From Deltaproteobacteria bacterium (GTDB lineage Bacteria > Desulfobacterota > GWC2-55-46 > UBA9637): a stretch of 64,000 bases of DNA. The stretch lies in assembly GCA_030690165.1 (NCBI GenBank), contig JAUYHF010000007.1, positions 131,420-195,419 of the forward strand, in the 5' to 3' direction. A model generated the notes under the pieces. It saw only the letters and a program-made list of their open reading frames with translations, was not told where the DNA came from and did no database searches. Positions 1 through 64,000 of this stretch are shown piece after piece (the first letter of the stretch is position 1; each line of letters starts with the position of its first letter). The translations under genes and the position numbers were made by a program.

Positions 1-706
1 TGGCGATTTTTCAATACACTATAAGCTGAGGGTCTGGATAAACGACTACGGCTCAATATTAAAGATAAAAAACGGGCTGCATTATAATATCTGGTATGCG
101 TTTAAGCGGAATAATATTGAGATACCGTTCCCGATAAGGACAATCTACCGCCATAAAGAAGCGATAAGTATGGTTAAGCCAGAGGATATCGAGGTTTATC
201 TCAAAGGCATGGATTTTCTTAAGCCCTTATCGGATGCGGACATAAAGAGGGTTTCTGCTGCGGCAAAGATGGAAGTTTACGGCGCAGGAGAGATTATTTT
301 TAAGCAAGGGGATAAGGGCGACACATGTTATTTTATCAAAGACGGCGCTGTTGATGTATTTCTTATAGACGAGACAGGTAAAGAAAGTTATGTGGCAACA
401 TTAAAAGGCGGCGGGTTTTTCGGAGAGATGAGCCTTCTTACAGGGGAGGAGAGAAAGACGACTGTTAGGGCAAAAGAGGATTCCCTGTTCATTGTTATAG
501 ATTCAAGGAGTTTCTGCGAGGTGTTTGAGAAGAGCCCTGATTTAATGGAAAGGCTCAGCAAGATAGTTGCGGCCAGATCCCTTGAATTGGAAGAAACCAA
601 AAGAAAGATTGTAACAGAGGCAGAAAAGATTGAGGCGCGGATGTTTGCGGCAGAAGATGTGCTTGACAAGATTAGATCATTTTTTAAAGGGAAGGTGAAA
701 TCGTGA
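1..706 (+). CDS. MscS-family mechanosensitive channel C-terminal part fused to a cyclic-nucleotide-binding domain; 5' end upstream of window
   Basis: Frame is open from base 2 (WYAFKRNNIEIPFPIRTIY resembles the MscS C-terminal domain) and runs into track ORF 170-706, whose GGFFGEMSLL motif is the cNMP-binding phosphate-binding cassette. Confidence 0.6.
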   Translation, partial: GDFSIHYKLRVWINDYGSILKIKNGLHYNIWYAFKRNNIEIPFPIRTIYRHKEAISMVKPEDIEVYLKGMDFLKPLSDADIKRVSAAAKMEVYGAGEIIFKQGDKGDTCYFIKDGAVDVFLIDETGKESYVATLKGGGFFGEMSLLTGEERKTTVRAKEDSLFIVIDSRSFCEVFEKSPDLMERLSKIVAARSLELEETKRKIVTEAEKIEARMFAAEDVLDKIRSFFKGKVKS

Positions 707-2418
707 AAACTGCAAATTGCAAATTGAAAATTAAAAATTGCAATCTTGTCCCCGAAATTTTTTATCGGGGATTAAAAATTATTCTATTATTCCTCATGAT
801 AGCTTTTTTGCCTGCTGCTGCCTTTTCGTCAACAATCATACTTGAAGGGAGTATGGATGAGTTTATAGAGATTGAACAGAATCAAGGCTTTTCTGTCCCG
901 CCTTCAGGGTTAAAAAAATTAGTGTTCCGTTTTGCAAGCCCGGTTTCATTTGCAAGTTCAACTGTAAATCAGGATGTTAAAGATTACGCACTTGTCTACG
1001 AGCCCAAGCCCGCATCCGTGGAAACAGAGACCGATGCCTTCGGGAATAAATTTACTAAGGTTACATGGCTTAATATAAACAGGAATGCCTCTGTAAGCGG
1101 GAAGTTTACGGCTGCGCTATTTATAACCCTCAAAGAACTGGCGAGCGCAGCGCCGTTTCCATTGAAAGATGCGGCAGAAAAAGAAAAGAGGTTTCTTGTT
1201 TCTACGCCGCTTACGCAGGCAGATAATCAAAGGATTAAAGGACTGGCAAATAACCTTTCAAGAGGCTCCGCCACAGAAGAAGCGGCAGTAATCCAGATTT
1301 TAAACTGGGTGGTTGATAATGTTAAATATACTACCAATCCTCCGCAGTATGACGCTGTCTATACGTTGGATACTGGAACCGGGAACTGCCAGAATTTTTC
1401 ACATCTGTCTATTGCACTTTTAAGGGCTGTTGGCATACCTGCAAGGATTGTAGGTGGAATTACCCTGAATAAGTCATGGAAGGCGCCTCTTAAAAAAGGG
1501 AGCCTTGTCCAGAGCATAGGACAGGGTGGCCATGCGTGGCTTGAGGTATATTATCCTGATATCGGCTGGATTCCATATGATGCCCAGCAGAGTCATCTCT
1601 TTGTAAGTCCAAGGCACATAAAACAGACAACAGGTTTAGATGCAAAGGACATAAACGACTCATGGCTTGCCTCGCCAACGCTTCCGCCGTTCAGAGAGGA
1701 TATTCAGGCAAACTTTGTAAGAGACGATATAAAACTCTCATTTAAAGATATCAAGGCAAATCCATCCAATTATATCCTTACTAATGCAATTATCGCGCAT
1801 GTTGAAAAACCTGTTATAGAGATTCAGGCCCCTGAAAGGCCCAAGCCAAAACCTGCAAAGGTTATGGAAAGGGTTGAGTTTGGGAATATGGAATTTCCTT
1901 CTTTTGTTGATATATTCGTTAAAGGCAAAGGAGGGGAGGAGGGTTATAAGACGCTGGATAAAGAGACGGCTGAATATGTTACCTCCGAATACACTTACGC
2001 CCAGGCATTTACTATCTCAAGGCAAATGAAACTTGAGGAGATAAATCTTGCAATGCACAAATTTGGAGGCAGGGCAGGGAGCCTGTGGTTAGATGTTGTT
2101 AAGGATGACAATGGAAAGCCGGGCATGGAAGGGATAAGAAGCTTTCCGCTCAACCTTGATACCGTGAAATACTCTCCTGGATACCAGTGGTTTCCGTTCA
2201 GATTTGCGAAGGAACTTTCTGATAATCCTGTCCTGACGCCGGGCCGTTACTGGATAATTTTGAGAAAATCTAAGGATGCGATCGTGAATTGGTTTTATAT
2301 CCCCGGCAATCCTTACGGCGATGCGGATGATACCCGCTCAACCAGCCAGGGGATTGACTGGTTAGACATATTAAATTACGATTTTAACTTCAAGGCAGCA
2401 GGGGTGTATTTGGAATAA
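703..2418 (+). CDS. transglutaminase-like domain protein, secreted or membrane-anchored
   Basis: GTGNCQNFSHL ... GHAWLEVYYPDIGWIPYD matches the Cys-His-Asp transglutaminase-like core; hydrophobic N-terminus; GTG start overlaps previous stop; true start may be the ATG near 796. Confidence 0.6.
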   Translation: MKTANCKLKIKNCNLVPEIFYRGLKIILLFLMIAFLPAAAFSSTIILEGSMDEFIEIEQNQGFSVPPSGLKKLVFRFASPVSFASSTVNQDVKDYALVYEPKPASVETETDAFGNKFTKVTWLNINRNASVSGKFTAALFITLKELASAAPFPLKDAAEKEKRFLVSTPLTQADNQRIKGLANNLSRGSATEEAAVIQILNWVVDNVKYTTNPPQYDAVYTLDTGTGNCQNFSHLSIALLRAVGIPARIVGGITLNKSWKAPLKKGSLVQSIGQGGHAWLEVYYPDIGWIPYDAQQSHLFVSPRHIKQTTGLDAKDINDSWLASPTLPPFREDIQANFVRDDIKLSFKDIKANPSNYILTNAIIAHVEKPVIEIQAPERPKPKPAKVMERVEFGNMEFPSFVDIFVKGKGGEEGYKTLDKETAEYVTSEYTYAQAFTISRQMKLEEINLAMHKFGGRAGSLWLDVVKDDNGKPGMEGIRSFPLNLDTVKYSPGYQWFPFRFAKELSDNPVLTPGRYWIILRKSKDAIVNWFYIPGNPYGDADDTRSTSQGIDWLDILNYDFNFKAAGVYLE

Positions 2419-2429
2419 GGAGGTATCAG

Positions 2430-2666
2430 GTGAAGGTCTTTACAGAAGAGGAACTAAAGCAATACGACGGAAGCCAGCAGGGGAAGCCGATACTCTTTGC
2501 TTACAAGGGCAAGGTCTATGATATTACGGCCAGCCCTTTATTCCTGGATGGCCTCCACTTTGAGCATTATGCCGGCATGGATTTGACCGATTATATGGCC
2601 GATGCGCCCCACAAAGATGAGGTGCTGGAAAAATTAAGGGTAGTTGGCGAATATAAGGGAGGATAA
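2430..2666 (+). CDS. cytochrome b5-like heme/steroid-binding domain protein
   Basis: 78 aa; FTEEELKQYDGSQQGKPILFAYKGKVYDIT is typical of the cyt-b5-like domain; RBS AGGAGGT before the GTG start. Confidence 0.5.
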   Translation: MKVFTEEELKQYDGSQQGKPILFAYKGKVYDITASPLFLDGLHFEHYAGMDLTDYMADAPHKDEVLEKLRVVGEYKGG

Positions 2667-2706
2667 AATACAGGCTAAAAGGTTGGAGGGGGAGGGGGAG
2701 GCATTT

Positions 2707-4758
2707 CTATTCGCCATTCTCTGCAATCCGGCCGGCAAGATTAGCCTCCGAACCATATCTGTATATTGTTTTATATGCCTCATAATAACCTATTACTCTT
2801 TCCACATATTTTCTTGTCTCCTGATATGGGATATTTTCCACAAATTCATCCGTATCAAGCCCGCCCCATTTTTTCAGCCACTCGTCCACTGCATTGGGGC
2901 CTGCATTATATGCAGCAACAGCAAGAGGGAGATTACCTTTAAATCTCGTAATCATTGTTTTAAGATACCATGCGCCAAAACTTATATTAATGGCCGGTAG
3001 AAACAGTTTATCTTGTTTAAATGACGGGTGAGAAAGTTTTCTGGCTATCATTTCTCCTGTGCCCGGCATTATTTGCAGCAAGCCGACTGCCCCTGCGCCT
3101 GAGACTGCCTTTTCGTCAAATTCACTCTCCTGCATCATTACTGCATAGACAAGGAGAGGGTCTATTTGCAATTCATTGGCAGCACTCTCCACCAGTTCTT
3201 TATAGCCTTCAGGAAAGGCAAGTTGGTATGCGAAATCAGTAAAATCATATGATAAACTCCTCGCTGAAATATAGGAATGATGAAAATCACCTGCCTGCCT
3301 GTATAGTAAACTTATATTTATCGGGTCTTGCCTGTAGTTCATGGACGCCAATTCCTTTAATGCAAGGTTGTTCAGCCCAAGCCCTAATAATCTCTGCGCC
3401 CTTTGCATAGGCAGAGACTCATATGAATTTTGGCTCTCATATTTTTGGATTTTAAAATTCACCTCCTGCAGTTCGTGACCTGAAATCTCTTCCAACGCCT
3501 TTCTGCTCTTGACAGAATAATAGACGGGTGGAAAACTATCTGCGGCAATCTTGAATAGCCTTGCAGCATTATCCTTTTTACCAAGCATAAGAGATATCTT
3601 CCCCTGCCAATATACTGCCCGCATCCTTAACGGCGAGTTTTCCAGAGGATTCAATGTTTCAAGGGATTCCTCCAAATTTCCCTGCGAGTATAATAGCCAG
3701 CTTATCTGCCACAGTGCATCATTTTTATAAGAAGATGAAGGGTTTTCTGCTATAAGTTGTTTTAAAAAAACAGCAGTCAGATTTACATCTCCTTCATCTT
3801 TTGCAATCATGGCAAGCCTATAGAGTGCCTCTCCTCTCAGGCCTCTGTCATTATATACAGATATAAAAGTCTTTAATACATCTCTGGCGGACTTGAAATC
3901 CTTTAGCTTAATATAAGCCCTGGCAAGATAGATGAGCGATTCCTGTCTTATTTTGCCGTCTCCAGCAGATGAGAATAATTCTTTAAAAATCTCCACGGCC
4001 TTTTTATAATTTTTTGCCTGATAAAATACCTGCCCGAGAAGGAAACTCATTTTGTCGTCATGTTTTAACGGGACATCATACGGAAACCACGGCGGGCCTT
4101 CAAAAAGATATGCCTTGCTTTCTTCAATAGCCTTTCCATAATTTCTTGCCTTTAATAAGCCCTTTGCCCTCGTAGAGAATTCATCTATGTTTAATTTTCT
4201 GACCTCGCCTGATAAGACCTGGGAAATAAAAGAATTATCGCTATATTCTGCTTGCGGGAATTCGGTCAGTAATCTTTTAATAAAAGGAAAGGCTTCTCCC
4301 TGTCTGTTGCTCTGCATTAAGAGAGGGATAAGTTTGTAAAGGATGTGCGGGGTTTGAGGGTTATCCGAATGTCCGGTTAAAAGCCCTTTATAGGTATTTA
4401 TGGAGTTTGCCGCATCGCCCTTTGCAAGGTAGATGTCGCCGATTTTTTCTTGGGCAGAGGGTTCTAACGGGCCTTTAGGATTGTAGTTGATGCAGGCAGT
4501 GAATGCGTTTAATGCCTCGTCAACTTTATTAAGAGATAGATATGCCTCTCCAAGATAATACAGGGCATAGTCGGAGAGGATAGTATCTCCTTTTCCTGCT
4601 GATTCCAGATAACCTATTGCCTTTTCAAAGCTGCCGTCCTGGTATGCCTTGTAGCCAAGGGAGAGGTTATTTTCAGGTTCTCCTGCATGGATATTAGGCA
4701 CAGCAACAAAGATATACGAGGCGACAACAAAAGATATTATGTGTTTTATATCAGGCAT
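2707..4758 (-). CDS. soluble lytic murein transglycosylase with TPR-like repeats
   Basis: C-terminal SLT motifs MMQESEFDEKAVSGAGAVGLLQIMP and AYNAGPNAV; N-terminal signal peptide and repeated TPR-like helices. Confidence 0.8.
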   Translation of the reverse strand: MPDIKHIISFVVASYIFVAVPNIHAGEPENNLSLGYKAYQDGSFEKAIGYLESAGKGDTILSDYALYYLGEAYLSLNKVDEALNAFTACINYNPKGPLEPSAQEKIGDIYLAKGDAANSINTYKGLLTGHSDNPQTPHILYKLIPLLMQSNRQGEAFPFIKRLLTEFPQAEYSDNSFISQVLSGEVRKLNIDEFSTRAKGLLKARNYGKAIEESKAYLFEGPPWFPYDVPLKHDDKMSFLLGQVFYQAKNYKKAVEIFKELFSSAGDGKIRQESLIYLARAYIKLKDFKSARDVLKTFISVYNDRGLRGEALYRLAMIAKDEGDVNLTAVFLKQLIAENPSSSYKNDALWQISWLLYSQGNLEESLETLNPLENSPLRMRAVYWQGKISLMLGKKDNAARLFKIAADSFPPVYYSVKSRKALEEISGHELQEVNFKIQKYESQNSYESLPMQRAQRLLGLGLNNLALKELASMNYRQDPINISLLYRQAGDFHHSYISARSLSYDFTDFAYQLAFPEGYKELVESAANELQIDPLLVYAVMMQESEFDEKAVSGAGAVGLLQIMPGTGEMIARKLSHPSFKQDKLFLPAINISFGAWYLKTMITRFKGNLPLAVAAYNAGPNAVDEWLKKWGGLDTDEFVENIPYQETRKYVERVIGYYEAYKTIYRYGSEANLAGRIAENGE

Positions 4759-4895
4759 GAGATAAAAGTAACACAGCTGTTAGTAGTTGTCAATTTAACC
4801 CTAAATGCGCCTTTCCTTGACTTCTCCTCATAAGTTGTTTTAAACTTCATAACCGGCGCTTTGTTTTGTGACTAAATGGAGAGGAAGAATAGAAT

Positions 4896-6086
4896 ATGAG
4901 CCCCTCAAATCTATCCATAAATGGTTTTAAATCAGCAGGCATCTGCTGCGGAATAAAGAAGGACGGGGGAAAAGACCTTGCCCTGATATATTCTGAATTG
5001 CCTGCCACTCTTGCAGGTGTGTTTACAAAAAATAAAATAAAGGCAGCGCCTGTCCTTATTGATATGCAGAGGATTAAAAAAGGTCTGTGTCAGGCAATAA
5101 TTATAAACAGCGGCAATGCCAATGCCTGCACAGGCAAAAAAGGCATGGAAGATGCAAAAAGCATGGTCGCGGCAGTCGAAGATGCGCTTGGAATAAAAAA
5201 GGGTTTTGCAATGGTCTCGTCAACAGGGGTTATTGGGCAGAGGCTCCCGATTGACAGGCTAAAAAAAGGCATTCCAAAACTTGTTTTCTCCCTTTCATCA
5301 AAAGGCTGGAATGATGCAGTTAATGCGATTATGACAACAGACGCATTTCCAAAGATTGCGTTTGAAAAATGCAGAATAGGCGGCAAAGATATTACTGTTT
5401 TAGGTATCGCCAAGGGCGCGGGTATGATATGCCCGAATATGGCTACTATGCTGGCATTTATCGTAACTGATGCAGAGGTAGAAAGAAAAACATTGCAATC
5501 GGCTTTGAAAAAAGCGGTTGACAAATCATTTAACTGCATAACAGTGGACGGAGATACATCAACTAATGATACTGTGTTGCTCATGGCCAATGGAAAAGCA
5601 GGGAATAAGCACTTTACAGTTCACAGTTCACAGTTCACACCTTTTTATCAGATGCTTGAAAAGGTCTGTCAGAGTCTTGCAAAGATGATTGTAAGGGATG
5701 GTGAAGGTGCAACAAAGCTATTGGAGTTTAATGTTAGCGGCGCAAAGACAGATAAAGACGCAAAAAAGATCGCAGAGACTGTTGCCAATTCGCCTCTTGT
5801 GAAGACGGCATTCTTTGGCGAGGATGCCAATTGGGGAAGAATAATTGCTGCAATAGGCCGTTCAGGCGCATATGTGAAAGAAGAAAAGATAAATATATAT
5901 TTCAATGGTGTGCCTGTTGTGTTAAGAGGTCTTGACGCAGACAGAGAAAGGGATGCGGCAAAGGCTGTTAAGAATGAGAATATATGCGTAAAGATTGAGA
6001 TGGGTTTGAGCAAAGGCAAAAAGACAGTCTGGGCAAGCGATCTGTCGTATGATTATGTAAAGATAAATGCGGCGTATAGAAGCTGA
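4896..6086 (+). CDS. argJ: bifunctional glutamate N-acetyltransferase / amino-acid acetyltransferase ArgJ
   Basis: ATMLAFIVTDA autoprocessing region, TVDGDTSTNDTV and DGEGATKLLE motifs; 396 aa; carries an in-frame CAGTTCA x3 heptamer array at 5617-5639. Confidence 0.9.
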   Translation: MSPSNLSINGFKSAGICCGIKKDGGKDLALIYSELPATLAGVFTKNKIKAAPVLIDMQRIKKGLCQAIIINSGNANACTGKKGMEDAKSMVAAVEDALGIKKGFAMVSSTGVIGQRLPIDRLKKGIPKLVFSLSSKGWNDAVNAIMTTDAFPKIAFEKCRIGGKDITVLGIAKGAGMICPNMATMLAFIVTDAEVERKTLQSALKKAVDKSFNCITVDGDTSTNDTVLLMANGKAGNKHFTVHSSQFTPFYQMLEKVCQSLAKMIVRDGEGATKLLEFNVSGAKTDKDAKKIAETVANSPLVKTAFFGEDANWGRIIAAIGRSGAYVKEEKINIYFNGVPVVLRGLDADRERDAAKAVKNENICVKIEMGLSKGKKTVWASDLSYDYVKINAAYRS

Positions 6087-6090
6087 AAAA

Positions 6091-6170
6091 AGAGTCAGAG
6101 AGTCAGAGTGTCAAAGAGTCAGAGCAATATCAAAAAGTTTGACTCTATGACTCTTTGAATCTTTGACTCT
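6091..6170. repeat. octamer-unit repeat array; left terminal inverted repeat of the HEPN cassette (33-bp IR at 6138-6170)
   Basis: AGAGTCAG-type units 6091-6125 followed by TTTGACTCT-type units 6138-6170; 6138-6170 is the exact reverse complement of 6612-6644. Confidence 0.75.
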
Positions 6171-6185
6171 AAACCGGAGGTTTTT

Positions 6186-6608
6186 ATGGAAGGTTTGGCA
6201 AAAGAGGCAGACAGGTGGTTTAGGCAGGCAGAGAATGATCTGAAGTCAGCAGGATGGAGCCAGCAGGGCGGTTTTTACGCGCATGCGTGTTTCTGGGCTC
6301 AACAAGGTGCTGCAAAGACGCTGCGGGCATTCCTGTTCATGCAAAAGGAGGATGCAAGGGAGACTCGTTCTGTCAGCGAACTCCTTGAAAGGTGCCTTAC
6401 ATACGATGAAGACTTTAAGGCAATTGTTGAATCCGGCAGCAGATTAGATATATATTACAAGACAAGCCGGTATCCTGACAGCCTTCCAGGCGGCATACCT
6501 GCCGAGATTATATCTGCCAGAGATTCCAAAGAGGCGATAAAGATCGCATCGGATATTTTTGCCCTTGTGGAGGAAAAGAGAAAGACGTATATTCCGGAAG
6601 TGATGTGA
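6186..6608 (+). CDS. HEPN domain protein, solo (no nucleotidyltransferase partner)
   Basis: 140 aa helical protein with the HEPN-family RYP signature (YYKTSRYPDSLPGG); own RBS GGAGG at 6176-6180; a position expected to be His is Arg (TRSV). Confidence 0.65.
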   Translation: MEGLAKEADRWFRQAENDLKSAGWSQQGGFYAHACFWAQQGAAKTLRAFLFMQKEDARETRSVSELLERCLTYDEDFKAIVESGSRLDIYYKTSRYPDSLPGGIPAEIISARDSKEAIKIASDIFALVEEKRKTYIPEVM

Positions 6609-6611
6609 AAC

Positions 6612-6699
6612 AGAGTCAAAGATTCAAAGAGTCATAGAGTCAAAATTTTGCTGCTGTTTCAATTACTCTGACTCTGCGACCCTCTGACTCTTTGACTCT
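6612..6699. repeat. octamer-unit repeat array; right terminal inverted repeat of the HEPN cassette (33-bp IR at 6612-6644)
   Basis: 6612-6644 AGAGTCAAAGATTCAAAGAGTCATAGAGTCAAA is the reverse complement of 6138-6170; a second inverted array at 6664-6699. Confidence 0.75.
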
Positions 6700-6715
6700 A
6701 TCAAAAGGAGTCCTA

Positions 6716-7495
6716 TTGCCAGATACCTTAATTTACATCTTCACATTTATTTTCGGCAGCATTGTAGGAAGTTTTTTAAATGTCTGCATCCACCGCATCC
6801 CAGAAGGCAAATCAATAATATTTCCTCCATCCTCTTGTCCGAATTGCAATAATCCTATTGCATTTTATGATAATATTCCTATTGTAAGTTATATTGTCCT
6901 TCTTGGCAGGTGCCGTAGCTGCAAAACTCCTATCTCGCTGCGGTATCCTTTTGTGGAATTTTTAACAGGTCTTTTTGCTATAATGCTTTTACATAAATAT
7001 GGTTTTTCAGTGATGTTTTTTATCTATTTTCCCTTTGTGTCAAGCCTTATCGTAATAACATTCATAGATATTAAATATCGGATAATTCCTGATGTTATAA
7101 GTCTTCCCGGGATTGGTGTAGGCTTGTTGGCTTCTTATTTTTTGCCTGTCGGGATATTGAATTCTGTCATAGGGGTTTTAGTCGGAGGCGGAACCCTTTT
7201 TCTGATTGCCTTTAGCTATCACTTTGTTACAGGCAGGGAAGGCATGGGTGGCGGAGATATAAAGCTCCTTGCAATGATAGGCGCATTTCTTGGTTGGAAA
7301 GCCGTTATAATAACCTTATTCACAGGCTCGTTTATTGGCGCTGCTGCCGGGTTTGTATTGATGCTGGCAAAAGGTAAGGACAGCAAATACGCCATACCCT
7401 TTGGTCCGTTTCTTGCCGTAGGCGCGCTAATTTCCCTCTTTTTTGGAGAATACCTTATAAAATGGTATTTATCGGGTATGCGGGCGGGTATGTGA
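6716..7495 (+). CDS. pilD: prepilin peptidase (A24 family)
   Basis: GSFLNVCIHRIP, CPNC ... CRSC tetracysteine motif and GGGDIKLL region; track ORF starts at TTG 6692 inside the repeat; TTG 6716 after RBS AAAGGAG is the more plausible start. Confidence 0.85.
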   Translation: MPDTLIYIFTFIFGSIVGSFLNVCIHRIPEGKSIIFPPSSCPNCNNPIAFYDNIPIVSYIVLLGRCRSCKTPISLRYPFVEFLTGLFAIMLLHKYGFSVMFFIYFPFVSSLIVITFIDIKYRIIPDVISLPGIGVGLLASYFLPVGILNSVIGVLVGGGTLFLIAFSYHFVTGREGMGGGDIKLLAMIGAFLGWKAVIITLFTGSFIGAAAGFVLMLAKGKDSKYAIPFGPFLAVGALISLFFGEYLIKWYLSGMRAGM

Positions 7496-7498
7496 GCT

Positions 7499-9157
7499 AT
7501 GGATAAAATAAAAAAAACTTGGGGCATAAGAGGCCAGCTTATTGCAGGACTTACGCTTGTAACAGTGGCTGCCATAGCCCTTCTTGGATTTTTAAGCATC
7601 AAGATGCTGGAATGGAGCGCCTTGTTCAGAAAGGCTAAAGAGGCAGAGGTCATTGCCGCGGTTGTTCAAACATTTGTTCAGGACAGGCAGGGGGCAGAGG
7701 CAAAGGGGTTCAGGGATTTTGTAAAAAGTATTATGGAAAAAGGCATAATAAGAGATATGAGCATAACAGATGAAAAGGGAAGGGTATTTTTTGTTACAGG
7801 TGAGGGTGTGCTGACAGACAAAGACGAGGGGAGGCTGCTCTTTTCTGTTAAAGGATTAGCGGTGAAGACTACAGGCGGGGGGTGGTTTGAGGGGGTTGGA
7901 AAGGAATTGTTTATATCAACGTCCTTGAAGCAGGGGTCGGGGGCAGGGGGCCTGGGGCTTGGGAGATTAGTTTTTTCCATGCCTCTTTCGGATATAAAGG
8001 AAGAGGGCGCAAATTTCAGAAGGTTTATCTTTTTCTACTCCTTGTTTGATTCGCTCATTATAATAACGTTAGGCGTCTATCTATTTTCCAGAGGCATAAT
8101 AAGGCCTATGGCTCTTCTTAAAGAGACCGCTGAAAGTATAGCCGGCGGCAGACTTGAACATAGGGTAAATATAAAGCCCTCCAATGAGATAGGGAGTTTT
8201 GCCTTATCTTTCAATATAATGGCTGATAAACTTGAGGAAAAGATAAAGACATTGGAAAGGCTTAATAAAGAACTTACAGCCATGCAGGGAGAATTGATAA
8301 GGTCTGAAAAACTTGCCACTGTTGGAAGGCTTGCAGCAGGCATTGCCCATGAGATAGGAAATCCTCTGGGCGCAATACTCGGTTATGTTGATATACTCAA
8401 AAAAGGCGCAGCCCCCCCCATCACCGTAGCCGCAGGTTTTAGCCTGCATAATGAGGAGGCGCTGGAAATACTTACACGGCTTGAGAAAGAAATATTAAGG
8501 ATTGACATCATAGTGAGGGGCCTTCTTAATTTTTCAAGACCGTCGATCCCGCTCAGCGGGACGAAAGAGGCTATGCATAATATTGATATAAACCGGACAG
8601 TAGAAGATTCCGTTGAAATACTTTTGCCGCAGTTTTCTGCAAACGGCATATCATTTGACCTAAATCTTGACAAGGATGTACCAAATGTCTTCATTGATGA
8701 TGGCAAGCTTAAACAGGTTCTGCTGAATATATTCATCAATGCAAAGGATGCGATGCCTGAAGGCGGAAAGATATTTATAAAAACAGAGGCCAGACCTGCC
8801 CCTGCAAGCCTGCCCCTGCAAGCAGTAAGCAGGGGTAGTAAGCAGGGGGGACAGCGCTCAGAGGTCAGGAGAAGAAAAAACGATATGGCAGATGCGGACA
8901 TTGCAGGCATACGCATTCAAACTTTGGGCCGCAGCTATGTTATAATTTCTATTACTGATACTGGAAGAGGCATCAGGGAAGAAGACATCGGCAAGATATT
9001 CGACCCGTTTTTTACAACAAAAGAGCAAGGGAAAGGGACAGGTTTGGGGCTTGCAGTATCGCTTGGAATTGTTCAGACATTTGGCGGAGATATAAAGGTG
9101 AAGAGCGAAGCGGGAAAGGGAACTATCTTTGAGATTTTACTGCCTACCATACGATAG
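7499..9157 (+). CDS. sensor histidine kinase with HAMP domain, PilS-like
   Basis: Two N-terminal TM segments, HAMP region, H-box HEIGNPLGAI, N-box LLNIFINAKDAM, G-box GTGLGLAVS; repeat-encoded insertion (8796-8860) in the ATPase domain. Confidence 0.8.
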   Translation: MDKIKKTWGIRGQLIAGLTLVTVAAIALLGFLSIKMLEWSALFRKAKEAEVIAAVVQTFVQDRQGAEAKGFRDFVKSIMEKGIIRDMSITDEKGRVFFVTGEGVLTDKDEGRLLFSVKGLAVKTTGGGWFEGVGKELFISTSLKQGSGAGGLGLGRLVFSMPLSDIKEEGANFRRFIFFYSLFDSLIIITLGVYLFSRGIIRPMALLKETAESIAGGRLEHRVNIKPSNEIGSFALSFNIMADKLEEKIKTLERLNKELTAMQGELIRSEKLATVGRLAAGIAHEIGNPLGAILGYVDILKKGAAPPITVAAGFSLHNEEALEILTRLEKEILRIDIIVRGLLNFSRPSIPLSGTKEAMHNIDINRTVEDSVEILLPQFSANGISFDLNLDKDVPNVFIDDGKLKQVLLNIFINAKDAMPEGGKIFIKTEARPAPASLPLQAVSRGSKQGGQRSEVRRRKNDMADADIAGIRIQTLGRSYVIISITDTGRGIREEDIGKIFDPFFTTKEQGKGTGLGLAVSLGIVQTFGGDIKVKSEAGKGTIFEILLPTIR

Positions 9158-9187
9158 ATTTTGTAGTTGCTCAATTTATTGAGCGTA

Positions 9188-9243
9188 TTGTAACTCAAGG
9201 CTTTAGCCTTGAAAAACTCAAACCTGAAGGTTTGAGTTACAAG
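9188..9243. repeat. 56-bp structured palindromic element, copy 1
   Basis: TTGTAACTCAAGGCTTTAGCCTTGAAAAACTCAAACCTGAAGGTTTGAGTTACAAG; near-identical copy at 22862-22917; nested complementary arms. Confidence 0.6.
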
Positions 9244-9278
9244 CGCCGATAAATCGGCAAACTACGGTTTAAAAAACT

Positions 9279-10622
9279 ATGAAAATTTTAATCATTGACG
9301 ACGAAGATTCCATGCGCCACATGCTTTCCATAATCCTGAAAAAGGAAGGCTATGATGCGGTTTCTGCAGAAAGCGGCCGGCAGGCAATTAAGATGCTGGA
9401 GAAGGAAGATTTTGATTTTATACTCTGCGATATAAGGATGCCGGAGATGAACGGGATGGAATTTCTAAAAAGCCATCAGCTATCAGCTATCAGCCATCAG
9501 CCTGTGGTCATTATGATGTCCGCTTACGGCGCCATTGACACAGCAATCGAGTGCATGAAACTCGGCGCATACGATTATATTTCAAAGCCATTTAAGACAG
9601 ATGAGATTATACTTACATTAAAAAAGGCAGAGGAGAGAGAAAGGCTTAAACGGGAAAACACAAGATTTAAACATATTGCCGAGCAAGAATATGACCTCAA
9701 GAATATTATCACAGAAGATAAACAACTACTTGAAATATTTAAACTTATAAAGAAGGTGGCAGACTATAATACCACTGTCTTAATCACGGGAGAAAGTGGT
9801 ACCGGAAAAGAGCTCATAGCAAGGGCTATCCATTATCATGGTAAAAGAAAGGATAAGCTCTTTGTTGCTGTAAACTGTGGCGCGATTCCAGCAATGCTTC
9901 TTGAGAGCGAGCTCTTCGGTCATGTCAAAGGCGCATTTACTGATGCTGTAAGAAATAAGCCGGGTCTTTTTGAAGAGGCAGATGCAGGGACTATGTTTTT
10001 AGATGAGATAGGCGAGCTTCCAAAGGAGCTTCAGGTAAAACTTTTAAGGGTGATTCAGGAGGGTGAAATAAGAAGGGTTGGCGATTCTAAATCTAAAAAA
10101 ATAGATGTTAGGATTATAGCCGCAACTGCCAGAGACCTGTCAGAAGAAATCAAGAAAGGCAGTTTCAGGGAAGACCTCTTTTACCGCCTGAATGTTGTAA
10201 ACATAAATCTGCCGCCGCTGCGGGAGAGAAAGGGAGATATACCAACCCTTGCCTGGCATTTTTTAAAAATATACTCTGATAAATTCGGCAAGCCGCTAAA
10301 AGGCATAGATAAAGAGGCGATGGATGCCATTTCAAGCTATCAATGGCCCGGGAATGTAAGAGAATTGGAGAATGTGATGGAGAGGGCAGTGATACTTGAA
10401 GACGCTGATGTAATAACACAGAAGAGCCTTCCGTTTTTTAAGACACCAGCCCCCGGTCCCCAGCCCCCGGGTCTTTCTATAAAGAAGGCGGAAGAGGTTG
10501 TTGAAAAAGAGCTTATAAAAAAAGCCCTTGACGCAACAGGCGGCAACAAGACCAAGGCAGCGGAGCTTTTAGAGATTAGCCACAGGGCGCTTTTGTATAA
10601 GATAAAGGGGTATGGGTTGTAA
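9279..10622 (+). CDS. sigma-54-dependent response regulator, NtrC family, PilR-like
   Basis: Receiver domain (DIRMPEMNG), AAA+ sigma-54 interaction domain (GESGTGKE, GAFTDA, ESELFGH), C-terminal Fis-type HTH; in-frame heptamer array 9473-9502 within the receiver domain. Confidence 0.85.
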   Translation: MKILIIDDEDSMRHMLSIILKKEGYDAVSAESGRQAIKMLEKEDFDFILCDIRMPEMNGMEFLKSHQLSAISHQPVVIMMSAYGAIDTAIECMKLGAYDYISKPFKTDEIILTLKKAEERERLKRENTRFKHIAEQEYDLKNIITEDKQLLEIFKLIKKVADYNTTVLITGESGTGKELIARAIHYHGKRKDKLFVAVNCGAIPAMLLESELFGHVKGAFTDAVRNKPGLFEEADAGTMFLDEIGELPKELQVKLLRVIQEGEIRRVGDSKSKKIDVRIIAATARDLSEEIKKGSFREDLFYRLNVVNINLPPLRERKGDIPTLAWHFLKIYSDKFGKPLKGIDKEAMDAISSYQWPGNVRELENVMERAVILEDADVITQKSLPFFKTPAPGPQPPGLSIKKAEEVVEKELIKKALDATGGNKTKAAELLEISHRALLYKIKGYGL

Positions 10623-10767
10623 GTTTCTTAATCTTTTGCTATAGTTGAATTTGAGTTATCATCAAACGTACTATGAGGCTGGGATAATAAAATCAATAAT
10701 CCTTGATGGTCTGGAGATAGACCTCAAAGAAATCTTTACAGGTTTGCGGGACAAATAATAAACCTTT

Positions 10768-11112
10768 TTGCAGGAGAGCCCCTTGAATAAAGAAGCAGAT
10801 GAGAAAGAGGTTTTATCAGAGCTAAAGCATGCCATTATGGAGATTTGCGGCAAACAGGTAGTCAGGTTTGTGCTTTACGGCTCAAGGGCAAGGGGGGATT
10901 ACGACAAAGAGTCGGATATAGACATAGCGATTGTTGTCAGGGGTATGACAAGAGAACTTAAAAACCGGATATTAGATGCTGTGTGTGACATAGAGATTAA
11001 ATATCTTACTCCCCTTTCAACTCTTGTCTTTTCCGAGGAGGATTTTGAGTTTCTGAAAAGCAGGGAGAGAAGGATAGCCCTCGATATCGAAAGGGAAGGG
11101 ATACCGTTATGA
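10768..11112 (+). CDS. minimal nucleotidyltransferase (MNT), antitoxin-like
   Basis: GSRARGDYDKESDIDIAIV is the GS-Xn-DxD nucleotidyltransferase motif; TTG start; overlaps the next ORF by 4 nt. Confidence 0.7.
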   Translation: MQESPLNKEADEKEVLSELKHAIMEICGKQVVRFVLYGSRARGDYDKESDIDIAIVVRGMTRELKNRILDAVCDIEIKYLTPLSTLVFSEEDFEFLKSRERRIALDIEREGIPL

Positions 11113-11513
11113 CGGAAGGGAATAAGAAAGACAATATCAAGATTCAACTTGAGAAGGCATCCGAAATTTTAAAAGAGGCAAATTTGCTTTTTGAGAATAA
11201 CCTTGTAAGAGGCGCAGTTTCAAGGCTCTATTACTATCTGCTTCACACTGTCCGGGCGCTCCTTCTCACCAAAGGGCTTGAACCCAAAAGCCACGAAGGG
11301 GTGTTGAGGGTTTTCGGGCAATATTTTATAAGAGAGGGGATACTGGAGGCAAGGTTTTCCCATATATTCGCAAGGCTGATGAAATACAGGGAGGAGGCTG
11401 ATTACAACCCTGCCTATGTCGTTTCAAAAGATGATTTTGTGGAGTTCAGAAAAGAGGCAGAGGTTATGTGTGACAAGATAAACAGTTATCTGAAGCAGAA
11501 GGGATATGCCTGA
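11109..11513 (+). CDS. HEPN domain protein, partner of the upstream MNT
   Basis: 134 aa helical protein, translationally coupled to MNT (ATGA overlap); typical MNT-HEPN gene order. Confidence 0.65.
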   Translation: MTEGNKKDNIKIQLEKASEILKEANLLFENNLVRGAVSRLYYYLLHTVRALLLTKGLEPKSHEGVLRVFGQYFIREGILEARFSHIFARLMKYREEADYNPAYVVSKDDFVEFRKEAEVMCDKINSYLKQKGYA

Positions 11514-11663
11514 TAACGTCAAAATGTGGGAGTTGTAATAGGTTTTCTTATTCGGTTTGTTGCTATGAAAAATTTTCATAGTTTGCGCAAAATTTAACAC
11601 TTCTTTAAATTATACTTCCTTAAGAATCCCTTAATTTTCAATGAGTTAACTTTGTATATTATC

Positions 11664-11679
11664 TGGCATAGATGTTGCA
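11664..11679 (+). promoter_or_regulatory. candidate sigma-54 (-24/-12) promoter of the minor-pilin operon
   Basis: TGGCAT-N5-TTGCA with GG and GC 12 nt apart, about 27 nt upstream of the ATG at 11706; perfect palindrome CTATGAAAAATTTTCATAG at 11563-11581 about 100 bp upstream is a possible activator site. Confidence 0.5.
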
Positions 11680-11705
11680 TTGTTATTTAAGCAGGAGAAT
11701 AGAGG

Positions 11706-12200
11706 ATGAAGGATGAAAAGGGTTTTTCACTGATAGAACTGCTTATAACCATTGCTGTAATGGCTACTTTGACTGCGATAGCGGTATTGGGCACCGAGGG
11801 TATAAGGACAGGCTACAGAGTCAGGGGCGCTGCAAGGCTTGTTTATGGGGATATGCAGATGGCAAGGTTAAGTGCAATAAAAGGTGGTAGAAAATGGGCA
11901 GTCTGTTTTTCTGCCGGTAACACCGTATTTACATCCTACAGCATAAGAAACACCCCTGGGGCTGATAATAACCTATGCACAGGGGACGATCCCACCACTG
12001 GTGCTGCGCCGTTCTATCGTAAAGATGTTGATCTTTCCTCGGGAGATTATTCTACTCTGACATTTAACGAGAATTTTACCGGAACTAATGTAGAATTTAA
12101 CCCTAACGGTACTGCATCAAGCGGTAATCTAACGATTACAAAAGGTACAAGGACTATAACAATTACGGTTAGTGGAAATACAGGCAATATAAGAATGTAG
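11706..12200 (+). CDS. type IV pilus minor pilin, GspH/FimT-like
   Basis: Prepilin N-terminus KGFSLIELLITIAVMATL (cleavage after G, Glu at +5); about 160 aa. Confidence 0.7.
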   Translation: MKDEKGFSLIELLITIAVMATLTAIAVLGTEGIRTGYRVRGAARLVYGDMQMARLSAIKGGRKWAVCFSAGNTVFTSYSIRNTPGADNNLCTGDDPTTGAAPFYRKDVDLSSGDYSTLTFNENFTGTNVEFNPNGTASSGNLTITKGTRTITITVSGNTGNIRM

Positions 12201-12219
12201 TAGAATAAGGTGGAGGGAT

Positions 12220-12657
12220 ATGTTGAATCAAAAAGGTTTCACCCTTTTAGAGGTTCTGATAGCTATTGTTATTCTTTCTATCGGCCTTCTTGGTGTTGCG
12301 GCGATGCAGACTACAGCGATATTAGGCAATACCTCTGCCATGAATAGGAGTCGCGCCATTGGTCTTGCAGAGGAGATGGCGGACAGGGTAAGGGTAAATG
12401 CGGGTAGCACACCGAATATTTACGACGCGATTGACACGAGCGGCGTTTGCGGAGGGAGCGAACCTGCCCTCGGAGACTGCACACAGTGGCAGGCAAGGCT
12501 CCAGGCATCGGCACTTCCAAATGCCTTTGGCACGGTTGCCGTTACAATGGATTCCCCGATTCCAAAGGCTGCAACAATTACTATTACCGTTACATGGGGG
12601 ATAGGCGCAACCGGCAGCGCAACAATCACAACTATTATGGAGACATGGCTAACTTAA
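12220..12657 (+). CDS. pilV: type IV pilus minor pilin PilV-like
   Basis: Prepilin N-terminus KGFTLLEVLIAIVILSIGLLGVAAMQ. Confidence 0.7.
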   Translation: MLNQKGFTLLEVLIAIVILSIGLLGVAAMQTTAILGNTSAMNRSRAIGLAEEMADRVRVNAGSTPNIYDAIDTSGVCGGSEPALGDCTQWQARLQASALPNAFGTVAVTMDSPIPKAATITITVTWGIGATGSATITTIMETWLT

Positions 12658-12661
12658 AAGA

Positions 12662-12680
12662 CAGGGATCAGGGGTCGGGG
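12662..12680. repeat. left 19-bp inverted repeat flanking the four-helix-bundle gene
   Basis: CAGGGATCAGGGGTCGGGG is the exact reverse complement of 13141-13159. Confidence 0.7.
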
Positions 12681-12744
12681 GCCAGGGAACAGGGAACGAA
12701 AAAACTGGAAACGAAACAGGGGTCATGTATCAGGAGATAAAGCA

Positions 12745-14304
12745 ATGGATATTAAGAGTTATCAAGATTTAGAAGTATGGCAGAAGGCAATGGATTTAGT
12801 CATGGAGTGTTACCAAATGACAAAAACTTTTCCTAAAAGTGAAACCTATGGAATAGTCAGTCAATTACAGCGCGCGGCCGTATCTATTCCAGCCAATATT
12901 GCTGAAGGGAGAAGTCGTCAACATACAAAGGAGTTTATCCAACACCTATCTATAGCATATGGGTCGCTTGCAGAATTAGAAACTCATATTCTGCTTGCTG
13001 AACGTCTGAATTATATAGAGGAAGAACAGGTAAAGGGGATTATGTCACAGGCAGCAGAACTTGGTCGAATGTTTAATGGGTTGCAAAAATCTTTAAGGAA
13101 AAGGGTTCAGGGTTCAGAAAGCAATTCTCTTATATCCGATCCCCGACCCCTGATCCCTGACCCCTGTAACAAAGGTTTTTCTCTTGTTGAACTCTTAATA
13201 GCAATGGTTATTGCCTCTGTTGTGGGGTTGGCAGGGATTTCCATATTCTCATCCAGCAACTGGTCGTATAAGACGCAGGAGGATGTAACAGAGGCGCAAC
13301 AGAATGTAAGGGTTGCCACGGACAGGCTTACAAAGGACATAAGGATGGCTGGTTATGGCCTGCCTGACCCGCCGTTTTCGCTCTCCTTCACCGGTCTTCC
13401 AACCACATTTGTCGGTCAATCCGGCGGCAACATAACCTTGACTTCACCGATTACGGTCACAACCAGCGGCGGAGCAGGCGCCCCTGATAGTTTGACCATC
13501 CTTGGGATTGGGTATGAAGTTGGGACATTGGACACCACTACAGCGGTTGTTAATTGCGTCAATGGTATTCAGGCAAATATTAGCGGAGCTAACTGCATCC
13601 GACTCAGTGCCACTGCGAGCGTCCCTGCGGCTGATACAATTGATAGATTTTTCCCCGGGGGGGCGTTTAACAGTAATAGAATGCATATCAGCCTTGGAGG
13701 GGCAAAATACATAGCGCTTGCCGCGGCAGGCCAGACCGGTCAGGCTACCAGAACATTAGCATTGGGAAGCCCATCTACCCTTGATAGAGACTATCCTGAC
13801 GGCACGTCCGTTTATATCGTACAGGCAGTTCAATATACGATAGTATCGGATACTTCTATTGCAGGATGTTCAAGTTCAAATCCGTGTTTGATAAGTTTGG
13901 ATGCTACTGGACTCCGGGGAATGAACGGGGGAGCGCCTTCCAGACAACTCCTTGCTGAAAATATAGAGGACATTCAGTTTGCATACGGCATAGACGCAAA
14001 CCCAAGGGACAAGAAGATAGACGATACAGACGGGGATGGCTCGTTCGAGGGTCTGGATTATATATTCGCCGAGGCGGGCGATACCTTATCAGATCCGTCA
14101 AGCATAATAGTTGTTCGGGCAACTGTTGTGGGAAGGACAAGGAATACAGATATTAAAGGGCAGACTGGTTTTAAGGCGCAGTGTTTCGAAGACCGCCCTG
14201 TTGATGCCGGCACTACTAACTGCACAGGCGCGGCATCCGATGGTTACAGGCGAAGGATATTGACAAAGGTTATAAAGATAAGAAATCCTAAGACAGGGGC
14301 GTAA
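12745..14304 (+). CDS. pilW: single ORF: N-terminal four-helix-bundle protein (23S rRNA intervening-sequence protein / Avd-like family) fused in-frame to PilW-like minor pilin
   Basis: Residues 1-120 (SYQDLEVWQKAMDL ... PKSETYGIVSQLQRAAVSIPANIAEG ... YGSLAELETHILLAERL) match the four-helix-bundle family; after a repeat-encoded linker comes the prepilin motif G/FSLVELLIAMVIASVVG and a PilW-like body; no stop codon between the two parts. Confidence 0.6.
   Translation: MDIKSYQDLEVWQKAMDLVMECYQMTKTFPKSETYGIVSQLQRAAVSIPANIAEGRSRQHTKEFIQHLSIAYGSLAELETHILLAERLNYIEEEQVKGIMSQAAELGRMFNGLQKSLRKRVQGSESNSLISDPRPLIPDPCNKGFSLVELLIAMVIASVVGLAGISIFSSSNWSYKTQEDVTEAQQNVRVATDRLTKDIRMAGYGLPDPPFSLSFTGLPTTFVGQSGGNITLTSPITVTTSGGAGAPDSLTILGIGYEVGTLDTTTAVVNCVNGIQANISGANCIRLSATASVPAADTIDRFFPGGAFNSNRMHISLGGAKYIALAAAGQTGQATRTLALGSPSTLDRDYPDGTSVYIVQAVQYTIVSDTSIAGCSSSNPCLISLDATGLRGMNGGAPSRQLLAENIEDIQFAYGIDANPRDKKIDDTDGDGSFEGLDYIFAEAGDTLSDPSSIIVVRATVVGRTRNTDIKGQTGFKAQCFEDRPVDAGTTNCTGAASDGYRRRILTKVIKIRNPKTGA
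13141..13159. repeat. right 19-bp inverted repeat flanking the four-helix-bundle gene, inside the ORF
   Basis: CCCCGACCCCTGATCCCTG, encodes part of the linker DPRPLIPDP. Confidence 0.7.
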
Positions 14305-14354
14305 AAGACAGTGGTCAGTGGCCAGTGGTCAGTGATCAGAAAAAGAGGTTCAAT

Positions 14355-14903
14355 ATGAAGATACTAAATAATGAAAATGGCGCAATCCTTATCACCATGC
14401 TCCTTCTTATGGTTATCGTAACCCTTCTTGGCGTGATTGCCATAAATACATCAACCATAGATATCCAGATAACAGGGCATTCAAAAAGGACATCGCTTGC
14501 CCTTCAGGGGGCTGATGCAGGGATTGATTTAGGCATACCGATTATTGAGAGCACTTTGGCTATGGGACAATTAAGCACATCCAGCGCAACAGTCTCTACT
14601 GCTATTACTTTTCCATCTGGTTCAGGAACTACTGCGAGTCTTAATGCAGCGGATACAGTAACCCTTGGCACAGAAATAACAGGTGGGACAAACTATCATA
14701 CTGACACACCTTCGTCAGGAACAGACTTATCCATCACCAATCTAAACGGGGTTGGGGTCAATGTGGATATAGACAGGCTATATTCCTATGCGCTTCCAGG
14801 CGGCTCGCTCGAATTTGCGGCTGGGTATGAAGGCGTTGGGGCCGGCGCCGGAGGTGGTGGGGTGGGAATTTTATATAGCATAGATAGTCAGGGGACGATG
14901 TGA
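14355..14903 (+). CDS. pilX: type IV pilus minor pilin PilX-like
   Basis: N-terminus NGAILITMLLLMVIVTLLGVIAINTSTIDIQI typical of PilX; track start GTG 14325 lies inside a heptamer array, ATG 14355 is preferred; flanked by CAGTGGT-type arrays at 14300-14340 and 14905-14940. Confidence 0.65.
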   Translation: MKILNNENGAILITMLLLMVIVTLLGVIAINTSTIDIQITGHSKRTSLALQGADAGIDLGIPIIESTLAMGQLSTSSATVSTAITFPSGSGTTASLNAADTVTLGTEITGGTNYHTDTPSSGTDLSITNLNGVGVNVDIDRLYSYALPGGSLEFAAGYEGVGAGAGGGGVGILYSIDSQGTM

Positions 14904-14957
14904 AAAGACAGTGATCAGTGGTCAGCGGCCAGTGGTCAGAGAGATTAAAAACGGGAG

Positions 14958-15320
14958 GTGCATATGAAACAGGTTTTGAAAATTATTCTAATATCATCGT
15001 TGTTTATGGTTTTATTTGGTTCTATGTTGTTGGCGCTGCCGGGAAAGACAGATGGCTCGGATTGGACAGAGGGGAAATTGGTGAAGATTATAGGGCTTGA
15101 CAGCGCCGCTGCTGATAAGGCTAAAAAACCCGATTTGAGCAAAATAGAGATGATGATGGATGGGGGCAACATCTTTGGATTATCCCCTGATGTCAGAATA
15201 AAAGATGCAAAGGGAAATTACATCTCCATTGATACTTTGGAGCCGCCGTATGAGGTTCGGTACATTGCTGAGGATATGATGATAAAAGAGATAAATATTA
15301 TTAAAGTTATTCCAAAATAA
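14958..15320 (+). CDS. small secreted protein of unknown function in the minor-pilin operon
   Basis: 120 aa with hydrophobic signal-like N-terminus; no recognisable motif. Confidence 0.35.
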   Translation: MHMKQVLKIILISSLFMVLFGSMLLALPGKTDGSDWTEGKLVKIIGLDSAAADKAKKPDLSKIEMMMDGGNIFGLSPDVRIKDAKGNYISIDTLEPPYEVRYIAEDMMIKEINIIKVIPK

Positions 15321-15364
15321 CTTCTTATTTTATTTAGAACAGCAAGCTAAAGGAGGGAACATAT

Positions 15365-18300
15365 ATGAAACGGCTATCTATAATAACCATATTATTGGGA
15401 ATGATTTTATGGACACCCCTTACTTGTAAGGTAATGGCGCAGACCATGTCGGATTATACATCCACGCCGCCGTTTATTTCCACATCAATACAGCCAAATG
15501 TGCTGCTTGTGCTGGATAATTCAGGCAGTATGAATGACGAGGCGTATGCTACTACTTACGATCCCACCCAATTCTCAAGCGGACAGTATTACGGCTTATT
15601 TGACGCTACCAAATACTACCAATACACAAACAACGGCAGATGGGAGATTTTTCCTGTTACAGATACTGATGGCGATGGTATTCAGACAGATGAAACCCTG
15701 CCTTCTGCGTCTGCCACAATTGCCAATCCCATTGCCAGCGGTAACCTTCTGAATTGGGCAACCATGAGCAGGATTAGTGTAGCTAAAAAGCTCTTAATCG
15801 GCGGCAAGGCCTCTCCCCGGTCCCCGGCAGGCGCGGTTACTGTGAAGCTTTTCGGTGAAACAACATGGGGGTTTCTCAAAACCTTTGATAACACAAGCTC
15901 AGCAAACCTCATTGCCCCGTTTACAGGGAATTACCGTTACAATGTGTCATCTACCGCCAACTTTTCTATGGTGCCGGTGGTAGCAGGCACAGACACTGTT
16001 TATACTTCTCCCAATGCAAATGTCTCTATCCCTGCCGGATGGACTGTTTTTCCTGCGGCTACTAATGCATGGGAGGATGTGGATGACACAATTTCTCCGA
16101 CGATTTCAAACGACGCCGATACCACATATATCCAGGCTCAGGGCACTGCAAGTCCGGCTATGTTTGGTTACGACTATGCAGGCGCAAAAACCGGCACTAT
16201 CACGAACGTGGGAGTTCGGGTAGTTGCGAAAAGTAATTGTAGCAGCACTCTCCTAAGACGAACCAGGGGTGTATTAAGAATAGGCGGGGTAGATTATGAT
16301 TCTGGATTTACAGCTATAGCAACCTCATACCCGGCTACAGCATATTCATTCAACTGGGCTACCAATCCTGCAACAGGCGCCGCATGGCAGTGGTCAGATA
16401 TTAAAGATATAGGGAACCCATCAGGTAATTTGGAAGGCTTTGGGATTAGACCAAATCAAAGCAATGCTGGTTGTTACCATCGCGCAACGCAGGTCTATCT
16501 GGTTGTTACATCCGGCACCCCATCAGGCGGGCCATACAATATTATTATTGACCAGGGCATGACGCCTGCAAGCGGGATTATTGATAATCTTAGCAGTGAC
16601 GCAAGGTTTGGACTGGCGTATTACGCTAATTCGAGCAACGGCGGCCGCGTCCAGGAATATGTGGGTTTCGGCTCTGCGGTTAATATGATAACCTCCATAA
16701 GCGGTCTTGCTCCAAGCACGTGGACGCCTTTGGGCGAGACCCTATATGAGATGATAAGACACTTCAGGCAGGATGCGCCGTTTTATGCTAATGCCCCTGC
16801 AGATTATGCAACAGGCAATGTGTTTAATGACCCGTATTATTACAGATATTCCACATTGGCAGGTTCAGGACTTACTGACCAGTATGTGCCTTGCGCCAAG
16901 TCGTTTATCCTGCTGTTGACAGACGGCGAATCAACTCAGGATATAACTATGGATGCCAGCATAAAGGGTCCTCCGGGCTTTTCATGGGGCAAGGGAGTGA
17001 ATACAGATGGAAGCTCAACCAGTTCAGCCGCGGGGCAGCCCAGACTTGGCGGGACGAATAATGGGCAGACCTATACATCCAGCGGCACAGATTATCTTGT
17101 TGATGCGGCATACTGGGCAAGGAGCACCGATGCGCGTCCAGGGGCATGCACCACTACCCCTACTTCTTGGCAGCAGTGCATACCAGGAACACAGAATGTC
17201 GTCATTTACCCTGTATTTATGTTTGGCAGCGGGTCCACACTGTTAAAGGACGCAGCCATATACGGTGGGTTTGAGGATATGAATGGAGACGGCAAACCTG
17301 GTCCGGATTTAAGAGAATATCTGCGGGACTCAAACGGAGATGGAAGTGTTACAGCTGCGGATGACCCGATTACCTATTTTGAAGGGGATGACGGCTTTGC
17401 GCTGGAGGCAAGTATTACAAATGCCATTGCCAGCATTATGAAAAGAAGCGCATCCGGCACATCGGTCTCTATATTGGCCACATCTCAGGAAGGCGAGGGC
17501 GCGCTTTATCAGGCATACTATTACCCTGAGAAGATAATGGATGACGGCACAAAGAGAAGCTGGCTTGGCTATTGCAGAGGCATGTTTCTGGATTCCTTTG
17601 GAAACCTGAGAGAGGATAGCGATGCTGACAGCACACTCATATTTAAGAATGACAAGATAATCAGGATGCGGCTTGATACCTCTACTAATGAGGTTAAGGC
17701 CGACCTGTATAATGATGTAAGCCCGGAGGACGGCGACGCGGATCCTGCCACTTTAAATGCTGATGGTTCAAAGATTGATACTGTGAATAACACCGTTGCT
17801 ATAGACGCTGTAGCAACTCTCTGGGAGGCAGGTGAGAAACTTGCAAAGGATATAACCACGCGGAATATCTATACATGGGTGGATCTTGACAACGACGGCG
17901 TTGTTGACAATGGTGATTTTGGAGTATCACCGCTTCCTTCCGGCGAGGCATATCCATTTGTCAGCAGCAGCGCAACTGCGCTAAGACAATATATCAGGGC
18001 AGCGGACGATCCGGAATCTACTAATATAATAAATTTTGTAGCTGGCAATAATGTAACCGGATATCGAAATAGATGCATCCCAGTTACTGGGGCAACTACG
18101 GAAACAGGCTGCTCAGGAGCCACAGACAGGGTATGGGCGCTTGGAGACATTGTGTATTCAACCCCCACAACTGTTGCTGGTCCACGTGAGGGGTATGATC
18201 AAATCTATGGCATAGCTTCGTATACTAATTTTAGAAATTTATACAGAGACAGGAGAAATATAGTCTATGTCGGCGCAAATGATGGTATGCTCCATGCCTT

Positions 18301-19945
18301 TAACGCAGGGGTGTATACAGCAGGGGATAATGCAGTTACTACAGATGTAGAGCATGGCAAGTTTGTTCCAAATGCAACCACTGACTGGCCCGGTGTTGTA
18401 ATGGGTTCAGAATTATGGGCATTTATTCCCTATGATAACCTGCCTCATCTAAAGTGGCTTACAGATCCAAATTATACCCATATTTATTACACCGACCTCA
18501 AGCCAAAGGTGACGGATGTAAGGATATTCTGCGACAGCGATGCAAGTTTAACTCCGCCTACCACGCCTAATTGTATTGATGGGCAGACCGGCGTATCTCA
18601 CCCTGGCGGCTGGGGCACTATTCTGATTGCAGGCATGAGGTTTGGCGGAGGGGCGATAACTGCAGATATAAGCGGAACCACCAGGACATTCAGGTCTGCC
18701 TATTATGTCTTTGATATAACGAATCCTGAAAAGAAGCCGAAACTACTCTGGAGGTTTACTGACGCCAACCTCGGTTTTACAACCAGTTATCCCGGCATTA
18801 TCCATATAAACAGCAGTCCTGAGAAGTGGTTTATGGTGGTCGGTTCAGGGCCTGACAATAATGTCCCTGCTGGCACACGGGGCTATGATGGGACAAGCAC
18901 GCAGCAAGGCAGGATATTTGTCGTAAATCTTTTAAACGGGACAGCGGCAATTACATTTACCAATCTTGGAATAAACAATGCCGGCGCCGTCCTTGACGCC
19001 AATACATTCATGGGCGACCCGACTGTAATTGATGGCGATCTGGATTATACAACTGATGTAATTTATATAGGAAGCGCCACTTCTACAAACAGCGGGAAGG
19101 TATTCAGGATAAATACAAATCAGGATGCCAACCCGGCTAATTGGGCGTTATCAACCCTTATAAATCAGGGGAAACCGGTTCTTGTCGGGCCATCTGTGTC
19201 AAAGGACAGCCTTAATAACTTCTGGGTATTCTTTGGAACAGGGAGGTTTTTGGCTAGTGCTGATAAGACCAATTCTGACCCTCAAACCTTCTATGGTATA
19301 AAGGATGCATGTTGGAAAACGAATACGACAACAAGCCCTTGTCCTGCCTCTGCTAACCCATACCTGCAAACCGCTCTTCTTAATTCAAGCAATTTAGCAG
19401 TTTGCACATCCGCGGGCGGCGGGGGGATTTATGATACAAGTTCCGGAACTTGCGCAACCGGCACCCAGGCTTACAGTTCATATACCAACCTTCTTGCAAC
19501 AGTAAGGGCAGGCTCAGGTTGGTATATAAATCTGGTTGACCCAACGACTCCGAGTGAGAGGGTTATTGCCAGAAGCGTTGTCCTTGGAGGTGTAGTCATT
19601 TTTACCGCCTTTACACCCAGCAGTGATATATGCGCCATGTTAGGGGATAGCAACCTATATGCCCTATACTATGAGACAGGGACAGCCTATAATAAACCTG
19701 TGATAGGCTATAGCGGGACTACTGTACTGAGAAGCAAAAGCCTTGGCAAGGGGATGCCAACTACAGTAGGTATTGCTGTGGGCAGTAAAACAAAGGGTTA
19801 TATCCAGACTTCTACAGGCACAATAGTAGAGGTGGAAACAGAACCCGCCCTTGATGTGAGGAGCGGACCAGCAGGCTGGAGGGAAAAAGAGGGCGGCGGC
19901 GGGACAGTGGATATAGAGGAGATATATAAGCATATAGTTAAGTAG
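15365..19945 (+). CDS. pilY1: PilY1-like type IV pilus tip-associated adhesin
   Basis: 1526 aa; signal peptide; N-terminal vWA-like LVLDNSGSM; large C-terminal region; position after pilX. Confidence 0.8.
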   Translation: MKRLSIITILLGMILWTPLTCKVMAQTMSDYTSTPPFISTSIQPNVLLVLDNSGSMNDEAYATTYDPTQFSSGQYYGLFDATKYYQYTNNGRWEIFPVTDTDGDGIQTDETLPSASATIANPIASGNLLNWATMSRISVAKKLLIGGKASPRSPAGAVTVKLFGETTWGFLKTFDNTSSANLIAPFTGNYRYNVSSTANFSMVPVVAGTDTVYTSPNANVSIPAGWTVFPAATNAWEDVDDTISPTISNDADTTYIQAQGTASPAMFGYDYAGAKTGTITNVGVRVVAKSNCSSTLLRRTRGVLRIGGVDYDSGFTAIATSYPATAYSFNWATNPATGAAWQWSDIKDIGNPSGNLEGFGIRPNQSNAGCYHRATQVYLVVTSGTPSGGPYNIIIDQGMTPASGIIDNLSSDARFGLAYYANSSNGGRVQEYVGFGSAVNMITSISGLAPSTWTPLGETLYEMIRHFRQDAPFYANAPADYATGNVFNDPYYYRYSTLAGSGLTDQYVPCAKSFILLLTDGESTQDITMDASIKGPPGFSWGKGVNTDGSSTSSAAGQPRLGGTNNGQTYTSSGTDYLVDAAYWARSTDARPGACTTTPTSWQQCIPGTQNVVIYPVFMFGSGSTLLKDAAIYGGFEDMNGDGKPGPDLREYLRDSNGDGSVTAADDPITYFEGDDGFALEASITNAIASIMKRSASGTSVSILATSQEGEGALYQAYYYPEKIMDDGTKRSWLGYCRGMFLDSFGNLREDSDADSTLIFKNDKIIRMRLDTSTNEVKADLYNDVSPEDGDADPATLNADGSKIDTVNNTVAIDAVATLWEAGEKLAKDITTRNIYTWVDLDNDGVVDNGDFGVSPLPSGEAYPFVSSSATALRQYIRAADDPESTNIINFVAGNNVTGYRNRCIPVTGATTETGCSGATDRVWALGDIVYSTPTTVAGPREGYDQIYGIASYTNFRNLYRDRRNIVYVGANDGMLHAFNAGVYTAGDNAVTTDVEHGKFVPNATTDWPGVVMGSELWAFIPYDNLPHLKWLTDPNYTHIYYTDLKPKVTDVRIFCDSDASLTPPTTPNCIDGQTGVSHPGGWGTILIAGMRFGGGAITADISGTTRTFRSAYYVFDITNPEKKPKLLWRFTDANLGFTTSYPGIIHINSSPEKWFMVVGSGPDNNVPAGTRGYDGTSTQQGRIFVVNLLNGTAAITFTNLGINNAGAVLDANTFMGDPTVIDGDLDYTTDVIYIGSATSTNSGKVFRINTNQDANPANWALSTLINQGKPVLVGPSVSKDSLNNFWVFFGTGRFLASADKTNSDPQTFYGIKDACWKTNTTTSPCPASANPYLQTALLNSSNLAVCTSAGGGGIYDTSSGTCATGTQAYSSYTNLLATVRAGSGWYINLVDPTTPSERVIARSVVLGGVVIFTAFTPSSDICAMLGDSNLYALYYETGTAYNKPVIGYSGTTVLRSKSLGKGMPTTVGIAVGSKTKGYIQTSTGTIVEVETEPALDVRSGPAGWREKEGGGGTVDIEEIYKHIVK

Positions 19946-20003
19946 AAAGACAGGGGTCAGGGGTCGGAAAGACAGTGGTCAGGGGTCGGAAAGACAGTGG
20001 TCA

Positions 20004-20915
20004 GTGATTTTACTGATCCCTGACCCTCGATCCCTGTATCTATGGAGGGTATTTTTGGAAAAGAAGATATGGGAAGAAAGACGAAAGAAGAAGATTGTTC
20101 TGCCAAAGGAACCCGAATCTGAGAAAAAAGATTATAGAAGATGGACGAAGTATATTATTGCCGCTGTCTTTATTATCCTTTTATTTACCCTCTTAAGGGG
20201 CAAGAAAGAAAAGATAGAGATTCCAGGGCCGGAACAGGAATCAGGGGTCAGGGGTCAGGGGTCAGAAAAACAGGGGGCAGGGGTCGTGGCTCAGAGGTCA
20301 GTGAGTAGTCCAGTCGTTGAGCTGCCGCTGCCGCCTCCGCCTAAAAAAAATACCCCCCCGGAAGTCCTGTTAATAAAGTTAAGCCCAAAGATTGTTTACC
20401 AGGGAACCAAGATAAAGGCAGAGGTTTCAGGCAAGGATGCTGATGAGGATGATGAGGTTACCTATTTTTATGAGTGGCGGAGAAACGATACTGTCTTGCC
20501 TGATAATATCCAGCCGGAGATTGATACAAAGGATTTTAAGAAGGGCGAGCTTATAACCTTGTTTGTTACGCCGTTTGACGGCAAAGACAAGGGGAAGACC
20601 AGATTTTCCAGGACAATTGTTATTGTCAACAGGCCGCCTGAGATAATATCATTCCCGCCTGTGTCTGTTTCCAACGGGAAATATCTGTACGAGGTCAAGG
20701 CAAATGACCCGGATGGCGATGCGCTTACTTATTCTCTTGAAAATGCCCCGTCCGGCATGATAATTGATCCTGCAACAGGCATAATCCGATGGGATATCCC
20801 TGTTACGGCAGATTTAAAATCGGTTACTACCTACAATATAAAGATTGTGGTAAGCGATGGCGATGCCACGGCCTTTCAAGGGTTTTCCATGACCCCTGAT
20901 GTGGAAATTAAATAA
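20004..20915 (+). CDS. membrane-anchored protein with two Ig-like/cadherin-like domains
   Basis: TM segment WTKYIIAAVFIILLFTLL, repeat-encoded linker [13 protein letters not shown], then DADEDDEVTYFYEW and DPDGDALTYSLENAPSGMIIDPATGIIRWDIP; start uncertain (GTG 20004 or TTG near 20055). Confidence 0.5.
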   Translation: MILLIPDPRSLYLWRVFLEKKIWEERRKKKIVLPKEPESEKKDYRRWTKYIIAAVFIILLFTLLRGKKEKIEIPGPEQESGVRGQGSEKQGAGVVAQRSVSSPVVELPLPPPPKKNTPPEVLLIKLSPKIVYQGTKIKAEVSGKDADEDDEVTYFYEWRRNDTVLPDNIQPEIDTKDFKKGELITLFVTPFDGKDKGKTRFSRTIVIVNRPPEIISFPPVSVSNGKYLYEVKANDPDGDALTYSLENAPSGMIIDPATGIIRWDIPVTADLKSVTTYNIKIVVSDGDATAFQGFSMTPDVEIK

Positions 20916-20978
20916 CCGGTTCCCGTTCCTTCCTTTTATGTCAAATTATATCAAATTATATCTAAATTAAAAAAATAC

Positions 20979-21025
20979 TTGACAAGTATTTAAAATTAGA
21001 CTAAAGTTGGCATAAATTATGCCAA
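20979..21025 (+). promoter_or_regulatory. sigma-70-like promoter plus palindromic operator for the HTH gene
   Basis: TTGACA 20979-20984, 17-nt spacer, TAAAGT 21002-21007; palindrome TTGGCAT-AAATT-ATGCCAA 21007-21025 overlaps -10 and the ATG, implying a leaderless transcript. Confidence 0.45.
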
Positions 21026-21216
21026 AGAATAATCTGAAAAAGATAAGAGAGAATCTCCTTATAAGCAAGGCTGAGCTTGCAAGAAAGGCCGGCATTTCTT
21101 CTCTTACCATAGACAGGGTTGAGAACGGCTATGGGTGCCGCGTGGATACTAAGCGGAAGATTATTCAGGCCCTTGGGCTTAAGCTTTCTGAAAAGAACAA
21201 GGTATTTAAGGAGTGA
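21019..21216 (+). CDS. XRE-family helix-turn-helix transcriptional regulator
   Basis: 65 aa; LISKAELARKAGISSLTIDRVENG is an XRE-type HTH; immediately upstream of pilM. Confidence 0.6.
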   Translation: MPKNNLKKIRENLLISKAELARKAGISSLTIDRVENGYGCRVDTKRKIIQALGLKLSEKNKVFKE

Positions 21217-21230
21217 TATAGAGGGAAATT

Positions 21231-22295
21231 ATGGAGCTTTCGCTGTTTAAAAAAACCGATGTGGTAGGTCTGGATATTGGCTCCAACTCTGTAAAACTTA
21301 TCCAGCTTGCCCCAACCAAAAAAGGGTGGAGGCTGTTAAATCTCGGCATAATCCAGCTTCCGCCAGAGGCTATTGTTGACGGCTCCATAATAGATTCTAT
21401 GACTGTCATGAGCGCTGTAAAGGACCTTGTCACCCAGCAGGGTATAAAGACTAAAAACTGCGTCTCCGCGCTGACAGGACATTCTGTTATTATCAAAAAG
21501 GTGAACCTCCCTGTGATGACTGAGGCAGAGTTGGGGGAATCTATTCAGTGGGAGGCAGAGCAGTATATACCCTTCCCCATAACAGATGTAAATATAGACT
21601 TTCAGATACTTGGCGCGGATACGGAAGGAAGAGGGCAGATGGAGGTAATGCTTGTTGCTGTAAAGAAGGATGTTATAAACGATTATACCAATGTCATAAA
21701 AGAGGCCGGGCTCCTGCCTGTGATTGTTGATGTGGATTCCTTTGCGCTGGAAAATATGTTTGAGATGAATTACTCCATTGCGCCTAATGAAAATATAGCA
21801 ATAGTGAATATCGGCGCAACCATTACAAGCATAAATGTTCTCCGCAGCGGCGTAACTATATTTACAAGGGCAATACCTCTTGGCGGGAACCAGTTTACGG
21901 AAGAGATACAGAAGGCCATTGGCATAAGTTTTAAAGACGCTGAAGCCATAAAGCTTGGCGGAGAGGTGAGCGGCATAGACGCAGGCGGCGTCCCTCAGGT
22001 GATTGAGCGGGTCTCAGGCAATGTTGCCCTTGAGGTTAAGAGGAGTATAGATTTTTTCCTCGGCGGCGCCCCCGGAATGTTTATCAGCAAGATTTATTTG
22101 AGCGGGGGCTGCACAAAGACAAAGGGCTTGCCGGCTATTATACAGGAGAGGACTGCAATACCTATTGAGATAGTCAACCCCTTTACCGGCGTGGAAGTAA
22201 GTCCCAGGAAATTTGCCCCTGATTATATTAAGGATATTGCGCCGTATTTTGGGGTTGCCGTCGGTCTGGCTATCAGGAAGGTTGGCGACAAATGA
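21231..22295 (+). CDS. pilM: type IV pilus assembly protein PilM
   Basis: Actin-like fold signature VGLDIGSNSVKLIQL; 354 aa; first gene of pilMNOPQ. Confidence 0.9.
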   Translation: MELSLFKKTDVVGLDIGSNSVKLIQLAPTKKGWRLLNLGIIQLPPEAIVDGSIIDSMTVMSAVKDLVTQQGIKTKNCVSALTGHSVIIKKVNLPVMTEAELGESIQWEAEQYIPFPITDVNIDFQILGADTEGRGQMEVMLVAVKKDVINDYTNVIKEAGLLPVIVDVDSFALENMFEMNYSIAPNENIAIVNIGATITSINVLRSGVTIFTRAIPLGGNQFTEEIQKAIGISFKDAEAIKLGGEVSGIDAGGVPQVIERVSGNVALEVKRSIDFFLGGAPGMFISKIYLSGGCTKTKGLPAIIQERTAIPIEIVNPFTGVEVSPRKFAPDYIKDIAPYFGVAVGLAIRKVGDK

Positions 22296-22861
22296 TAAGG
22301 ATAAACCTTTTACCAGTAAGGCTTGCAAAAAAGAAGGAGTCAATAAGGCAGCAGGCATCTGTGGCAGGTCTGAGCATTGTGCTGCTCTTTATAGTTCTTG
22401 GGGTTTTTTACTTTTCCATTACTAAGAGTATAGCTGAACTCAACGTCTCCATATCCGTCGAAGAAAAGAATATCGCCCAGTTTGATAAAGAGATAGGGGA
22501 ATTAAAAAATGTTGAAAGCGAAAAGAAGGCGATTTTGGAAAAGCTGAATATAGTCAAACAGCTTGAGATAGACAAACGACGGCACTTAAAGATATTTTCT
22601 GACATTACAGCCGCAATCCCTGAAAAACTGTGGATTGACTCTCTGAAGGATTCCGGACAAACTGTTACGCTGATTGGTTTTGCCGGGGCTGATGATATAG
22701 TGGCGGATTTTATGCGCCAGCTTGAAAAAACCCTTGTTTCATGGAAGGTTGAGCTTGAGGTTATAAATCAGGTGGAAAAGGAAAAAATAAAACTGGCGGG
22801 TTTTACTATCAGGCTTGAAGCGCCAAAAGGGCCGCCGCCTGCGGCCAAACCCAAGGCATAG
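22292..22861 (+). CDS. pilN: type IV pilus assembly protein PilN
   Basis: N-terminal RINLLP motif followed by a TM helix; overlaps pilM stop. Confidence 0.85.
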   Translation: MIRINLLPVRLAKKKESIRQQASVAGLSIVLLFIVLGVFYFSITKSIAELNVSISVEEKNIAQFDKEIGELKNVESEKKAILEKLNIVKQLEIDKRRHLKIFSDITAAIPEKLWIDSLKDSGQTVTLIGFAGADDIVADFMRQLEKTLVSWKVELEVINQVEKEKIKLAGFTIRLEAPKGPPPAAKPKA

Positions 22862-22917
22862 TTGTAGCTCAAGGCTTTAGCCTTGATAAACCTTCAAACC
22901 TGAAGGTTTGAGCTACA
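22862..22917. repeat. 56-bp structured palindromic element, copy 2 (between pilN and pilO)
   Basis: TTGTAGCTCAAGGCTTTAGCCTTGATAAACCTTCAAACCTGAAGGTTTGAGCTACAA; paralog of 9188-9243. Confidence 0.6.
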
Positions 22918-22940
22918 AATAGACCTTCTAAAGGAGTCTT

Positions 22941-23528
22941 GTGCCAAAGTTTGATGTAGATATAATACTTAAATTGTCCCTTTCTAAAAGGCTTTTGATA
23001 CTTGGGGCTGTCGTGCTTGTTATAACAGGGGTTTTTTATTATTTTTTATACGGCGCAAAATTAAATGAGAAAATCGCCTTAAGCGCAAAATTAGAGGGGT
23101 TTAAGAATACAGTTTCGGAAAAACAGAGGTTAGCCGCCAACCTTCCCAAATTAAAAAAAGAGATTGAGGATCTGAACAACCAGTTCAAACTGGCGCTTGA
23201 GGCCCTGCCCAACGAAAAAGAGATCGCCAATCTTCTCGAAAGCATATCTGATGCGGCTAAGACCGCAAGACTGGATATATTGACCTTTAAGCCGGGAAAG
23301 GAAACCCCAAAGGGTTTTTATGCCGAAGTGACGATAGATATGAAGGTGGAGGGCGGATACAACAGCGTTATTTCCTTCTTTGAAAAGGTTGCAGGGATGC
23401 CAAGGATAGTTAATATAAACGGCTTAAATATAACAAGCGGTAAAGAGGTCAGGGGTGATATTATGATGTCAGCTACTTTTGCAGCGACGACATTTAAGTT
23501 TCTGCCTCAGCCGGAGGCGAAGAAATAA
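22941..23528 (+). CDS. pilO: type IV pilus assembly protein PilO
   Basis: N-terminal TM helix, coiled-coil region, position and size (195 aa). Confidence 0.85.
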   Translation: MPKFDVDIILKLSLSKRLLILGAVVLVITGVFYYFLYGAKLNEKIALSAKLEGFKNTVSEKQRLAANLPKLKKEIEDLNNQFKLALEALPNEKEIANLLESISDAAKTARLDILTFKPGKETPKGFYAEVTIDMKVEGGYNSVISFFEKVAGMPRIVNINGLNITSGKEVRGDIMMSATFAATTFKFLPQPEAKK

Positions 23529-23529
23529 T

Positions 23530-24120
23530 ATGGGTAATTTACAAGTCACCAGTTATAAGTCACCAGTCACCAGTCACAAGACTAAAAACTCAAGTCTGGT
23601 GACTTTGTGTCTGGCGACCTTGTGTCTGGCGACCTTGTGTGTCGGTTGCCAGCAAGGCGCGCCGCCACAGCCCCCTGCGGCAGAGGTAAAAAAAGAGGCT
23701 CCGAAACCGGAGACTGTGCCTATTGCTGGAGAGGCAAAAAAAGAAGAGAAGGCTCCGCCTAAAGCGGATGAGGTAAATCCGCAGAGAAATCCTTTTAAAA
23801 CATTTATTGTTAAAGCAACCGAGAGGCCGTCAGTTGTTGCGCCAAAGACGCCTTTACAGAGGTATGAACTGGAGCAGCTAAAATTAGTGGCAATAATGTG
23901 GGGCATTAACAGCCCCGCAGCCATGGTGGAGACACCGGACGGCAAAGGCTATTCAATAAAAAAAGGATACCTTATCGGGAACAGGGAAGGAAGGGTTAAG
24001 CGGATTGAAAAGGACAGGGTGATAGTGGAGGAGAGGTTTACAGAGGCCCGCGGCGAGGTTGTAACCAACGAGTTTGAAATAAAACTGCCGCTGCCCAAAG
24101 GAGAGGAGGAGTTAAGATGA
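23530..24120 (+). CDS. pilP: type IV pilus assembly lipoprotein PilP
   Basis: Position between pilO and pilQ; Cys-containing signal region (LCVGC); Pro/Ala-rich linker; N-terminal 40 codons are built from inverted heptamer/15-mer arrays, so start is uncertain. Confidence 0.7.
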   Translation: MGNLQVTSYKSPVTSHKTKNSSLVTLCLATLCLATLCVGCQQGAPPQPPAAEVKKEAPKPETVPIAGEAKKEEKAPPKADEVNPQRNPFKTFIVKATERPSVVAPKTPLQRYELEQLKLVAIMWGINSPAAMVETPDGKGYSIKKGYLIGNREGRVKRIEKDRVIVEERFTEARGEVVTNEFEIKLPLPKGEEELR

Positions 24121-27002
24121 AAAATAAAAATGTAAAATGCAAAATGCAAAATACAAAAGGTTTCCTTCCATATTTTATATTCTGCCTGCTGCTTACTATA
24201 TTTTTTACAGGTTGCGCGCCTACTAAGTCGCAGATAAAGAGTGGAGAGGGAGTGGAAAAGGCAGCCATTGAGAAGATTTCGGTTGTTGGAGGGGGGAGGG
24301 AGATATTGATAGAGGCTTCAGGGCCTATAACCTACACTGCCTTTAAGCTTTCTGACCCGGCAAGGCTGGTGCTGGATATTCCAGGGGCAGATATAGAAAA
24401 GGTAAAGGCCCCGATGGATGTTAATAATGAGTTTATAAACAGGATTGTTGTCGCAAGCTACGGGGAGGAGGGAATGGCGCCCATTTCCAGAGTGGAAATA
24501 GGGTTAAAGGAGAGGGTAGCCAGTGATGTAAAGCTCGCAGAAGGCAGTATTCTGGTGGCTTTGAATTATGAAGTTATTCCCCAGCATGAGGCTGAGACAC
24601 CTGTTGTGGTTGAGCCCCAAGTGGCAGAGGAAAAGGCCGCCGAGGCGCCGCCTTTAACAGAGCCCCTCCAGCAGGAGATTGCAAAAAAAGAAGAAGCCAT
24701 AAAGGCGGCTGTGGAAGAGGCCGGCCCTGCCCTTGCTGAGGCTGAAAAGAAAGAGATAAAAAAGGCTGACAAATTGTTGAAGATAGAGACGAGGAAGGAA
24801 AAGAACCGCACAATAATAAAGGTGATTGGCAACGGGCCGATAGGCGATTTTAATGCCTTTACAATGGATAAGCCTGCGCCGTCAAGGATTGTTGTGGATG
24901 TATGGAATGTTAAGAGTTCAATTCCGGGAGACGGTCTTGCTGTAAGCAGTCCTTATGTAAAGAAGGTAAGGGTAGGTGAACATCCGGATAAGGTGAGGCT
25001 CGTGTTTGATTCAGGCCAGAAGAATGTGCCGCCCTATACAATAGAGAGGGTTGACAACTCCCTTGTAATAACTGTCGGCAGGATTGATGTAAAGAAGCCT
25101 GAAACAGCCGCAGTAGTTGCTCCGGTAACTGCGCCGCAAGAGCCTCCTGTGGAAACAGCACAGCAGCCTTCGGCAGCCGTGCCCGCTCCTGAACCTGTAA
25201 AGGCCGATTATGCAGAAATCAAGGCGGTTGATTTCAAGCAGCTTGCGGATAAGGCAAGGCTTATTATAACTGCGTCAAAGAAGATAGAATACAGATTGTT
25301 AAAATTACCGGATGAAACAGGACTGGCGCTGGATATTAAGGATGCTATAATACCTGACGAACTCAAACGGACACTCGACGCCTCTGACCTTAACACGCCA
25401 GTGGCCAGCATAAGCTCATTCCAGGCGACTACTGAGTCTGCAAAGGATGTCCGTATACTTGTTAAATTAAAAGAAAAGGCTATTTATGATATTTCACAGG
25501 AAGGCGAAAGAATACAAATAGATTTTCCGCTGCTCGCAGCGGCGCAGGCGGTTCCAAAGATGGCAGAGATAAAAAGTCAGGAGTCAGAGCTCAGGGGCCT
25601 GCCCCCGAATGTTTCTATCGGGGGTCAGGAGATAAAAGAAACAAAGCTGGCAGAAGATGCTATAAACAAGGAACAGGCATCAGGCTATACAGGACGCAAG
25701 ATTTCTCTGGACTTTAAGGATGCTGATATAAGTAATATTTTGAGATTGATGGCAGAGGTCAGCAATCTGAATATTATTGCGGGCGAGGATGTTAAAGGCA
25801 AGGTTTCGTTAAGATTGATAGATGTTCCATGGGATCAGGCATTCGAGATCATATTAAAAACAAACGGTCTTGGCAAGGTTCAGGAAGGGAATGTAGTAAG
25901 GATTTTGCCCCTTGCTAAGATAAAACAGGAGAGTGAAGATGCGCTTGCCTCTAAAAAGGCAAAGGAAAAACTTGAAGACCTTGAGATAAAATTGCTGTCT
26001 GTCAACTACGCAACTGCCAGCGCTTTAGAATCCCAGGTCAAAGGCTTATTAAGCGATAGGGGGACTGTTACAGTAGAGGCAAGGACGAATACGCTTATTA
26101 TTAAAGATATCCCTGCCAATATAGCAAAGGCAGTGGACATGGCAAAGAAATTGGATACGCCGACGCCGCAGGTCTTGATAGAGGCAAGGATCGTAGAGGC
26201 GCAGAGCAGTTTTGCAAGGGACCTCGGTGTGCAGTGGGGCGCTGCTACTCTTACAACAAGCAAAAATAAGTTTAGCAGCGGGTTTGGCAGCGCTTCGGCT
26301 ACCCCATCGCCCACCCTTACCCCCACTAGTACCACTACCACCCCCACTACCCCCAGTTTTATCAGCTCAGGGGGGCAGTTCTCATCGCAGCCTAATTTTG
26401 CGGTAAGCCTTCCTGCGGCGGGCGCTGCAGGGACATTGGGCGCAATGGGTTTTTCGTTCGGTAAACTTATAGGCGACCCGTTTCTTTTAGACCTCCGCAT
26501 ATCAGCCGGCGAAAAAAATGGTTTGACAAAGACCATATCAAGGCCGAGGATTACCACACTGAATAATAAGGAGGCCAAAATATCTCAAGGCGACTCAGTG
26601 CCATTTGAAACAACATCTTCTTCTGGCACACAAACCTCTTTTATTGATGCAACACTTGAACTCATTGTTACTCCGCATATAACCCCGGACGGCAGCGTGA
26701 GCATGAAAATCAAGGCCAGCAGGAACTCAATAGGCTCTTTCAGATCTGCTGCCGGTACGCCGAGCATAAGCAAAAAAGAGGCGTCTACAGAGATAATTGT
26801 AAAAAGCGGGGAGACAGCGGTTATCGGCGGCATTGTGATAGAGGATAAGTCAGATACCGGCAGCGGCATACCATGGCTTAAGGATATCCCTATACTCGGC
26901 TGGCTCTTTAAAAACAAATCAACATCAGAAAGCCAGACAGAGCTCCTGATATTTATTACGCCGAATATTGTAAGCGGCGAAGTGGAGTTGTCGCCAAGTT
27001 AA
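24117..27002 (+). CDS. pilQ: type IV pilus secretin PilQ
   Basis: 961 aa; signal peptide; repeated N-terminal beta domains; C-terminal secretin domain (NTLIIKDIPANIAKAVDMAKKLD ... VLIEARIVEA ... LLIFITP). Confidence 0.9.
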   Translation: MKNKNVKCKMQNTKGFLPYFIFCLLLTIFFTGCAPTKSQIKSGEGVEKAAIEKISVVGGGREILIEASGPITYTAFKLSDPARLVLDIPGADIEKVKAPMDVNNEFINRIVVASYGEEGMAPISRVEIGLKERVASDVKLAEGSILVALNYEVIPQHEAETPVVVEPQVAEEKAAEAPPLTEPLQQEIAKKEEAIKAAVEEAGPALAEAEKKEIKKADKLLKIETRKEKNRTIIKVIGNGPIGDFNAFTMDKPAPSRIVVDVWNVKSSIPGDGLAVSSPYVKKVRVGEHPDKVRLVFDSGQKNVPPYTIERVDNSLVITVGRIDVKKPETAAVVAPVTAPQEPPVETAQQPSAAVPAPEPVKADYAEIKAVDFKQLADKARLIITASKKIEYRLLKLPDETGLALDIKDAIIPDELKRTLDASDLNTPVASISSFQATTESAKDVRILVKLKEKAIYDISQEGERIQIDFPLLAAAQAVPKMAEIKSQESELRGLPPNVSIGGQEIKETKLAEDAINKEQASGYTGRKISLDFKDADISNILRLMAEVSNLNIIAGEDVKGKVSLRLIDVPWDQAFEIILKTNGLGKVQEGNVVRILPLAKIKQESEDALASKKAKEKLEDLEIKLLSVNYATASALESQVKGLLSDRGTVTVEARTNTLIIKDIPANIAKAVDMAKKLDTPTPQVLIEARIVEAQSSFARDLGVQWGAATLTTSKNKFSSGFGSASATPSPTLTPTSTTTTPTTPSFISSGGQFSSQPNFAVSLPAAGAAGTLGAMGFSFGKLIGDPFLLDLRISAGEKNGLTKTISRPRITTLNNKEAKISQGDSVPFETTSSSGTQTSFIDATLELIVTPHITPDGSVSMKIKASRNSIGSFRSAAGTPSISKKEASTEIIVKSGETAVIGGIVIEDKSDTGSGIPWLKDIPILGWLFKNKSTSESQTELLIFITPNIVSGEVELSPS

Positions 27003-27202
27003 TGGATGTATGAAACATCCATGAGCCTTTGGCTCACAAAGAAGGATGAAAATTAACCCCACCCTCACCTGAAACATCCATTGAGGATGTTTCAGTCCTC
27101 TCCCTGAGGGAGAGGAGACTTTTTTGTTCCCTCCCCTTCAAGGGGAGGGTTAGGGTGGGGATGGGGTAAAGAGGGTATTTTCAGGTGAAAATATCGTTTT
27201 AA

Positions 27203-27230
27203 ATGCACCCTCAAAGGGTGCATTTTTTTT
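27203..27230 (+). terminator. rho-independent terminator after pilQ
   Basis: ATGCACCC-TCAAA-GGGTGCAT stem-loop followed by T8; A-tract upstream makes it potentially bidirectional. Confidence 0.7.
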
Positions 27231-27392
27231 GAAGAATATGATATGATACCTTTTTTGTCATTCCCGCATATTTTTAGCGGGAATCCATATTCGTTCCTGC
27301 TAAGGCAGGGAACCGGATAAAATCAAAACATGGATTTCCGATAAAGGCTTCGGAAATGATAGAAAGAAATAGATTTTTTTATAGGAGCTCAT

Positions 27393-28628
27393 ATGCTGAG
27401 ATACTTAACAGCAGGTGAATCACACGGTAAATATTTGACTGCCATTCTGGAAGGCGCGCCGGCAAATCTTAATTTGGCTGCGGATGATATAAATAAAGAA
27501 CTAAGCCGCAGGCAGATTGGCTACGGCCGCGGCGGCAGAATGGCTATTGAAAAAGATGAAGCAGAGATTACATCGGGGGTAAGGTTTGGCAAGACCATAG
27601 GTTCGCCTATTGCTATGGTTATAAAAAATAGAGATTGGGAGAATTGGAAAGAGGTTATGAATACAGGGGTCAGGGGTCAGGGGTCAGGGGTCAAAGAGAT
27701 TACCCATCCAAGGCCGGGCCATGCGGATCTGGCAGGCGCCTTGAAATATGGCCAGTATGATATTCGCAATATTCTTGAACGTTCCAGCGCAAGGGAAACC
27801 GCGGCGCGGGTTGCTGTTGGCGCAGTATGTAAAAGATTTCTGGATGAGATTGGGATAAAAGTGATGAGTTGGGTGGTGGATATAGCAGGGGTCAGGGGTC
27901 AGGGGTCAGGGGTCAGAGAGGAGAATGATATAGAAGCAATTTTTAAACTGGCAGAAGCATCTGATGTGCGTTGTCCTGATAAAAAGATTGCAGAAAAAAT
28001 GAGAAAGGCGATAGATAGGGCAAGAAAAAACGGCGACAGCCTTGGCGGGATATTTGAGGTTGCTGTAACCGGCGTTCCTCCGGGTCTTGGAAGCCATGTC
28101 CAGTGGGATAGAAAATTAGATGGGAATCTGGCAAGGGCGCTTATGAGCATTCAGGCCATAAAAGGGGTTGAGGCGGGTATAGGGTTTGAAGCGGCTGAGA
28201 GATTTGGATCAGAGGTGCATGATGAGATATTTTATAAAATCTCCCCTGACCCCTCTTTGCCAAAGAGGGGAAAATCATCTCCCCCTTTGGAAAAGGGGGA
28301 TAAAGGGGGATTTTACAGAAAAACCAACAATGCCGGCGGCATAGAGGGAGGCATGAGCAACGGCGAACCGATTATACTCCGGGCTGCGATGAAACCGATA
28401 CCAACATTATATAAACCGCTTCGGTCAATAGATATAAAAACAAAAAAGCAGTTTCAGGCAAGTGTTGAAAGGTCGGATATATGCGCTGTGCCTGCTGCTT
28501 CAGTGGTTGGCGAGGCAGTTGTTGCCTTTGAGATAGCCAATGCCTTTATAGATAAATTTGGCGGCGATTCTATCTATGAGGTAAAAAGGAATTATAAGGG
28601 GTATCTGGAGTATTTGAGGAAGTTTTAA
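27393..28628 (+). CDS. aroC: chorismate synthase
   Basis: [30 protein letters not shown] motifs; 411 aa, about 50 aa longer than typical because of three repeat-encoded in-frame insertions. Confidence 0.9.
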
Positions 28629-29129
28629 ATGAAGAACATAATCCTTACTGGTTTTATGGGAACTGGCAAGACATCAGTTGGAAAACGTCTTGCCAAAGAA
28701 TTAAATCTCAAATTCATTGATACGGATGATTTGATAGAAAAAGAGGCAGGGATATACATAAATGAGATATTTACAAAATTTGGCGAGACATATTTCAGAC
28801 AATTGGAATCAAAGGTGATAAATGAAGTGTTTCCTGGTGCGAATATGATAATTGCCACCGGAGGCGGGGCTGTTGTCAATCCCCTAAATCTTCTTGCATT
28901 GAAAAAAAACGGGATTCTGATATGTTTAACTGCTTCAATTGATGTTATTCTTTCAAGGGTAGGGAGCGGCGATGAAAGGCCGCTTATTTCCGAAGACGAT
29001 AAAAAGGGGGCAATATCCAATCTCCTGAAGGTAAGAGAGCCATTTTATAAAAAGGCGGATTTTATTGTTGATACGACTACAAAAACTGTCGGTGAGGTAG
29101 TGGAGGAGATAAAGAAGATAGTGAGCTAA
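28629..29129 (+). CDS. aroK: shikimate kinase
   Basis: Walker A GFMGTGKTSVG; 166 aa; start abuts aroC stop. Confidence 0.85.
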   Translation: MKNIILTGFMGTGKTSVGKRLAKELNLKFIDTDDLIEKEAGIYINEIFTKFGETYFRQLESKVINEVFPGANMIIATGGGAVVNPLNLLALKKNGILICLTASIDVILSRVGSGDERPLISEDDKKGAISNLLKVREPFYKKADFIVDTTTKTVGEVVEEIKKIVS

Positions 29130-29175
29130 TATGGTAGTCTGCCGATTTATCGGCGCTTTTAAAAGACGCCCATAA

Positions 29176-30282
29176 ATGGGCATACTACATATGGAACGCA
29201 TTACTGTAAATCTTGGTGAGCGAAGCTATCCAATCTATATCGGGAGAAATAATCTCGATATGGTGGGAGAGTTGATGAAGCAGAAAGGTCTTAATGGCAA
29301 AGCAGCCTGTATTACAAATCCTACGGTAGGGAAACTTTATGGCAACAGGGCGCTTGATAGTCTTGGCAAGGCAGGTTTTGAGGTTTTCAGAATAGATATC
29401 CCTGACGGCGAAGAGTACAAAAGCCTTGAATGGCTCTCGCATATATATGATAAACTTATTGAATATAAGATGGAGAGGCAATCCCCTATTGTTGCCCTTG
29501 GCGGCGGCGTTGTAGGGGATATTGCAGGTTTTGCGGCAGCTACATACTTAAGGGGTGTGCCGTATATTCAGGTTCCAACGACACTCCTGTCCCAGGTTGA
29601 CAGTTCTGTCGGCGGCAAGACTGGGGTGAATCATCCAAAGGGCAAAAACCTTATAGGCGCATTCTATCAGCCAAAGATGGCGCTTTTAGATGTGGATGTT
29701 CTTAAGACGCTTGGAGAGAGGGATATAAAGGCGGGCTTGGCTGAAGTTATTAAATATGGTATTATCAAGGACGCCGGTTTCTTCTCGTTTTTAGAGGAAA
29801 ATTATGCGGATGTTCTCAAACTGGGAGATAGCCTGCTGCATGTTGTAAAGGTGTCATGCGGGATAAAGGCGCGGGTGGTTGAAGAGGATGAGAGGGAGGC
29901 GGGCATAAGGTCAATACTTAACTTTGGACATACATTCGGCCATGCAGTAGAGACCGTGACCGACTATAAGGAGTTAAGGCACGGCGAGGCAGTTGCCATC
30001 GGCATGGCTGCTGCCGCAAGGCTCTCTTTTAAACTCGGCCTGTGCAGTAAAGATGTTTGCGAAAGGATAGAAAGATTGGTATCAAAGATTGGTCTTCCCA
30101 TAAAGCTATCAGCTGTCAGCCGTCAGCTATCAGCTAAAGAATTATTACAGGCTATGGAGATGGATAAAAAGGCGGCTGGAGGAAATATAAAGTTTGTGAT
30201 GGTGGAAGATATTGGCAAGGTAATATTTAAACAGATGGGAAGAGCGGATTTTTCCATTGACTTATCAGAGATTTTAAACTAA
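29176..30282 (+). CDS. aroB: 3-dehydroquinate synthase
   Basis: GGGVVGDIAGFAAATYLRGVPYIQVPTTLLSQVDSSVGGKTGVN; alternative start ATG 29191; in-frame heptamer array 30105-30135. Confidence 0.88.
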   Translation: MGILHMERITVNLGERSYPIYIGRNNLDMVGELMKQKGLNGKAACITNPTVGKLYGNRALDSLGKAGFEVFRIDIPDGEEYKSLEWLSHIYDKLIEYKMERQSPIVALGGGVVGDIAGFAAATYLRGVPYIQVPTTLLSQVDSSVGGKTGVNHPKGKNLIGAFYQPKMALLDVDVLKTLGERDIKAGLAEVIKYGIIKDAGFFSFLEENYADVLKLGDSLLHVVKVSCGIKARVVEEDEREAGIRSILNFGHTFGHAVETVTDYKELRHGEAVAIGMAAAARLSFKLGLCSKDVCERIERLVSKIGLPIKLSAVSRQLSAKELLQAMEMDKKAAGGNIKFVMVEDIGKVIFKQMGRADFSIDLSEILN

Positions 30283-30371
30283 ATATAAGCACAGTATTAA
30301 AAACTCAACTCAAAACTCAATCTGTATTTTCTAATTCCTGATTTTCCCCTGTTTTTTATTATTTTCTTATT

Positions 30372-30896
30372 ATGGAACACATAGAAGAAACAGTTATAGA
30401 GGAAGATGGCGGAGAAGACTGGCTGCCTGATGATAAATTCTATACATTGACAATGGCGGGGGTTTTAGAGAGACAGGGCCTTAAAAAAGGCGCTAAGAAA
30501 ATCCACGAAACTTTGCTTATGAAGGGGGGGCAAAAAATGGGATTTCTCGAAATATTAAAAGATATGGTTGACAATGTAAAGGGCGGGGTTGCAGGCACTG
30601 TCATGGCTAAAGATGGTATTGCAATACAGAACTATGTAAAAGACAAGGCTGCCTATGATATGGATTCTGTTGGTGTGGAATATGGCAGAATATTAGAGGA
30701 GACAAAAAATGCGTCTTCTATGCTTAAGCTTGGCGAGGTGGATGAGTTATCTGTAACGGCAGAAGGGTCTACTGTCATAATGAGGCTTATAAATAAGGAC
30801 TATTTTATAGCAATTGTGCTTGGGCCTGAAGGCAACTTTGGGAAGGCAAGATATTACTTAAAAAGGGCGGCAGCCGGTGTCAGAAAGGAGTTTTAA
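30372..30896 (+). CDS. Roadblock/LC7-domain protein (MglB-like)
   Basis: C-terminal 110 aa fit the Roadblock/LC7 pattern (GVAGTVMAKDGIAIQ ... GKARYYLKRAA); acidic N-terminal extension. Confidence 0.45.
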   Translation: MEHIEETVIEEDGGEDWLPDDKFYTLTMAGVLERQGLKKGAKKIHETLLMKGGQKMGFLEILKDMVDNVKGGVAGTVMAKDGIAIQNYVKDKAAYDMDSVGVEYGRILEETKNASSMLKLGEVDELSVTAEGSTVIMRLINKDYFIAIVLGPEGNFGKARYYLKRAAAGVRKEF

Positions 30897-31973
30897 ATAT
30901 CTACTGAAATCAGAACAAGGTTAAAGAAGATTCAGGAGAGATTCTCATCCTGGAATATAGATATCCTGCTCATAACCACACCCGAAAATATCCGCTATCT
31001 GAGCGGATTTACAGGGACGAGCGGGGTAATTGTTATAACGTTGCATGAGGCATTCTTTTTAACTGATTGGAGATATGCCGCACAGTCAAGATACGAGATA
31101 AGCGGATTAAGAGTAAAGATATATAAAAAACAGACTGAAGATGTTGCGTCTTTAATAAACAGGCTAAAGCCCAGACGCATAGGATTTGAGGCAAAGGGGC
31201 TTACTTATGAGATATATCGCAGGCTGAAAGTCTTGCTGCGGGGAAAGCGGCTCGTTCCTCTGCCTGATGATATTAACAGGATAAGGGCCAGAAAAAATGC
31301 GGGTGAATTGAAACTTATAAGAATGGCCGTTGGTTTGGCGGCTGTTGGTTTTAATGCAGCAGTGAATTGCATAGCCGCAGGGATACGGGAATGCGATGCA
31401 GCCCTTAATATAGAAATGGAAATGAGAAAAAATGGGGCAGAGGGTCTTTCTTTTGATATAATTGTCGCCTCCGGCATACGGGCGGCTTTACCCCACGGCA
31501 AGGCCTCTCTGAAGAGGATAAAAAAAACAGAAACTGTTATTGTTGACCTTGGCGCAAGATACCGGGGTTATCATTCAGATGAGACATGCACATTTATAAT
31601 GGGTAAACCTGGCAGGGAACAAAAAAAGGTTTATCAGATAGTTAAGGATGCCCATGATAAGGCGATAGAGGCTGTAAGGCCAGGGGTGAAGGCATCTTAT
31701 ATAGATTCTGTGGCGAGGGGTTTTATTAAAGATGCCGGATACGGTAAATATTTTGGTCATGGCACAGGTCATGGGGTTGGGCTTGCTATTCATGAATGGC
31801 CGAATATCTCTCCTTATAATGATGATGTTTTAGAAGAGGCTATGGTTTTCACTATAGAACCGGGGATATATATACATGGCTGGGGCGGTGTAAGGATTGA
31901 GGATATGGTCCTTGTTAAAAAGGATGGCTGCGAGGTTTTGACAGAGATGTCAAAAGAGATGGTGATATTGTAG
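30897..31973 (+). CDS. Xaa-Pro aminopeptidase / M24 family metallopeptidase; non-canonical or unresolved start
   Basis: Creatinase-like N-domain plus M24 catalytic motifs [15 protein letters not shown] and EPGIYI; homology begins right after the previous gene's TAA in the same frame; first in-frame ATG (31041) would remove about 48 conserved residues. Confidence 0.7.
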
Positions 31974-31992
31974 AAGATTAAGGGAGGTTATT

Positions 31993-32457
31993 ATGGATTT
32001 TAAAGAGATTGAGCATATTGTAAAGTTTATAAGCGGGACTGATATTGTTGAATTTGAACTTGAAAGACCAAATGGAAAGTTAAAAGTAAAGAGGGGTATG
32101 GTTAGGCCGGAGATTGTTGAAATAAAGCCTGTAGTTGCCGCGCCGTCTGTTCTTACAGCGTCGGAACAAAAAATAGAAGAACAAAAAGCAGAAAAAGAGG
32201 CTGCTAAGAGTGAAAGGTTAAAGCAGATTACATCACCCATGGTTGGCACATTTTACAAGGCATCTTCTCAGGATGTCCAGCCATTTGTAGAGGTCGGCGG
32301 CACAGTTAAAAAGGGCCAGATAGTGTGTATTATAGAGGCAATGAAACTTATGAATGAGATAGAATCTGAATTCAATGGCAAGATAGTTTCTATTCTGATA
32401 GAAAACGGGCAGCCGGTGGAATACGGCGAGCCGTTGTTTGTTATAGAGACAGCGTAA
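31993..32457 (+). CDS. accB: acetyl-CoA carboxylase biotin carboxyl carrier protein
   Basis: Biotinylation motif [10 protein letters not shown] and lipoyl/biotinyl fold C-terminus. Confidence 0.9.
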
Positions 32458-32462
32458 ATACA

Positions 32463-32548
32463 GGCTATAGGCAAGAGGCGATAGGCTATAGGTAAAAGAA
32501 AAAGACAAGAATATTTTTTCCATTGCCTATAGCCCATCGCCTATAACC
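32463..32548. repeat. inverted heptamer arrays (GGCTATA units) forming a hairpin between accB and accC
   Basis: GGCTATAGGCAAGAGGCGATAGGCTATAGG at 32463-32492 and its inverted counterpart CCTATAGCCCATCGCCTATAACC at 32526-32548; related array at 48975-49004. Confidence 0.7.
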
Positions 32549-32561
32549 TTTTTTAAAACCT

Positions 32562-33896
32562 ATGTTCCATAAAATACTTATCGCAAATAGGGGTGAGATA
32601 GCTGTAAGGATTATACGGGCATGTAAGGAGCTCGGTATAAGAACCGTTGCTGTATATTCCGAGGCAGACAGAGACAGCCTGCCCATAAGGCTTGCGGATG
32701 AGGCTATATGCATAGGCCCTGCAAAAAGCAAGGACAGCTACCTGAACGCATCTTCCATCATAAGCGCCGCTGAGGTTACGGATGCAGAGGCAATACACCC
32801 CGGCTATGGTTTTCTTGCAGAGAATGCTGAATTTGCGGAGATATGTGAAAACTGCGGCATTAAGTTTATAGGCCCGAGTTCCAGGAGTATGCGCCTTATG
32901 GGGAATAAGATTCAGGCCAAAAAAGAGGTGGAAAAGTTGCGGGTGTTAGTTCTTCCATGGAGCAGCGGCGGCATAAAGGATGAGAAGGATGCAATGGATA
33001 TTGCGCGGAAGATTGGCTTCCCGGTGATAATAAAGGCTGCTGCAGGCGGAGGAGGCAGGGGTATGAAGCTTGTTCATACCTCGGCAAGTTTCGGCAATGC
33101 CTTTCACACCGCAAAGAATGAAGCGCAGGCTGCGTTTGGAAATGGAGATGTATATATTGAAAAATTTTGTGAGGCGCCCAGGCATATAGAGATTCAGATT
33201 ATGGCTGATAAGTATGGCAATATTGTCTATCTGGGAGAGAGGGATTGCTCTATACAGCGCCGCCATCAGAAGATATTGGAAGAGGCGCCATCCCCTGTGC
33301 TTGATGAAAAGTTAAGAAGGAATATGGGTGAGGCTGCTGTAAAGATAGCAAAGGCAATAGGTTACACCAGTGTTGGGACAGTGGAGTTTTTGCTTGATAA
33401 GAATATGCGGTATTATTTTATGGAGATGAACACGAGGATTCAGGTTGAACATCCTGTAACAGAGATGATAACCGGTATAGATATAGTCAAAGAACAGATA
33501 AGACTTGCATGGGGAGAGCGGCTCAGATTTAAACAAAAACATATAAGAATCAGAGGGCATTCAATAGAGTGCAGGATAAATGCGGAAGACCCCGAGACAT
33601 TTATACCCTGTCCAGGCAAGATCACAGGCCTCCATATGCCGGGAGGCCCTGGTGTAAGAGTGGATTCTGCAATATCATGCAGCCATACTGTGCCCCCGTA
33701 TTATGACTCGCTTCTTGCCAAGCTAATAGTATACGGAGACAATAGGGCAGAGGCCGTCAGCAGGATGGCAATGGCATTGGATGAGATGGAGATCGAAGGG
33801 GTGAAGACTAATATTCCGCTGCACAGAAAGATAATGAATGACCACGATTTTATTGCAGGCAAGGTTGATATAAATTTTTTGAGTAGATTTGGGTAG
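32562..33896 (+). CDS. accC: acetyl-CoA carboxylase biotin carboxylase subunit
   Basis: ATP-grasp biotin carboxylase motifs (KILIANRGEIAVRIIRA, EMNTRIQVEHPVTE); 444 aa. Confidence 0.95.
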   Translation: MFHKILIANRGEIAVRIIRACKELGIRTVAVYSEADRDSLPIRLADEAICIGPAKSKDSYLNASSIISAAEVTDAEAIHPGYGFLAENAEFAEICENCGIKFIGPSSRSMRLMGNKIQAKKEVEKLRVLVLPWSSGGIKDEKDAMDIARKIGFPVIIKAAAGGGGRGMKLVHTSASFGNAFHTAKNEAQAAFGNGDVYIEKFCEAPRHIEIQIMADKYGNIVYLGERDCSIQRRHQKILEEAPSPVLDEKLRRNMGEAAVKIAKAIGYTSVGTVEFLLDKNMRYYFMEMNTRIQVEHPVTEMITGIDIVKEQIRLAWGERLRFKQKHIRIRGHSIECRINAEDPETFIPCPGKITGLHMPGGPGVRVDSAISCSHTVPPYYDSLLAKLIVYGDNRAEAVSRMAMALDEMEIEGVKTNIPLHRKIMNDHDFIAGKVDINFLSRFG

Positions 33897-33939
33897 CTCC
33901 CCCTAACCCCCTCTTTGATAAAGAGGGGGAATAATAACT

Positions 33940-34722
33940 ATGAATGATTGGAGATTATTGATAGACCTGCCGCAAAACGGCCTGGAAAACATGGCAACAG
34001 ATGAGGCCATCCTGGAATCCTGCAATCAGAGACTTTCCCAACCCACTTTAAGGCTGTATGAATGGAGCGAGCCAACCCTTTCCATAGGTTGTTTTCAGAA
34101 GGCTGATAATGCTATTAAATACTGTTTGGAAGCAGGAATTCCTTATGTCAGGCGGATTACCGGCGGAAGGGCTGTGCTGCATAGCGATGAGATTACATAT
34201 TCAATAATTTGCAGTGCGGGAGAGCCGTTATTTGAAGAGGGGGTATCAGGGGCATACAGAATAATAAGCAGATGCCTGCTTACTGCATTAAGAGAAGTTG
34301 AAATTAATGCCGATATGCATACTTCCAGGGCCATAGAATATGGTTTTGAAAAAACTTCCTGCTTTCATTCTCCTTCCAGATATGAGATTATAATAGACAA
34401 TAAAAAACTTGTTGGAAGCGCACAGAGGCGGTTTAAAAGGGCGTTTATACAGCATGGTTCCATCCTTTTCGGAGTAGACAGGGATCTGATTGCGCAGTTG
34501 TTTGGAGAGGAGTCTCTGTCGATGATGGCATGGATTAAACTTTACAGCGATATAAAAAAAGATGAGTTTAAGGCTATTTTAATAGATAAGATTAGAAAGG
34601 GGTTGAACATAAACCTGACTGCCGGTAATATAAATAATAATGAAAATTACCTGAGAGATAAACTGCTAAGTGTCAGAGAGTCAGAGGGTCAAAGTGTCAG
34701 AGTAAAAACTTTGACTCTTTGA
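33940..34722 (+). CDS. lipoate-protein ligase / octanoyltransferase family (BPL/LPL catalytic domain) protein
   Basis: PTLRLYEWSEPTLSIG ... VRRITGGRAVLHSDEITYS pattern; C-terminal 18 aa are encoded by an octamer hairpin array 34670-34725. Confidence 0.6.
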   Translation: MNDWRLLIDLPQNGLENMATDEAILESCNQRLSQPTLRLYEWSEPTLSIGCFQKADNAIKYCLEAGIPYVRRITGGRAVLHSDEITYSIICSAGEPLFEEGVSGAYRIISRCLLTALREVEINADMHTSRAIEYGFEKTSCFHSPSRYEIIIDNKKLVGSAQRRFKRAFIQHGSILFGVDRDLIAQLFGEESLSMMAWIKLYSDIKKDEFKAILIDKIRKGLNINLTAGNINNNENYLRDKLLSVRESEGQSVRVKTLTL

Positions 34723-34746
34723 TACTATGACCCTATTTTTATTCCT

Positions 34747-36714
34747 ATGGATGAGAAAAGCAAAATAATAGATAAGGCTCAAAAGCTGCTGCAGAAAGGA
34801 TACCTTGACAAGGCCATTGCCGAATACAAAAAGGTGGTCGAAAAGTATCCAAAAGACACGACTATTCGTTTGCGGGTAGGAGACCTTTATGTAAAGGTTG
34901 GCAAGAAGGATGAGGCCATAAAGGAATATGGCGAGGTGGCCAAAATACATACAAAGGGAGGATTCAACCTAAAGGCCATTGCTGTTTACAAGCAGATCCT
35001 TAAATTAGATGAAGGACAGTTGGAGATATATTTTAAGCTGTCAGACCTTTACACAAACCAAAGGCTGATAGCAGATGCTGTAGCGTCATTAAGTGTTCTG
35101 GTCAGTTTTTATGAAAAGAAGGGAAAGGCTGATGAGGCAATCGATGTTTTAAAAAAGATGATAACAGTCGACCCTCAGAATGTCGGGGTAAGGCTCAAGC
35201 TTGCTGACTATTATAAGACGAAAGGGTTTACAAATGATGCGCTTGCGGAATATGTCGTGGCATTTAATAGTCTTCTTAAGGACGGCAAAATAGATAAGGC
35301 TGAAAAGCTTTACGAAGGGTTATATGCTGATAACAGGAGAAATATAAATATAATAGAAGGGCTTGTGGAGGTATACAGGATTAAGGGTGACAAAACCCAT
35401 CTTATAAGATATTGGAAAGAACTGGCAAACCTGTATAAGGAAAAAGGCGAGGCTGAAAAGAGAAAAGAGATTTATAAGAAGATACTTGAGATTGCCCCGG
35501 AAGATAATGATGCCCTGAATGCCCTCGGCATAAAGCCGGCAGTAGAGGAGCCTGCTCAAAAAGCTGCACCTTCAAAAGTTCCTGCAGAAGATAAGACCGC
35601 AAAAGAACCGCTCATAGCATGGCCTGAATTTACCAAAGACCTCTTTGAAGAGCCTCGGGAAAAACCTGAACAGATAGCAGCGCCTGCCCCCTTGAAAGAG
35701 GAACCTTTAATATCATGGGATGAAATGATAGAGGTAAGTGAGGAGGCGGGGAGAGGGGCTGCGCCTCGCGAGCCGGAGACCAGCGTAAAGCAGCCGGTTG
35801 AAGAGGCGCCCATTATAGAGATGCCGGAGATTCAGGCGGCTGAAATAACAGAAGAAGAGCCTCTCATAGAGATGCCGGAGGTTCATGCAGCAGAAACAAA
35901 AGAAGATGCCCAGCGCATATCACCTATACCTTCTGAAGAAAAGGCCCGTGCAGAAGAGATTGCAGGAGAAATAGCTCCGGAATACATTGAACCTGCGGAA
36001 GAACTGCCCCAAGTGGAAGAGGCAGAAGTTTTAGAGGCAGTTGAAGAAGTTGCGCCAAAGCATGGTTTAGAGGGATTGGGACTGGAAGGGTTTTTGCCTG
36101 AAGGGGCAACTATAATAGGAGAGATGGAGTCCCAGCCTGATGAAGAGGGATATGTTGACCTTTCTTCAGAATTAGGGCTGGAAGAGGCCCTGGATTTTTT
36201 GACTGAATCCTGGGCTCCTGACGAAAAGGGTAAGGAGACCTTTACGGAATTTAAACACGGCGTGGAAAAACAGTTGAGCAGAGAGGATACTGAAACCCAT
36301 TATAACCTTGGCATTGCATATATGGAGATGGAACTCTTTGATGATGCCATGAGGGAATTCAAGATTGCTTTGAAAAACCCTGTATTTGAATTTGATTGTT
36401 ATGCCAGGCTTGGTTTGAGCCTTAGGACAAAAGGAGATTACGAGGAGGCTATAGGCAATTTTTTAAAAGGGCTTAAAGTTAGCGGAAGGACAGATGAAGA
36501 GCGGAAAGGGATCATGTATGAACTTGGTCTGACCTACGAGGCCGCCTGCCTCACGCATGAGGCGTTGGAGGTCTTTACCTCCGTATTCGAGATGGATGAA
36601 TGGTTTAGAGAGGTTTCTTATAAGATTCAGGAATTAAGAAAAAAGCTGGAAGAAGAAATTGAGGCCGGGGCTATTCCATCAACAGACGATATGATAGAGG
36701 TTGAACTCTTGTGA
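34747..36714 (+). CDS. TPR-repeat protein with central acidic repeat region
   Basis: TPR-like helices at both ends; central Glu/Pro-rich tandem repeats (EEPLIEMPE x2). Confidence 0.55.
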   Translation: MDEKSKIIDKAQKLLQKGYLDKAIAEYKKVVEKYPKDTTIRLRVGDLYVKVGKKDEAIKEYGEVAKIHTKGGFNLKAIAVYKQILKLDEGQLEIYFKLSDLYTNQRLIADAVASLSVLVSFYEKKGKADEAIDVLKKMITVDPQNVGVRLKLADYYKTKGFTNDALAEYVVAFNSLLKDGKIDKAEKLYEGLYADNRRNINIIEGLVEVYRIKGDKTHLIRYWKELANLYKEKGEAEKRKEIYKKILEIAPEDNDALNALGIKPAVEEPAQKAAPSKVPAEDKTAKEPLIAWPEFTKDLFEEPREKPEQIAAPAPLKEEPLISWDEMIEVSEEAGRGAAPREPETSVKQPVEEAPIIEMPEIQAAEITEEEPLIEMPEVHAAETKEDAQRISPIPSEEKARAEEIAGEIAPEYIEPAEELPQVEEAEVLEAVEEVAPKHGLEGLGLEGFLPEGATIIGEMESQPDEEGYVDLSSELGLEEALDFLTESWAPDEKGKETFTEFKHGVEKQLSREDTETHYNLGIAYMEMELFDDAMREFKIALKNPVFEFDCYARLGLSLRTKGDYEEAIGNFLKGLKVSGRTDEERKGIMYELGLTYEAACLTHEALEVFTSVFEMDEWFREVSYKIQELRKKLEEEIEAGAIPSTDDMIEVELL

Positions 36715-36739
36715 CTCATAAGATTACACTATTTTCGCA

Positions 36740-36770
36740 AAGGCCGGTTTAGCCGGCCTTTTCTTTTTTT
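36740..36770 (+). terminator. rho-independent terminator
   Basis: AAGGCCGG-TTTAG-CCGGCCTT stem-loop followed by TTCTTTTTTT. Confidence 0.65.
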
Positions 36771-36781
36771 GGGTTTTTTGA

Positions 36782-38236
36782 ATGATGAAGGCTGATGTAA
36801 TCTATAGATTAAAGAACGACCCTGTCATCAGGGCCGCGTTTGATGCTGTGAGCAGCGCCGGTGTAATGGCATACCTTGTAGGAGGGGCGCTGCGCAATCT
36901 TGTTTTATCAAGGCCATTAGGCTTTGATTATGATGTTGCGTTGGACAGCAAGGTTATGGACATGGCCAATCTTCTTGGTACAAGGCTGAAAGGAAGTCCT
37001 TTTTTGCTTGATAAAGCGCATGGGTCTTACAGGATAACCGTAAAACGGGATGGCGGCATATTTAATATTGACCTATCTCCATACAATGGGAAGGATATAT
37101 TGGAAGATTTAAACAATAGAGACTTTACAATAAATGCCATGGCTGTTGATATAAACGTCCTTTTTAGAAACAGGGATGTTGATTTGATAGATATTTTCAG
37201 CGGACAGACAGATGCGGAAAATAAAATAATAAGGGAGATTAAACCGGAGATATTTGATGATGATCCATTGCGGTTGCTCCGGGCAGTAAGGCTTTCAGCG
37301 CAATATGGCCTTATTATAGACAAGGAAACTGAAAGGCGCATAAAGACAAAGGCCGAACTCTTGACCACATCTTCATGGGAAAGGATAAGGGATGAGTTTT
37401 TTTTAATACTTGAGTGTCCGCAGTCAGTTAATTATGTGAAAGGGCTTTATGAACTCTCTTTGCTCCACGAAATTATCCCTGAGATCAGAGGGTGGAATGA
37501 TTTGGCAGGTTATAACCTCATATATCATGCATTTAAGACATTGGAGCAGGGGGAAGGGTTGGTCAATAACCTAAAGGCCTTTGTGCCGGAATTTGCCGGC
37601 AGCATTGATAATTCCTTTCAAATGCCCATTGGCAATGTCTCTAAAAAGGGATTATTCAAGCTTGCGCTTTTTATCCATGACGCAGGCAAGCCGGCAACGA
37701 TAAAACAGGAAGGAGAGAGAATGAGGTTTATAGGTCATGAGGTGGAGGGTGAAGGCGCCGGCAAACGGATAGGAAGGCGGTTGAAATTAAGCAGGGCTGC
37801 CGCGGCATTCATTTCAAGGCTTATCAGAAATCATCACAGGGTTTTTAATCTAGCGTCTCTTGAAAGATTAACTGACCGTTCTAAGGCGCATCTATTCAGG
37901 GCTATGGGGGGCAGGGCTGCGGGGGACTCGGATGGGCTTTTTCTTCTACTGCTTTCCCTTGCGGATGCCAGGGCTACCCGGGGCGGAGATGACCCTGAGT
38001 TCGCATCTTTTGTAAAAAGCCTCATTGATTTTTATTATAAGATTTATGCGGTAAAGAGGCCCCGGCCGATACTGAACGGAAATGAGGTTATGGAGATATT
38101 TGATGTTCCGGAGGGCGCTGTAGTGGGAAGGTTATTAAGAAAATTGGCAGAGGCTGAAGGCGGTGGGATTATAAAGAACAAGAGAGACGCTGTTAAATTT
38201 ATAAAGGATTTAATGGAAGCGTCAAAAGACGGATAG
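36782..38236 (+). CDS. CCA-adding enzyme / poly(A) polymerase family nucleotidyltransferase with HD domain
   Basis: Head domain LVGGALRNLVL ... DYDVA; HD-domain region FIHDAGKP ... GHE. Confidence 0.7.
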   Translation: MMKADVIYRLKNDPVIRAAFDAVSSAGVMAYLVGGALRNLVLSRPLGFDYDVALDSKVMDMANLLGTRLKGSPFLLDKAHGSYRITVKRDGGIFNIDLSPYNGKDILEDLNNRDFTINAMAVDINVLFRNRDVDLIDIFSGQTDAENKIIREIKPEIFDDDPLRLLRAVRLSAQYGLIIDKETERRIKTKAELLTTSSWERIRDEFFLILECPQSVNYVKGLYELSLLHEIIPEIRGWNDLAGYNLIYHAFKTLEQGEGLVNNLKAFVPEFAGSIDNSFQMPIGNVSKKGLFKLALFIHDAGKPATIKQEGERMRFIGHEVEGEGAGKRIGRRLKLSRAAAAFISRLIRNHHRVFNLASLERLTDRSKAHLFRAMGGRAAGDSDGLFLLLLSLADARATRGGDDPEFASFVKSLIDFYYKIYAVKRPRPILNGNEVMEIFDVPEGAVVGRLLRKLAEAEGGGIIKNKRDAVKFIKDLMEASKDG

Positions 38237-38392
38237 AGTTTTTTTCTATTTTGTGCTAACAGCCTTGGTGCCAAAATTATTGACTTTTTATATCAGGTAG
38301 GATAGATTGTTTTGAAAAAATAAATATCTAACAAGGAGGGACTTGCTGCTGTTTTTCTGTATAAAAAAAATGAAACAAAAGGAGATAGCGAG

Positions 38393-38890
38393 ATGGGAGA
38401 ATTAAAGGACACAAGGGCGGTAATTGAAACAAAATTTGGCAATATTGAGTTGAAGTTTTATCCGGATGTTGCGCCAAATCATGTGCAAAATTTTATAAAA
38501 CTTTCCAAAGAAGGTTTTTACGACGGCGCCATATTTCACAGGGTTATACCGGGTTTTATGATTCAAGGGGGGGATCCGAACACAAAGGGGGCGAATAAAA
38601 ATATTTATGGCACAGGCGGCCCTGGTTACAATGTGAAGGCTGAATTTAATAATATAAGCCATAAAAGAGGTATATTATCAATGGGGAGGTCGCAGCATCC
38701 AGACAGCGCAGGGTCACAGTTTTTTATAGTTGTTAAGGACTCTCAGTTTCTTGATCATGAGTATACCGTCTTCGGTGAGGTTGTGAATGGAATGGAAGCG
38801 GCGGATAAAATCGTCAATCTTCCGAGAGATTCAAGTGATATTCCTAACGAGCGGGTGGAGATGAAGGTTAAGATAATTGAGCAACCGTGA
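38393..38890 (+). CDS. peptidyl-prolyl cis-trans isomerase, cyclophilin type
   Basis: FHRVIPGFMIQGGDP and HTVFGEVVNGME motifs; 165 aa. Confidence 0.9.
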   Translation: MGELKDTRAVIETKFGNIELKFYPDVAPNHVQNFIKLSKEGFYDGAIFHRVIPGFMIQGGDPNTKGANKNIYGTGGPGYNVKAEFNNISHKRGILSMGRSQHPDSAGSQFFIVVKDSQFLDHEYTVFGEVVNGMEAADKIVNLPRDSSDIPNERVEMKVKIIEQP

Positions 38891-39570
38891 TGAAGAGAGT
38901 TTGGAAAATCAATTTTGTATCCTTCTTTTTTTTATTGCAATGTATTCTGCTTTCAGATATTGCTGCAAGCCAGAGCAATATCCTGGCGGTCGGCAGTTTT
39001 AATGGCTTGAAAGAAGGGACAGCGCCGGCTGAATGGGCAATAAAGGAATGGAAGGGCAAGGCAGATGTCCAGATTGTAAAGGACGAGGCAGGCCATGTTT
39101 TACGGCTAAGGAGCGAGAAAACATCCACTGCCTTATATAAGGAAATTGAGTTTAATATAAAAGATTATCCATTTCTTAACTGGCGCTGGAAGACAACAAA
39201 GATTCCGACAGGCGGCGATGTGAGGAAAAAAGATACAGACGACCAGGCTGCCCAGATATATGTCGTATTTCCCAAATTTCCATCTCAGATAAACAGCAGG
39301 ATGCTTGGATATATATGGGATACAAGCGCCCCGGCGGGAAGCGAGGTTACGAGCGCCAAATTATCCACAACCAGATATATTGTCCTTAAAAGCGGGGCAG
39401 GCGAGATCGGGAAATGGTTTGCAGAAAAGCGGAATATTTACGAGGATTACAAGAGGCTGTTTAACGAAGAGCCTCCAACAGTTGGAAGCATAGCGCTCAT
39501 GATAGATTCTGACGATACAAAGACCAGCGCAGAGAGTTTTTTTGACGATATATATTTTTCCAAAGAATAA
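38887..39570 (+). CDS. secreted protein of unknown function (DUF3047-like)
   Basis: Signal peptide; LNWRWK ... DDQAAQIYVVF ... GYIWDT pattern; overlaps PPIase stop by 4 nt. Confidence 0.4.
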   Translation: MMKRVWKINFVSFFFLLQCILLSDIAASQSNILAVGSFNGLKEGTAPAEWAIKEWKGKADVQIVKDEAGHVLRLRSEKTSTALYKEIEFNIKDYPFLNWRWKTTKIPTGGDVRKKDTDDQAAQIYVVFPKFPSQINSRMLGYIWDTSAPAGSEVTSAKLSTTRYIVLKSGAGEIGKWFAEKRNIYEDYKRLFNEEPPTVGSIALMIDSDDTKTSAESFFDDIYFSKE

Positions 39571-39627
39571 TCTTATTTTCTCCACACAACCATAATATTT
39601 TCTAATCTTACCCAATCGCATCTCTTT

Positions 39628-41592
39628 ATGCCCTTAATCATCGGCACAGCAGGACATATTGACCACGGCAAGACCAGCCTTATAAAGGCGCTCACCGGCA
39701 TGGATACCGACCGCCTGAAAGAGGAAAAGGAGCGCGGCATATCCATTGACTTGGGTTTTGCTTACCTTGATTTGCCTGATGGTACAAAGGCAGGGATTGT
39801 GGATGTGCCTGGCCATGAGAGATTTATAAGGAATATGTTGGCAGGGGCTACAGGCATTGACCTCGTTTTATTTGTTGTTGCCGCTGATGACGGCATAATG
39901 CCGCAGACAAGAGAGCATCTTGATATAATGCATCTCCTTGAAATCAAGAGCGGCATATTTGTAATTACAAAGATTGATTTGGTTGACGTCGGACAAATAA
40001 ATAAAGTATCAGAAGATATAAAAACGTTGACTAAAGATACCTGCCTTAAAGACTCGCCCATCATTTCAGTTTCCTCTGCAACAGGCTCCGGCATAGATAA
40101 TCTTAAAAATCTCATAATAAATGAAGCTGAAAAAATTTTACAAAGGCCCGAAGGCGGTTTTTTCAGGCTACCTATTGACCGCACATTTTCAATAAAGGGT
40201 TTTGGCGCTGTTGTTACAGGAACGGTTTTATCAGGTAATATAAATAAAAATGCCGATGCTGTTATCATTTCGAAACGGGCAACTGCTCCTAAAAAAGTGA
40301 AAATAAGAGGCATGCAGAGCCACTTCAAAGAGGTAAGCACAATAGCCGCAGGTCAGAGGGCTGCTATAAACTTAAGCGGTATATCTCATACAGACATTGA
40401 AAGAGGCAATATGCTCGTCTCTCCTGATATGGATATGATTACTGATATAGCTGATGTATCCTTTGAATTTCTGAATTCAACAAAAAAACCGATAAAAAAT
40501 TATTCAATCTTCAAGCTTTACCACATGACAGATGAAACTATGGCAAATGTATCATTTGCCGGTGTGAATGAGGTCCGCCCCGGCGCTAAGGTGTTTGGCC
40601 GGGTAAGACTAAAAGAGCCGATGGCTATGATGAGGAACGACAGATTCATATTAAGAGACCATGCCATAAACGCTACAATAGGCGGCGGCCGTGTGCTTCT
40701 CCCTTACCCCGAAAATGTAGCCGTAACCTTTATGTTGCGTGATAAACGCAGGCTAAAGCCTGCGACTACCCAAGATAGACAAAGGCAATATCAAGTTTTA
40801 GATAGTCAGGATTTAAGCAAAATTTTAATATCCATTTTATCAGACAAAGACACTTTTGGCATAGACAGTCATGCAATACGGCTTATGCTTAATATTTCTG
40901 AAAAGGGGCTTGAGGATCTTATAGCCTCTAACAAGGGGGAAGAGGAGATTGTCCTGATTGGCGGCAAATTAGTTTTGAAACAAAGGATTAATGAGATGGA
41001 ACAGGAGGTCATTCATATTATAAATAATTATCATAAGCAAATGCCCGGCGATATAGGGATTGAGGAAGATAATATGGCAAAGGCATTTAAAGGCGCTGTT
41101 CCTAAAGCAATTCTGCAGGTTGTATTGGGCGGTCTTATAAATTGTGGTAAGATTGCCAGAACCGGCAAGGTATTCAGCCTGCCGTCATACAGGCGCGTAA
41201 CTCAGGGATTGGATAAGGAGATAGAGGATGCAATTTTATCGGCATTTTCCAGCAGGCATTTTGATCCGGTTAAAATGGACGAGGCTCTGCAATCCCATTC
41301 CTGTAAAAAAGAAGATATAAAAAAGGTATTTCAACTTCTCATCAAAAGAGGTATTGTTGTCAAGATTACAGAAGACAGCTATATCTCTCAGGCTAAGTTG
41401 GATGAGGCTAAAGATAAGCTGACAAGATGGGTTGATGATAAAGGAAAAATAAAGGCCGCAGAGTTCCGTGATGTTCTCGGCTGCGGAAGAAAATTTGCCA
41501 TAGAGCTTCTGGAATATTTTGATAAAGAAAAGATTACGCTGAGAAGCGGGGATTATAGGGTGTTAAGAAAAACATTAAGCGCTAAGCAGTGA
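39628..41592 (+). CDS. selB: selenocysteine-specific translation elongation factor SelB
   Basis: N-terminus [21 protein letters not shown] ... [15 protein letters not shown] ... TKID colinear with SelB; long C-terminal extension; 654 aa. Confidence 0.9.
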
Positions 41593-41639
41593 ACAATTGT
41601 TTCCCTCTCCCCTTGCGGGAGAGGGGAGGGGTATAAATA

Positions 41640-42686
41640 ATGGCTCCAGGCCGTAAGATAAAACTTACAAGCTACGCATCCTGCGCGGGTTGAGCGGCTA
41701 AAATGGGGCATGATGCCCTGGCGCAGGTTCTGCGCCATTTGCCAAAGGTTGTGGACAGGAATCTCATTGTAGGCGCTGAACATGCCGACGATGCAGGGGT
41801 GTATAAACTTACTGACGAATTGGCGGTTATAAATACGCTTGACTTTTTCCCGCCAGTTATAGATGACCCATATACATTTGGCCAGATAGCCGCCGCAAAT
41901 GCCCTAAGCGATGTATATGCAATGGGCGGGGCGCCGAGGCTTGCTATGAATATCGTTGCTTTTCCGGCAGACCTTGACATTTCAATACTTCAGGAAATTA
42001 TAATCGGCAGCACGGATAAATTAAAAGAGGCTGGGGTTATTCTTATCGGCGGTCATTCCATAGAGGATAAAGAGATAAAATATGGGCTATCTGTTACAGG
42101 TCTTATACATCCTGAAAAGGTTGTAACAAATGCCGGGGCTAATCCCGGAGATAAACTTATCCTGACAAAACCTATTGGCACCGGCATTATAACAACGGCG
42201 TTGAAAAGGGGAAAGATAAAACCTGATGAGGTTATGGAGGTCATTCTTTCTATGAAGACTTTGAATGATAAAGCTTCTGTTGTTATGCAGGAGGTTGGAG
42301 TAAATGCCTGCACAGATATTACAGGGTTCGGCCTCCTTGGCCATGCAATGGGAATGGCAGAGGCAAGCAGTGTCAGCATGACATTTAAGATAAAAGACAT
42401 ACCCTTCTTTCCAAAGGCGCTTCAACTTGTCAAAAAAAGCGCCAACCATCCAAAGATAATCAAATCAAACAGGGAATATCTATCTCCCAATGTAAAGATG
42501 TCCGATGAGATTACCCCTGAACAGGCAAATCTCTTATACGACCCGCAGACCTCCGGAGGGCTTTTAATATCCGTGCCTTTCGAAAGGCTTCAACAGTTGA
42601 TAGAACGTCTTTCTGCTGCTAAAATTTTAGGCGCAGTAATCGGGGAGGTTGCGGAAAAGAGGACACCTGTTATTGTTGTTGAGTAA
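41640..42686 (+). CDS. selD: selenide, water dikinase SelD with predicted selenocysteine (in-frame UGA at 41691-41693)
   Basis: ATG 41640 is in frame with track ORF 41703-42686 through a single TGA: MAPGRKIKLTSYASCAG-U-AAKMGHDALAQVL; the U aligns with the catalytic Cys/Sec of SelD; downstream DITGFGLLGH and YDPQTSGGLL motifs; hairpin 41719-41737 is a candidate SECIS. Confidence 0.85.
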
Positions 42687-42746
42687 GGGGCAGTCTTTTG
42701 CTTTAGAGAGTCGTATCGTAAAATTGTCAGAAAAAGGAGTGAATAT

Positions 42747-44501
42747 ATGAAAAAAGAAATAACGTTTGTATCAGCAATGATTGTATTCGGGGCAGCTATT
42801 GGTATAGGTATTATATCTATTATAGTTGCAATTGCAGCGCCTGATCTTGTAAAAACACTTTTGACGTTTCAGGAAAAGGCTGATTTTGAGCTGATGCGGC
42901 GAAAGGCCGGCTGGATAATTGAACATATTTATTTCATCAAGTATTCGCTCCTCTTCATAGCAATCTTTACCCTTATCTTGTTTCTCGTAAACTTGAACCC
43001 TCACGTAAAAAATAAGCTGAAGTTAAAATATCCTGGACTAAAATTTCTGGTGATTTTTCTGGGGGTTCTTGCCTGTTTCATTCTTCTGATATTTACCGGC
43101 GATAGAATTTCTAATTTGTTGAATTTTGATATTCAATCGCCGAATGCGGCAAATTTTCTTATTTTCTCATTTACCACAGGACTCTTATGGTTTATTGTTG
43201 GGGAGATGGGCTGGGCAGGCGATTTCTCATCATGGAAGATGGGGGTTGCAGGAGGGGAGAATAGGCCTGTTGCGGCGTTTATTTTAGGAACTGTTGTCGG
43301 CAGCGCTGTCTACGGTCTGTCCTTTCTCTATAATTGGACATTCAATAAGTACTTCATACTGGTTTCAGAGGTGCTTGATCAGTCCGGCGAAACCTCGTAT
43401 CTTGGATTCAAACTCCTGGCACATGAATTGATATTTACGACTGCAATTTCTCTTGGAATCATTGCTGGTCTTATCGTAGCGCTTGCCCCGGTTTACAGGA
43501 CATGGTGCCAGAGATTACAATGGCTTATATTGCCGGTTGCTCTATCGACAGTTCTTGCGGTGGTTATTTTTGCCGTATACACGAATGCCGCAAAAAAATA
43601 TGACCTTGGCAAAAAAGACCTTGCTCAGGCAGCAGGGGTGCCGGATAAGGCAATGGAGAGCCTGACCCTTGTTTTATTAAAGCAGGATATGGCAGCGGTG
43701 CAGGAATGGCCTTTGCAGGCGCGGGGATCGGGTTTTGTTTCCATGAGTACTGTGGCAGCAACTGGAGAAAGCCTCAAGAGGATTGAAGACTACCTTGCTG
43801 AACATAAAGAGGGTTCAGTATTCACCTATGCTGCGCAAGATGCGCTCATAAGAGGACATCATGTGATGTGGAATTTAGAAAAAGGGGTTGAATATCAGTT
43901 TCGGTATGCGGGGCAGTCGTTTCTTAATCGCATGGTGTTACTCTCCCGTCTCCGCTATCTTCCTGTGACTCCAAAGAATCTTGCCTATCTCAAGGCGTTT
44001 TCTGACGAGACCAAGTGGTATGTGGGCAAGGACGCCTGCCTTAGGATTGCGGAGGCATTTATGCATTTTGGAATGACAAAAGAGGCCCAAGACTGGGTAA
44101 ATAAGGGGAAAGAGCGCGGCGCGGATATGTCCAAGGCTGGATTTCTCAAGGATGAAGTTCTTACCCAGGGGAGGATAAAAGGGAGAGTTATTATAAACGG
44201 AATGGCGAATGTCAGCACAAAAGTAGCGCTCATGCGTCAGGATTATAAAATCGATAAGATCGAGGACGGTGCGCTTATTCATAAACTTGTTGATGTCCAG
44301 GGAATCGACAAAGACGGCAGTTTTACATTCAGCAATATAGGGAAGGGGGATTACCTGCTTATTATTGTAGCTGATAAGAATATCATCCCCTATGCTATTG
44401 CGTCTAACAAATTAAAGGTAAAAAATCTCTCAGGTCCTGTAAAGATTGATATAAATAGGCCGACGATGGATTTAGGAACCGTGAACATAGTTACTCAATA
44501 G
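42747..44501 (+). CDS. polytopic membrane protein of unknown function with C-terminal beta-sandwich-like domain
   Basis: About 8 predicted TM helices in the first 300 aa; C-terminal 110 aa resemble a carboxypeptidase-regulatory-like fold; no catalytic motif recognised. Confidence 0.4.
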   Translation: MKKEITFVSAMIVFGAAIGIGIISIIVAIAAPDLVKTLLTFQEKADFELMRRKAGWIIEHIYFIKYSLLFIAIFTLILFLVNLNPHVKNKLKLKYPGLKFLVIFLGVLACFILLIFTGDRISNLLNFDIQSPNAANFLIFSFTTGLLWFIVGEMGWAGDFSSWKMGVAGGENRPVAAFILGTVVGSAVYGLSFLYNWTFNKYFILVSEVLDQSGETSYLGFKLLAHELIFTTAISLGIIAGLIVALAPVYRTWCQRLQWLILPVALSTVLAVVIFAVYTNAAKKYDLGKKDLAQAAGVPDKAMESLTLVLLKQDMAAVQEWPLQARGSGFVSMSTVAATGESLKRIEDYLAEHKEGSVFTYAAQDALIRGHHVMWNLEKGVEYQFRYAGQSFLNRMVLLSRLRYLPVTPKNLAYLKAFSDETKWYVGKDACLRIAEAFMHFGMTKEAQDWVNKGKERGADMSKAGFLKDEVLTQGRIKGRVIINGMANVSTKVALMRQDYKIDKIEDGALIHKLVDVQGIDKDGSFTFSNIGKGDYLLIIVADKNIIPYAIASNKLKVKNLSGPVKIDINRPTMDLGTVNIVTQ

Positions 44502-44546
44502 ACATTTCTTGACGCAGCTTTTATTTGTTTTTACAAAACTAAGTTT

Positions 44547-45848
44547 ATGGCCGACAAATTTGACTGCATAATCATTGGCGCCGGTCCTTCCGGCATTGCC
44601 TGCGCATACACTCTGGCAAAGGCAGGGCTGAATGTTATGGTCTTTGAACGGGGAGAATATCCCGGCTCAAAAAATGTCTCAGGCGGGGTTTTGTATTCAA
44701 CCATCCTCAATAAACTCATCCCTGAATTTTGGAAAGATGCGCCTGTGGAAAGGCATGTGGCAAAGCGAAGATATTCCATACTCTCAAAGGATTCTGAGAT
44801 GGCTGTGGAATTAAGTTTTGACAGTTTCAATAACCCTCCCTACAACAACAGCTTCACAGTATTGCGCGCAAAATTTGACAGGTGGTTTGCAAAAAAAGCA
44901 GAGGATGCAGGGGCATTTATATTGACTGAAACAGTGGTCGATGATTTCATCTTTGAGAATGGAAAGATTATCGGGGTTAAGGCGAGGAGGGAGGGTGGCG
45001 ATGTTCTTGCAGATGTGGTTGTTTGCGCAGAAGGCGCAAATTCTCTCCTTGCAGAAAAGGCGGGCCTCAGGAAAAAACCTACAGACCATCAGATGATAAC
45101 CGCTGCCAAAGAGGTCATAAGCCTTCCACGTGAGGCTATAGAAGATAGATTCGGCTTGTCTGATGATGAAGGTGTGACCATAGAGTTTTTCGGCGACGCT
45201 GTTAAAGGGATGATAGGCTCAGGTTTTATCTATACCAATAAAGATTCACTATCCGTTGGTGTTGGCTGTCCCATAGCAGTTATGAAAGAAAATAATATGC
45301 GTCCCAATGATCTTCTTGATGCGTTCAAGTCACATCCGGTGGTAAGAAAGTTTTTAAGGGGAGGGAAGACCGAAGAATTGTCCGCAAAGATGATCCCTGA
45401 ATTGGGCTGCAAGAATCTCTCAAAATTTGCTGCCAATGGTTTACTCATTGTCGGAGATGCGGCAGGTTTGGTAAATCCGTCTCTTTATCGTGAAGGCTCC
45501 AATATGGCGATGGCGTCAGGTGTAATGGCAGCAGAGACGATTCTTGAGGCAAAGAAGAAAAGTAATTTTTCAGAATCGGCGCTGAGCGGGTTTACAAAGA
45601 GATTAAATGACAGCTTCGTTATGAAAGATTTAAAAAGATACGGCGATACGCCGAAGAAGTTATCTGCAATGCCTCAATTTTTCAAAGAATATCCTGATGC
45701 GATTCTAAAAATGGCAGAAGGATATTTCACAATATCAGACATGCCAAAAAAAGAAATGCAGAAACAGGCATGGTCTGCTTTTAAGGACAAGGTCTCTGTA
45801 TGGAGATTTCTGTGGGATATGTATAAGGCAAAGGGGTCGATTCTTTGA
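44547..45848 (+). CDS. fixC: FAD-dependent ETF-quinone oxidoreductase FixC-like
   Basis: FDCIIIGAGPSGIACA FAD fold and GSKNVSGGVLY motif; 433 aa. Confidence 0.75.
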   Translation: MADKFDCIIIGAGPSGIACAYTLAKAGLNVMVFERGEYPGSKNVSGGVLYSTILNKLIPEFWKDAPVERHVAKRRYSILSKDSEMAVELSFDSFNNPPYNNSFTVLRAKFDRWFAKKAEDAGAFILTETVVDDFIFENGKIIGVKARREGGDVLADVVVCAEGANSLLAEKAGLRKKPTDHQMITAAKEVISLPREAIEDRFGLSDDEGVTIEFFGDAVKGMIGSGFIYTNKDSLSVGVGCPIAVMKENNMRPNDLLDAFKSHPVVRKFLRGGKTEELSAKMIPELGCKNLSKFAANGLLIVGDAAGLVNPSLYREGSNMAMASGVMAAETILEAKKKSNFSESALSGFTKRLNDSFVMKDLKRYGDTPKKLSAMPQFFKEYPDAILKMAEGYFTISDMPKKEMQKQAWSAFKDKVSVWRFLWDMYKAKGSIL

Positions 45849-45902
45849 CAGGCCTCGGCAGATTCTGGGATTCGTGTAACAATAATGTATAAAACAAACA
45901 TC

Positions 45903-45930
45903 TTGTTTAAAACAGGTTGTTTGATATAAT
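45903..45930 (+). promoter_or_regulatory. sigma-70-like promoter with extended -10 for the antitoxin gene
   Basis: TTGTTT, 16-nt spacer, TGATATAAT; RBS AAAGGAGG 45937-45944 before ATG 45950. Confidence 0.4.
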
Positions 45931-45949
45931 CTCCCAAAAGGAGGCAACA

Positions 45950-46180
45950 ATGGTTAAGACATTGCATGCAGTCTATGAACATGGGATATTGAGGCCTTTG
46001 GAGCCGATAGACGATATTGAGGAGAACGCAGAAGTAGAATTGACTCTGAGCATAGAAAAGAAAGTCATTCATCCTATTTTAAGGTTTGCCGGCATATTGA
46101 AGGAAGAAGAGGCAAATCAGATGATGAAGACCGTAGACGATGAGTTTGAGAGGGTTAATCCTGATGAATGGAAAGATTAG
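45950..46180 (+). CDS. small antitoxin-like protein, probable VapB-type partner of the PIN toxin
   Basis: 76 aa; MVKTLHAVYEHGILRPLEP ... AEVELT pattern; overlaps the downstream PIN ORF. Confidence 0.5.
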   Translation: MVKTLHAVYEHGILRPLEPIDDIEENAEVELTLSIEKKVIHPILRFAGILKEEEANQMMKTVDDEFERVNPDEWKD

Positions 46181-46455
46181 CCTTGACACAAATATCGTAA
46201 TACGGCTGTTTAAAAATGATAAAGCTGTTACAAATCTCCTTTCGCGTAACTCAACGATATATCTGCATCCTGAATATTACAAGAAAGACAGCCGATCCAT
46301 ATTCTGCCATCAGATTACAGCTAAAACAAAAAGGGCGTCCAATCCCTGAAAATGACCTATGGATAGCGGCAGTCTGTATTGAAAACAGTCTTCCAATAAT
46401 CACGGCCGATGCGCATTTTGATGACGTTGATGGGTTGGAGGTTGTCAAAATATAA
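46164..46455 (+). pseudogene. PIN-domain (VapC-like) toxin, frameshifted and shortened
   Basis: N-terminal part (ISLDTNIVIRL) is in one frame to 46349; C-terminal part (ENDLWIAAVCIENSLPIITADAHFDDVDGLEV) is in the +1 frame to 46455; combined length about 97 aa is short for PIN. Confidence 0.5.
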
Positions 46456-46632
46456 ATGTTAGTAACGAAGGGCTGAGACTATGCCCGCCAAATGCGGAAA
46501 CGATGATGGAAGAGGGCAAAAGGAATATAGAAGGGCTGGTGGAGAGGTCCAATTTCTTTTTTAGCTATAGAATAAGCTGGTACTTTGATATAGAATGGAG
46601 AAAAATACTAATAATTTAGGGGGTGATTTATA

Positions 46633-46815
46633 ATGAGAGCCACTGCACAAAAAGTTAATCCAGAGGATTTTATCCTTTCGGCCCTTTCTCCAGAGGATCG
46701 GCTCGATGCGGCATTTGAGATTGCTCGCGAGGCGTTCAAAAAGACTCGTTTGACAATGAAAGATATTGATAATGCGGTTAAATCAGTAAGGAGCAAGGCT
46801 TACGAAAAGTTGTAG
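46633..46815 (+). CDS. small orphan addiction-module antitoxin-like protein
   Basis: 60 aa; LSALSPEDRLDAAFEIA resembles a putative addiction-module component family; RBS AGGGGGTG; no toxin follows. Confidence 0.3.
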   Translation: MRATAQKVNPEDFILSALSPEDRLDAAFEIAREAFKKTRLTMKDIDNAVKSVRSKAYEKL

Positions 46816-46856
46816 GGTGGTCACAGCCCACCGGATAAGGAATACAGCATGGATTA

Positions 46857-46941
46857 GGGAGAGGTTCCGCAGGGATGGTGAAGGATAAAGGGATTGGGGT
46901 TGCGATGGTGGAGGGGGATAAGATAGTCACCTGTTTTTATC
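46857..46941. repeat. 85-bp direct repeat, copy A
   Basis: GGGAGAGGTTCCGCAGGGATGGTGAAGGATAAAGGGATTGGGGTTGCGA ... TTTTTATC; about 50-nt core nearly identical to 47687-47768. Confidence 0.7.
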
Positions 46942-47001
46942 ATTTTTGAAACAATAATTTTTAGATATAGTGCTAACAAAGATATTATTAGGAGGTGTCC
47001 T

Positions 47002-47277
47002 ATGACGGTCATTGATTTGGTGGCAAAAGAATTTCATATGAACCCCAAAGAGGTTATAAAGGAAAGCATCGGCACGTATCTGCATCAGAAATTGTCGAAA
47101 GTTGAGGCAGACATCTTCACAATTGCTAAGAAACACGGCGTAAAAGATGTTTTTGAACTTGATGAAAAAATAAAAAAGGGGCTTATCAGCGAAAAGGATT
47201 CATATGATGACTATTTTGCCCTTGACAATCTTGAAGCGGAAAGGGAAAGGACCAAGAAGCTTCTGGAGAAAATTTGA
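47002..47277 (+). CDS. small acidic protein, first gene of a two-gene cassette
   Basis: 91 aa; strong RBS AGGAGG; stop overlaps next start (TGATG). Confidence 0.4.
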   Translation: MTVIDLVAKEFHMNPKEVIKESIGTYLHQKLSKVEADIFTIAKKHGVKDVFELDEKIKKGLISEKDSYDDYFALDNLEAERERTKKLLEKI

Positions 47278-47636
47278 TGCCTTCAATCCACGATCTGGAG
47301 AGGATTGCTGAGATAGAATTCGCTGACATTGTAGCCGGGACTATATTTATTAACCACAAGCTTAGAATATTTCTGACAGATAGCAGCTTTATAGATGTCA
47401 ACCTTTCGCAGAGGCTCCCAGATAAATTCGGTTTCCATTGGGAACGAATGAATAAGGCCGGCGAGGTATTCCGCTACGATAATTTCCCTGATCCAAGCTG
47501 GAAGAATGTCAGCACCTATCCATACCACTTTCATAACAGCGCACAAGAAGGAGTAGAGGCGGCACCTTTTCCGTTGGATGTCATAAAAGGTTTCAGGGCG
47601 TTCATGGAATTTGTTAGAAATAAAGTAAAGGAATGA
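47274..47636 (+). CDS. uncharacterized protein with FHWE ... RYDN ... HFH motifs, putative toxin-like partner
   Basis: 120 aa; translationally coupled to the upstream ORF; family assignment from memory only. Confidence 0.4.
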   Translation: MMPSIHDLERIAEIEFADIVAGTIFINHKLRIFLTDSSFIDVNLSQRLPDKFGFHWERMNKAGEVFRYDNFPDPSWKNVSTYPYHFHNSAQEGVEAAPFPLDVIKGFRAFMEFVRNKVKE

Positions 47637-47686
47637 AAGAGAGTTGGCTGGGATTGCCAGCAGGATGAGAGATATAGAAGGACAGA

Positions 47687-47768
47687 GGGAGAGGTTACGC
47701 AGGGATGGTGAAGGATAAAGGGTTGGGGTTGCGAGGGGTGAGAAGAGTAATCGGTTACGTTTTTTATC
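47687..47768. repeat. 85-bp direct repeat, copy B
   Basis: GGGAGAGGTTACGCAGGGATGGTGAAGGATAAAGGGTTGGGGTTGCGA ... TTTTTTATC. Confidence 0.7.
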
Positions 47769-47777
47769 TAAAAAATT

Positions 47778-48572
47778 ATGAAAACTGAAGAAGATAAATT
47801 TAAACACGAAATAGATATTTTCCGAACTGAAGTCGAATCTGGCATACAATTCTTCTATATGTATCTGGCATTTAATTCCGTCCTTAGTAAGAATAAACAA
47901 GCTCTAAAAATAGTAAATCGAACGCCTTTATTTTGGAACACGAATGTTGGTGCTCTACAGACCTCTTTTTTTATCGTATTGGGACGACTTTTTGACCAAA
48001 ACTCCAACCACAATGTTGATAGGTTGATAGGAGTTGCCCAAAAGCATTCTGATATTTTTTCTGCAGAGGCATTGGAAGTTCGTAAGCGAGCAGGGAGTGC
48101 AAATGCAGGTGAATGGATAAATGACTACATGAAAGACGTTTATGTCCCAACTAACGATGACTTCAGACGCCTGAGAAAATATGTTAGCAAGTATCGCAAA
48201 ATTTATGAGAACACATATCGGGATATAAGGCACAAGGTATATGCTCATAAAGTGCTATCAAATAAGGCTGATGTGCATAATTTATTTGCACGGACCAACA
48301 TTCGTGAAATACAAAAACTATTGATTTTTCTGAATCGAGTTCATGAAGCTCTTTGGCAACTTTTCCATAATGGTCGCAAACCTACATTGAGGGCAATGAA
48401 ATACTCAGTCAGTAGTATTATGAAAAATGTTCTGGCTCCAGAATGGCAAAGCCGACAGATTCAAGAACTGGTGGTGCATGAGACCCAAAAGTTTTTCGAC
48501 ATATTATTATCTATACCCAATAAGCGAGAACAGGAAAAGGACAGGACACTCTACAGGTTGAAGGAACAGTAA
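47778..48572 (+). CDS. uncharacterized protein, possible HEPN-like (Abi-type) defence protein
   Basis: 264 aa, mostly helical; R-x5-H motif RDIRHKVYAH; sits in an accessory islet; assignment tentative. Confidence 0.35.
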   Translation: MKTEEDKFKHEIDIFRTEVESGIQFFYMYLAFNSVLSKNKQALKIVNRTPLFWNTNVGALQTSFFIVLGRLFDQNSNHNVDRLIGVAQKHSDIFSAEALEVRKRAGSANAGEWINDYMKDVYVPTNDDFRRLRKYVSKYRKIYENTYRDIRHKVYAHKVLSNKADVHNLFARTNIREIQKLLIFLNRVHEALWQLFHNGRKPTLRAMKYSVSSIMKNVLAPEWQSRQIQELVVHETQKFFDILLSIPNKREQEKDRTLYRLKEQ

Positions 48573-48664
48573 TGGTGACTGACCTAATAGAAAAACAAAC
48601 AAGGAGTAATAAAAAATCTAAAACTTACTGGAAGAACTAATACAACCATGCTTACACTGATTCT

Positions 48665-48970
48665 ATGAGCCAATTTGAACAAATATTACAACCACTTGAA
48701 CCCAAAACCCTTGAGGAAAAGCTCTATCTTGTCAGGTTCAAAACTGATACAGAGAGCCATTTGAAGGTTGACTCTGAGAAATGCAGGGTTTGTAAAGATA
48801 AAGGTTGTATCTATATCTGTCCGGCAGATGTTTACAAAATGGATGAGAAGGAGAATATCGTAATCTCTTTTGAGGCGTGTCTTGAATGCGGCACTTGCAG
48901 GATTGCATGTGATTTTATAGAATGGAAAAATCCAAAGGGCGGGTATGGGGTGTGTTATAGATATGGATAA
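48665..48970 (+). CDS. fixX: ferredoxin-like protein FixX
   Basis: CRVCKDKGCIYICP and CLECGTCRIAC cysteine clusters; C-terminal YRYG; 101 aa. Confidence 0.75.
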   Translation: MSQFEQILQPLEPKTLEEKLYLVRFKTDTESHLKVDSEKCRVCKDKGCIYICPADVYKMDEKENIVISFEACLECGTCRIACDFIEWKNPKGGYGVCYRYG

Positions 48971-49009
48971 GACAGGTTATAGGCTATGGGCAAGAGGCGA
49001 TAGGAAAAT

Positions 49010-50188
49010 ATGAAAGACATCATTATAGCCGGCGCAGTCAGAACCCCTATTGGGTCTTTTAACGGGGCATTGAGTAATATCCCTGCTACAGGGCTTGGCA
49101 GTATTGCTATAAACGGGGCAATAAGCGGGGCAGGCATTAAACCAGCAGATGTTGGCGAGGTCATTATGGGAAATGTCCTCAGCGCTGGCATTGGTCAGGC
49201 GCCTGCAAGGCAGGCGGCTATTGGCGCGGGTCTGCCTTATGGGGTTAATTGTCTGGCAGTAAATAAGGTCTGCGGCTCAGGATTAAAGGCTGTGATGCTG
49301 GCGGCACAGGCAATTGCCCTTGGTGATGCAGATATAATCGTTGCCGGTGGCATGGAGAACATGAGCCGTGCTCCACACCTCCTTGAAAAGGCAAGGTTCG
49401 GTTACAGGATGGGGAATGGCGAGATTATTGATAGTATGATTAAAGACGGCCTGTGGGATGTTTATAATAACCTTCACATGGGTTCTTGCGCTGAGATTGT
49501 TGCTGAAAAATACAAAATCAGCAGGGAAGATCAGGATAGATACGGATTGCAGAGCTATAAGAGGGCAATAGATGCTCAGAAAAATGGTTGCTTCAATGAT
49601 GAGATTATTCCGATAACGCTCCCGGCTGGACGTGATAAATTTAAGAGTTTAACAATGGATGAAGAGCCCACAAGACACGACTTTGCGAGATTTGCAGAGC
49701 TTTCTCCTGTTTTTAAAGAGGGCGGCAGTATAACAGCAGGGAATTCTTCAAAGATAAGCGACAGCGCAGCAGCGGTTGTTGTGATGTCAGGGGATAAGGC
49801 AAAGGAGTTGGGCATACAACCGATAGCAAGGATTGTTGCATATTCTTCGCAGGGTGTTGAGCCGGAGATGTTCAGCATCGCACCTGTCGGCGCAATCAAA
49901 AAAGTTTTAGAAAAGACAGGACTGAGTTTGAAGGATATTGATCTGTTTGAGATAAATGAGGCATTTGCAGTATCCATGCTTGCAGTTATAAAAGAGCTTG
50001 ATTTAGATGAGACTAAGTTAAACATTCATGGAGGGGCCATTGCATTAGGACATCCGATTGGCGCAAGCGGCGCAAGGATTTTAACGACTCTGCTTTATGC
50101 TATGAAAAGGAAAAATGCAAAGAGAGGCATTGCGGCCATCTGCATTGGCGGCGGCGAGGCAGTGGCAATGCTGGTGGAGAGGATATAA
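49010..50188 (+). CDS. acetyl-CoA acetyltransferase (thiolase II)
   Basis: Thiolase motifs VNKVCGSGLKAV, NIHGGAIALGHPIGASGARIL, GIAAICIGGGE; 392 aa. Confidence 0.95.
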   Translation: MKDIIIAGAVRTPIGSFNGALSNIPATGLGSIAINGAISGAGIKPADVGEVIMGNVLSAGIGQAPARQAAIGAGLPYGVNCLAVNKVCGSGLKAVMLAAQAIALGDADIIVAGGMENMSRAPHLLEKARFGYRMGNGEIIDSMIKDGLWDVYNNLHMGSCAEIVAEKYKISREDQDRYGLQSYKRAIDAQKNGCFNDEIIPITLPAGRDKFKSLTMDEEPTRHDFARFAELSPVFKEGGSITAGNSSKISDSAAAVVVMSGDKAKELGIQPIARIVAYSSQGVEPEMFSIAPVGAIKKVLEKTGLSLKDIDLFEINEAFAVSMLAVIKELDLDETKLNIHGGAIALGHPIGASGARILTTLLYAMKRKNAKRGIAAICIGGGEAVAMLVERI

Positions 50189-50190
50189 AC

Positions 50191-50256
50191 ATGGATATCA
50201 AAACCATCGGTATAATCGGCGCAGGCATAATGGGTTCCGGCATAGACAGGGTATAG
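50191..50256 (+). pseudogene. duplicated 5' fragment of the 3-hydroxybutyryl-CoA dehydrogenase gene (21-codon remnant)
   Basis: ATGGATATCAAAACCATCGGTATAATCGGCGCAGGCATAATGGGTTCCGGCATAG matches the first 57 nt of hbd at 50903 with about 5 mismatches, then hits a stop; abuts the thiolase stop. Confidence 0.6.
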
Positions 50257-50350
50257 CACTACACTCTGTGTTGTGGTGTTTAAATAGTTTATTGAAAAGG
50301 TTTGAATATAAAGCCCTTATAATGTAAAATTGCAAGAAAAGGAGACGTTC

Positions 50351-50575
50351 ATGCCAACAACACAGAAACAAAAAGATATAGTGTATGTCAAACAGTATGT
50401 AACCGATGCAAAAGGGCATAAGATGGCTGCTATTCTTGATATAAAAGAATTGGCAAGAGTCCAAGAGCTGCTGGAAGACCTTGCAGATCTGAAGGCAATT
50501 GAAGAAAGGGTGTGCGAAAAGGAAGAAAGTTACGAGGCATACAGCCGAAAGAGAAAGTCTTCCCTCCATGTATAA
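50351..50575 (+). CDS. antitoxin of a RelE/ParE-type toxin-antitoxin module
   Basis: 74 aa from ATG 50351 (RBS AAAAGGAG); stop overlaps the toxin start by 8 nt (ATGTATAA). Confidence 0.5.
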   Translation: MPTTQKQKDIVYVKQYVTDAKGHKMAAILDIKELARVQELLEDLADLKAIEERVCEKEESYEAYSRKRKSSLHV

Positions 50576-50822
50576 ACTCGTCATCAAAAACTCTGCAAAG
50601 AAAGAGCTCGACGATATTCCTGCTGCTCAATTCTTAAAGATTGATGCCGCAATTCTGTTATTAAAGACAAATCCGCATCCATTTCCACAGTCAAAAAAAC
50701 TAAAAGGTTAAGACAAGTGCCGGCTTCGTGTGGGTGACTACAGGGTTGTTTACGCTGTTGATGAAAAAGAGAAGAACATAACAATCTATCGGATACGTCA
50801 TAGAAAAGAGGTTTACCGCTAA
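50568..50822 (+). pseudogene. RelE/ParE-family toxin interrupted by an in-frame TAA (50709-50711)
   Basis: MYKLVIKNSAKKELDDIP ... SKKLKG-stop-DKCRLRVGDYRVVYAVDEKEKNITIYRIRHRKEVYR; both halves in the same frame and together match RelE/ParE. Confidence 0.6.
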
Positions 50823-50902
50823 ATGTACGCCATGCACAAGGATTCTTATGAAAGGCTGTAATATGAGAGAAAGAGGGGCATTCCCAGCATTTTTATAGAA
50901 TT

Positions 50903-51751
50903 ATGGACATCAAAACCATCGGTATAATCGGCGCAGGCACAATGGGCTCCGGCATAAGCCAGGTTATGGCATTATCAGGCTTTGAAGTCATAATGATGGA
51001 TATGAAGGATGAGTTTGTTCGGAGGGGGCTGGAGAATATAAAAAATGGCCTTGGTAAGATGCTTGAAAAGGCAAAAATAACCGCTGAAGAAAAAGAAAAA
51101 ACTATTGCAAGGATTCGCACTACCATCAGACTTGAAGACATGGCAAAGGTAGATTTTGTAATAGAGGCAGCATCCGAGATGGCGGAATTGAAATTAGATA
51201 TATTCAGAAGGCTTGATATAATCTGCCGCAAGGATACTATCCTTGCAACAAACACATCCTCCATACCAATTACACGTATAGCCTCTGCGACGAAAAGGGA
51301 AGACAAGGTTATCGGAATGCATTTCATGAACCCTGCGCCTGTAATGAAGCTCGTGGAGATAATCAGGGGAACGAACACATCTGGCGAGACATTTGCCGCA
51401 GTCAAAGGTCTTACTGAAAAGATTGGCAAGATTCCCGTAGAATCCAAAGACCGCCCTGGTTTTATAATGAATAGAATCCTTATGCCTATGATAAACGAGG
51501 CTGTCTTTGCATTTATGGATGGGGCTGCGTCTGCCGAAGATATTGATAAGGCAATGACACTCGGCGCAAATCAGCCAATAGGGCCTCTGGCGCTGGCTGA
51601 TCTAATCGGCCTCGATACAGTGTTTTCAATTATGGAAAGCATATACAGTGAGACCAAAGACCCAAAACACCGGCCATGCCAGCTGCTTAAAAGATATGTG
51701 GATGCAGGGGAGCTGGGCCGGAAAACAGGGAAAGGGTTTTATAAATATTGA
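50903..51751 (+). CDS. hbd: 3-hydroxybutyryl-CoA dehydrogenase
   Basis: NAD-binding GIIGAGTMGSGI, C-terminal dimerisation domain; 282 aa. Confidence 0.9.
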   Translation: MDIKTIGIIGAGTMGSGISQVMALSGFEVIMMDMKDEFVRRGLENIKNGLGKMLEKAKITAEEKEKTIARIRTTIRLEDMAKVDFVIEAASEMAELKLDIFRRLDIICRKDTILATNTSSIPITRIASATKREDKVIGMHFMNPAPVMKLVEIIRGTNTSGETFAAVKGLTEKIGKIPVESKDRPGFIMNRILMPMINEAVFAFMDGAASAEDIDKAMTLGANQPIGPLALADLIGLDTVFSIMESIYSETKDPKHRPCQLLKRYVDAGELGRKTGKGFYKY

Positions 51752-51763
51752 GCAGGAGATTTT

Positions 51764-54700
51764 ATGAAGCTAAAATATCTTGTTTTATCTTTTTTATTGG
51801 CAGCGCTGCCGTATTCCACGGTATTCAGCGCTTCGCCTGAGCTTCAGATTACCCATTACAGTCCGCAGGGTGAAAATACAGGCCAGGCGCAGATACAGGT
51901 GGTATTCAATAAACCTTTGACGGCTTTATCAACTCTGGATGACCCAATAAGAAAAGAAGTCATATCGCATTTTCATTTAGAGCCTTCGGTTGAGGGTAAT
52001 TTCAGGCTCATTGGCACATCTGCTGTTGTGTTTGAACCAAGACACCACCTCCCCATGGCGACAAATTTTATTGTCAAGATAGATACGGGGATTAAGGCAA
52101 TAGACGGCAGTATTCTTGCAAAAGGCATTGAATGGTCATTCAATACACCGGGGCCGGCTATCAACCGGATAGACCCAAATAATGCAGATCATGCCCTGCC
52201 GTCTCAAGTTGTTACTGTTACATCCAATCAGCCGCTTAAATTGGAGTTGCTTAAAAAGGCGATAACCTTTATTAGAATGGATACAAATGCGCCTGTTCCG
52301 TTTATTCTTGAGCCTGCAAAGGAAAATCCAAAACCAGAGGAAACTATCGGCATGGACAGGCAGTATTACCGCTATATATTAAAACCTGCCAACGTTTTGC
52401 CGCTGAACACGCGTTTTCAGGCGACTGTGAGCGTCGGCATTCTCCCTGAAGAAGGGAATATGCCGACAAAAGAGGCTAGAGCCGCATCTTTTAAAACATA
52501 CGGCCCGTTGCGGTTTGAAAGGGTCGGGGCGCCTCCATATGAAGACTTTGAAGGAAGGCTTGAGCCGAGCTTTGTAATTTATTTTACCAATAGGGTTCTT
52601 CTGGAAGAGATTAACAAACATATATCCATCAAGCCGGCAATAAAAGGCCGCATCTTTGAAACAGATTGGTATCAGGGTAACATGATAACAGGCGGCCTTG
52701 AGCCGGATACAGATTATGAGATAACCCTGTTGCCTGAATTAACAGATGTCTATGGCCAGAAGATTGAATATCCGCAGGTTGTAAAATTTCATTCCGGAAA
52801 TATGAGGCCAAGTATTACAGTCCGGCAGGGATTTTATCTCATTTCATCCATGACAGACCCTGTGCTGCCCCTTGGGGCTCAGGCCATAACCAATCTTAAC
52901 TACAAGATAGTCGGCCTAAAACCGGAAGATCTTTTAATGGACGTCGATTTCAGGGATAACTATAAAAGAGAAGGGCTTATGAGTAAACTGGCAGGGGACT
53001 ACAGCTCAAAGCAGGGTGTGGAGCATAGAAATAAGCCGATGCGTCACGATTTTGATTTAAAGCCGTTTTTTAACGCAAAGGGCTTTGGCGCAGTGGTCTA
53101 TGATTTTTATTCGCCAGAAGAGATAAGGCGATATTCCAGCGATAAAATCATCCACCACACCGGTTTCATCCTGAGAACTGACCTTGCAGCGCACCTCAAG
53201 ATTTCTCCGACAGAAGGTATTGTCCTTGTCAACAGTCTCTCCGGCGGCGGAGCAGTCAGGGATGCAAATATTGGTATTTATAGAATAGAGGATGCTGTTT
53301 CTAAAAAATCGTGCGCTGGCGGCGTTACCGATAAAGACGGTATGCTGATTTTGTCCAAAGAGAATCTCCTTTCATGCACAAAGCGGCATATTTCCAACAA
53401 GGTCTTAAACGAGAATATGCCTGCCGGAGGAGATCCTGATGATGAGGCATATGGCCAGGAATACTACGGCTTTGCCCAGCCGCCAACACTTATCCTGATT
53501 GTGTCAAAGGGAGACGACTGGACATATCTCAGGGCTCAGGGCGAAGGCAATCCGTCTATCTGGAATTTTGGGGTGTCATCCGCATGGGAGGCTGAAAGGC
53601 CCATCCCTGCCGGAACAATATTTTCAGACAGGGATATTTATAGGCTTGGCGAAACTGTGGAACTGAAAGCCGTGTTCAGGTATCTCCTTTACGGCGAACT
53701 TAAAAAAGATGTTGGAGGCAAATATAATATAACGCTTACAGACCCGAATGGCGGGATTAAGGGGCTTCAGGATATTACCTTGAGCGAGTTCGGCACATTT
53801 CATTTCAGCCTTCCCATCCAGAAAAACTGGCCGCTGGGTCATTACCGCATTATTGCAACAAATAAAGATAAAGGGCTTTCATACTCAGGCACATTCAGGG
53901 TTGAGCAATTCAGGGCGCCTGATTTCAAGGCCGAGGTCAAGCCTGAAAAAGATATTGTATTTGCAGGCAGCGAGATAAAGGCCGGCATTCAGGCCGAATA
54001 TTATTTTGGAGCGCCGATGTCAGGCGCGCTTGCGTCATGGCGTATTACGCGATACAGGGCATATTTTACGCCTAAGGGCCTAGAGGAGTTTCACTTTGGC
54101 ACACCAGAATGGATAGAGAGGGAAAACGCGGCTGCGGAACCGACTGTGAATGTGGCGGCAGATAAAATAGAGCTTGATAAGAATGGCAGGGGCGTAATCT
54201 CTTTGTCTGTTGCAAAAGGGACAATACAGAGACCCATGCGTTATAACATTGATGCAGAGGTCAAAGATCCATCTGAGCAGACGGTCGGCGCATCCGGTTA
54301 TATCACAGCCCTGCCTTACGAAATCCTTATTGGAATGGAGACAAAAGACTGGTTTGGAGCGGCAAACAAGCCCATGACAGTAACAATGATAGCGGCAGAC
54401 AGCAAGGGGAATATAAAATCAGGTATAAAATTGAAGGCAAGGCTCTTTAAGCGGGACTGGCATGCGATTGAAAGGGCTGTGCGCACAGGTGAGATGGAAA
54501 CAGAGTCAAGGGTGGTTGATAAAGAGGTTGGAAGGTGCGAGGCGGATAGCTCTGATAAACCTGTTTCATGCGACCTCATACCGCAAGAGGCCGGTTATTA
54601 TATTATTGAGGCAGGGATTAAAGATAAACAAAACACTGGAACAGAGGCCAGGCTTTCATTTTATGCCACAGGTAAAGAAATGGTCGGATGGCAGGGGACA

Positions 54701-57547
54701 GAGTATGACAGGATAGAGATACTCCTTGATAAAGGAGATTATAAGCCGGGAGATACTGCTAGGGCATTTGTAAAATCTCCGTATCCCGAAGCAGAGATGT
54801 TGTTTACTGTGGAGAGGGAGAAATTTTTATTTAATAAAAGACAAAAGGTCTCAGGCGGCGCATTTATAGTTGAGTTTACTGTCACAAAAGAGATGATACC
54901 GAATGCATATGCAGCCGTTGTGCTCATAAGAAAAGGCAAGCCCGCATCAGGCATTGAAGCCCCAGGTGAAGCTAATAGCGACAAGCAATTTAAGGTTGGT
55001 TATGCGCCGTTTAAGGTGAAAAGCGATGAAAAAAGGCTGGCGGTTACTGTTGTCCCTGACAGAGAAAAATTGAGGCCTTCTGAAGAGGTTAAGGTGGATA
55101 TAAATCTCAAGGACTTTTTTGGCAAGCCGGTTGTGGGAGAGGTTACAGTCCTTGCTGTTGATGAGGCCATATTGGCCCTAACCGGCTATTCCACGCCTGA
55201 TATTGTTTCTGTAATATATCCCCATAGGGGCCTTTCCGTAAGAATAAACGACAACCGCAGATTTCTGCTCCACCAGCAGAAGTTTCTTGAAAAAGGCAAT
55301 GATGGCGGCGGAGGCGGCTTCCTGACAAATGTAAGGGGTATTTTCAAGAGCCTTGCCTATTTTAATCCGTCGCTGGTGACTGATGCGGCCGGCCGCGCAA
55401 GCGTAAGTTTTAAGCTGCCTGATAATCTGACAAAATGGCGTATTATGGCAGTGGCTGTGACAAAGGAAGATATGTTTGGAAACGGCCAGGCCAATGTTAC
55501 AACAAGCCTGCCTCTGGTTTTAAGGCCTGTTTCCCCGCGGTTTGCAAGGCTTGGAGACAGATTTAAGGCAGGCGTAACTGTGCAAGCAACAGGCGATGCA
55601 GAGGGTGATGTAAAAATAAAGATGGCGCAGCTGCAAAGAGATTCAAGCCTTGTTTTTGACGGCATTACAAAAGATGAGATTTCCATTCATCTTAAACCTG
55701 GTGAGACAAAGAAAGTCCTCTTTCCATTTAAGGCAAGATTCACAGGCGAAGGCAGTCTCCAGTTCTCCGCCTATTTTAAAGGGAAGCCTGACGATAAAGG
55801 CCGGACTATTGCCTATGATGATGCGCTGTCGGTAAAACTCAATGTTCAGGATATCCCTCCGACAGAAACTGTTGTGGCGGTCGGCGAGACAGATAAGGAA
55901 ACTATTGAGAAGATAAATATTGCAGGCAACGTAAGGCCTGACACAGGCGGCTTGCAGATAAGGATAAGCTCTACAGCCCTGTCGCAGATAAACGAAGGGG
56001 TAAGGTATCTTGTAGAGTATCCATACGGCTGTATTGAACAGACTATAAGCAGCTTATTGCCGCTTATCCAGATACAGGAGCTTTCGAAGATATTTAAGTT
56101 TGACCTCAAAACAGCAAAGCCCATTTCAGAGGTCATTGACTCAAATATGCAGAAGGTCCTTGCGCTGCAGAATACTGACGGCGGATTTAAGTACTGGCCA
56201 TCGGATATGAGGTCAGAGCCGTATGCGTCAACATATGCGGCAAAGCTGTTTAACAGGGCTGCTGCTCTTAATTACAAGATACCACAGGATGCAAAAAACA
56301 GATTGGTGGATTATCTCCAAAAAATTCTTCATAATCCCCAGTATCAATTCTGGTCATGGCAGTCTCTGGCAGAATACAGGCTTACCATGCTCTTTGCCAT
56401 AAAGGACCTCGGAAGATGGGACGAGTCATATTATCAGGAATTATTTAACAGGAGAAAAGAACTGAGCTTCGGCGGCCAGATGGCATTGGATTATCTTCTT
56501 ACAGAACTTGACAGAAATAATGCAATGCTGCGTATGCTTAAGGGCAAGGGCGCTCTGCAGCAGGATAACAGGGCGGCTGTATTATTTGAGGAGATAAAAA
56601 ACGGCATGTTTATCACTGCCCAGACAGCGCATTTTGAAGACCGTTCAGAACTGCCTCCGTCATGGGGCTTTATGCATTCGCCTGTTATCACAACAGCAAG
56701 GGGGCTTGAGCTGTTTTTAAAGAGAGAGACTGAAAGCCAGTTCATATCAAAGATGGCTATGTATATCCTGAATGCCAGAAAGAATGGGAGATGGAGCAAC
56801 ACCTATGAAAACGCCCAGGCCATAGACAGCCTCATTATGGTATTAAAGACAAAGGAGGCAGTTCCGCCTGATTATACAGCCCAGGTTATATTGGCAGGGA
56901 AGAAGATTGCGGAGGCTGTTCAGAAAGGGTATGACGCAAACCCTTTCGAGGCTGCTGTAAAGGCAGGAGAATTGCCGCAGGGTGTTTCAGACATCAGGAT
57001 ACAGAAAAACGGCAGCGGTGCGCTTTATTATACCATGTCCTATTCATACAAAAAGGCAGGGTCGGAGCCGCCCATACAGGAAGGTTTTTACATTGAAAGA
57101 AAGATTACAAGATTCGGTAAAGGAGATGAGGATGGAATATTAAAGGCAAGGCTCGGCGATGTGGTGCAGGTGGATATAACTATTATTGTGCCGCAGGCAG
57201 CGCATCGTTTTGTGGTGGATTCCCCCATACCGGCAGGCCTTGAGCCTATTGACACAAGCCTTAAGACCACATCAAGGCAGTATGAAACAGACAACAGCAG
57301 ACAGGGGCGGAAGTCGCAAAGATGGGGATGGGAATACAGCTACAATCCATTTAACCATGTTGAACGGCATGATGACAGCGTAAAACTTTTTGCCGATGAG
57401 ATTACAGCCGGGGTATATCACTATAAATATCTTGCCAGGGTTACAACCCCCGGCACATTTGAATATCCCGGCTCTGTTGCAGCCCTCATGTACGAGCCGG
57501 AACAGTTTGGCAGGAGCAGGGAAGGGGTGTTTGAGGTAGTGGAGTAA
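51764..57547 (+). CDS. bacterial alpha-2-macroglobulin family protein with intact thioester motif
   Basis: 1927 aa; signal peptide; thioester CxEQ site YPYGCIEQT; followed directly by pbpC. Confidence 0.85.
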   Translation: MKLKYLVLSFLLAALPYSTVFSASPELQITHYSPQGENTGQAQIQVVFNKPLTALSTLDDPIRKEVISHFHLEPSVEGNFRLIGTSAVVFEPRHHLPMATNFIVKIDTGIKAIDGSILAKGIEWSFNTPGPAINRIDPNNADHALPSQVVTVTSNQPLKLELLKKAITFIRMDTNAPVPFILEPAKENPKPEETIGMDRQYYRYILKPANVLPLNTRFQATVSVGILPEEGNMPTKEARAASFKTYGPLRFERVGAPPYEDFEGRLEPSFVIYFTNRVLLEEINKHISIKPAIKGRIFETDWYQGNMITGGLEPDTDYEITLLPELTDVYGQKIEYPQVVKFHSGNMRPSITVRQGFYLISSMTDPVLPLGAQAITNLNYKIVGLKPEDLLMDVDFRDNYKREGLMSKLAGDYSSKQGVEHRNKPMRHDFDLKPFFNAKGFGAVVYDFYSPEEIRRYSSDKIIHHTGFILRTDLAAHLKISPTEGIVLVNSLSGGGAVRDANIGIYRIEDAVSKKSCAGGVTDKDGMLILSKENLLSCTKRHISNKVLNENMPAGGDPDDEAYGQEYYGFAQPPTLILIVSKGDDWTYLRAQGEGNPSIWNFGVSSAWEAERPIPAGTIFSDRDIYRLGETVELKAVFRYLLYGELKKDVGGKYNITLTDPNGGIKGLQDITLSEFGTFHFSLPIQKNWPLGHYRIIATNKDKGLSYSGTFRVEQFRAPDFKAEVKPEKDIVFAGSEIKAGIQAEYYFGAPMSGALASWRITRYRAYFTPKGLEEFHFGTPEWIERENAAAEPTVNVAADKIELDKNGRGVISLSVAKGTIQRPMRYNIDAEVKDPSEQTVGASGYITALPYEILIGMETKDWFGAANKPMTVTMIAADSKGNIKSGIKLKARLFKRDWHAIERAVRTGEMETESRVVDKEVGRCEADSSDKPVSCDLIPQEAGYYIIEAGIKDKQNTGTEARLSFYATGKEMVGWQGTEYDRIEILLDKGDYKPGDTARAFVKSPYPEAEMLFTVEREKFLFNKRQKVSGGAFIVEFTVTKEMIPNAYAAVVLIRKGKPASGIEAPGEANSDKQFKVGYAPFKVKSDEKRLAVTVVPDREKLRPSEEVKVDINLKDFFGKPVVGEVTVLAVDEAILALTGYSTPDIVSVIYPHRGLSVRINDNRRFLLHQQKFLEKGNDGGGGGFLTNVRGIFKSLAYFNPSLVTDAAGRASVSFKLPDNLTKWRIMAVAVTKEDMFGNGQANVTTSLPLVLRPVSPRFARLGDRFKAGVTVQATGDAEGDVKIKMAQLQRDSSLVFDGITKDEISIHLKPGETKKVLFPFKARFTGEGSLQFSAYFKGKPDDKGRTIAYDDALSVKLNVQDIPPTETVVAVGETDKETIEKINIAGNVRPDTGGLQIRISSTALSQINEGVRYLVEYPYGCIEQTISSLLPLIQIQELSKIFKFDLKTAKPISEVIDSNMQKVLALQNTDGGFKYWPSDMRSEPYASTYAAKLFNRAAALNYKIPQDAKNRLVDYLQKILHNPQYQFWSWQSLAEYRLTMLFAIKDLGRWDESYYQELFNRRKELSFGGQMALDYLLTELDRNNAMLRMLKGKGALQQDNRAAVLFEEIKNGMFITAQTAHFEDRSELPPSWGFMHSPVITTARGLELFLKRETESQFISKMAMYILNARKNGRWSNTYENAQAIDSLIMVLKTKEAVPPDYTAQVILAGKKIAEAVQKGYDANPFEAAVKAGELPQGVSDIRIQKNGSGALYYTMSYSYKKAGSEPPIQEGFYIERKITRFGKGDEDGILKARLGDVVQVDITIIVPQAAHRFVVDSPIPAGLEPIDTSLKTTSRQYETDNSRQGRKSQRWGWEYSYNPFNHVERHDDSVKLFADEITAGVYHYKYLARVTTPGTFEYPGSVAALMYEPEQFGRSREGVFEVVE

Positions 57548-57550
57548 AGT

Positions 57551-59926
57551 ATGAAAAGAAAATTTATCATAGCAGTATTGCTGGCAGTCGCCCCGTTTTT
57601 TGCTGGCATCGGATTTATAGAACTGTTTAGATATACAGCCCGCGTCAATCCTATAAAATCCGGCGACATCGGACGCGCGCAGTATCTGAGCGTATATGAC
57701 AGGAACGGCATTCTCTTGCAGGAGGTAAGGACCAGAGACGGCAAATTTGTGCCTGTAGATGTAAAAGAGGTCTCACGGCATTTTATAAATGCCGTGATTG
57801 CAGCAGAGGATAAAAGATTTTTTAAACACAGCGGCATTGACTGGTTTGCAGTAGGCAGGGCCGCATATCAAAACATACTCTCCGGCAAAACCCGATCAGG
57901 GGCATCAACAATTACCTTGCAATTTGCCAAGATGCAAAATCCCGGTCAGAGAACCTTTGCCAGAAAAATAGGGGAGATGAAGACCGCATACAGGCTTGAA
58001 GCAGGGATGACAAAAGAGGAGATACTTTCCGGTTACATAAGCAGGCTTCCTTTTGGCAATCAACTGTTTGGCGTTGAGGCTGCGTCTTTAAATTATTTCG
58101 GGAAAAGGGCTAATGCCCTAAGCCTTGCCCAGTCTGCATTTCTGGCAGCCATACCCAATGCCCCTTCAGAATTTAATCCCTATAAAAATTACGAGGGTAT
58201 AAAAAAGCGGCAGAGGCTCATCCTTTTCCGTATGAAAGAAGAAGGCTATATCAGCGCAGAGGATGCAAAAATAGCGCAAAGGGAAAGGATATCAGTAAAT
58301 GACATAAGGCCGTTAAACCATGCCCCTCATTTTGTGCAGGCGCTGCTCCCCCGCATAGCTGATGAGAGAAATAAGGTTGTAACGACTCTGGATCTGAATA
58401 TCCAGAATATGGCTGTTCAGCAGGTAAGGGATATTGTCAATGAATTAAAGGACAGACAGGTTACCAATGCCGCTGCAATTGTAATTGATAACAGGAGTGG
58501 AGATATTCTGGCTTATGTGGGTTCAGCAGATTTCTGGGACGAGGCCGGTCTTGGCCAGAATGACGGCGTTACTGCCCTTCGTCAGCCTGGTTCTGCTTTG
58601 AAGCCTTTTATTTACAGCCTTGCCATTGAGCGCGGCATGACCACCGCAACCCTTTTGGAAGACATAGAGGCGCATTATTCAACCCCTATAGGCGACTTTT
58701 CTCCGAAAAATTACAGTCGCCGGTTTCACGGCCCTGTAAGATTAAGAGAGGCCCTTGCCAATTCCCTTAATATCCCGGCAGTAAAGGTGGTTGAAAATAT
58801 TGGCGTGGATAATGTGCTCGCAGGGTTAAAGGAGTTTGGATTTTTATCTTTAAAAAAGGATGCGGGGTATTATGGGGCTGGTATCGTGCTCGGAAACGGC
58901 GATGTGAGCCTATATGAATTAGCAAGGGCGTATACTGCTCTATCCAGAGGCGGCGCAGCAATACCTTTGAAAGAGATTTTAGAGCCGGAAGGCGCGCTGG
59001 GATATGATAATTTTAAGTCCAGGCATGTTTCTCTTCCGCGATATATTTATCTTATTACTGACATTTTAAAAGATCCTTATGCCAGGGCAATGGAATTCGG
59101 TCTGGATTCTGTTATAAAGATGCCGTTTCCTTGCGCTGTCAAGACAGGCACATCCAGAAATTATCGCGATAATTGGAGCATCGGTTATACGACAGACTAT
59201 ACCGTAGGTGTGTGGGTCGGCAATTTTGACGGCGCGGCCATGCAGCAGATTTCAGGCGTTGAAGGCGCAGGCCCGCTTTTCAGAAGAATAATGATGAAGC
59301 TTTACGAAAATAAATGGCCGGAGGAGTTTCTAAAGCCTGATGACCTTGTTGAAGTTGAGATATGCCCTTTGTCAGGAAAGGCAAAAGGCTATGCCTGTCC
59401 TTCCGGCGTAAAGGAGATATTTCTGAAACAGGAAATGGCAATGATTGACCAGACTCCTTGTAATATGCACAGGATTCTTATGGCAGATGCCGGCACAGGC
59501 GAACCTGTTATAGAAGACGGCTTATATCAGAGTAATAATCAGGGGGTTAATAATCTGGAAGAGCGGGTGTTTGAGGATATGCCTCCGGTTTATGAGCCGT
59601 GGCAGAGAGAGGGAAAGAGGCAGTCGGCGCCTCATGAATTGTCTTTATTCAGGAAGGGTGATGAATTTTCCATAATAAGCCCGGCACACGATGCAGCCTA
59701 CAAGCGGCTTACTGATCTTTCGCCGGAATACCAGACAATCCGTTTTGAGGCAGTCGGCGCGCCGCCCAATGTCCCTGTCCGCTGGATTGTCAACGGCAAA
59801 ACCGCAGGCATAACTACCTTGCAGCATGTAATGGACTGGCCGGCAAATAGCGGAGAGTTTAGCCTTTTGGCCGTGCCTGAGGCGAGGAAAGAACTTTCGC
59901 GGGAAGTTAGATTTATGGTGAGATAA
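57551..59926 (+). CDS. pbpC: penicillin-binding protein 1C (transglycosylase/transpeptidase)
   Basis: Glycosyltransferase-51 region (EDKRFFKHSGIDWFAVGRAAYQN), transpeptidase region, C-terminal PBP1C-type domain; start 4 nt after A2M stop. Confidence 0.85.
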   Translation: MKRKFIIAVLLAVAPFFAGIGFIELFRYTARVNPIKSGDIGRAQYLSVYDRNGILLQEVRTRDGKFVPVDVKEVSRHFINAVIAAEDKRFFKHSGIDWFAVGRAAYQNILSGKTRSGASTITLQFAKMQNPGQRTFARKIGEMKTAYRLEAGMTKEEILSGYISRLPFGNQLFGVEAASLNYFGKRANALSLAQSAFLAAIPNAPSEFNPYKNYEGIKKRQRLILFRMKEEGYISAEDAKIAQRERISVNDIRPLNHAPHFVQALLPRIADERNKVVTTLDLNIQNMAVQQVRDIVNELKDRQVTNAAAIVIDNRSGDILAYVGSADFWDEAGLGQNDGVTALRQPGSALKPFIYSLAIERGMTTATLLEDIEAHYSTPIGDFSPKNYSRRFHGPVRLREALANSLNIPAVKVVENIGVDNVLAGLKEFGFLSLKKDAGYYGAGIVLGNGDVSLYELARAYTALSRGGAAIPLKEILEPEGALGYDNFKSRHVSLPRYIYLITDILKDPYARAMEFGLDSVIKMPFPCAVKTGTSRNYRDNWSIGYTTDYTVGVWVGNFDGAAMQQISGVEGAGPLFRRIMMKLYENKWPEEFLKPDDLVEVEICPLSGKAKGYACPSGVKEIFLKQEMAMIDQTPCNMHRILMADAGTGEPVIEDGLYQSNNQGVNNLEERVFEDMPPVYEPWQREGKRQSAPHELSLFRKGDEFSIISPAHDAAYKRLTDLSPEYQTIRFEAVGAPPNVPVRWIVNGKTAGITTLQHVMDWPANSGEFSLLAVPEARKELSREVRFMVR

Positions 59927-59928
59927 TT

Positions 59929-61314
59929 ATGGCTGAAAAAACCATCGCCAGAAGACTGGCAGAATATGCCCACAGTTTACAATTTACTGACCTCCCCGAT
60001 GAAGTTGTCCATGAAGTGAAAAGGAGACTGATAGATTCCATCGGCTGCATCCTCGGCGCATTTAACAGCGAGCCTGCTAAAATTGCAAGGAAGATTGCCG
60101 GGACAGTAAAAGGGGACGCTGCTATTTTTGGCGCAAATATCAAAACAACCCCCGACCTTGCAGCGTTTGCAAATGGCGTTGCTGTCCGCTATCTGGATTA
60201 TAACGATACATATCTTTCAAAAGAGCCTGCTCATCCAAGCGATAATATATCTGCCTGCCTCGCTGTTGCAGAGGCTGAAAATAAAACAGGGAAGGATTTG
60301 ATTACAGCTATTGTCCTTGCCTATGAAGTTCAGTGCAGGCTGTGCGATGCGGCATCTTTAAGGCAAAGAGGATGGGATCATGTTACATACGGAGCGTTTT
60401 CTTCTACCCTTGCAGCAGCCAAACTTATGGGTTTAAGTATTGAGAAAACCGTGCATGCGTTGGGTCTCGCAGGTGTTGCAAATATTGCGCTCAGGCAGAC
60501 AAGGGTAGGTGAGCTTTCCATGTGGAAGGGGTGCGCTTTTGCCAATACAGCGAGAAATGCGGTATTTGCGGCCAATTTAGCAAGGCATGGCATGACAGGG
60601 CCTGCGCCAATATTTGAAGGTGAAAAGGGGTTTACGAAACAGGTTTCAGGGCCTTTTGAACTTAAAGAGCTTGGCAACGGGAAAAGGAGGCCGTTCAAGA
60701 TTCTGGACGCATATATAAAATTCTATCCTGCTGAGTATCACAGCCAGAGCGCCATAGAGGCAGCTATTGAATTACGGAAAGAAATTGCAGGGCAGGGCTT
60801 TAGCCCTGCGGATGACATACAATCTATTGAGATAAGAACCTTTGATGCTGCTTATGAAATCATAGGCTCTGGCCCGGAAAAATGGAATCCAAAAACACGG
60901 GAGACCGCAGACCACAGTCTTCCATATTGTGCGGCTGTTGCCTTGATTGATGGAGGTGTGGGTTTGAATCAGTTTTCGGAAAATCGCATAAAAGACTCAA
61001 AACTGCACAAACTGATTCAGAAGGTGAAGGTAATAAAAGACAAGGGACTGACCAATCAGTATCCTGAAGCAATGCCGAATCTTATCAAAATTACTATGAG
61101 AGACGGCAGACAATTTTCCAATAAAGTTAAATATCCCAAAGGTCATCCAAAAAAACCTATGACAGATGATGAGGTGGAAGAAAAGTTCAGGACATTGGCA
61201 AAAGGCAATATTTCAGGACAAAATATTGATCATTTGCTTGATGTTTTATGGAGAATAGAGGAAATAAAGAATATAAATAAACTCTTTTCAAAGAGGCTAT
61301 GTTTGAGAAGCTAA
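59929..61314 (+). CDS. MmgE/PrpD family protein (2-methylcitrate dehydratase-like)
   Basis: 461 aa; general colinearity with PrpD/MmgE proteins (HPSDNISACLAVAEAE, LAYEVQCRL). Confidence 0.75.
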   Translation: MAEKTIARRLAEYAHSLQFTDLPDEVVHEVKRRLIDSIGCILGAFNSEPAKIARKIAGTVKGDAAIFGANIKTTPDLAAFANGVAVRYLDYNDTYLSKEPAHPSDNISACLAVAEAENKTGKDLITAIVLAYEVQCRLCDAASLRQRGWDHVTYGAFSSTLAAAKLMGLSIEKTVHALGLAGVANIALRQTRVGELSMWKGCAFANTARNAVFAANLARHGMTGPAPIFEGEKGFTKQVSGPFELKELGNGKRRPFKILDAYIKFYPAEYHSQSAIEAAIELRKEIAGQGFSPADDIQSIEIRTFDAAYEIIGSGPEKWNPKTRETADHSLPYCAAVALIDGGVGLNQFSENRIKDSKLHKLIQKVKVIKDKGLTNQYPEAMPNLIKITMRDGRQFSNKVKYPKGHPKKPMTDDEVEEKFRTLAKGNISGQNIDHLLDVLWRIEEIKNINKLFSKRLCLRS

Positions 61315-62354
61315 GATTTTTTATTCCTGGTTTTATTTTCTGATTTCTGTTTTTTGTTTTTTTCTCTCATCCCTTTTTGATAAAATTGCACAGCCATATT
61401 ATGTTCTTTTAAATTTCTGGAGAAATAATGAGAGCCGTCATTTTTTGAAACAAAGTATAGATAGATGTCAGGTGACGGATTGGTGGCTGCTTCAAGGCTT
61501 GTCCTTCCTGGGTTTGCAATGGGTCCGGGGGGCAGCCCGTAAATCTTATAGGTGTTATAAGCCGTTTTGGTTAAAAGGTCTTTTCTTGTAAGGTTTCCGT
61601 TAAAGCCCGTTATCCCATAAATAACAGTTGGGTCGCTCTCAAGCCTCATACCTTTTTTAATCCTGTTATGAAAAACAGCGGAGATGAGGGGTCTTTCTCT
61701 GCCGTCGCCTGTCTCTTTTTCTATAATGGATGCTAATGTAATAATTTGTTTTTTTGACATCTTTAAGCCGGAGGGCTTCTTATGAGCTATTTCAGCATAT
61801 ACCGTATCAAACCTCTGCGCCATCTTCCTTATAATCTCTTCAGATGTCATTCCTCTTGTAAATCTATATGTGTCCGGAAACAGGTAGCCTTCAACATCAC
61901 TGCCGTCTATGCCCAGAGATGCTGCAAATACCCTGTCAAAGGCCTTTTCCAAAAATCCCGATTTCTCCGCAATATTTATATTATCCAGAAGCATTGCAAT
62001 ATCTTTTATATTATAACCCTCTGGTATGGTAACGGCATATTCCTTTACCTGCCCATTCACCATTCTATTCAGCACCTCTGATGGAAGGAGGGATGTTGTA
62101 TATTCGTATTCTCCTGCCTTTATCTTTGTTATTGTTCCTTTGAATTTTGCAAGGTAGTAGAATTTGCCGGCATCTTTTATAATCCCTTCTTTTTCCAGTT
62201 CTCTGGCAACGACGCTGAAACTTGCCCCCTGTGGAATAACGATGGTTTTTACAGTTCCTTCCATAGAGGGGGGTGTGTAAAGAAATGTATATATGTGGAT
62301 TAGAAAAAGGAAAACAGCTGTTGATACAATTAGGATTATTGATTCAATCTTCAT
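61311..62354 (-). CDS. mltG: endolytic murein transglycosylase MltG (YceG family)
   Basis: N-terminal TM anchor, YceG-like domain (EGYLFPDTYRF ... IEKETG ... LESDPTVIYG). Confidence 0.85.
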   Translation of the reverse strand: MKIESIILIVSTAVFLFLIHIYTFLYTPPSMEGTVKTIVIPQGASFSVVARELEKEGIIKDAGKFYYLAKFKGTITKIKAGEYEYTTSLLPSEVLNRMVNGQVKEYAVTIPEGYNIKDIAMLLDNINIAEKSGFLEKAFDRVFAASLGIDGSDVEGYLFPDTYRFTRGMTSEEIIRKMAQRFDTVYAEIAHKKPSGLKMSKKQIITLASIIEKETGDGRERPLISAVFHNRIKKGMRLESDPTVIYGITGFNGNLTRKDLLTKTAYNTYKIYGLPPGPIANPGRTSLEAATNPSPDIYLYFVSKNDGSHYFSRNLKEHNMAVQFYQKGMREKNKKQKSENKTRNKKS

Positions 62355-62423
62355 TTGAAAGTATAGTTATACCCAGCACTTTAAGACTTTTAAAAAGTGC
62401 GGGGTATATAATCTCAATTTTTA

Positions 62424-62681
62424 TTAAGTTGCAGAGGGGCAGCTTGCGCACGGAGACTGCTTATCATCTTTTTTGCCTATTCCGGTATCACAGGGTTTAT
62501 TTACGGCATAATCGGTTTTATGCCAGCCAGAGCCTTTGAGAGCAAATGAGGATTGCGACATGATTTTTTCCACGTTTCCGTCTGAGCAGTATTCGCATTT
62601 TTTGATAGGTTTATCAGAAATCCTTTGCATTATTTCAAAGCGTCTGCCACAGGATTTGCATTGATACTCATATATTGGCAT
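62424..62681 (-). CDS. FmdB-family zinc-ribbon protein
   Basis: MPIYEYQCKSCGRRFE ... CEYCS ... KGSGWHKTDY; 85 aa. Confidence 0.7.
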   Translation of the reverse strand: MPIYEYQCKSCGRRFEIMQRISDKPIKKCEYCSDGNVEKIMSQSSFALKGSGWHKTDYAVNKPCDTGIGKKDDKQSPCASCPSAT

Positions 62682-63193
62682 TTTAAAAACCTCCCGAATA
62701 AGTTTAAAATCACGGCTATATTATACTGATTATATAGTTTATTGTCAAAAACAATAAATAGGTTTGTTAGCAGCAAGTAAACTGTCCTCCTTTGCAGCAC
62801 ATGAATTGTCCTATTTATGGTTTCCTGAAATTCAAGGAGGAGACCATGAAACGGACAGAGATGTTACAGGAGGTCAGGAAGATGGGCATAGAAAATTTGC
62901 TGAATATGACTCGGAAGGTCAATTGAAGGGAAAGGAGACGGAAAAAACGGCTGTACAGAGTCAGAGCCGTCATATCTCATCCAAAACAGGAAAGGCGCTT
63001 CGGGCTACGCCCCCGTGCCTTTCCTGTTGAATCAAAAAGCGGACATTTCTATTTGTTGACAACAGAAATTTCTGTCCAAAAATTTCTTGACAAACTATTA
63101 AAGATGGAGTATATCAAACAAAGATATAGATATTGGGGAAATAATAATCTAAAGAATAAAATGAAGGTAACCTAAATTTAATGGAGGTTTGAG

Positions 63194-64000
63194 ATGTTTA
63201 TTCAATGGGGAAGACGTTTTTTTGCCTTATTTTGGCTGTTGATTAGTGTAATCCTTTTCTCGTCATATGCATATGCTGAGCAGGGTGATAAAGAAGCAGG
63301 AAAGAAAATTTACGAGGTAAGATGCTTGTGGTGTCATGGCGCAACAGGGGAAGGGGATGGTTTTGCTGCCCAATTCACGAATGTGAGGCCGAGGGATTTT
63401 ACAATGGGTGTATTTAAATTTAAGCGGTCTCTTCCTGGTCAAATAGCAGCAGATGAGGATCTCTTTAGAACAATAAGTAATGGTCTTCCAGGTACGCCTA
63501 TGCCTTCATGGAAGTTAGTATTATCAGATAAAGAGATATGGAATGTTATTGAGTATATAAAGTCGTTTACAGATATCTTTGAGTCAGATAAGGCATCCGG
63601 GATGGTAGATTATAAGGGTGAAATCCCTTATTCGGCGGATAGTGTTAATAAAGGCAGGGAGGCTTTTAAAAAGGCAAAGTGTTATGAGTGTCATGGTGAA
63701 AATGGGAGAGGGAATGGTATGAAGAAATTGAGAGATGACTGGGATAATAGGGAATGGCCCAGAAATCTGGCAAAGCCATGGACATTCAGGGGTGGGAATG
63801 ATATAAAGGATATTTTTACCAGGGTGACAGTAGGTATCCCCGGGACACAAATGCCGTCCTTTGCGAATGAAAAGGGGTTGACAGAAAAGGAACGTTGGGA
63901 TGTTGCCAATTATGTGAGGTCGCTTGTAGATGAGACAAAGAGGCCTGTATCACCACAGACTGTTTTGAGGGCAAAATATATAAAGGCAATGTTGCCTAAT
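63194..64000 (+). CDS. dihaem c-type cytochrome, 3' end beyond window
   Basis: Signal peptide then two CxxCH haem-binding sites (CLWCHG, CYECHG); frame open to the end of the window; absent from the ORF track because no stop is reached. Confidence 0.7.
   Translation, partial: MFIQWGRRFFALFWLLISVILFSSYAYAEQGDKEAGKKIYEVRCLWCHGATGEGDGFAAQFTNVRPRDFTMGVFKFKRSLPGQIAADEDLFRTISNGLPGTPMPSWKLVLSDKEIWNVIEYIKSFTDIFESDKASGMVDYKGEIPYSADSVNKGREAFKKAKCYECHGENGRGNGMKKLRDDWDNREWPRNLAKPWTFRGGNDIKDIFTRVTVGIPGTQMPSFANEKGLTEKERWDVANYVRSLVDETKRPVSPQTVLRAKYIKAMLPN

Follow-up and report, generated by a model that had tools for sequence, protein, structure and literature searches.

The closest described relatives of the gene pair analysed here are members of the TumE-TumA superfamily (DUF6516/PF20126), which was shown experimentally to be a translation-targeting toxin-antitoxin (TA) system (Durairaj et al., Nature 2023; PMC10584680). 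Toxicity and its neutralisation by the partner were demonstrated for six gammaproteobacterial TumE pairs only (PMC10584680). The repeats that bracket our pair recall GTAG-tagged REPs, for which the combination of a GTAG tag with a palindrome has been described (PMC3733652). The pair lies in a 64-kb window (the whole stretch of DNA that was analysed, to which all coordinates refer), and all features located below are on its + strand.

A TumE-family pair in the fixC-fixX islet

The initial annotation had seen two translationally coupled small genes of 91 and 120 aa between direct repeats and had thought of TA behaviour. That guess was right: the downstream protein falls in the TumE family and has a conserved MJ0235-family partner upstream. 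The upstream gene (47002-47277) encodes a 91-aa TumA-type antitoxin of the MJ0235 family (PF27273, from a precomputed Pfam match), and the downstream gene (47277-47636) encodes TumE (Pfam PF20126), which is 119 rather than 120 aa long, with its ATG at 47277 as in all close homologues. The 91-aa gene ends in a TGA that shares 1 nt with this ATG, which confirms the translational coupling. TumE scored 48.3 bits against PF20126 (cut-off 23.4, E = 1e-12) over profile positions 1-80 of 81, the Pfam domain spanning residues 32-111, and 387 homologues were found at E ≤ 1e-8. The FHWE, RYDN and HFH motifs, at first left without a confident assignment, are invariant or nearly so in 25 homologues; the invariant residues are H54, W55 and E56, R66, D68 and N69, and H84 and H86. 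An MJ0235-family partner was found upstream of TumE in all eight of the eight close-relative loci. The score against the NCBIfam TumE equivalog model NF045777 was 13.9 bits (cut-off 90), so far below the cut-off that it indicates a distant TumE subfamily, within the superfamily but outside the equivalog group. By sequence comparison, we conclude that the bracketed genes are a type II TA module of the TumE-TumA superfamily with an MJ0235-type antitoxin, in which TumE is presumed to be a translation-inhibiting toxin and an RNase. The pair is like TumE-TumA in being bicistronic, with a small partner upstream, a DUF6516 toxin downstream and a stop/start overlap, and in the conserved His/Glu/Arg/Asp motifs of the 119-aa protein. 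It is unlike the tested gammaproteobacterial pairs, in which TumA is RelB-like, in having an antitoxin of the MJ0235 type, and it is a pair known from sequence. When the small proteins were searched against PADLOC and PDB sequences, TumE had only a weak PDC-M44B match (E = 0.004) and the 91-aa antitoxin nothing useful; blastn of the cassette with its repeats against plasmid and phage collections gave no match.

The pair is the third of four tandem TA/Abi modules inserted between fixC and fixX, which are 2.8 kb apart in the window. The left border is a fixC-type ETF-quinone oxidoreductase gene (44547-45848; homologues are annotated as FAD-dependent or ETF-quinone oxidoreductase), and the right border is a fixX-type ferredoxin gene (48665-48970), placed by tblastn to relatives and by junction comparison. 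The two genes are translationally coupled in related genomes; in four outgroup loci (L005, L007, L008 and L009) they overlap by ATGA or abut. The first module consists of an AF2212-like (VapB-type) antitoxin gene (45917-46180; Pfam PF01954, E = 2.9e-7) and a PIN (VapC-type) toxin gene (46140-46455) that occupies two frames in the ORF list (46140-46349 and 46216-46455). Only the C-terminal ORF matched Pfam PIN (E = 1.4e-7), and the split gene is probably a pseudogene. The second is a 60-aa ORF with a Shine-Dalgarno sequence (46633-46815), called as a gene in a Logan contig; its only match was a weak VapB15-like one (E = 0.069), and it is possibly an orphan antitoxin. The fourth, behind tumAE, encodes a 264-aa HEPN_AbiU2 protein (47778-48572; Pfam PF18734, E = 2.6e-21). 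Decaying modules were seen in the neighbourhood: PIN and RelE are frameshifted in the window and HepT is frameshifted in L002, one of the relatives' loci.

Anatomy and constraint of the spacer element

Two repeats bracket tumAE, as first described, at 46857-46941 and 47687-47768. Both copies exist, but the 85 bp originally given for them was too short: similarity extends ~40 nt further 5', to 46817 and 47646, so that the repeat is actually ~126 nt long (nhmmer, 46817-46942, E = 4e-35; 47646-47771, E = 1e-31). The extension takes in a hairpin directly behind the upstream stop codon. The near-identical core held up, with one mismatch in 36 nt (46857-46892 versus 47687-47722); it reads GGGAGAGGTT[C/A]CGCAGGGATGGTGAAGGATAAAGGG, followed by a 1-nt indel and then by TTGGGGTTGCGA in both copies. 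The common 3' end was likewise found to be TTTTTATC (46934-46941 and 47761-47768), and gene starts do follow close behind, at 47002 (60 nt after copy 1) and 47778 (9 nt after copy 2). A 25-mer from the core has exactly two occurrences in the window, whereas none of 100 shuffles contains it. Copy 1 (46812-46952) consists of a GTAG tag (46812-46815), within which the TAG stop of the 60-aa ORF falls, a hairpin (46816-46832), a G/GGA-rich core (46857-46905), a short stem GGTG..CACC, then TTTTTATC and a ATTTTTGAA tail. Copy 2 (47644-47772) has a hairpin GCTGG/CCAGC (47647-47661), the core (47687-47734), a stem GTAA..TTAC and TTTTTTATC (47760-47768). A third, degenerate copy (46471-46562) has a hairpin GGGC..GCCC, ATAGAAGGGCTGGTGGAGAGGTCC and then a T-run, without the G-rich core; nhmmer matched it at ~46477-46548 with E = 0.026 for a 3-copy profile and 4.6e-5 for a 6-copy profile. 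The element is a lineage-specific mosaic spacer of ~126-140 nt made up of a GTAG-tagged hairpin, a GGA-rich core, and a short stem with a U/T-run, and a spacer with such a constrained core has no described counterpart.

The hairpin consensus, GTAG + GGTGGKC-N3-GCCCACC, raises the question of a GTAG-tagged REP, with the cassettes moved as single-stranded DNA by a trans-acting RAYT or IS200/IS605-type HUH enzyme. Six of 11 copies have an exact GTAG directly 5' of the GC-rich palindrome of 7 bp, and the element has the 20-40-bp palindrome with unpaired terminal GTAG by which GTAG REPs are recognised. The boundary of a 117-nt indel between L091 and L095 exactly coincides with the tag's 5' edge, and the site, downstream of ORFs and between co-directional genes, is typical for REPs. 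REPs are normally dispersed and present in high copy number, whereas a local test found three hairpin copies in the 64 kb, clustered in 1.3 kb (46471-47661), in one orientation and without inverted doublets. The remaining 61 kb and the relatives' flanks have none, nor is there one, apart from islet-type sites, elsewhere in 1.13 Mb (the window plus 97 loci). With RAYT and TnpA also absent from the sequence at hand (the 64-kb window plus short contigs), we consider movement as a REP very improbable.

The window and L002 share a 37-nt stretch of the core at 100% identity, against 71% identity at fixC four-fold sites; at 71% per site, identity over 37 nt would have a chance of ~3e-6 (0.71^37). The flanks of the element differ between the two despite the identical core. 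From the comparison with four-fold sites, we conclude that the 37-nt core is under constraint. This bears on the idea that the repeats are a neutral by-product, functionless remnants of intergenic DNA that local duplication or unequal crossing-over has multiplied. The restriction of the copies to the islet, the truncation or degeneracy of several of them and the decay of many neighbouring modules would all suit it; a core that stays identical at 71% neutral-site identity, and near-identical in L086 (fixC 85% identical in aa) where the flanks have drifted, speaks against it and leaves it improbable. Two candidate functions for the core were tried and rejected. A leader peptide (MVKDKG..., from an ATG/GTG-AAG-GAT-AAA-GGG ORF) is put out of frame by the 1-nt indel in copy 2; in the 27-nt core of this putative uORF none of three substitutions is at a third position, the ends of the peptide differ, and the concatenated six-frame translation of the element, searched in a 5.8-billion-protein collection for spurious ORF calls on other copies, gave no protein match at E ≤ 10. 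A canonical G-quadruplex motif (loops ≤ 7) was present in only 2 of 6 copies and is therefore not a conserved feature.

The initial annotation had also proposed a transcribed leader or attenuator-like element. This is weakly supported: the 5' hairpin and the short stem with its T-run recur, whereas folds do no better than shuffles and Rfam matches were lacking. In 5 of 8 copies, 0-22 nt separate the hairpin from the stop codon that precedes it, and 79% of hairpin cells are paired, versus 26-46% in slid controls; covariation is weak, with three double-change cells and an observed score reached by 74 of 500 shuffles. A stem of 3-5 bp with a T-run behind it closes five of the six full copies, the stems differing in sequence (GGTG/CACC, GTAA/TTAC, GGGG/CCCC, GGG/CCC). 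In copies 1 and 2 it is the 4-bp stems GGTG/CACC and GTAA/TTAC that stand ahead of the T-run, a layout that recurs in L002, L086 and L090. A terminator scan (GC-rich stem of at least 5 bp plus U-run) found one site, in the degenerate copy only (46533-46550). Whole-element folds on both strands were no better than shuffles (z = +0.55 and -1.6 for the element), and a globally structured RNA or riboswitch was therefore dropped. Rfam 15 gave no matches at gathering score across the whole window and only chance-level ones at E ≤ 10 in 46400-47850 (SNORD116, E = 1.4; CsrB, E = 8.9). Within or after the element there was no convincing -35/-10 pair of a sigma-70 promoter, and promoter-like sites were fewer than the shuffle mean. 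Judging from these features, the spacer probably acts as a 3'UTR and weak terminator as well.

The element might instead be mainly a cis-acting RNA that serves as 3'UTR and leader. In this view the stop-proximal hairpin would shield the mRNA upstream, a protein (CsrA/RsmA-like or other) or 30S subunits would bind to the GGA-rich core, and the weak terminator would control how much transcription passes on to the next module and finally to fixX. The element would then recur because this function is selected at every joint, not because of recombination. The constraint on the core fits such a role, as does the excess of GGA (9 and 6 per element versus 2.6 expected) and GGAT (6 and 4 versus 0.8 expected); GCAGGGAUGG resembles RUACARGGAUGU, the SELEX consensus for CsrA. 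The element runs in gene orientation in all copies, and in L083 its 3' end provides GGAGG immediately ahead of the ATG of the next gene. The AbiU2 gene, which starts 9 nt behind copy 2 and its T-run, has neither a Shine-Dalgarno sequence nor room for a promoter and must therefore depend on read-through. The non-significant folds count against a cis-acting RNA, as do the Rfam search, in which the best E among the CsrB/Rsm families was 8.9, the only partial conservation of GGA motifs between copies, and the splitting or truncation of the element without loss of neighbouring genes. No csrA gene was found in the window. We regard a mainly RNA-level role as possible but doubtful.

Variable modules and their proposed turnover at the fixC-fixX site

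The fixC-fixX site exists in relatives in empty, one-module and multi-module states. L084 carries RHH-PIN alone, L002 a HepT-like gene, and L085 the same AF2212-like module behind fixC as the window. L083 has RHH-PIN, an 89-aa ORF, a 386-aa ORF and DUF6933, and L086 has 62aa-PIN, MNT-HepT and more; L003 has a 4.8-kb insert with a 436-aa ORF that, by reading of the sequence without a family-library scan, reads like a DNA methyltransferase. Between the differing modules lie whole, halved or fragmentary copies of the element. In the 1.13 Mb searched (the window and 97 loci), copies were found in the window (three), L002, L083 (two), L086/L087 (split halves) and L090 (two), only between TA/Abi-type modules and without exception on the gene strand; the element is missing at both borders, between fixC and the first module and between the last module and fixX. 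This sample comprises ~10 copies from a handful of metagenome contigs. A core 20-mer had one match in JGI metagenomes (L002) and none in 185,579 species genomes or in viral contigs, where a hairpin 25-mer also had none. The search for the core beyond the window thus showed that the repeat recurs in relatives' loci; with the repeat occurring elsewhere and the bracketed protein belonging to a TA family, the initial annotation stands on both points. L090 holds the closest relative of tumAE (93% in aa) and matches the window in having the element 9 nt behind the tumE stop. The element of L086 is interrupted by 813 nt that include MNT-HepT and lie between ..AAAGGGGTTG and GGATTGCGGG..; its two halves, when rejoined, match the intact L083 copy.

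We favour the reading, with a probability of roughly 0.55, that the repeats are inter-cassette spacers where recombination brings in and removes modules. Modules would be added, lost and swapped by recombination at or inside the spacers, the likely routes being homologous (Campbell-type) integration and loop-out, unequal crossing-over and occasional illegitimate insertion. A new module would end up with a spacer copy on each side, and tumAE could be excised between its two repeats. The spacers would fill the joints between modules, co-oriented with the genes, and, if transcribed, each would form the 3'UTR of the upstream module (a stop-proximal hairpin and a weak terminator) and the leader of the downstream one. 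A Campbell-type precedent lies in the same window: at the thiolase-hbd junction, a RelB-like/RelE-like module stands between two copies of a 62-nt segment from the hbd 5' end; the thiolase-side copy is identical to the uninterrupted L083 junction, and the copy heading hbd has three substitutions. Homologous recombination alone does not explain the identical 37-nt core across genomes; some factor presumably reads this conserved core. No tumAE-less allele or circular junction was found, exact-protein look-ups of all four islet proteins having given the same single Logan contig.

A recombination site for cassette exchange, which had been suggested at the outset, is thus indirectly supported, in that the same element parts different modules at fixC-fixX, empty sites occur and one element is split. 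What speaks against a dedicated site-specific system is the lack of a nearby recombinase and of a single fixed breakpoint position. Recombinases, transposases and integron integrases were absent from the window and from the syntenic 21 kb of L083; the integrase check used the L083 gene calls around the islet and the window ORF map of matching layout, some of whose ORFs were Pfam-scanned. The breakpoints are scattered, lying after GGAGAGGTCC (degenerate copy), at a 16-nt slip deletion (L090), at an 8-nt deletion (L083) and at GTTG (L086), and therefore do not agree with one defined crossover site. Such a system would make the element the attachment site of an integron-like cassette capture, with the core as the site and the recombinase encoded elsewhere. 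The co-oriented cassettes, the element at each joint, the varying content between strains and the identity of the core across diverged genomes agree with it, and the L086 module is inserted precisely in the core at GTTG, with GTTG on both sides. The varying breakpoints, the absence of an integrase nearby, the lack of attC-like symmetry or an RYYYAAC...GTTRRRY pair, a top strand too C-poor to fold back, and the missing element at the two outermost joints all make it unlikely. An attC/integron assignment was itself tried and rejected: the element strand has no RYYYAAC, the top strand is 8-12% C, and neither strand folds better than shuffles. That the spacer is the recognition site of an undescribed capture mechanism, in which a trans factor would read the core and crossover would occur near GTTG, we also judge to have a small chance.

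The locus is a tidy example of module accumulation, not a new kind of system. It gives a sequence-resolved view of TA and abortive-infection modules piling up in the 4-nt overlap of two coupled housekeeping genes. Should recombination or protein binding be demonstrated at the core, this would suggest that defence/TA arrays are built by a route that is integrase-independent or trans-acting; otherwise the locus remains useful as a natural case of module gain of the Campbell type and of a distant TumE subfamily paired with an MJ0235-type antitoxin. A capture mechanism, if true, would stack TA and abortive-infection modules in housekeeping operons of a groundwater deltaproteobacterial lineage, as a functional analogue of integron attC/attI with an unrelated site architecture.

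Comparison with known systems

The element shares with the sponge RNAs CsrB, RsmY and RsmZ a length of ~120-130 nt, 6-9 GGA motifs and a 3' hairpin with a U-run. Unlike them, it has no promoter of its own, no Rfam match and no GGA in hairpin loops, and its copies sit within an operon-like gene array. Like GTAG-tagged REPs (PMC3733652), it has a short GC-rich palindrome with a 5' GTAG, located just downstream of ORFs with co-directional neighbours, and, like REP/BIME, the palindrome is joined with other short motifs into mosaic intergenic elements for which transcription is plausible. It is unlike REPs in being confined, in the sequence at hand, to one islet and one orientation, without inverted doublets, and in its long asymmetric G-rich core, which is absent from REPs. 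The islet as a whole resembles integron attC arrays, among them the chromosomal superintegrons with their TA cassettes: the cassettes are small, frequently TA modules, and stand in tandem and co-oriented, a recurring non-coding element lies between them, and content differs among strains. In contrast to integrons, it lacks the attC inverted-repeat architecture, RYYYAAC/GTTRRRY sites, attI and a single crossover point, and no intI was found beside the islet among the L083 flanking gene calls or in the window, whose layout matches and whose ORFs were partly Pfam-scanned. Campbell-type insertions with attL/attR offer a further parallel, a module between direct repeats that have an identical core and diverged arms; unlike attL/attR, the repeat comes without an integrase and is not a tRNA or the end of a gene but a spacer that is shared. 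At hbd, the duplicated 5' end found in this window has the pattern of one native and one foreign copy that is expected of a Campbell-type insertion.

The tumA-tumE pair and the fixC-fixX islet

The two repeats bracket a pair of genes, the first of which is a 91-aa ORF (47002–47277, + strand), whose ATG has an AGGAGG seven bases upstream. Its stop codon (TGA) and the start codon of the downstream gene (ATG, 47277) have one base in common, an overlap that agrees with the translational coupling described in the initial annotation. The second product, given there as 120 aa, is 119 aa because the start is the ATG at 47277; all close homologues have the same length. The 119-aa protein matched Pfam TumE (PF20126; 48.3 bits, cut-off 23.4), a precomputed match to PF27273 (MJ0235) was found for the 91-aa protein, and an MJ0235 partner lies upstream of TumE in 8 of 8 close-relative loci fetched. 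TumE-TumA has been defined and validated as a translation-targeting toxin–antitoxin (TA) superfamily (Durairaj et al., 2023; PMC10584680), so the early idea that the pair is a TA module is upheld. Among 25 homologues, the motifs FHWE, RYDN and HFH vary little or not at all, which makes their residues candidates for catalysis; the RNase activity of TumE is itself called unproven in the published description (PMC10584680). The 119-aa protein scored far under the cut-off of the NCBIfam TumE equivalog. Judged from these matches, we assign the pair to the TumE-TumA superfamily as a new predicted member, the toxin representing a distant subfamily with a different antitoxin type.

Four small modules lie between the fixC-type ETF-quinone oxidoreductase gene (44547–45848, +) and the fixX-type ferredoxin gene (48665–48970, +): an AF2212-like antitoxin with a PIN toxin, a 60-aa ORF, tumA-tumE and HEPN_AbiU2, all on the + strand, as are the flanking genes. 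The PIN (VapC-type) toxin (46140–46455) is split between two frames, with a Pfam PIN match by the C-terminal ORF only, and is probably decaying; the adjacent antitoxin is intact. In outgroup genomes fixC shares an ATGA with fixX (L007) or directly adjoins it (L005, L008, L009). The window's 2.8 kb has therefore been inserted at a point where the two genes were translationally coupled. The short fixC-fixX spacer of L005 (2887–2921), an empty-site relative, is an octamer tract (GTCAGGAGTCAGAAGTCAGGAGTCAGGAG), so G-rich tandem repeats occupy this junction in other lineage members too. Related loci carry different contents at the site: only RHH-PIN_3 in L084 (FixC 92% aa identity); RHH-PIN_3, 89-aa, 386-aa and 50-aa ORFs and DUF6933 in L083 (94%), with MNT-HepT 3' of fixX; 62aa-PIN, MNT-HepT and more genes in L086/L087 (85%); a frameshifted HepT-like gene in L002 (89%); and, in L003 (85%), 4.8 kb of ORFs with a restriction-modification look, including a 436-aa putative DNA methyltransferase (read by eye). 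Several contigs, L088 and L089 among them, end within ~35 nt past fixC, as expected for a hypervariable spot.

Extent, anatomy and distribution of the spacer element

Reading of the sequence from 46500 to 48300 and alignment of both stretches bore out the two near-identical G-rich repeats. The core, GGGAGAGGTT[C/A]CGCAGGGATGGTGAAGGATAAAGGG (46857–46892 and 47687–47722), differed by a single base in pairwise alignment; 3' of it, beyond a 1-nt indel, both copies contain TTGGGGTTGCGA and share the 3' end TTTTTATC. The 64-kb window contains exactly two occurrences of a 25-mer of the core, which none of 100 dinucleotide-preserving shuffles reproduced. The 85-bp length first assigned was too short: a repeat search of the window extended the similarity ~40 nt further 5', and a full-copy profile (nhmmer) placed the copies at 46817–46942 (E = 4e-35) and 47646–47771 (E = 1e-31). 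A third, degenerate copy lies at ~46477–46548 (E = 0.026 with this profile, 4.6e-5 with a six-copy profile).

From 5' to 3' the parts of the element are H, A, B, C and T. H consists of a GTAG tag and a 5–7-bp GC-rich hairpin (GGTGGKC-N3-GCCCACC); in most copies it begins 0–22 nt past the upstream stop, and the tag of copy 1 includes the TAG at which the 60-aa ORF stops. A (GGATRAG..ATAGAAGG), B (the core, GGGAGAGGTTCCGCAGGGATGGTGAAGGATAAAGGG) and C ((A)TTGGGGTTGCGAGGGG...) are followed by T, a stem of 3–5 bp, variable in sequence, and a T-run. The element is G-rich (35–46% G) and C-poor (7–17% C), with 9 and 6 GGA per window copy against 2.6 expected, and 6 and 4 GGAT against 0.8. The fold and covariation check suggested in the initial annotation supported only the hairpin, where 79% of cells pair (11 copies) versus 26–46% with slid partners; covariation was limited (GGTGG/CCACC versus GCTGG/CCAGC, T-A versus T.G) and not significant versus shuffles, and whole-element folds of either strand were no better than shuffles. 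Rfam gave no match.

A core 20-mer had no match in 185,579 species genomes or in viral contigs; the proposed database search did yield one further copy, the single JGI metagenome match (L002), where the whole element lies 74 nt past the fixC stop and 15 nt ahead of the HepT-like start. The six-copy profile, run over the window and all 97 loci (1.13 Mb), located the element in the window (three copies) and in L002, L083, L086/L087 and L090, and nowhere else; all copies are on the gene strand and between TA-type modules. L083 has one full copy touching the ATG of the 386-aa gene, and hairpin-only modules after PIN_3. In L086 the element is split: a 5' part ending ..GATAAAGGGGTTG, an 813-nt MNT-HepT segment, then GTTGGGATTGCGGGAG.. 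up to the T-run; put back together, the two halves correspond to the uninterrupted copy of L083. In L090, which holds the closest tumAE relative (93% aa), the element lies 9 nt past the tumE stop. Beyond it come an Xre-like module, whose promoter is clear (TTGACA-17-TAATGT), and after that a partial element. L091–L095 (TumE 88%, in another neighbourhood beside an ABC-F gene) have the hairpin module only, fused to the tumA-proximal TTTTTAGATATAAT region. An intact MNT (nucleotidyltransferase) and HEPN pair elsewhere in the window (10768–11513) is without the element, so TA modules of this genome are not generally accompanied by it.

Conservation of the core

At four-fold degenerate sites of fixC the window and L002 agree in 71% of cases, and the element flanks have diverged; the core nevertheless contains an unbroken run of 37 bases without a difference (0.71^37 ~ 3e-6). 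Even in L086 just 2–3 core positions differ. A reading frame was rejected as the cause: in copy 2 a frameshift interrupts the candidate uORF (MVKDKG...), none of its three substitutions falls at a third codon position and its endpoint varies among copies; a protein search with the uORF translations gave no match. A canonical G-quadruplex was likewise rejected, its motif being present in only 2 of 6 copies. We conclude that it is the sequence itself that is recognised, at the DNA or the RNA level.

At the RNA level, the features fit a transcribed spacer, which would serve the module before it as 3'UTR and leaky terminator and the module after it as leader. The hairpin is close to the upstream stop, the small stem with its U-run recurs, orientation is constant, AbiU2 starts 9 nt past the T-run without Shine-Dalgarno or promoter space, and the L083 copy supplies GGAGG before the next ATG. 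The hairpin and the small stem with its U-run lend weak support to the transcribed leader or attenuator proposed earlier; the whole-element folds and Rfam do not. Being rich in G and poor in C, the untranslated spacer would offer Rho a poor loading site. The GGA density and GCAGGGAUGG suggest a CsrA-type protein as a putative binder, but Rfam CsrB/Rsm models did not match the element. An RNA-level role is compatible with the recombination account, and we rank it as the main rival only on why the core is conserved.

Proposed recombination at spacers and likeness to known systems

The window itself offers a clean precedent, an insert (50245–50894) that separates the thiolase gene from the 3-hydroxybutyryl-CoA dehydrogenase gene (hbd). 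Besides a RelB-like antitoxin (50330–50575) it contains a RelE/ParE-like toxin with a frameshift, and 62 nt of the hbd 5' end are directly repeated on its two sides (50183–50244 and 50895–50956, 90% identical); the thiolase-side copy is identical to the uninterrupted L083 junction, and the copy heading hbd has three substitutions. This is the pattern expected of Campbell-type, single-crossover integration of circular DNA with a homologous segment. By analogy, a circle with tumAE and one spacer would recombine with a resident spacer to give spacer-tumAE-spacer, and the reverse reaction would loop tumAE out. At 36–37 nt, the identical core is about as long as the minimum known for efficient RecA-dependent exchange in E. 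coli. Similar shuffling of non-coding joints is indicated by the split L086 element, by deletions that arose through slippage between G-runs (L090, 16 nt; L083, 8 nt) and by repeats in L097 and L086. In L097, an unrelated contig, 34-nt promoter-like direct repeats (ATTGCGAAGATTATCAAAATARGTTAATATAC; ~1095–1128 and ~1515–1550) surround tumAE (87% aa identity), a further TA module bracketed by duplicated non-coding DNA. In L086, from a Hainich groundwater relative, a non-coding 'P-box' (TTGACCTAAAATTCASTAAAAGATGCRTGTRGACA..; 7006–7055 and 7903–7950) is repeated ahead of two successive modules of the fixC-downstream array.

Element breakpoints are not confined to one position and no recombinase lies nearby, so host recombination is favoured over a dedicated site-specific system. 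The recombination site for cassette exchange envisaged in the initial annotation has indirect support from the different modules that the element separates at the fixC-fixX site of relatives, from the empty site of others and from the split L086 element. It is improbable that an undescribed cassette-capture mechanism uses the core as its site; most likely, by this analysis, the flanking repeats arose through host (Campbell-type) recombination at spacers.

Other repeats occur in the window. A solitary HEPN gene (6186–6608) between argJ and a prepilin peptidase gene has octamer-repeat (AGAGTCAG)n hairpin elements on both sides (6087–6700), with inner arms (6133–6170/6612–6649) 97% complementary over 38 nt and outer arms (6091–6128/6662–6699) 87% complementary; the gene is thus enclosed by a palindromic element in two inverted copies. 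A nested palindrome of 55 nt, TTGTARCTCAAGGCTTTAGCCTTGA..TCAAACCTGAAGGTTTGAGYTACAA, downstream of genes in two copies (9188–9242 and 22862–22918; 93–96% identical), is a REP-like element separate from the islet spacer. Many spacers between co-directional genes are filled by short tandem 7–8-nt repeats (CAGGGGT, CAGTGGT, AGGCTAT, AGAGTCAG and others; e.g. 12658–12744, 14904–14957, 19946–20003, 20233–20301, 27664–27693, 27886–27916, 32458–32561 and 48971–49009), G-rich on the coding strand; some inverted pairs form long terminator-like hairpins (32458–32561) and others are 'one-armed'. These recall cyanobacterial STRR heptamers. The islet element looks like a GTAG-tagged REP combined with further motifs in the manner of BIMEs (PMC3733652), but lacks the dispersed high copy number of REPs in the window and loci; it is like integron attC sites in role and unlike them in architecture. 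The whole locus is a stack of TA modules with mosaic spacer repeats, a variation on known things.

Follow-up and report, generated by a model that had tools for sequence, protein, structure and literature searches.

The gene described here is an open reading frame in the genome of a Deltaproteobacteria bacterium, within a 64,000-nucleotide stretch of contig JAUYHF010000007.1 that was analysed as a whole (hereafter the window). Four small modules have been inserted between fixC and fixX, of which this gene is the last; the islet that they form is surrounded by core chromosomal genes for SelB, a SelD-like AIRS protein, a thiolase, and a 3-hydroxyacyl-CoA dehydrogenase. The following features were recognized, with positions counted along the window:

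44547..45848, forward strand: FixC-like FAD-dependent oxidoreductase, the left border of the islet (Pfam DAO and FAD_binding; weak ETFQO_UQ-bd)
45917..46455, forward strand: whole AF2212-like/PIN TA module
45917..46180, forward strand: AF2212-like (VapB-type) antitoxin of the PIN module (Pfam PF01954, E = 2.9e-07)
46140–46349 and 46216–46455, forward strand: PIN toxin split over two frames (frameshifted); PF01850 matches the C-terminal half alone, in the second ORF
46520..46551, forward strand: partial repeat copy A, downstream of the PIN gene (repeat search, family D2; weak, nhmmer E = 0.054)
46633–46815: orphan 60-aa ORF
46815..46934, forward strand: repeat copy B, separating the orphan 60-aa ORF from the TumA-like/TumE module (repeat search, families D1 and D5; nhmmer E = 2.3e-29)
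47002–47277, forward strand: 91-aa putative antitoxin (TumA-like), overlapping the TumE ORF by 4 nt
47274–47636, forward strand: TumE-family toxin (Pfam PF20126, E = 1e-12)
47637..47777, forward strand: conserved non-coding upstream region with repeat copy C (47650–47762), which aligns with the homologous loci L085 and L089
47778..48572, forward strand: AbiU2-family HEPN protein gene, an ATG-to-TAA ORF of 264 aa plus stop codon
47925..47996, forward strand: HEPN core helix 2 (residues 50–72) and the GRxFD motif, including R70 and the acidic D73 (model helix and conservation)
48228..48248, forward strand: predicted catalytic Rx5H motif, R151-H152-K153-V154-Y155-A156-H157 (conservation and position in the model)
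48573..48645, forward strand: conserved 3' flank of about 70 nt (DNA alignment with L088, L085, and L089)
48665..48970, forward strand: FixX-like ferredoxin, the right border of the islet (Pfam Fer4_ETF_QO)

The first-pass annotation had placed the gene in an accessory islet with TA modules between fixC and fixX, and the AF2212-like antitoxin, the PIN toxin, and the TumE module found there bear out this description. AbiU1, an MNT antitoxin, an attC site, and tandem RNA repeats are all absent from the islet, and no polymorphic-toxin gene was found near the AbiU2 gene in the window. At about 0.38, the AbiU2 gene is lower in GC content than the flanking core genes (0.43–0.48). Comparison with three close homologs gave dN/dS values of 0.39–0.51; selection on the gene is therefore purifying but relaxed, which is common for genes of this sort. 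The sole tandem repeat in positions 45800–49000 is an 8-nt duplication within the ORF. The NCBI protein that is 100% identical to the product (P0001) is recorded as 'hypothetical protein Q8P28_02170' of a Deltaproteobacteria bacterium MAG.

An A/T palindrome, TTTTTTATCTAAAAAA, lies immediately 5' of the ATG, which is not preceded by a Shine-Dalgarno sequence. Neither a sigma-70-like promoter nor a terminator was predicted between TumE and AbiU2, so co-transcription of AbiU2 with the preceding TumA-like/TumE pair may occur. On a related metagenomic contig (L088), an 88%-identical AbiU2 is followed by an 87%-identical FixX, and the module upstream of its AbiU2 is a different one that ends in a PIN-like C-terminus. 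AbiU2 has therefore been kept at the junction while the rest of the islet turned over.

Family assignment and conserved residues

The hmmscan search against Pfam returned HEPN_AbiU2 (PF18734) as the single real match of the 264-aa protein, with 76.4 bits against a cut-off of 26.8, or nearly three times the curated gathering threshold (E = 2.6e-21). The match covers residues 6–199 of the protein and profile positions 2–175 of 193, and the same domain is present in 120 of 120 homologs among the matches listed. None of the families in the PADLOC-DB v2 defence models matched the protein, even at E <= 10, and profile searches of NCBIfam and PHROGs gave no usable match. The protein had at first been described as possibly HEPN/Abi-like, and the profile search now gives this identity a family name. 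The protein shows all testable features of the family and is a member of Pfam HEPN_AbiU2; it is new and so far unannotated within this known family. It resembles the family described by Anantharaman et al. (2013; PMC3710099) in its score over residues 6–199, in the Rx4-6H motif with its polar residue, and in the all-helical HEPN topology. It differs from the Pfam model in that the subfamily to which it belongs has a conserved C-terminal extension of about 65 residues, opened by a W193...N198-G199-x-K201 turn.

The R-x5-H motif reported at the outset in the peptide RDIRHKVYAH is present as R151-x5-H157 and corresponds to the conserved Rx4-6H motif of the family. R151 is encoded by AGG at 48228–48230 and H157 by CAT at 48246–48248, with five residues between them, within the peptide YRDIRHKVYAH. 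The HEPN-type spacing had also been offered as evidence in its own right, but taken alone it does not rise above chance. In a protein with 21 Arg and 9 His, at least one Rx4-6H motif arose in 89% of 5,000 composition-preserving shuffles (mean 2.1 per shuffle). Since a bare motif is expected by chance, its spacing is a weak clue, though one in the right direction; what makes the motif meaningful is its conservation across relatives. None of R151, A156, and H157 varies among 26 close homologs sharing 51–83% identity, and the three are retained in 43, 41, and 44, respectively, of 44 divergent representatives sharing 28–44% identity. W53, F94, and H157 are the invariant columns in this divergent set, in which R70, F72, D73, R102, R140, R151, A156, N198, and G199 are each kept in at least 90% of the sequences (R70 in 43 and D73 in 41 of the 44). 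Position 152, just after the Arg, is occupied by N, H, or D in 39 of the 44. It is reported that catalytically competent HEPN domains are marked by a polar N, D, or H that directly follows the Arg of Rx4-6H (PMC3710099). The near-invariance of R151 and H157 across the family argues for retained enzymatic activity.

Predicted structure

The AlphaFold2 model, built on an alignment of 26 sequences, is entirely helical, with 13 helices, a mean pLDDT of 82.4, and a pTM of 0.77, in agreement with the helical protein proposed in the first-pass annotation. According to DSSP, a helix of residues 50–72 is followed by D73, a partly helical insert (73–125), and a long helix (126–155) that has R151 at its end. 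H157 opens a low-confidence loop (156–162), after which comes a kinked helix (163–171 and 175–198). The pLDDT is just 59–66 around residues 150–170, the part of the model that holds the motif. In HEPN families, helix 2 typically bears an acidic residue near the Rx4-6H motif, and HEPN domains are described as having helices 2 and 3 separated by an insert (PMC3710099). The topology of the model, with an acidic residue at helix 2, an insert, and the motif in its expected position, matches this published description, and the predicted fold is a HEPN-like four-helix arrangement. Structure prediction and comparison had been named earlier as a means of checking the HEPN reading, and the position of the motif in the model speaks for it. 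A Foldseek search of the model against the PDB and against viral structures returned nothing at E <= 0.001, and no PDB chain was matched by the family profile in a sequence search, even at E <= 10. The AbiU2 family therefore has no close relative with a solved structure.

Distribution and genomic contexts of the family

At E <= 0.001, an exhaustive profile search of 1.84 billion representatives retrieved 1,311 clusters, and at the stricter E <= 1e-30 it retrieved 412, the clusters being counted as representatives at 50% identity. Nearly all of them are 230–270 aa long and match from end to end. Judged from these sequences, the proteins of the AbiU2 subfamily stand alone, have a single domain and a length of about 250 aa, and continue past the end of the Pfam model in a conserved C-terminal extension. 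One genome per GTDB species (185,579 in all) was scanned with two peptide patterns as seeds, which gave 76 loci; this number is a lower bound, as a locus had to match either pattern exactly. The hosts include Deltaproteobacteria/Thermodesulfobacteriota, Nitrospirota, Alpha-, Beta-, and Gammaproteobacteria, Acidobacteriota, and Planctomycetota, together with Gemmatimonadota, Babeliaceae, CPR lineages, and one archaeal MAG. Identities of 54–66% are reached across Deltaproteobacteria, Nitrospirota, Gammaproteobacteria, Planctomycetota, CPR lineages, and the archaeal MAG, which implies horizontal spread; the distribution of the family is patchy. No homolog was found by tblastn in 50,697 phage records; a phage-borne origin is therefore unsupported.

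The homologs often lie among TA, defence, or mobility genes, such as those for HicA, TumE, YhaV, AbiJ_NTD5, Imm proteins, integrases, and methylases. A HicA toxin gene is located near the homolog at locus L005 and a TumE toxin gene near that at L008. On a conjugative plasmid of Bradyrhizobium betae, a PrlF/YhaV pair lies directly upstream of the homolog, with a methylase and integrases close by, and on plasmid pMOL28 of Cupriavidus metallidurans, an integrase, a methyltransferase, and an endonuclease are found close to it. A 63%-identical homolog (L001) is part of a co-directional array of predicted WapI, Imm8, Imm44, and HEAT-repeat immunity proteins with an AbiJ_NTD5 protein, and an integrase lies beside the array. 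Some homologs sit among housekeeping genes without a defence context, as does the one between AhpC and RF-1 (L003).

The idea of a conserved partner gene was rejected on two analyses of 74 loci. BLAST clustering of up to three ORFs per side revealed no common neighbour except one mobile element in three loci, and in a Pfam census of the 136 immediate neighbours, no family occurred more than three times. A general tripartite operon of a TA pair and AbiU2 was likewise rejected, as just 7 of 64 loci have a TA-like pair of small genes immediately upstream, versus 3 of 63 immediately downstream.

Conserved flanks and a purine-rich repeat

Homologs in other contexts resemble the AbiU2 locus at the DNA level beyond the ORF itself, over about 140 nt on the upstream side and 70 nt on the downstream side. 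At L085, the homolog is accompanied by ribosomal protein genes and an HTH/M78-peptidase pair, and at L089, by an HTH-Panacea antitoxin and its partner; in both, the 3' flank is alignable to about 70 nt beyond the stop codon and then diverges. The 3' flank shows no significant ssDNA structure (z = +0.9). Within the upstream region lies a purine-rich element about 110 nt long (copy C), which occurs three times in the window, each time inside the islet. Copies B and C share 94–96% identity over 50–53 nt by blastn. A metagenome scan for the core of the repeat yielded two contigs only, both from one groundwater sample, and in one of them (L091), the element lies beside MNT and PIN genes. The repeat is lineage-specific and separates the modules of the islet.

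Several identities were considered for the upstream element and rejected. As a structured RNA or riboswitch, it lacks an Rfam match, its folding is not significant (z = -0.79), and the consensus holds just a 5-bp hairpin at the 5' end. A small leader ORF beginning MVKDKG is conserved in neither length nor frame: two copies of the window have 27 aa and 24 aa, L089 has 7 aa, and L085 has an in-frame fusion. The repeat is not an attC site, as it is purine-rich on one strand and not palindromic, and the ssDNA folds of the repeats contain only local hairpins of 5–6 bp (copy B, z = +0.75 and +0.09 on the two strands). A type III antitoxin array was discarded because tandem repeats are absent from 45800–49000 save for the duplication inside the ORF. 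No terminator was found between the upstream element and the AbiU2 ATG.

The unit of about 1 kb that contains AbiU2 occurs in at least three different genomic contexts in the groundwater lineage. The identity of its flanks is about what synonymous divergence predicts (dS 0.18–0.37), so they need not be under selection and may simply reflect recent common descent of the unit. A more elaborate reading, which we regard as quite unlikely, is that the AbiU2 gene belongs to a cassette-like unit (140 nt, the ORF, and 70 nt) in which the repeat acts as a recombination junction or as a cis-regulatory leader. If this were true, small TA and defence modules could be joined and shuffled at the repeat, as their junction or recombination site, by a mechanism that differs from integrons and has not been described before; alternatively, the repeat could be a common cis-regulatory leader for otherwise partner-less toxins such as AbiU2.

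Comparison with known systems

The operon partners reported for the AbiU2 family are Sel1-repeat proteins, restriction-modification genes, and the Bxe_C0808 HEPN. In contrast, these are absent from the islet, and none of them recurs in the 74 loci. The AbiU of Lactococcus lactis consists of AbiUi and AbiUii (Dai et al., 2001, summarised in PMC13064643), and AbiUii is the source of the Pfam family name and a predicted HEPN protein. The islet, which contains no large ORF, lacks a counterpart of AbiUi, the large nuclease-like protein that determines resistance, and the protein described here is not an AbiU system because AbiU1 is absent. A tblastn search of the protein against 72,556 plasmids gave no lactococcal match at E <= 1e-3, and the relation to AbiUii therefore lies at the profile level only.

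The cassette HNPBCG_15845 of Vibrio mimicus MB461 is predicted to be dimeric and is linked to T4/T7 resistance (bioRxiv 10.64898/2026.03.17.712381). It is alike in being a single small AbiU2 HEPN gene carried as a mobile unit, a likeness drawn from the domain description. However, HNPBCG_15845 is a true integron cassette with attC, whereas the islet has purine-rich, non-palindromic repeats without an attC-like hairpin. By the attC criterion, the AbiU2 unit is not an integron cassette. The integron-cassette HEPN protein Vpc_cass2 (PDB 3jrt) shares 9% sequence identity with the protein and belongs to a different HEPN family (PMC3710099).

HEPN-MNT, RnlA/LsoA, AbiD/AbiF, AbiJ, and AbiV are members of the same superfamily with the same predicted chemistry, and they reside in TA or defence islets, as the gene does here. 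The single-gene Abi proteins AbiD/AbiF, AbiJ, and AbiV likewise have no protein antidote. An hhalign comparison of the family profile with the AbiJ-type protein of L001 gave no signal (probability 0.1), a result that says little given the single-sequence template. Unlike in HEPN-MNT and RnlA/LsoA, no MNT or other cognate antitoxin adjoins the gene, and the protein has no Pfam match to any of the families named above. It is part of neither a HEPN-MNT pair nor a type III TA system.

Proposed function and alternative explanations

The reading that we favour, and hold to be probable, is that this stand-alone HEPN protein of the AbiU2 family acts as a latent, dimeric, metal-independent RNase in abortive infection. 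In a homodimer, two R151/H157 motifs would form a composite metal-independent endoribonuclease site. By analogy with HEPN biology (PMC3710099), H157 would activate the 2'-OH and R151 would stabilise the transition state or bind the backbone, and cleavage would leave 2',3'-cyclic phosphate ends. In uninfected cells, either the additional helices at its N- and C-termini or a low level of expression may keep the enzyme latent. On a phage cue, it would become active, cellular or phage RNA would be cut, and phage multiplication would stop. Dimerisation and the trigger are purely conjectural steps of this scheme.

We infer a defence role from the context of the gene and from one preprint. In the latter, an integron cassette of Vibrio mimicus that encodes an AbiU2 HEPN domain was enriched in 94% of the survivors of a phage screen, and cloning it along with its adjacent cassettes conferred T4/T7 resistance (bioRxiv 10.64898/2026.03.17.712381). 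As the cassette was not clonable alone, the phenotype is not cleanly assigned to one gene. In the literature searched, no AbiU2-family member with biochemical data or demonstrated RNA cutting was found. Further points against the favoured reading are the behaviour of the founding lactococcal AbiUii, described below, the lack of a match in PADLOC, NCBIfam, and PHROGs, and the homologs located between housekeeping genes.

The location among TA modules would also suit the toxin of an addiction module, with an upstream non-coding RNA or an autoinhibitory part of the protein as antidote, which would stabilise the islet or mobile DNA instead of defending against phages. In its favour, flanks of about 140 and 70 nt accompany the gene from one context to another, and homologs lie beside PrlF/YhaV on conjugative plasmids; moreover, the Vibrio AbiU2 cassette was clonable only with an ORF-less cassette and another cassette (bioRxiv 10.64898/2026.03.17.712381). 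We nevertheless judge this explanation unlikely. The upstream region has no tandem repeats, Rfam match, significant RNA structure, or conserved small ORF, it is confined to very close relatives while the protein family is widespread, and the identity of the flanks, being close to the synonymous expectation, does not require selection. In addition, lactococcal AbiU2 (AbiUii) is not toxic in E. coli (PMC3985639), an observation that also speaks for a non-lethal modulator that tunes another system or binds RNA without killing. AbiUii is not itself a resistance determinant and reduced the resistance given by AbiUi (PMC13064643). The protein described here is quite unlikely to be a modulator of this kind, as neither an AbiU1-like gene nor any other conserved partner lies beside it or its relatives, the R and H predicted to be catalytic hardly vary within the family and so argue for a retained enzymatic activity, and one AbiU2-domain cassette was the very one enriched in the phage-survival screen.

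Two further explanations dispense with defence or with catalysis. A housekeeping RNA-processing enzyme, or another core function, would account for the retention of the gene beside fixX in a related genome, where its divergence resembles that of FixX, and for the homologs located between core genes. It is very improbable for a family that is patchy across phyla at 54–66% identity, was found at only 76 loci in the species genomes (a lower bound, from exact peptide-pattern seeds), and never has conserved neighbours, and for a gene of lower GC content than the flanking core genes inside a TA islet that interrupts fixC-fixX. The array of predicted immunity proteins around the L001 homolog, with its adjacent integrase, raises the thought that the protein may be of the immunity type and protect against the incoming toxin of a competitor without being an RNase. 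However, this array is one locus in 74 and no Imm family recurs elsewhere, the full Rx4-6H signature is conserved and points to catalysis, and the window has no polymorphic-toxin gene near the AbiU2 gene, all of which makes this explanation highly unlikely.

Implications

To a specialist, a protein of this family comes as no surprise in a TA islet of a deltaproteobacterial MAG from the environment. The finding replaces a 'hypothetical protein' with a confident family assignment and names the residues to mutate, namely, R151, H157, D73, R70, R102, R140, and N198/G199. It also presents the large, cross-phylum AbiU2 subfamily as a single-gene unit without a partner. Since the family has neither a structure nor a shown RNase activity, and one preprint links it to phage resistance, this solitary, compact, and conserved member would be a reasonable first candidate for biochemical work on AbiU2 proteins.

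Purine-rich repeat in the fixC-fixX islet

The repeat that separates the small TA and AbiU2 modules between the FixC-like and FixX-like genes is about 110 nt long, purine-rich and not palindromic. Its copies were located as follows:

window 46520-46551, 46815-46934 and 47650-47762: copies in the fixC-fixX islet
L085 2798-2917, L089 1498-1606 and L091 1-90: copies in other loci

Within the 64-kb window, no copy was found outside the islet. In close relatives, the repeat also stands 5' of AbiU2 in different gene contexts, and in L091 it adjoins MNT and PIN genes. The repeat matched nothing in Rfam, and neither a significant structure nor a conserved ORF was found in it.

Start region of AbiU2

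In the region around the AbiU2 start codon (window 47760-47780), there is no Shine-Dalgarno sequence, and the near-palindrome TTTTTTATCTAAAAAA, which is conserved and made up of A and T, stands just before the ATG. This could reflect a leaderless or A-rich mode of initiation, or an operator. The gene call for P0008, the homolog encoded in L085, yields a protein of 298 aa, with 28-34 additional N-terminal residues that arise from in-frame read-through of the upstream repeat (L085 2858-2941). This extension is probably a gene-calling artefact because the conserved AbiU2 start is the methionine of MKTKE.

TA modules and neighboring genes in the window

Further genes in and around the islet comprise:

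42747-44501: 584-aa ORF directly 5' of the FixC-like gene, with several predicted hydrophobic segments
46140-46455: PIN (VapC-like) toxin gene, split between the overlapping frames 46140-46349 and 46216-46455
50330-50711: second small TA-like insertion, flanked by the genes for thiolase and 3-hydroxyacyl-CoA dehydrogenase
50330-50575: RelB-like antitoxin, overlapping a short ORF (50499-50711)

The split PIN gene comes after an AF2212-like antitoxin gene and is either a frameshifted pseudogene or the product of an assembly error. The short ORF at 50499-50711 has no Pfam match and resembles a truncated RelE/ParE-type toxin. No Pfam match at E <= 1e-5 was obtained for the 584-aa ORF, which occupies the place where etfAB/fixAB genes might be expected.

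AbiU2 homologs in TA and defence-like contexts and islet turnover

In an uncultured delta proteobacterium MAG (contig_1949, L001 995-6541), predicted immunity proteins (WapI, Imm8, Imm44, and a HEAT-repeat protein) form a co-directional array that includes an AbiU2 homolog of 63% identity. This homolog is directly followed by an AbiJ_NTD5 protein gene and has a tyrosine integrase nearby; the region looks like a polyimmunity/defence island. On the conjugative plasmid pBbPL7HG1 of Bradyrhizobium betae (L093 4125-5750), a homolog of 40% identity lies 31 nt downstream of a PrlF-YhaV TA pair, and this block of three genes is also present on Nitrobacter and other MAG contigs (L056, L057, and L082). 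RefSeq labels the AbiU2 gene of this block as a hypothetical protein.

In a related genome (L088 1-1500), the AbiU2-fixX junction is kept, with AbiU2 88% and FixX 87% identical, and the C-terminus of a PIN-like toxin stands 5' of AbiU2 in place of the TumE module. Therefore, the content of the islet turns over around a retained AbiU2.

Follow-up and report, generated by a model that had tools for sequence, protein, structure and literature searches.

We find that the thiolase-hbd junction in the 64-kb stretch of DNA studied here (the window), which comes from an uncultured deltaproteobacterial lineage, very likely holds a mobile type II toxin-antitoxin cassette of the RelBE type, which sits with its own promoter inside the operon, was built there by recombination, and has had its toxin freshly inactivated. 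Thiolase stands directly upstream of hbd, the gene for 3-hydroxybutyryl-CoA dehydrogenase, in more than 40 distant genomes, with a gap of less than about 150 nt, and in L177 and L178 (a close relative, with Hbd 87% identical at the amino acid level) the site is empty and reads GGAGAGGATATAA-AG-ATGGATATC. This empty junction matches the junction between thiolase and a relic of hbd in the window except for one base of the spacer. Both observations agree with the initial annotation, which had proposed an inserted cassette, and the reading of the cassette as an insertion at a junction that would originally have consisted of the thiolase TAA, 2 nt and the hbd ATG is supported by them. The operon in which the cassette lies has the order fix/etf-thiolase-hbd, and the parts of the junction are as follows.

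49010-50188, + strand: thiolase (acetyl-CoA acetyltransferase), the upstream operon gene (Pfam Thiolase_N 2e-92, Thiolase_C 3e-50)
50191-50256, + strand: apparent relic of the resident hbd start, a 21-codon ORF with stop TAG at 50254-50256 (from the repeat and the empty-site comparison)
50257-50350, + strand: cassette 5' flank, AT-rich, 94 nt (100% identical in L088-L092)
50351-50575, + strand: RelB-like antitoxin gene, intact, 74 aa (Pfam PF18506)
50568-50822, + strand: RelE/ParE-superfamily toxin pseudogene, 84 codons (Pfam PF05016)
50709-50711, + strand: in-frame TAA at toxin codon 48 (GAA, Glu, in every close intact homologue)
50823-50902, + strand: cassette 3' flank, 80 nt, abutting the hbd ATG (from comparison with relatives)
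50903-51751, + strand: hbd (3-hydroxybutyryl-CoA dehydrogenase), 282 aa, beta allele class (Pfam 3HCDH_N 2e-63, 3HCDH 8e-35, full length)

Identity, mobility and setting of the cassette

With its stop codon masked, the toxin frame matches ParE_toxin (PF05016) at 50.6 bits (cutoff 23; E 2.9e-13) over profile positions 2-89 of 89, and the antitoxin matches the Pfam RelB-like family PF18506 at 31.1 bits (cutoff 27; E 2.1e-7). The two frames overlap by 8 nt (ATGTATAA), the toxin ATG lying at 50568 and the antitoxin stop at 50573-50575, in the layout of the PF05016 superfamily, where the gene of a small toxin (about 80-100 aa) lies directly 3' of a small antitoxin gene and is translationally coupled to it. 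The Pfam matches to both genes bear out what had first been read from the letters alone, namely an antitoxin overlapping a RelE/ParE-like toxin. The frame of a RelE/ParE toxin should be uninterrupted and that of the window is broken at codon 48; judged by its sequence, the window toxin is a member of the superfamily by descent and a pseudogene in its source genome.

Among solved structures, aRelE PHS013 from Pyrococcus horikoshii (1WMI) is closest to the toxin, with an end-to-end alignment at E 1.2e-5; RelE (9G12), a Thermus toxin-like protein, YoeB and Rv2866 follow in that order, and the best solved relatives are aRelE, RelE and YoeB, not ParE. RelE_StbE (TIGR02385), the sole NCBIfam match of the toxin, falls below its cutoff (24.5 vs 27.9 bits). 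We assign the pair to the RelE/ParE superfamily and, within it, to the side of RelE and the mRNA interferases, with that activity as a prediction; neutralisation of the toxin is likewise the putative role of the antitoxin, suggested by gene order and by co-conservation of the two genes across more than 10 loci. As in the aRelE-aRelB pair (1WMI), the antitoxin gene of the window comes first and overlaps the toxin gene; the two systems differ in that sequence identity between them is low, that the window toxin is a pseudogene, and that the window antitoxin, for which NCBIfam gave no match and a PDB search gave only coiled-coil noise, matches no solved antitoxin. Over ten loci the toxin has a dN/dS of about 0.1 and the antitoxin, in divergent pairs, one of 0.10-0.27, and these low values for both genes indicate that the family is under purifying selection and functional in general.

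Related cassettes, with toxins 80-94% identical in nucleotide and 85-95% in protein sequence, occur in unrelated contexts: flanked by acetyl-CoA synthetase and ATP-grasp genes in L093, by DUF7380 and AMMECR1 genes in L094, behind a restriction-modification pair in L175, and ahead of tolB in L176. Homology to them extends from about 50255-50275 until some 28 nt beyond the stop of the toxin, and the presence of similar cassettes between unrelated genes indicates that the cassette is mobile. No duplications flank it in L093 or L094, and its ends in the window show no terminal inverted repeats and no transposase ORF. An integron gene cassette would carry an attC-like imperfect palindrome at its 3' end, with an integrase and attI nearby; the 3' flank here has no significant fold (z-score 0.11) and no inverted repeat, and no integrase-like ORF was recognised among the ORFs examined at 41.6-52.5 kb. 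The cassette is an ordinary one of the mobile RelBE type, in a position that is unusual but tolerated.

How the interrupted operon would be expressed can be outlined from the signals around the junction. The 3' end of thiolase contains a GGAGAGG Shine-Dalgarno sequence that natively served hbd; the thiolase stop is followed after 2 nt by the ATG at 50191, so that the relic retains both the native Shine-Dalgarno and a start codon, and its 21-aa peptide is for that reason probably translated. The cassette 5' flank carries a GGAG ribosome-binding site and, at 50302-50330, a promoter-like TTGAAT-17-TAAAAT (a match to consensus only). No terminator was found between thiolase and hbd, and hbd is presumably still expressed for that reason, by what we assume to be read-through from the operon promoter together with transcription from the cassette promoter. 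The window hbd has an AU-rich leader with no evident Shine-Dalgarno, as in L088-L091. A fold of 50815-50925 was no better than those of shuffled sequences, and Rfam gave no credible match over 45.8-51.1 kb, only a spurious eukaryotic lncRNA model far below threshold.

Allele classes of hbd and the origin of the repeat

Positions 50191-50244 repeat the hbd start at 50903-50956 over 54 nt with 3 mismatches (51/54), with patchy similarity beyond. The 54-mer, allowed up to 3 mismatches, occurs across the 64-kb window at these two sites only, with 0 occurrences in 100 shuffles. A copy of the hbd start directly after the thiolase stop, soon closed by a stop codon of its own, had been pointed out initially and is present, the near-identical part being 54 nt long and not 57.

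The origin of this repeat is best approached through hbd itself, which exists as two allele classes that share about 88% identity along the full gene. The beta class comprises the window, L081, L179 and L180 (94-97% identity within the class), and the alpha class comprises L177 and L089-L091 (94-99.7%); the window gene is 94-96% identical in nucleotides to those of L081, L180 and L179, as against 88% to those of L177 and L089. Thiolase, in contrast to this division, is 95-98% identical across all close relatives of both hbd classes (96-98% between the window and L081, L088 and L177). In the window, the left copy of the repeat agrees at 54 of 54 positions with the alpha hbd start found where the site is empty (L177), and the right copy agrees, likewise at 54 of 54, with the beta hbd start of L081, L179 and L180. 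All three mismatches between the copies are thus alpha/beta differences, which argues that recombination joined two alleles, and not that the copies mutated after a duplication. Four other assemblies (L088-L091) show the reverse: their left copy matches beta at 53 of 54 positions and is preceded by a 41-nt spacer, and the functional hbd body is of alpha type, yet the two novel joints agree with those of the window save for one base where relic and cassette meet. Downstream, the PrpD-YceG block of the window is 95.5% identical to L177 vs 90-93% to the beta genomes, which makes the beta hbd a patch in an alpha-like background, beginning exactly at the cassette border.

The joint between relic and cassette falls between hbd nt 54 and 64; it can be placed only as a range because hbd nt 55-75 and the cassette 5' flank are patchily similar. 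Near it lie CAGG in hbd and CAAGG in the cassette 5' flank (L081, L175), a candidate microhomology.

The initial annotation took the repeat for a duplication of the target made by the insertion, and this part of its reading finds no support, in that form, in the allele comparison. A one-step insertion with a true target duplication of about 57 nt, in which the mismatches are later point mutations, would account for a direct repeat that flanks the insert exactly and that is common to L088-L091, but we regard it as improbable: all three mismatches coincide with differences between the alpha and beta alleles, L090 carries the reverse allele combination, the hbd body has diverged by 12% from the allele of the relic, against 95-97% identity in the thiolase and PrpD flanks, and there are no inverted repeats, no transposase, and no duplication around the other cassette copies (L093, L094). 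Transposases typically make target-site duplications of 2-14 bp. The window resembles a transposon or insertion-sequence duplication in that a direct repeat of the target flanks the insert, and differs from one in the 54-nt length of the repeat, in the origin of its copies from different alleles, and in the same want of inverted repeats and transposase. That the repeat might be an artefact of assembly, a collapsed or chimeric repeat joining strains, is hardly credible. The two copies do differ in allele class, as they might in an inter-strain chimera, and the short contig L092 has an odd order that resembles a circular permutation; against this, L089, L090 and L091, from different samples, each span both copies and the cassette on one contig, L088 runs from thiolase through relic and cassette into the first bases of hbd, L088-L091 have identical sequences at both joints, and a repeat of 54 nt is shorter than typical reads. 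The recurrence of one structure in L088-L091 shows that the duplication is not an assembly artefact.

We infer that the two repeat copies were built or reshuffled by recombination, not by transposition. The left copy would be what remains of the start of the resident hbd, still lying where it natively stood behind the Shine-Dalgarno of thiolase. The founding event may have been homology-facilitated illegitimate recombination (defined in PMC3240628), or a circle or tandem unit that carried part of hbd may have integrated; homologous recombination would later have exchanged each flank as far as the edge of the non-homologous cassette. The product expected of homology-facilitated illegitimate recombination has one junction without homology, or with microhomology at most, and on the other side donor-type homologous DNA that merges into the recipient background. 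The window is similar, being joined on one side without homology in hbd and bearing on the other a foreign hbd allele followed by resident background; L088-L091, with the same joints and swapped alleles, differ in needing extra steps.

Two histories fit these sequences. A unit of cassette plus beta hbd may have been imported into an alpha genome by homology-facilitated illegitimate recombination, or a single founding event may have been followed by replacement of the flanks, with conversion tracts that end at the heterologous cassette. The import would account for the window alone, and the single founding event would account more simply for shared joints with swapped alleles. The shared joints with opposite alleles in the window and in L088-L091 are also compatible with other histories.

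Loss of the toxin

The initial annotation had suggested comparing the thiolase-hbd junction among related genomes, and that comparison yielded, besides the empty site, cassettes with an intact toxin and several independent toxin lesions. The same cassette is present in five separate assemblies (L088-L092), with an intact toxin of 84 aa in 5 of 5. In four of them (L088-L091) the hbd relic and the cassette adjoin thiolase and/or hbd as in the window, and identity to the window is 100% in the promoter region, 98-99% in the antitoxin, 98% in the toxin and 97.5% in the 3' flank; L092 has the same cassette and relic, but its right flank is not hbd and its 3' flank is only 87% identical to that of the window. 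The window antitoxin is 97-99% identical in nucleotides to those of L081-L092.

A protein search with the toxin returned 113 relatives, of which the closest six (P0001-P0006) are 92-99% identical, are all 84 aa long, and read ...KLKGEDKCRLRVGDYRVVY... around codon 48; the window toxin is 99% identical to the intact P0001 and P0002. The TAA of the window differs from GAA (Glu48) by a single G-to-T change and is, as had been claimed initially, the only defect in the toxin frame. Besides it, the window toxin differs from that of L088 by three synonymous changes and one non-synonymous change, and so few other differences mean that the stop is either very recent or a base-call error. It is seen in the window only, all five of L088-L092 reading GAA. 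As judged from these alleles, the toxin is shown to have been inactivated after the insertion of the cassette; the initial proposal of a later inactivation with a persisting antitoxin is upheld by the five intact cassettes with GAA and by the intact antitoxin ORF of the window. The change from Glu48 to TAA removes the C-terminal, beta-sheet half of the toxin and leaves the antitoxin whole. An alternative genetic code was considered and ruled out, TAA also terminating both the thiolase and the antitoxin genes.

Toxin lesions independent of that in the window are found in three further groups of relatives (L180, L081-L087 and L179), in which hbd is about 94-96% identical in nucleotides to the window gene. 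In L180 a deletion extends from after toxin codon 49 to the hbd start, and the antitoxin is frameshifted. In L081-L087, which have a nucleotidyltransferase/HEPN pair upstream of the cassette, the toxin ends after codon 37, and the right-hand joint is that of L180 with a further loss of 31 nt. In L179 a CCGC...CCGC deletion has taken out toxin codons 38-84, and a ClpB-like gene lies between cassette and hbd. The 16 nt before hbd in L081 were considered as a remnant of the native spacer or of the 3' flank, a reading rejected on finding that their first 5 nt correspond to toxin codons 47-49; the remaining nucleotides are common to L180, so that L081 carries the L180-type deletion plus the further 31-nt loss. 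In L081 the orphan antitoxin carries three replacements that are specific to its lineage and fall at otherwise conserved positions, a hint that its constraint may be relaxed. Read together, these alleles are a decay series at one locus: an intact pair, a nonsense allele, loss of toxin sequence by deletion beside an intact antitoxin, and disruption of both genes. The toxin would thus be lost before the antitoxin, presumably because loss of the toxin costs nothing and loss of the antitoxin beside an active toxin would be lethal.

Searches beyond these relatives were sparse in return. A scan of JGI metagenomes with hbd found no relative closer than 77% and no added junctions, a scan of GTDB with hbd found only L001 at 77% and otherwise distant genomes, and no exact matches to the window antitoxin or Hbd proteins exist in the collections searched.

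It is distinctly unlikely that the stop codon is an error of sequencing or consensus and that the toxin is intact in the real organism. A single base is involved, the rest of the toxin gene shows no degenerative change, and TAA at codon 48 is absent from all other contigs, as an error would have it; the toxin has, however, been lost independently at least three times in relatives at the same locus, which makes a real nonsense allele unsurprising, and the local sequence has no homopolymer run or other feature that would favour a G-to-T error. The module might instead still be active, through low-level read-through of the TAA that yields a little toxin, or through an antitoxin kept to neutralise a related toxin encoded elsewhere in the genome or brought in by incoming elements (anti-addiction). 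Compared with the intact cassettes, that of the window has kept its antitoxin ORF, promoter and ribosome-binding site without change, and orphan antitoxins are common, with anti-addiction proposed as one role for them (PMC7192599). We nevertheless think such retained activity unlikely, as no second copy of the toxin (nor of the antitoxin) lies within the 64-kb window and the antitoxin is changing in relatives that lost the toxin earlier (the three replacements in L081, the frameshift in L180), a pattern that looks like decay and not like retention. A toxin freshly inactivated in a cassette whose antitoxin persists is the reading we prefer.

Neighbouring modules and meaning of the locus

Other selfish modules, which vary from strain to strain, lie in this operon and at the corresponding junctions elsewhere. 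The fixC-fixX gap of the window (45849-48664) contains a frameshifted PIN toxin together with an AF2212-like antitoxin, a TumE toxin accompanied by its partner gene, and a HEPN protein of the AbiU2 type. L177, empty between thiolase and hbd, has an RHH/PIN pair after fixC and an MNT/HepT pair between fixX and thiolase. Between thiolase and hbd, MqsA-like and DUF4258 genes lie on the opposite strand in L001 (hbd 77%), a GNAT acetyltransferase and a UPF0175 protein are encoded in the distant genome L006, and L015 carries a methyltransferase/MvaI-BcnI restriction pair. A motif of 42-55 nt (50861-50902, the last 42 nt of the window cassette) was found by nhmmer only at cassette borders in close relatives, and the short contig L092 has one copy of it on either side of the relic and cassette, with a right flank that is not hbd; that order means either that the relic is able to travel with the cassette or that the contig is an inter-strain chimera.

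A broader possibility, which we consider doubtful, is that the operon junctions form an integrase-less cassette array in which addiction and defence modules are captured, swapped and deleted by recombination. The modules of such an array would be RelBE, MNT/HEPN, HicAB, PIN, TumE, AbiU2 and MqsA-like, and its substrates would be short gene-start relics (hbd' and a possible fixX') and the 42-55-nt junction motif. If the array were real, the hbd relic could even move with the cassette, as the order on L092 would suggest.

That orphan antitoxins and degraded toxin-antitoxin pairs abound is established, and they have been catalogued in the Klebsiella pneumoniae population by a study which suggests that orphans may arise from degrading pairs, among other sources, and may serve in anti-addiction (PMC7192599). 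The locus described here is like those degraded loci in having an antitoxin beside a disrupted toxin in the same context as intact pairs elsewhere, and differs from them in presenting the full series, from the empty site onward, at one locus in an uncultured lineage. Every stage in the life of a chromosomal toxin-antitoxin cassette is thereby visible at one locus in natural populations, and the toxin-first order of decay is supported by real alleles, beyond theory. The practical use lies in annotation, which should list the toxin as a pseudogene and describe the 21-codon ORF as a relic of hbd.

For the operon, the locus indicates that a tight junction tolerates repeated invasion by selfish modules, and that allelic recombination in flanking genes meets sharp borders at a non-homologous insert. 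As a test case for homology-facilitated illegitimate recombination among uncultured bacteria it is a clean one. The thiolase-hbd junction appears as a recurrent landing site for addiction modules, a picture that leaves current understanding unchanged.

hbd alleles and the block preceding PrpD

The hbd genes fall into two allele classes about 12% apart (window 50903–51751, of the beta class, compared with positions 7001–7852 of L177, an empty-site relative of the alpha class, and 4729–5580 of L081, a beta-class relative), whereas the thiolase and PrpD–YceG flanks of these genomes differ by only 3–8%, a disparity indicating that hbd alone underwent allelic replacement. The replaced tract in the window has its left border at the cassette of RelB-like antitoxin and RelE/ParE toxin pseudogene, and the end of the beta-type patch coincides exactly with the start of an 8.2-kb block between hbd and PrpD:

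51764–59926, block encoding an alpha-2-macroglobulin of 1927 aa together with a 791-aa penicillin-binding protein of the PBP1C type
59929–61314, PrpD

This block is a strain-specific insertion, because hbd directly abuts or overlaps PrpD in L177 and in three beta-class relatives with toxin deletions (L081, L179 and L180).

Cassette borders in the relatives

Among close relatives, a junction motif of 42–55 nt (GAGMAAGAGGGRCATTCCC...TATTTTTATWGA) occurs exclusively at the borders of cassettes:

Window 50861–50902
L179 1590–1641 and 2613–2663
L180 1075–1127
L092 (short scaffold with intact toxin) 3–44 and 715–764

Neither a significant fold nor an Rfam family was found for the motif. In L179, L180 and L092 the sequence that comes after it resembles the 5' end of fixX, and the 12-nt AGCCAATTTGAA after it is matched exactly over its full length in L180 only. 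L092 (1–854) reads, in order, 3' flank, hbd relic (a copy of the hbd 5' end), antitoxin, intact toxin, a variant of the 3' flank and non-hbd sequence. The scaffold is either a circular or tandem arrangement that carries the relic along with the cassette, or a chimera of metagenome assembly. The region is further rearranged in the L179 strain, where a gene for a ClpB-like double-AAA ATPase (792 aa; 2680–5058) separates the truncated RelBE cassette from hbd, HicAB and small ORFs lie upstream of that cassette, and neither thiolase nor fixX is present on the 8.7-kb contig.

Relatives with an intact toxin carry a 41-nt spacer between thiolase and the relic (L088 1568–1608; L090 392–432; L091 28–66), which includes a hairpin (CCCTCT...AGAGGG) and a ribosome-binding site (GAGGGTGA); at this position the spacing is just 2 nt in the window and in the empty-site genomes. 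The thiolase stop codon of L091 has mutated to GAA.

Other modules at the operon junctions

In the window, fixC and fixX are separated by a second cluster of genes for addiction and defence (45849–48664):

44547–45848, fixC
45917–46180, AF2212-like antitoxin
46140–46349 / 46216–46455, PIN toxin split by a frameshift, its Pfam PIN match covering the C-terminal half only
46633–46815, 60-aa ORF
47002–47277 / 47274–47636, 91-aa ORF and TumE toxin
47778–48572, AbiU2 HEPN protein
48665–48970, fixX

The frameshifted PIN toxin is another decayed toxin within the same operon as the RelE/ParE pseudogene. Different selfish modules occupy the same operon junctions in other lineages, namely L177 and three more distant genomes:

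L001 4406–6000, minus strand, MqsA-like and DUF4258 genes
L006 4648–6000, GNAT acetyltransferase and UPF0175 protein
L015 4118–6000, N4/N6 methyltransferase and MvaI/BcnI endonuclease
L177 5153–5780, MNT and HepT, between fixX and thiolase
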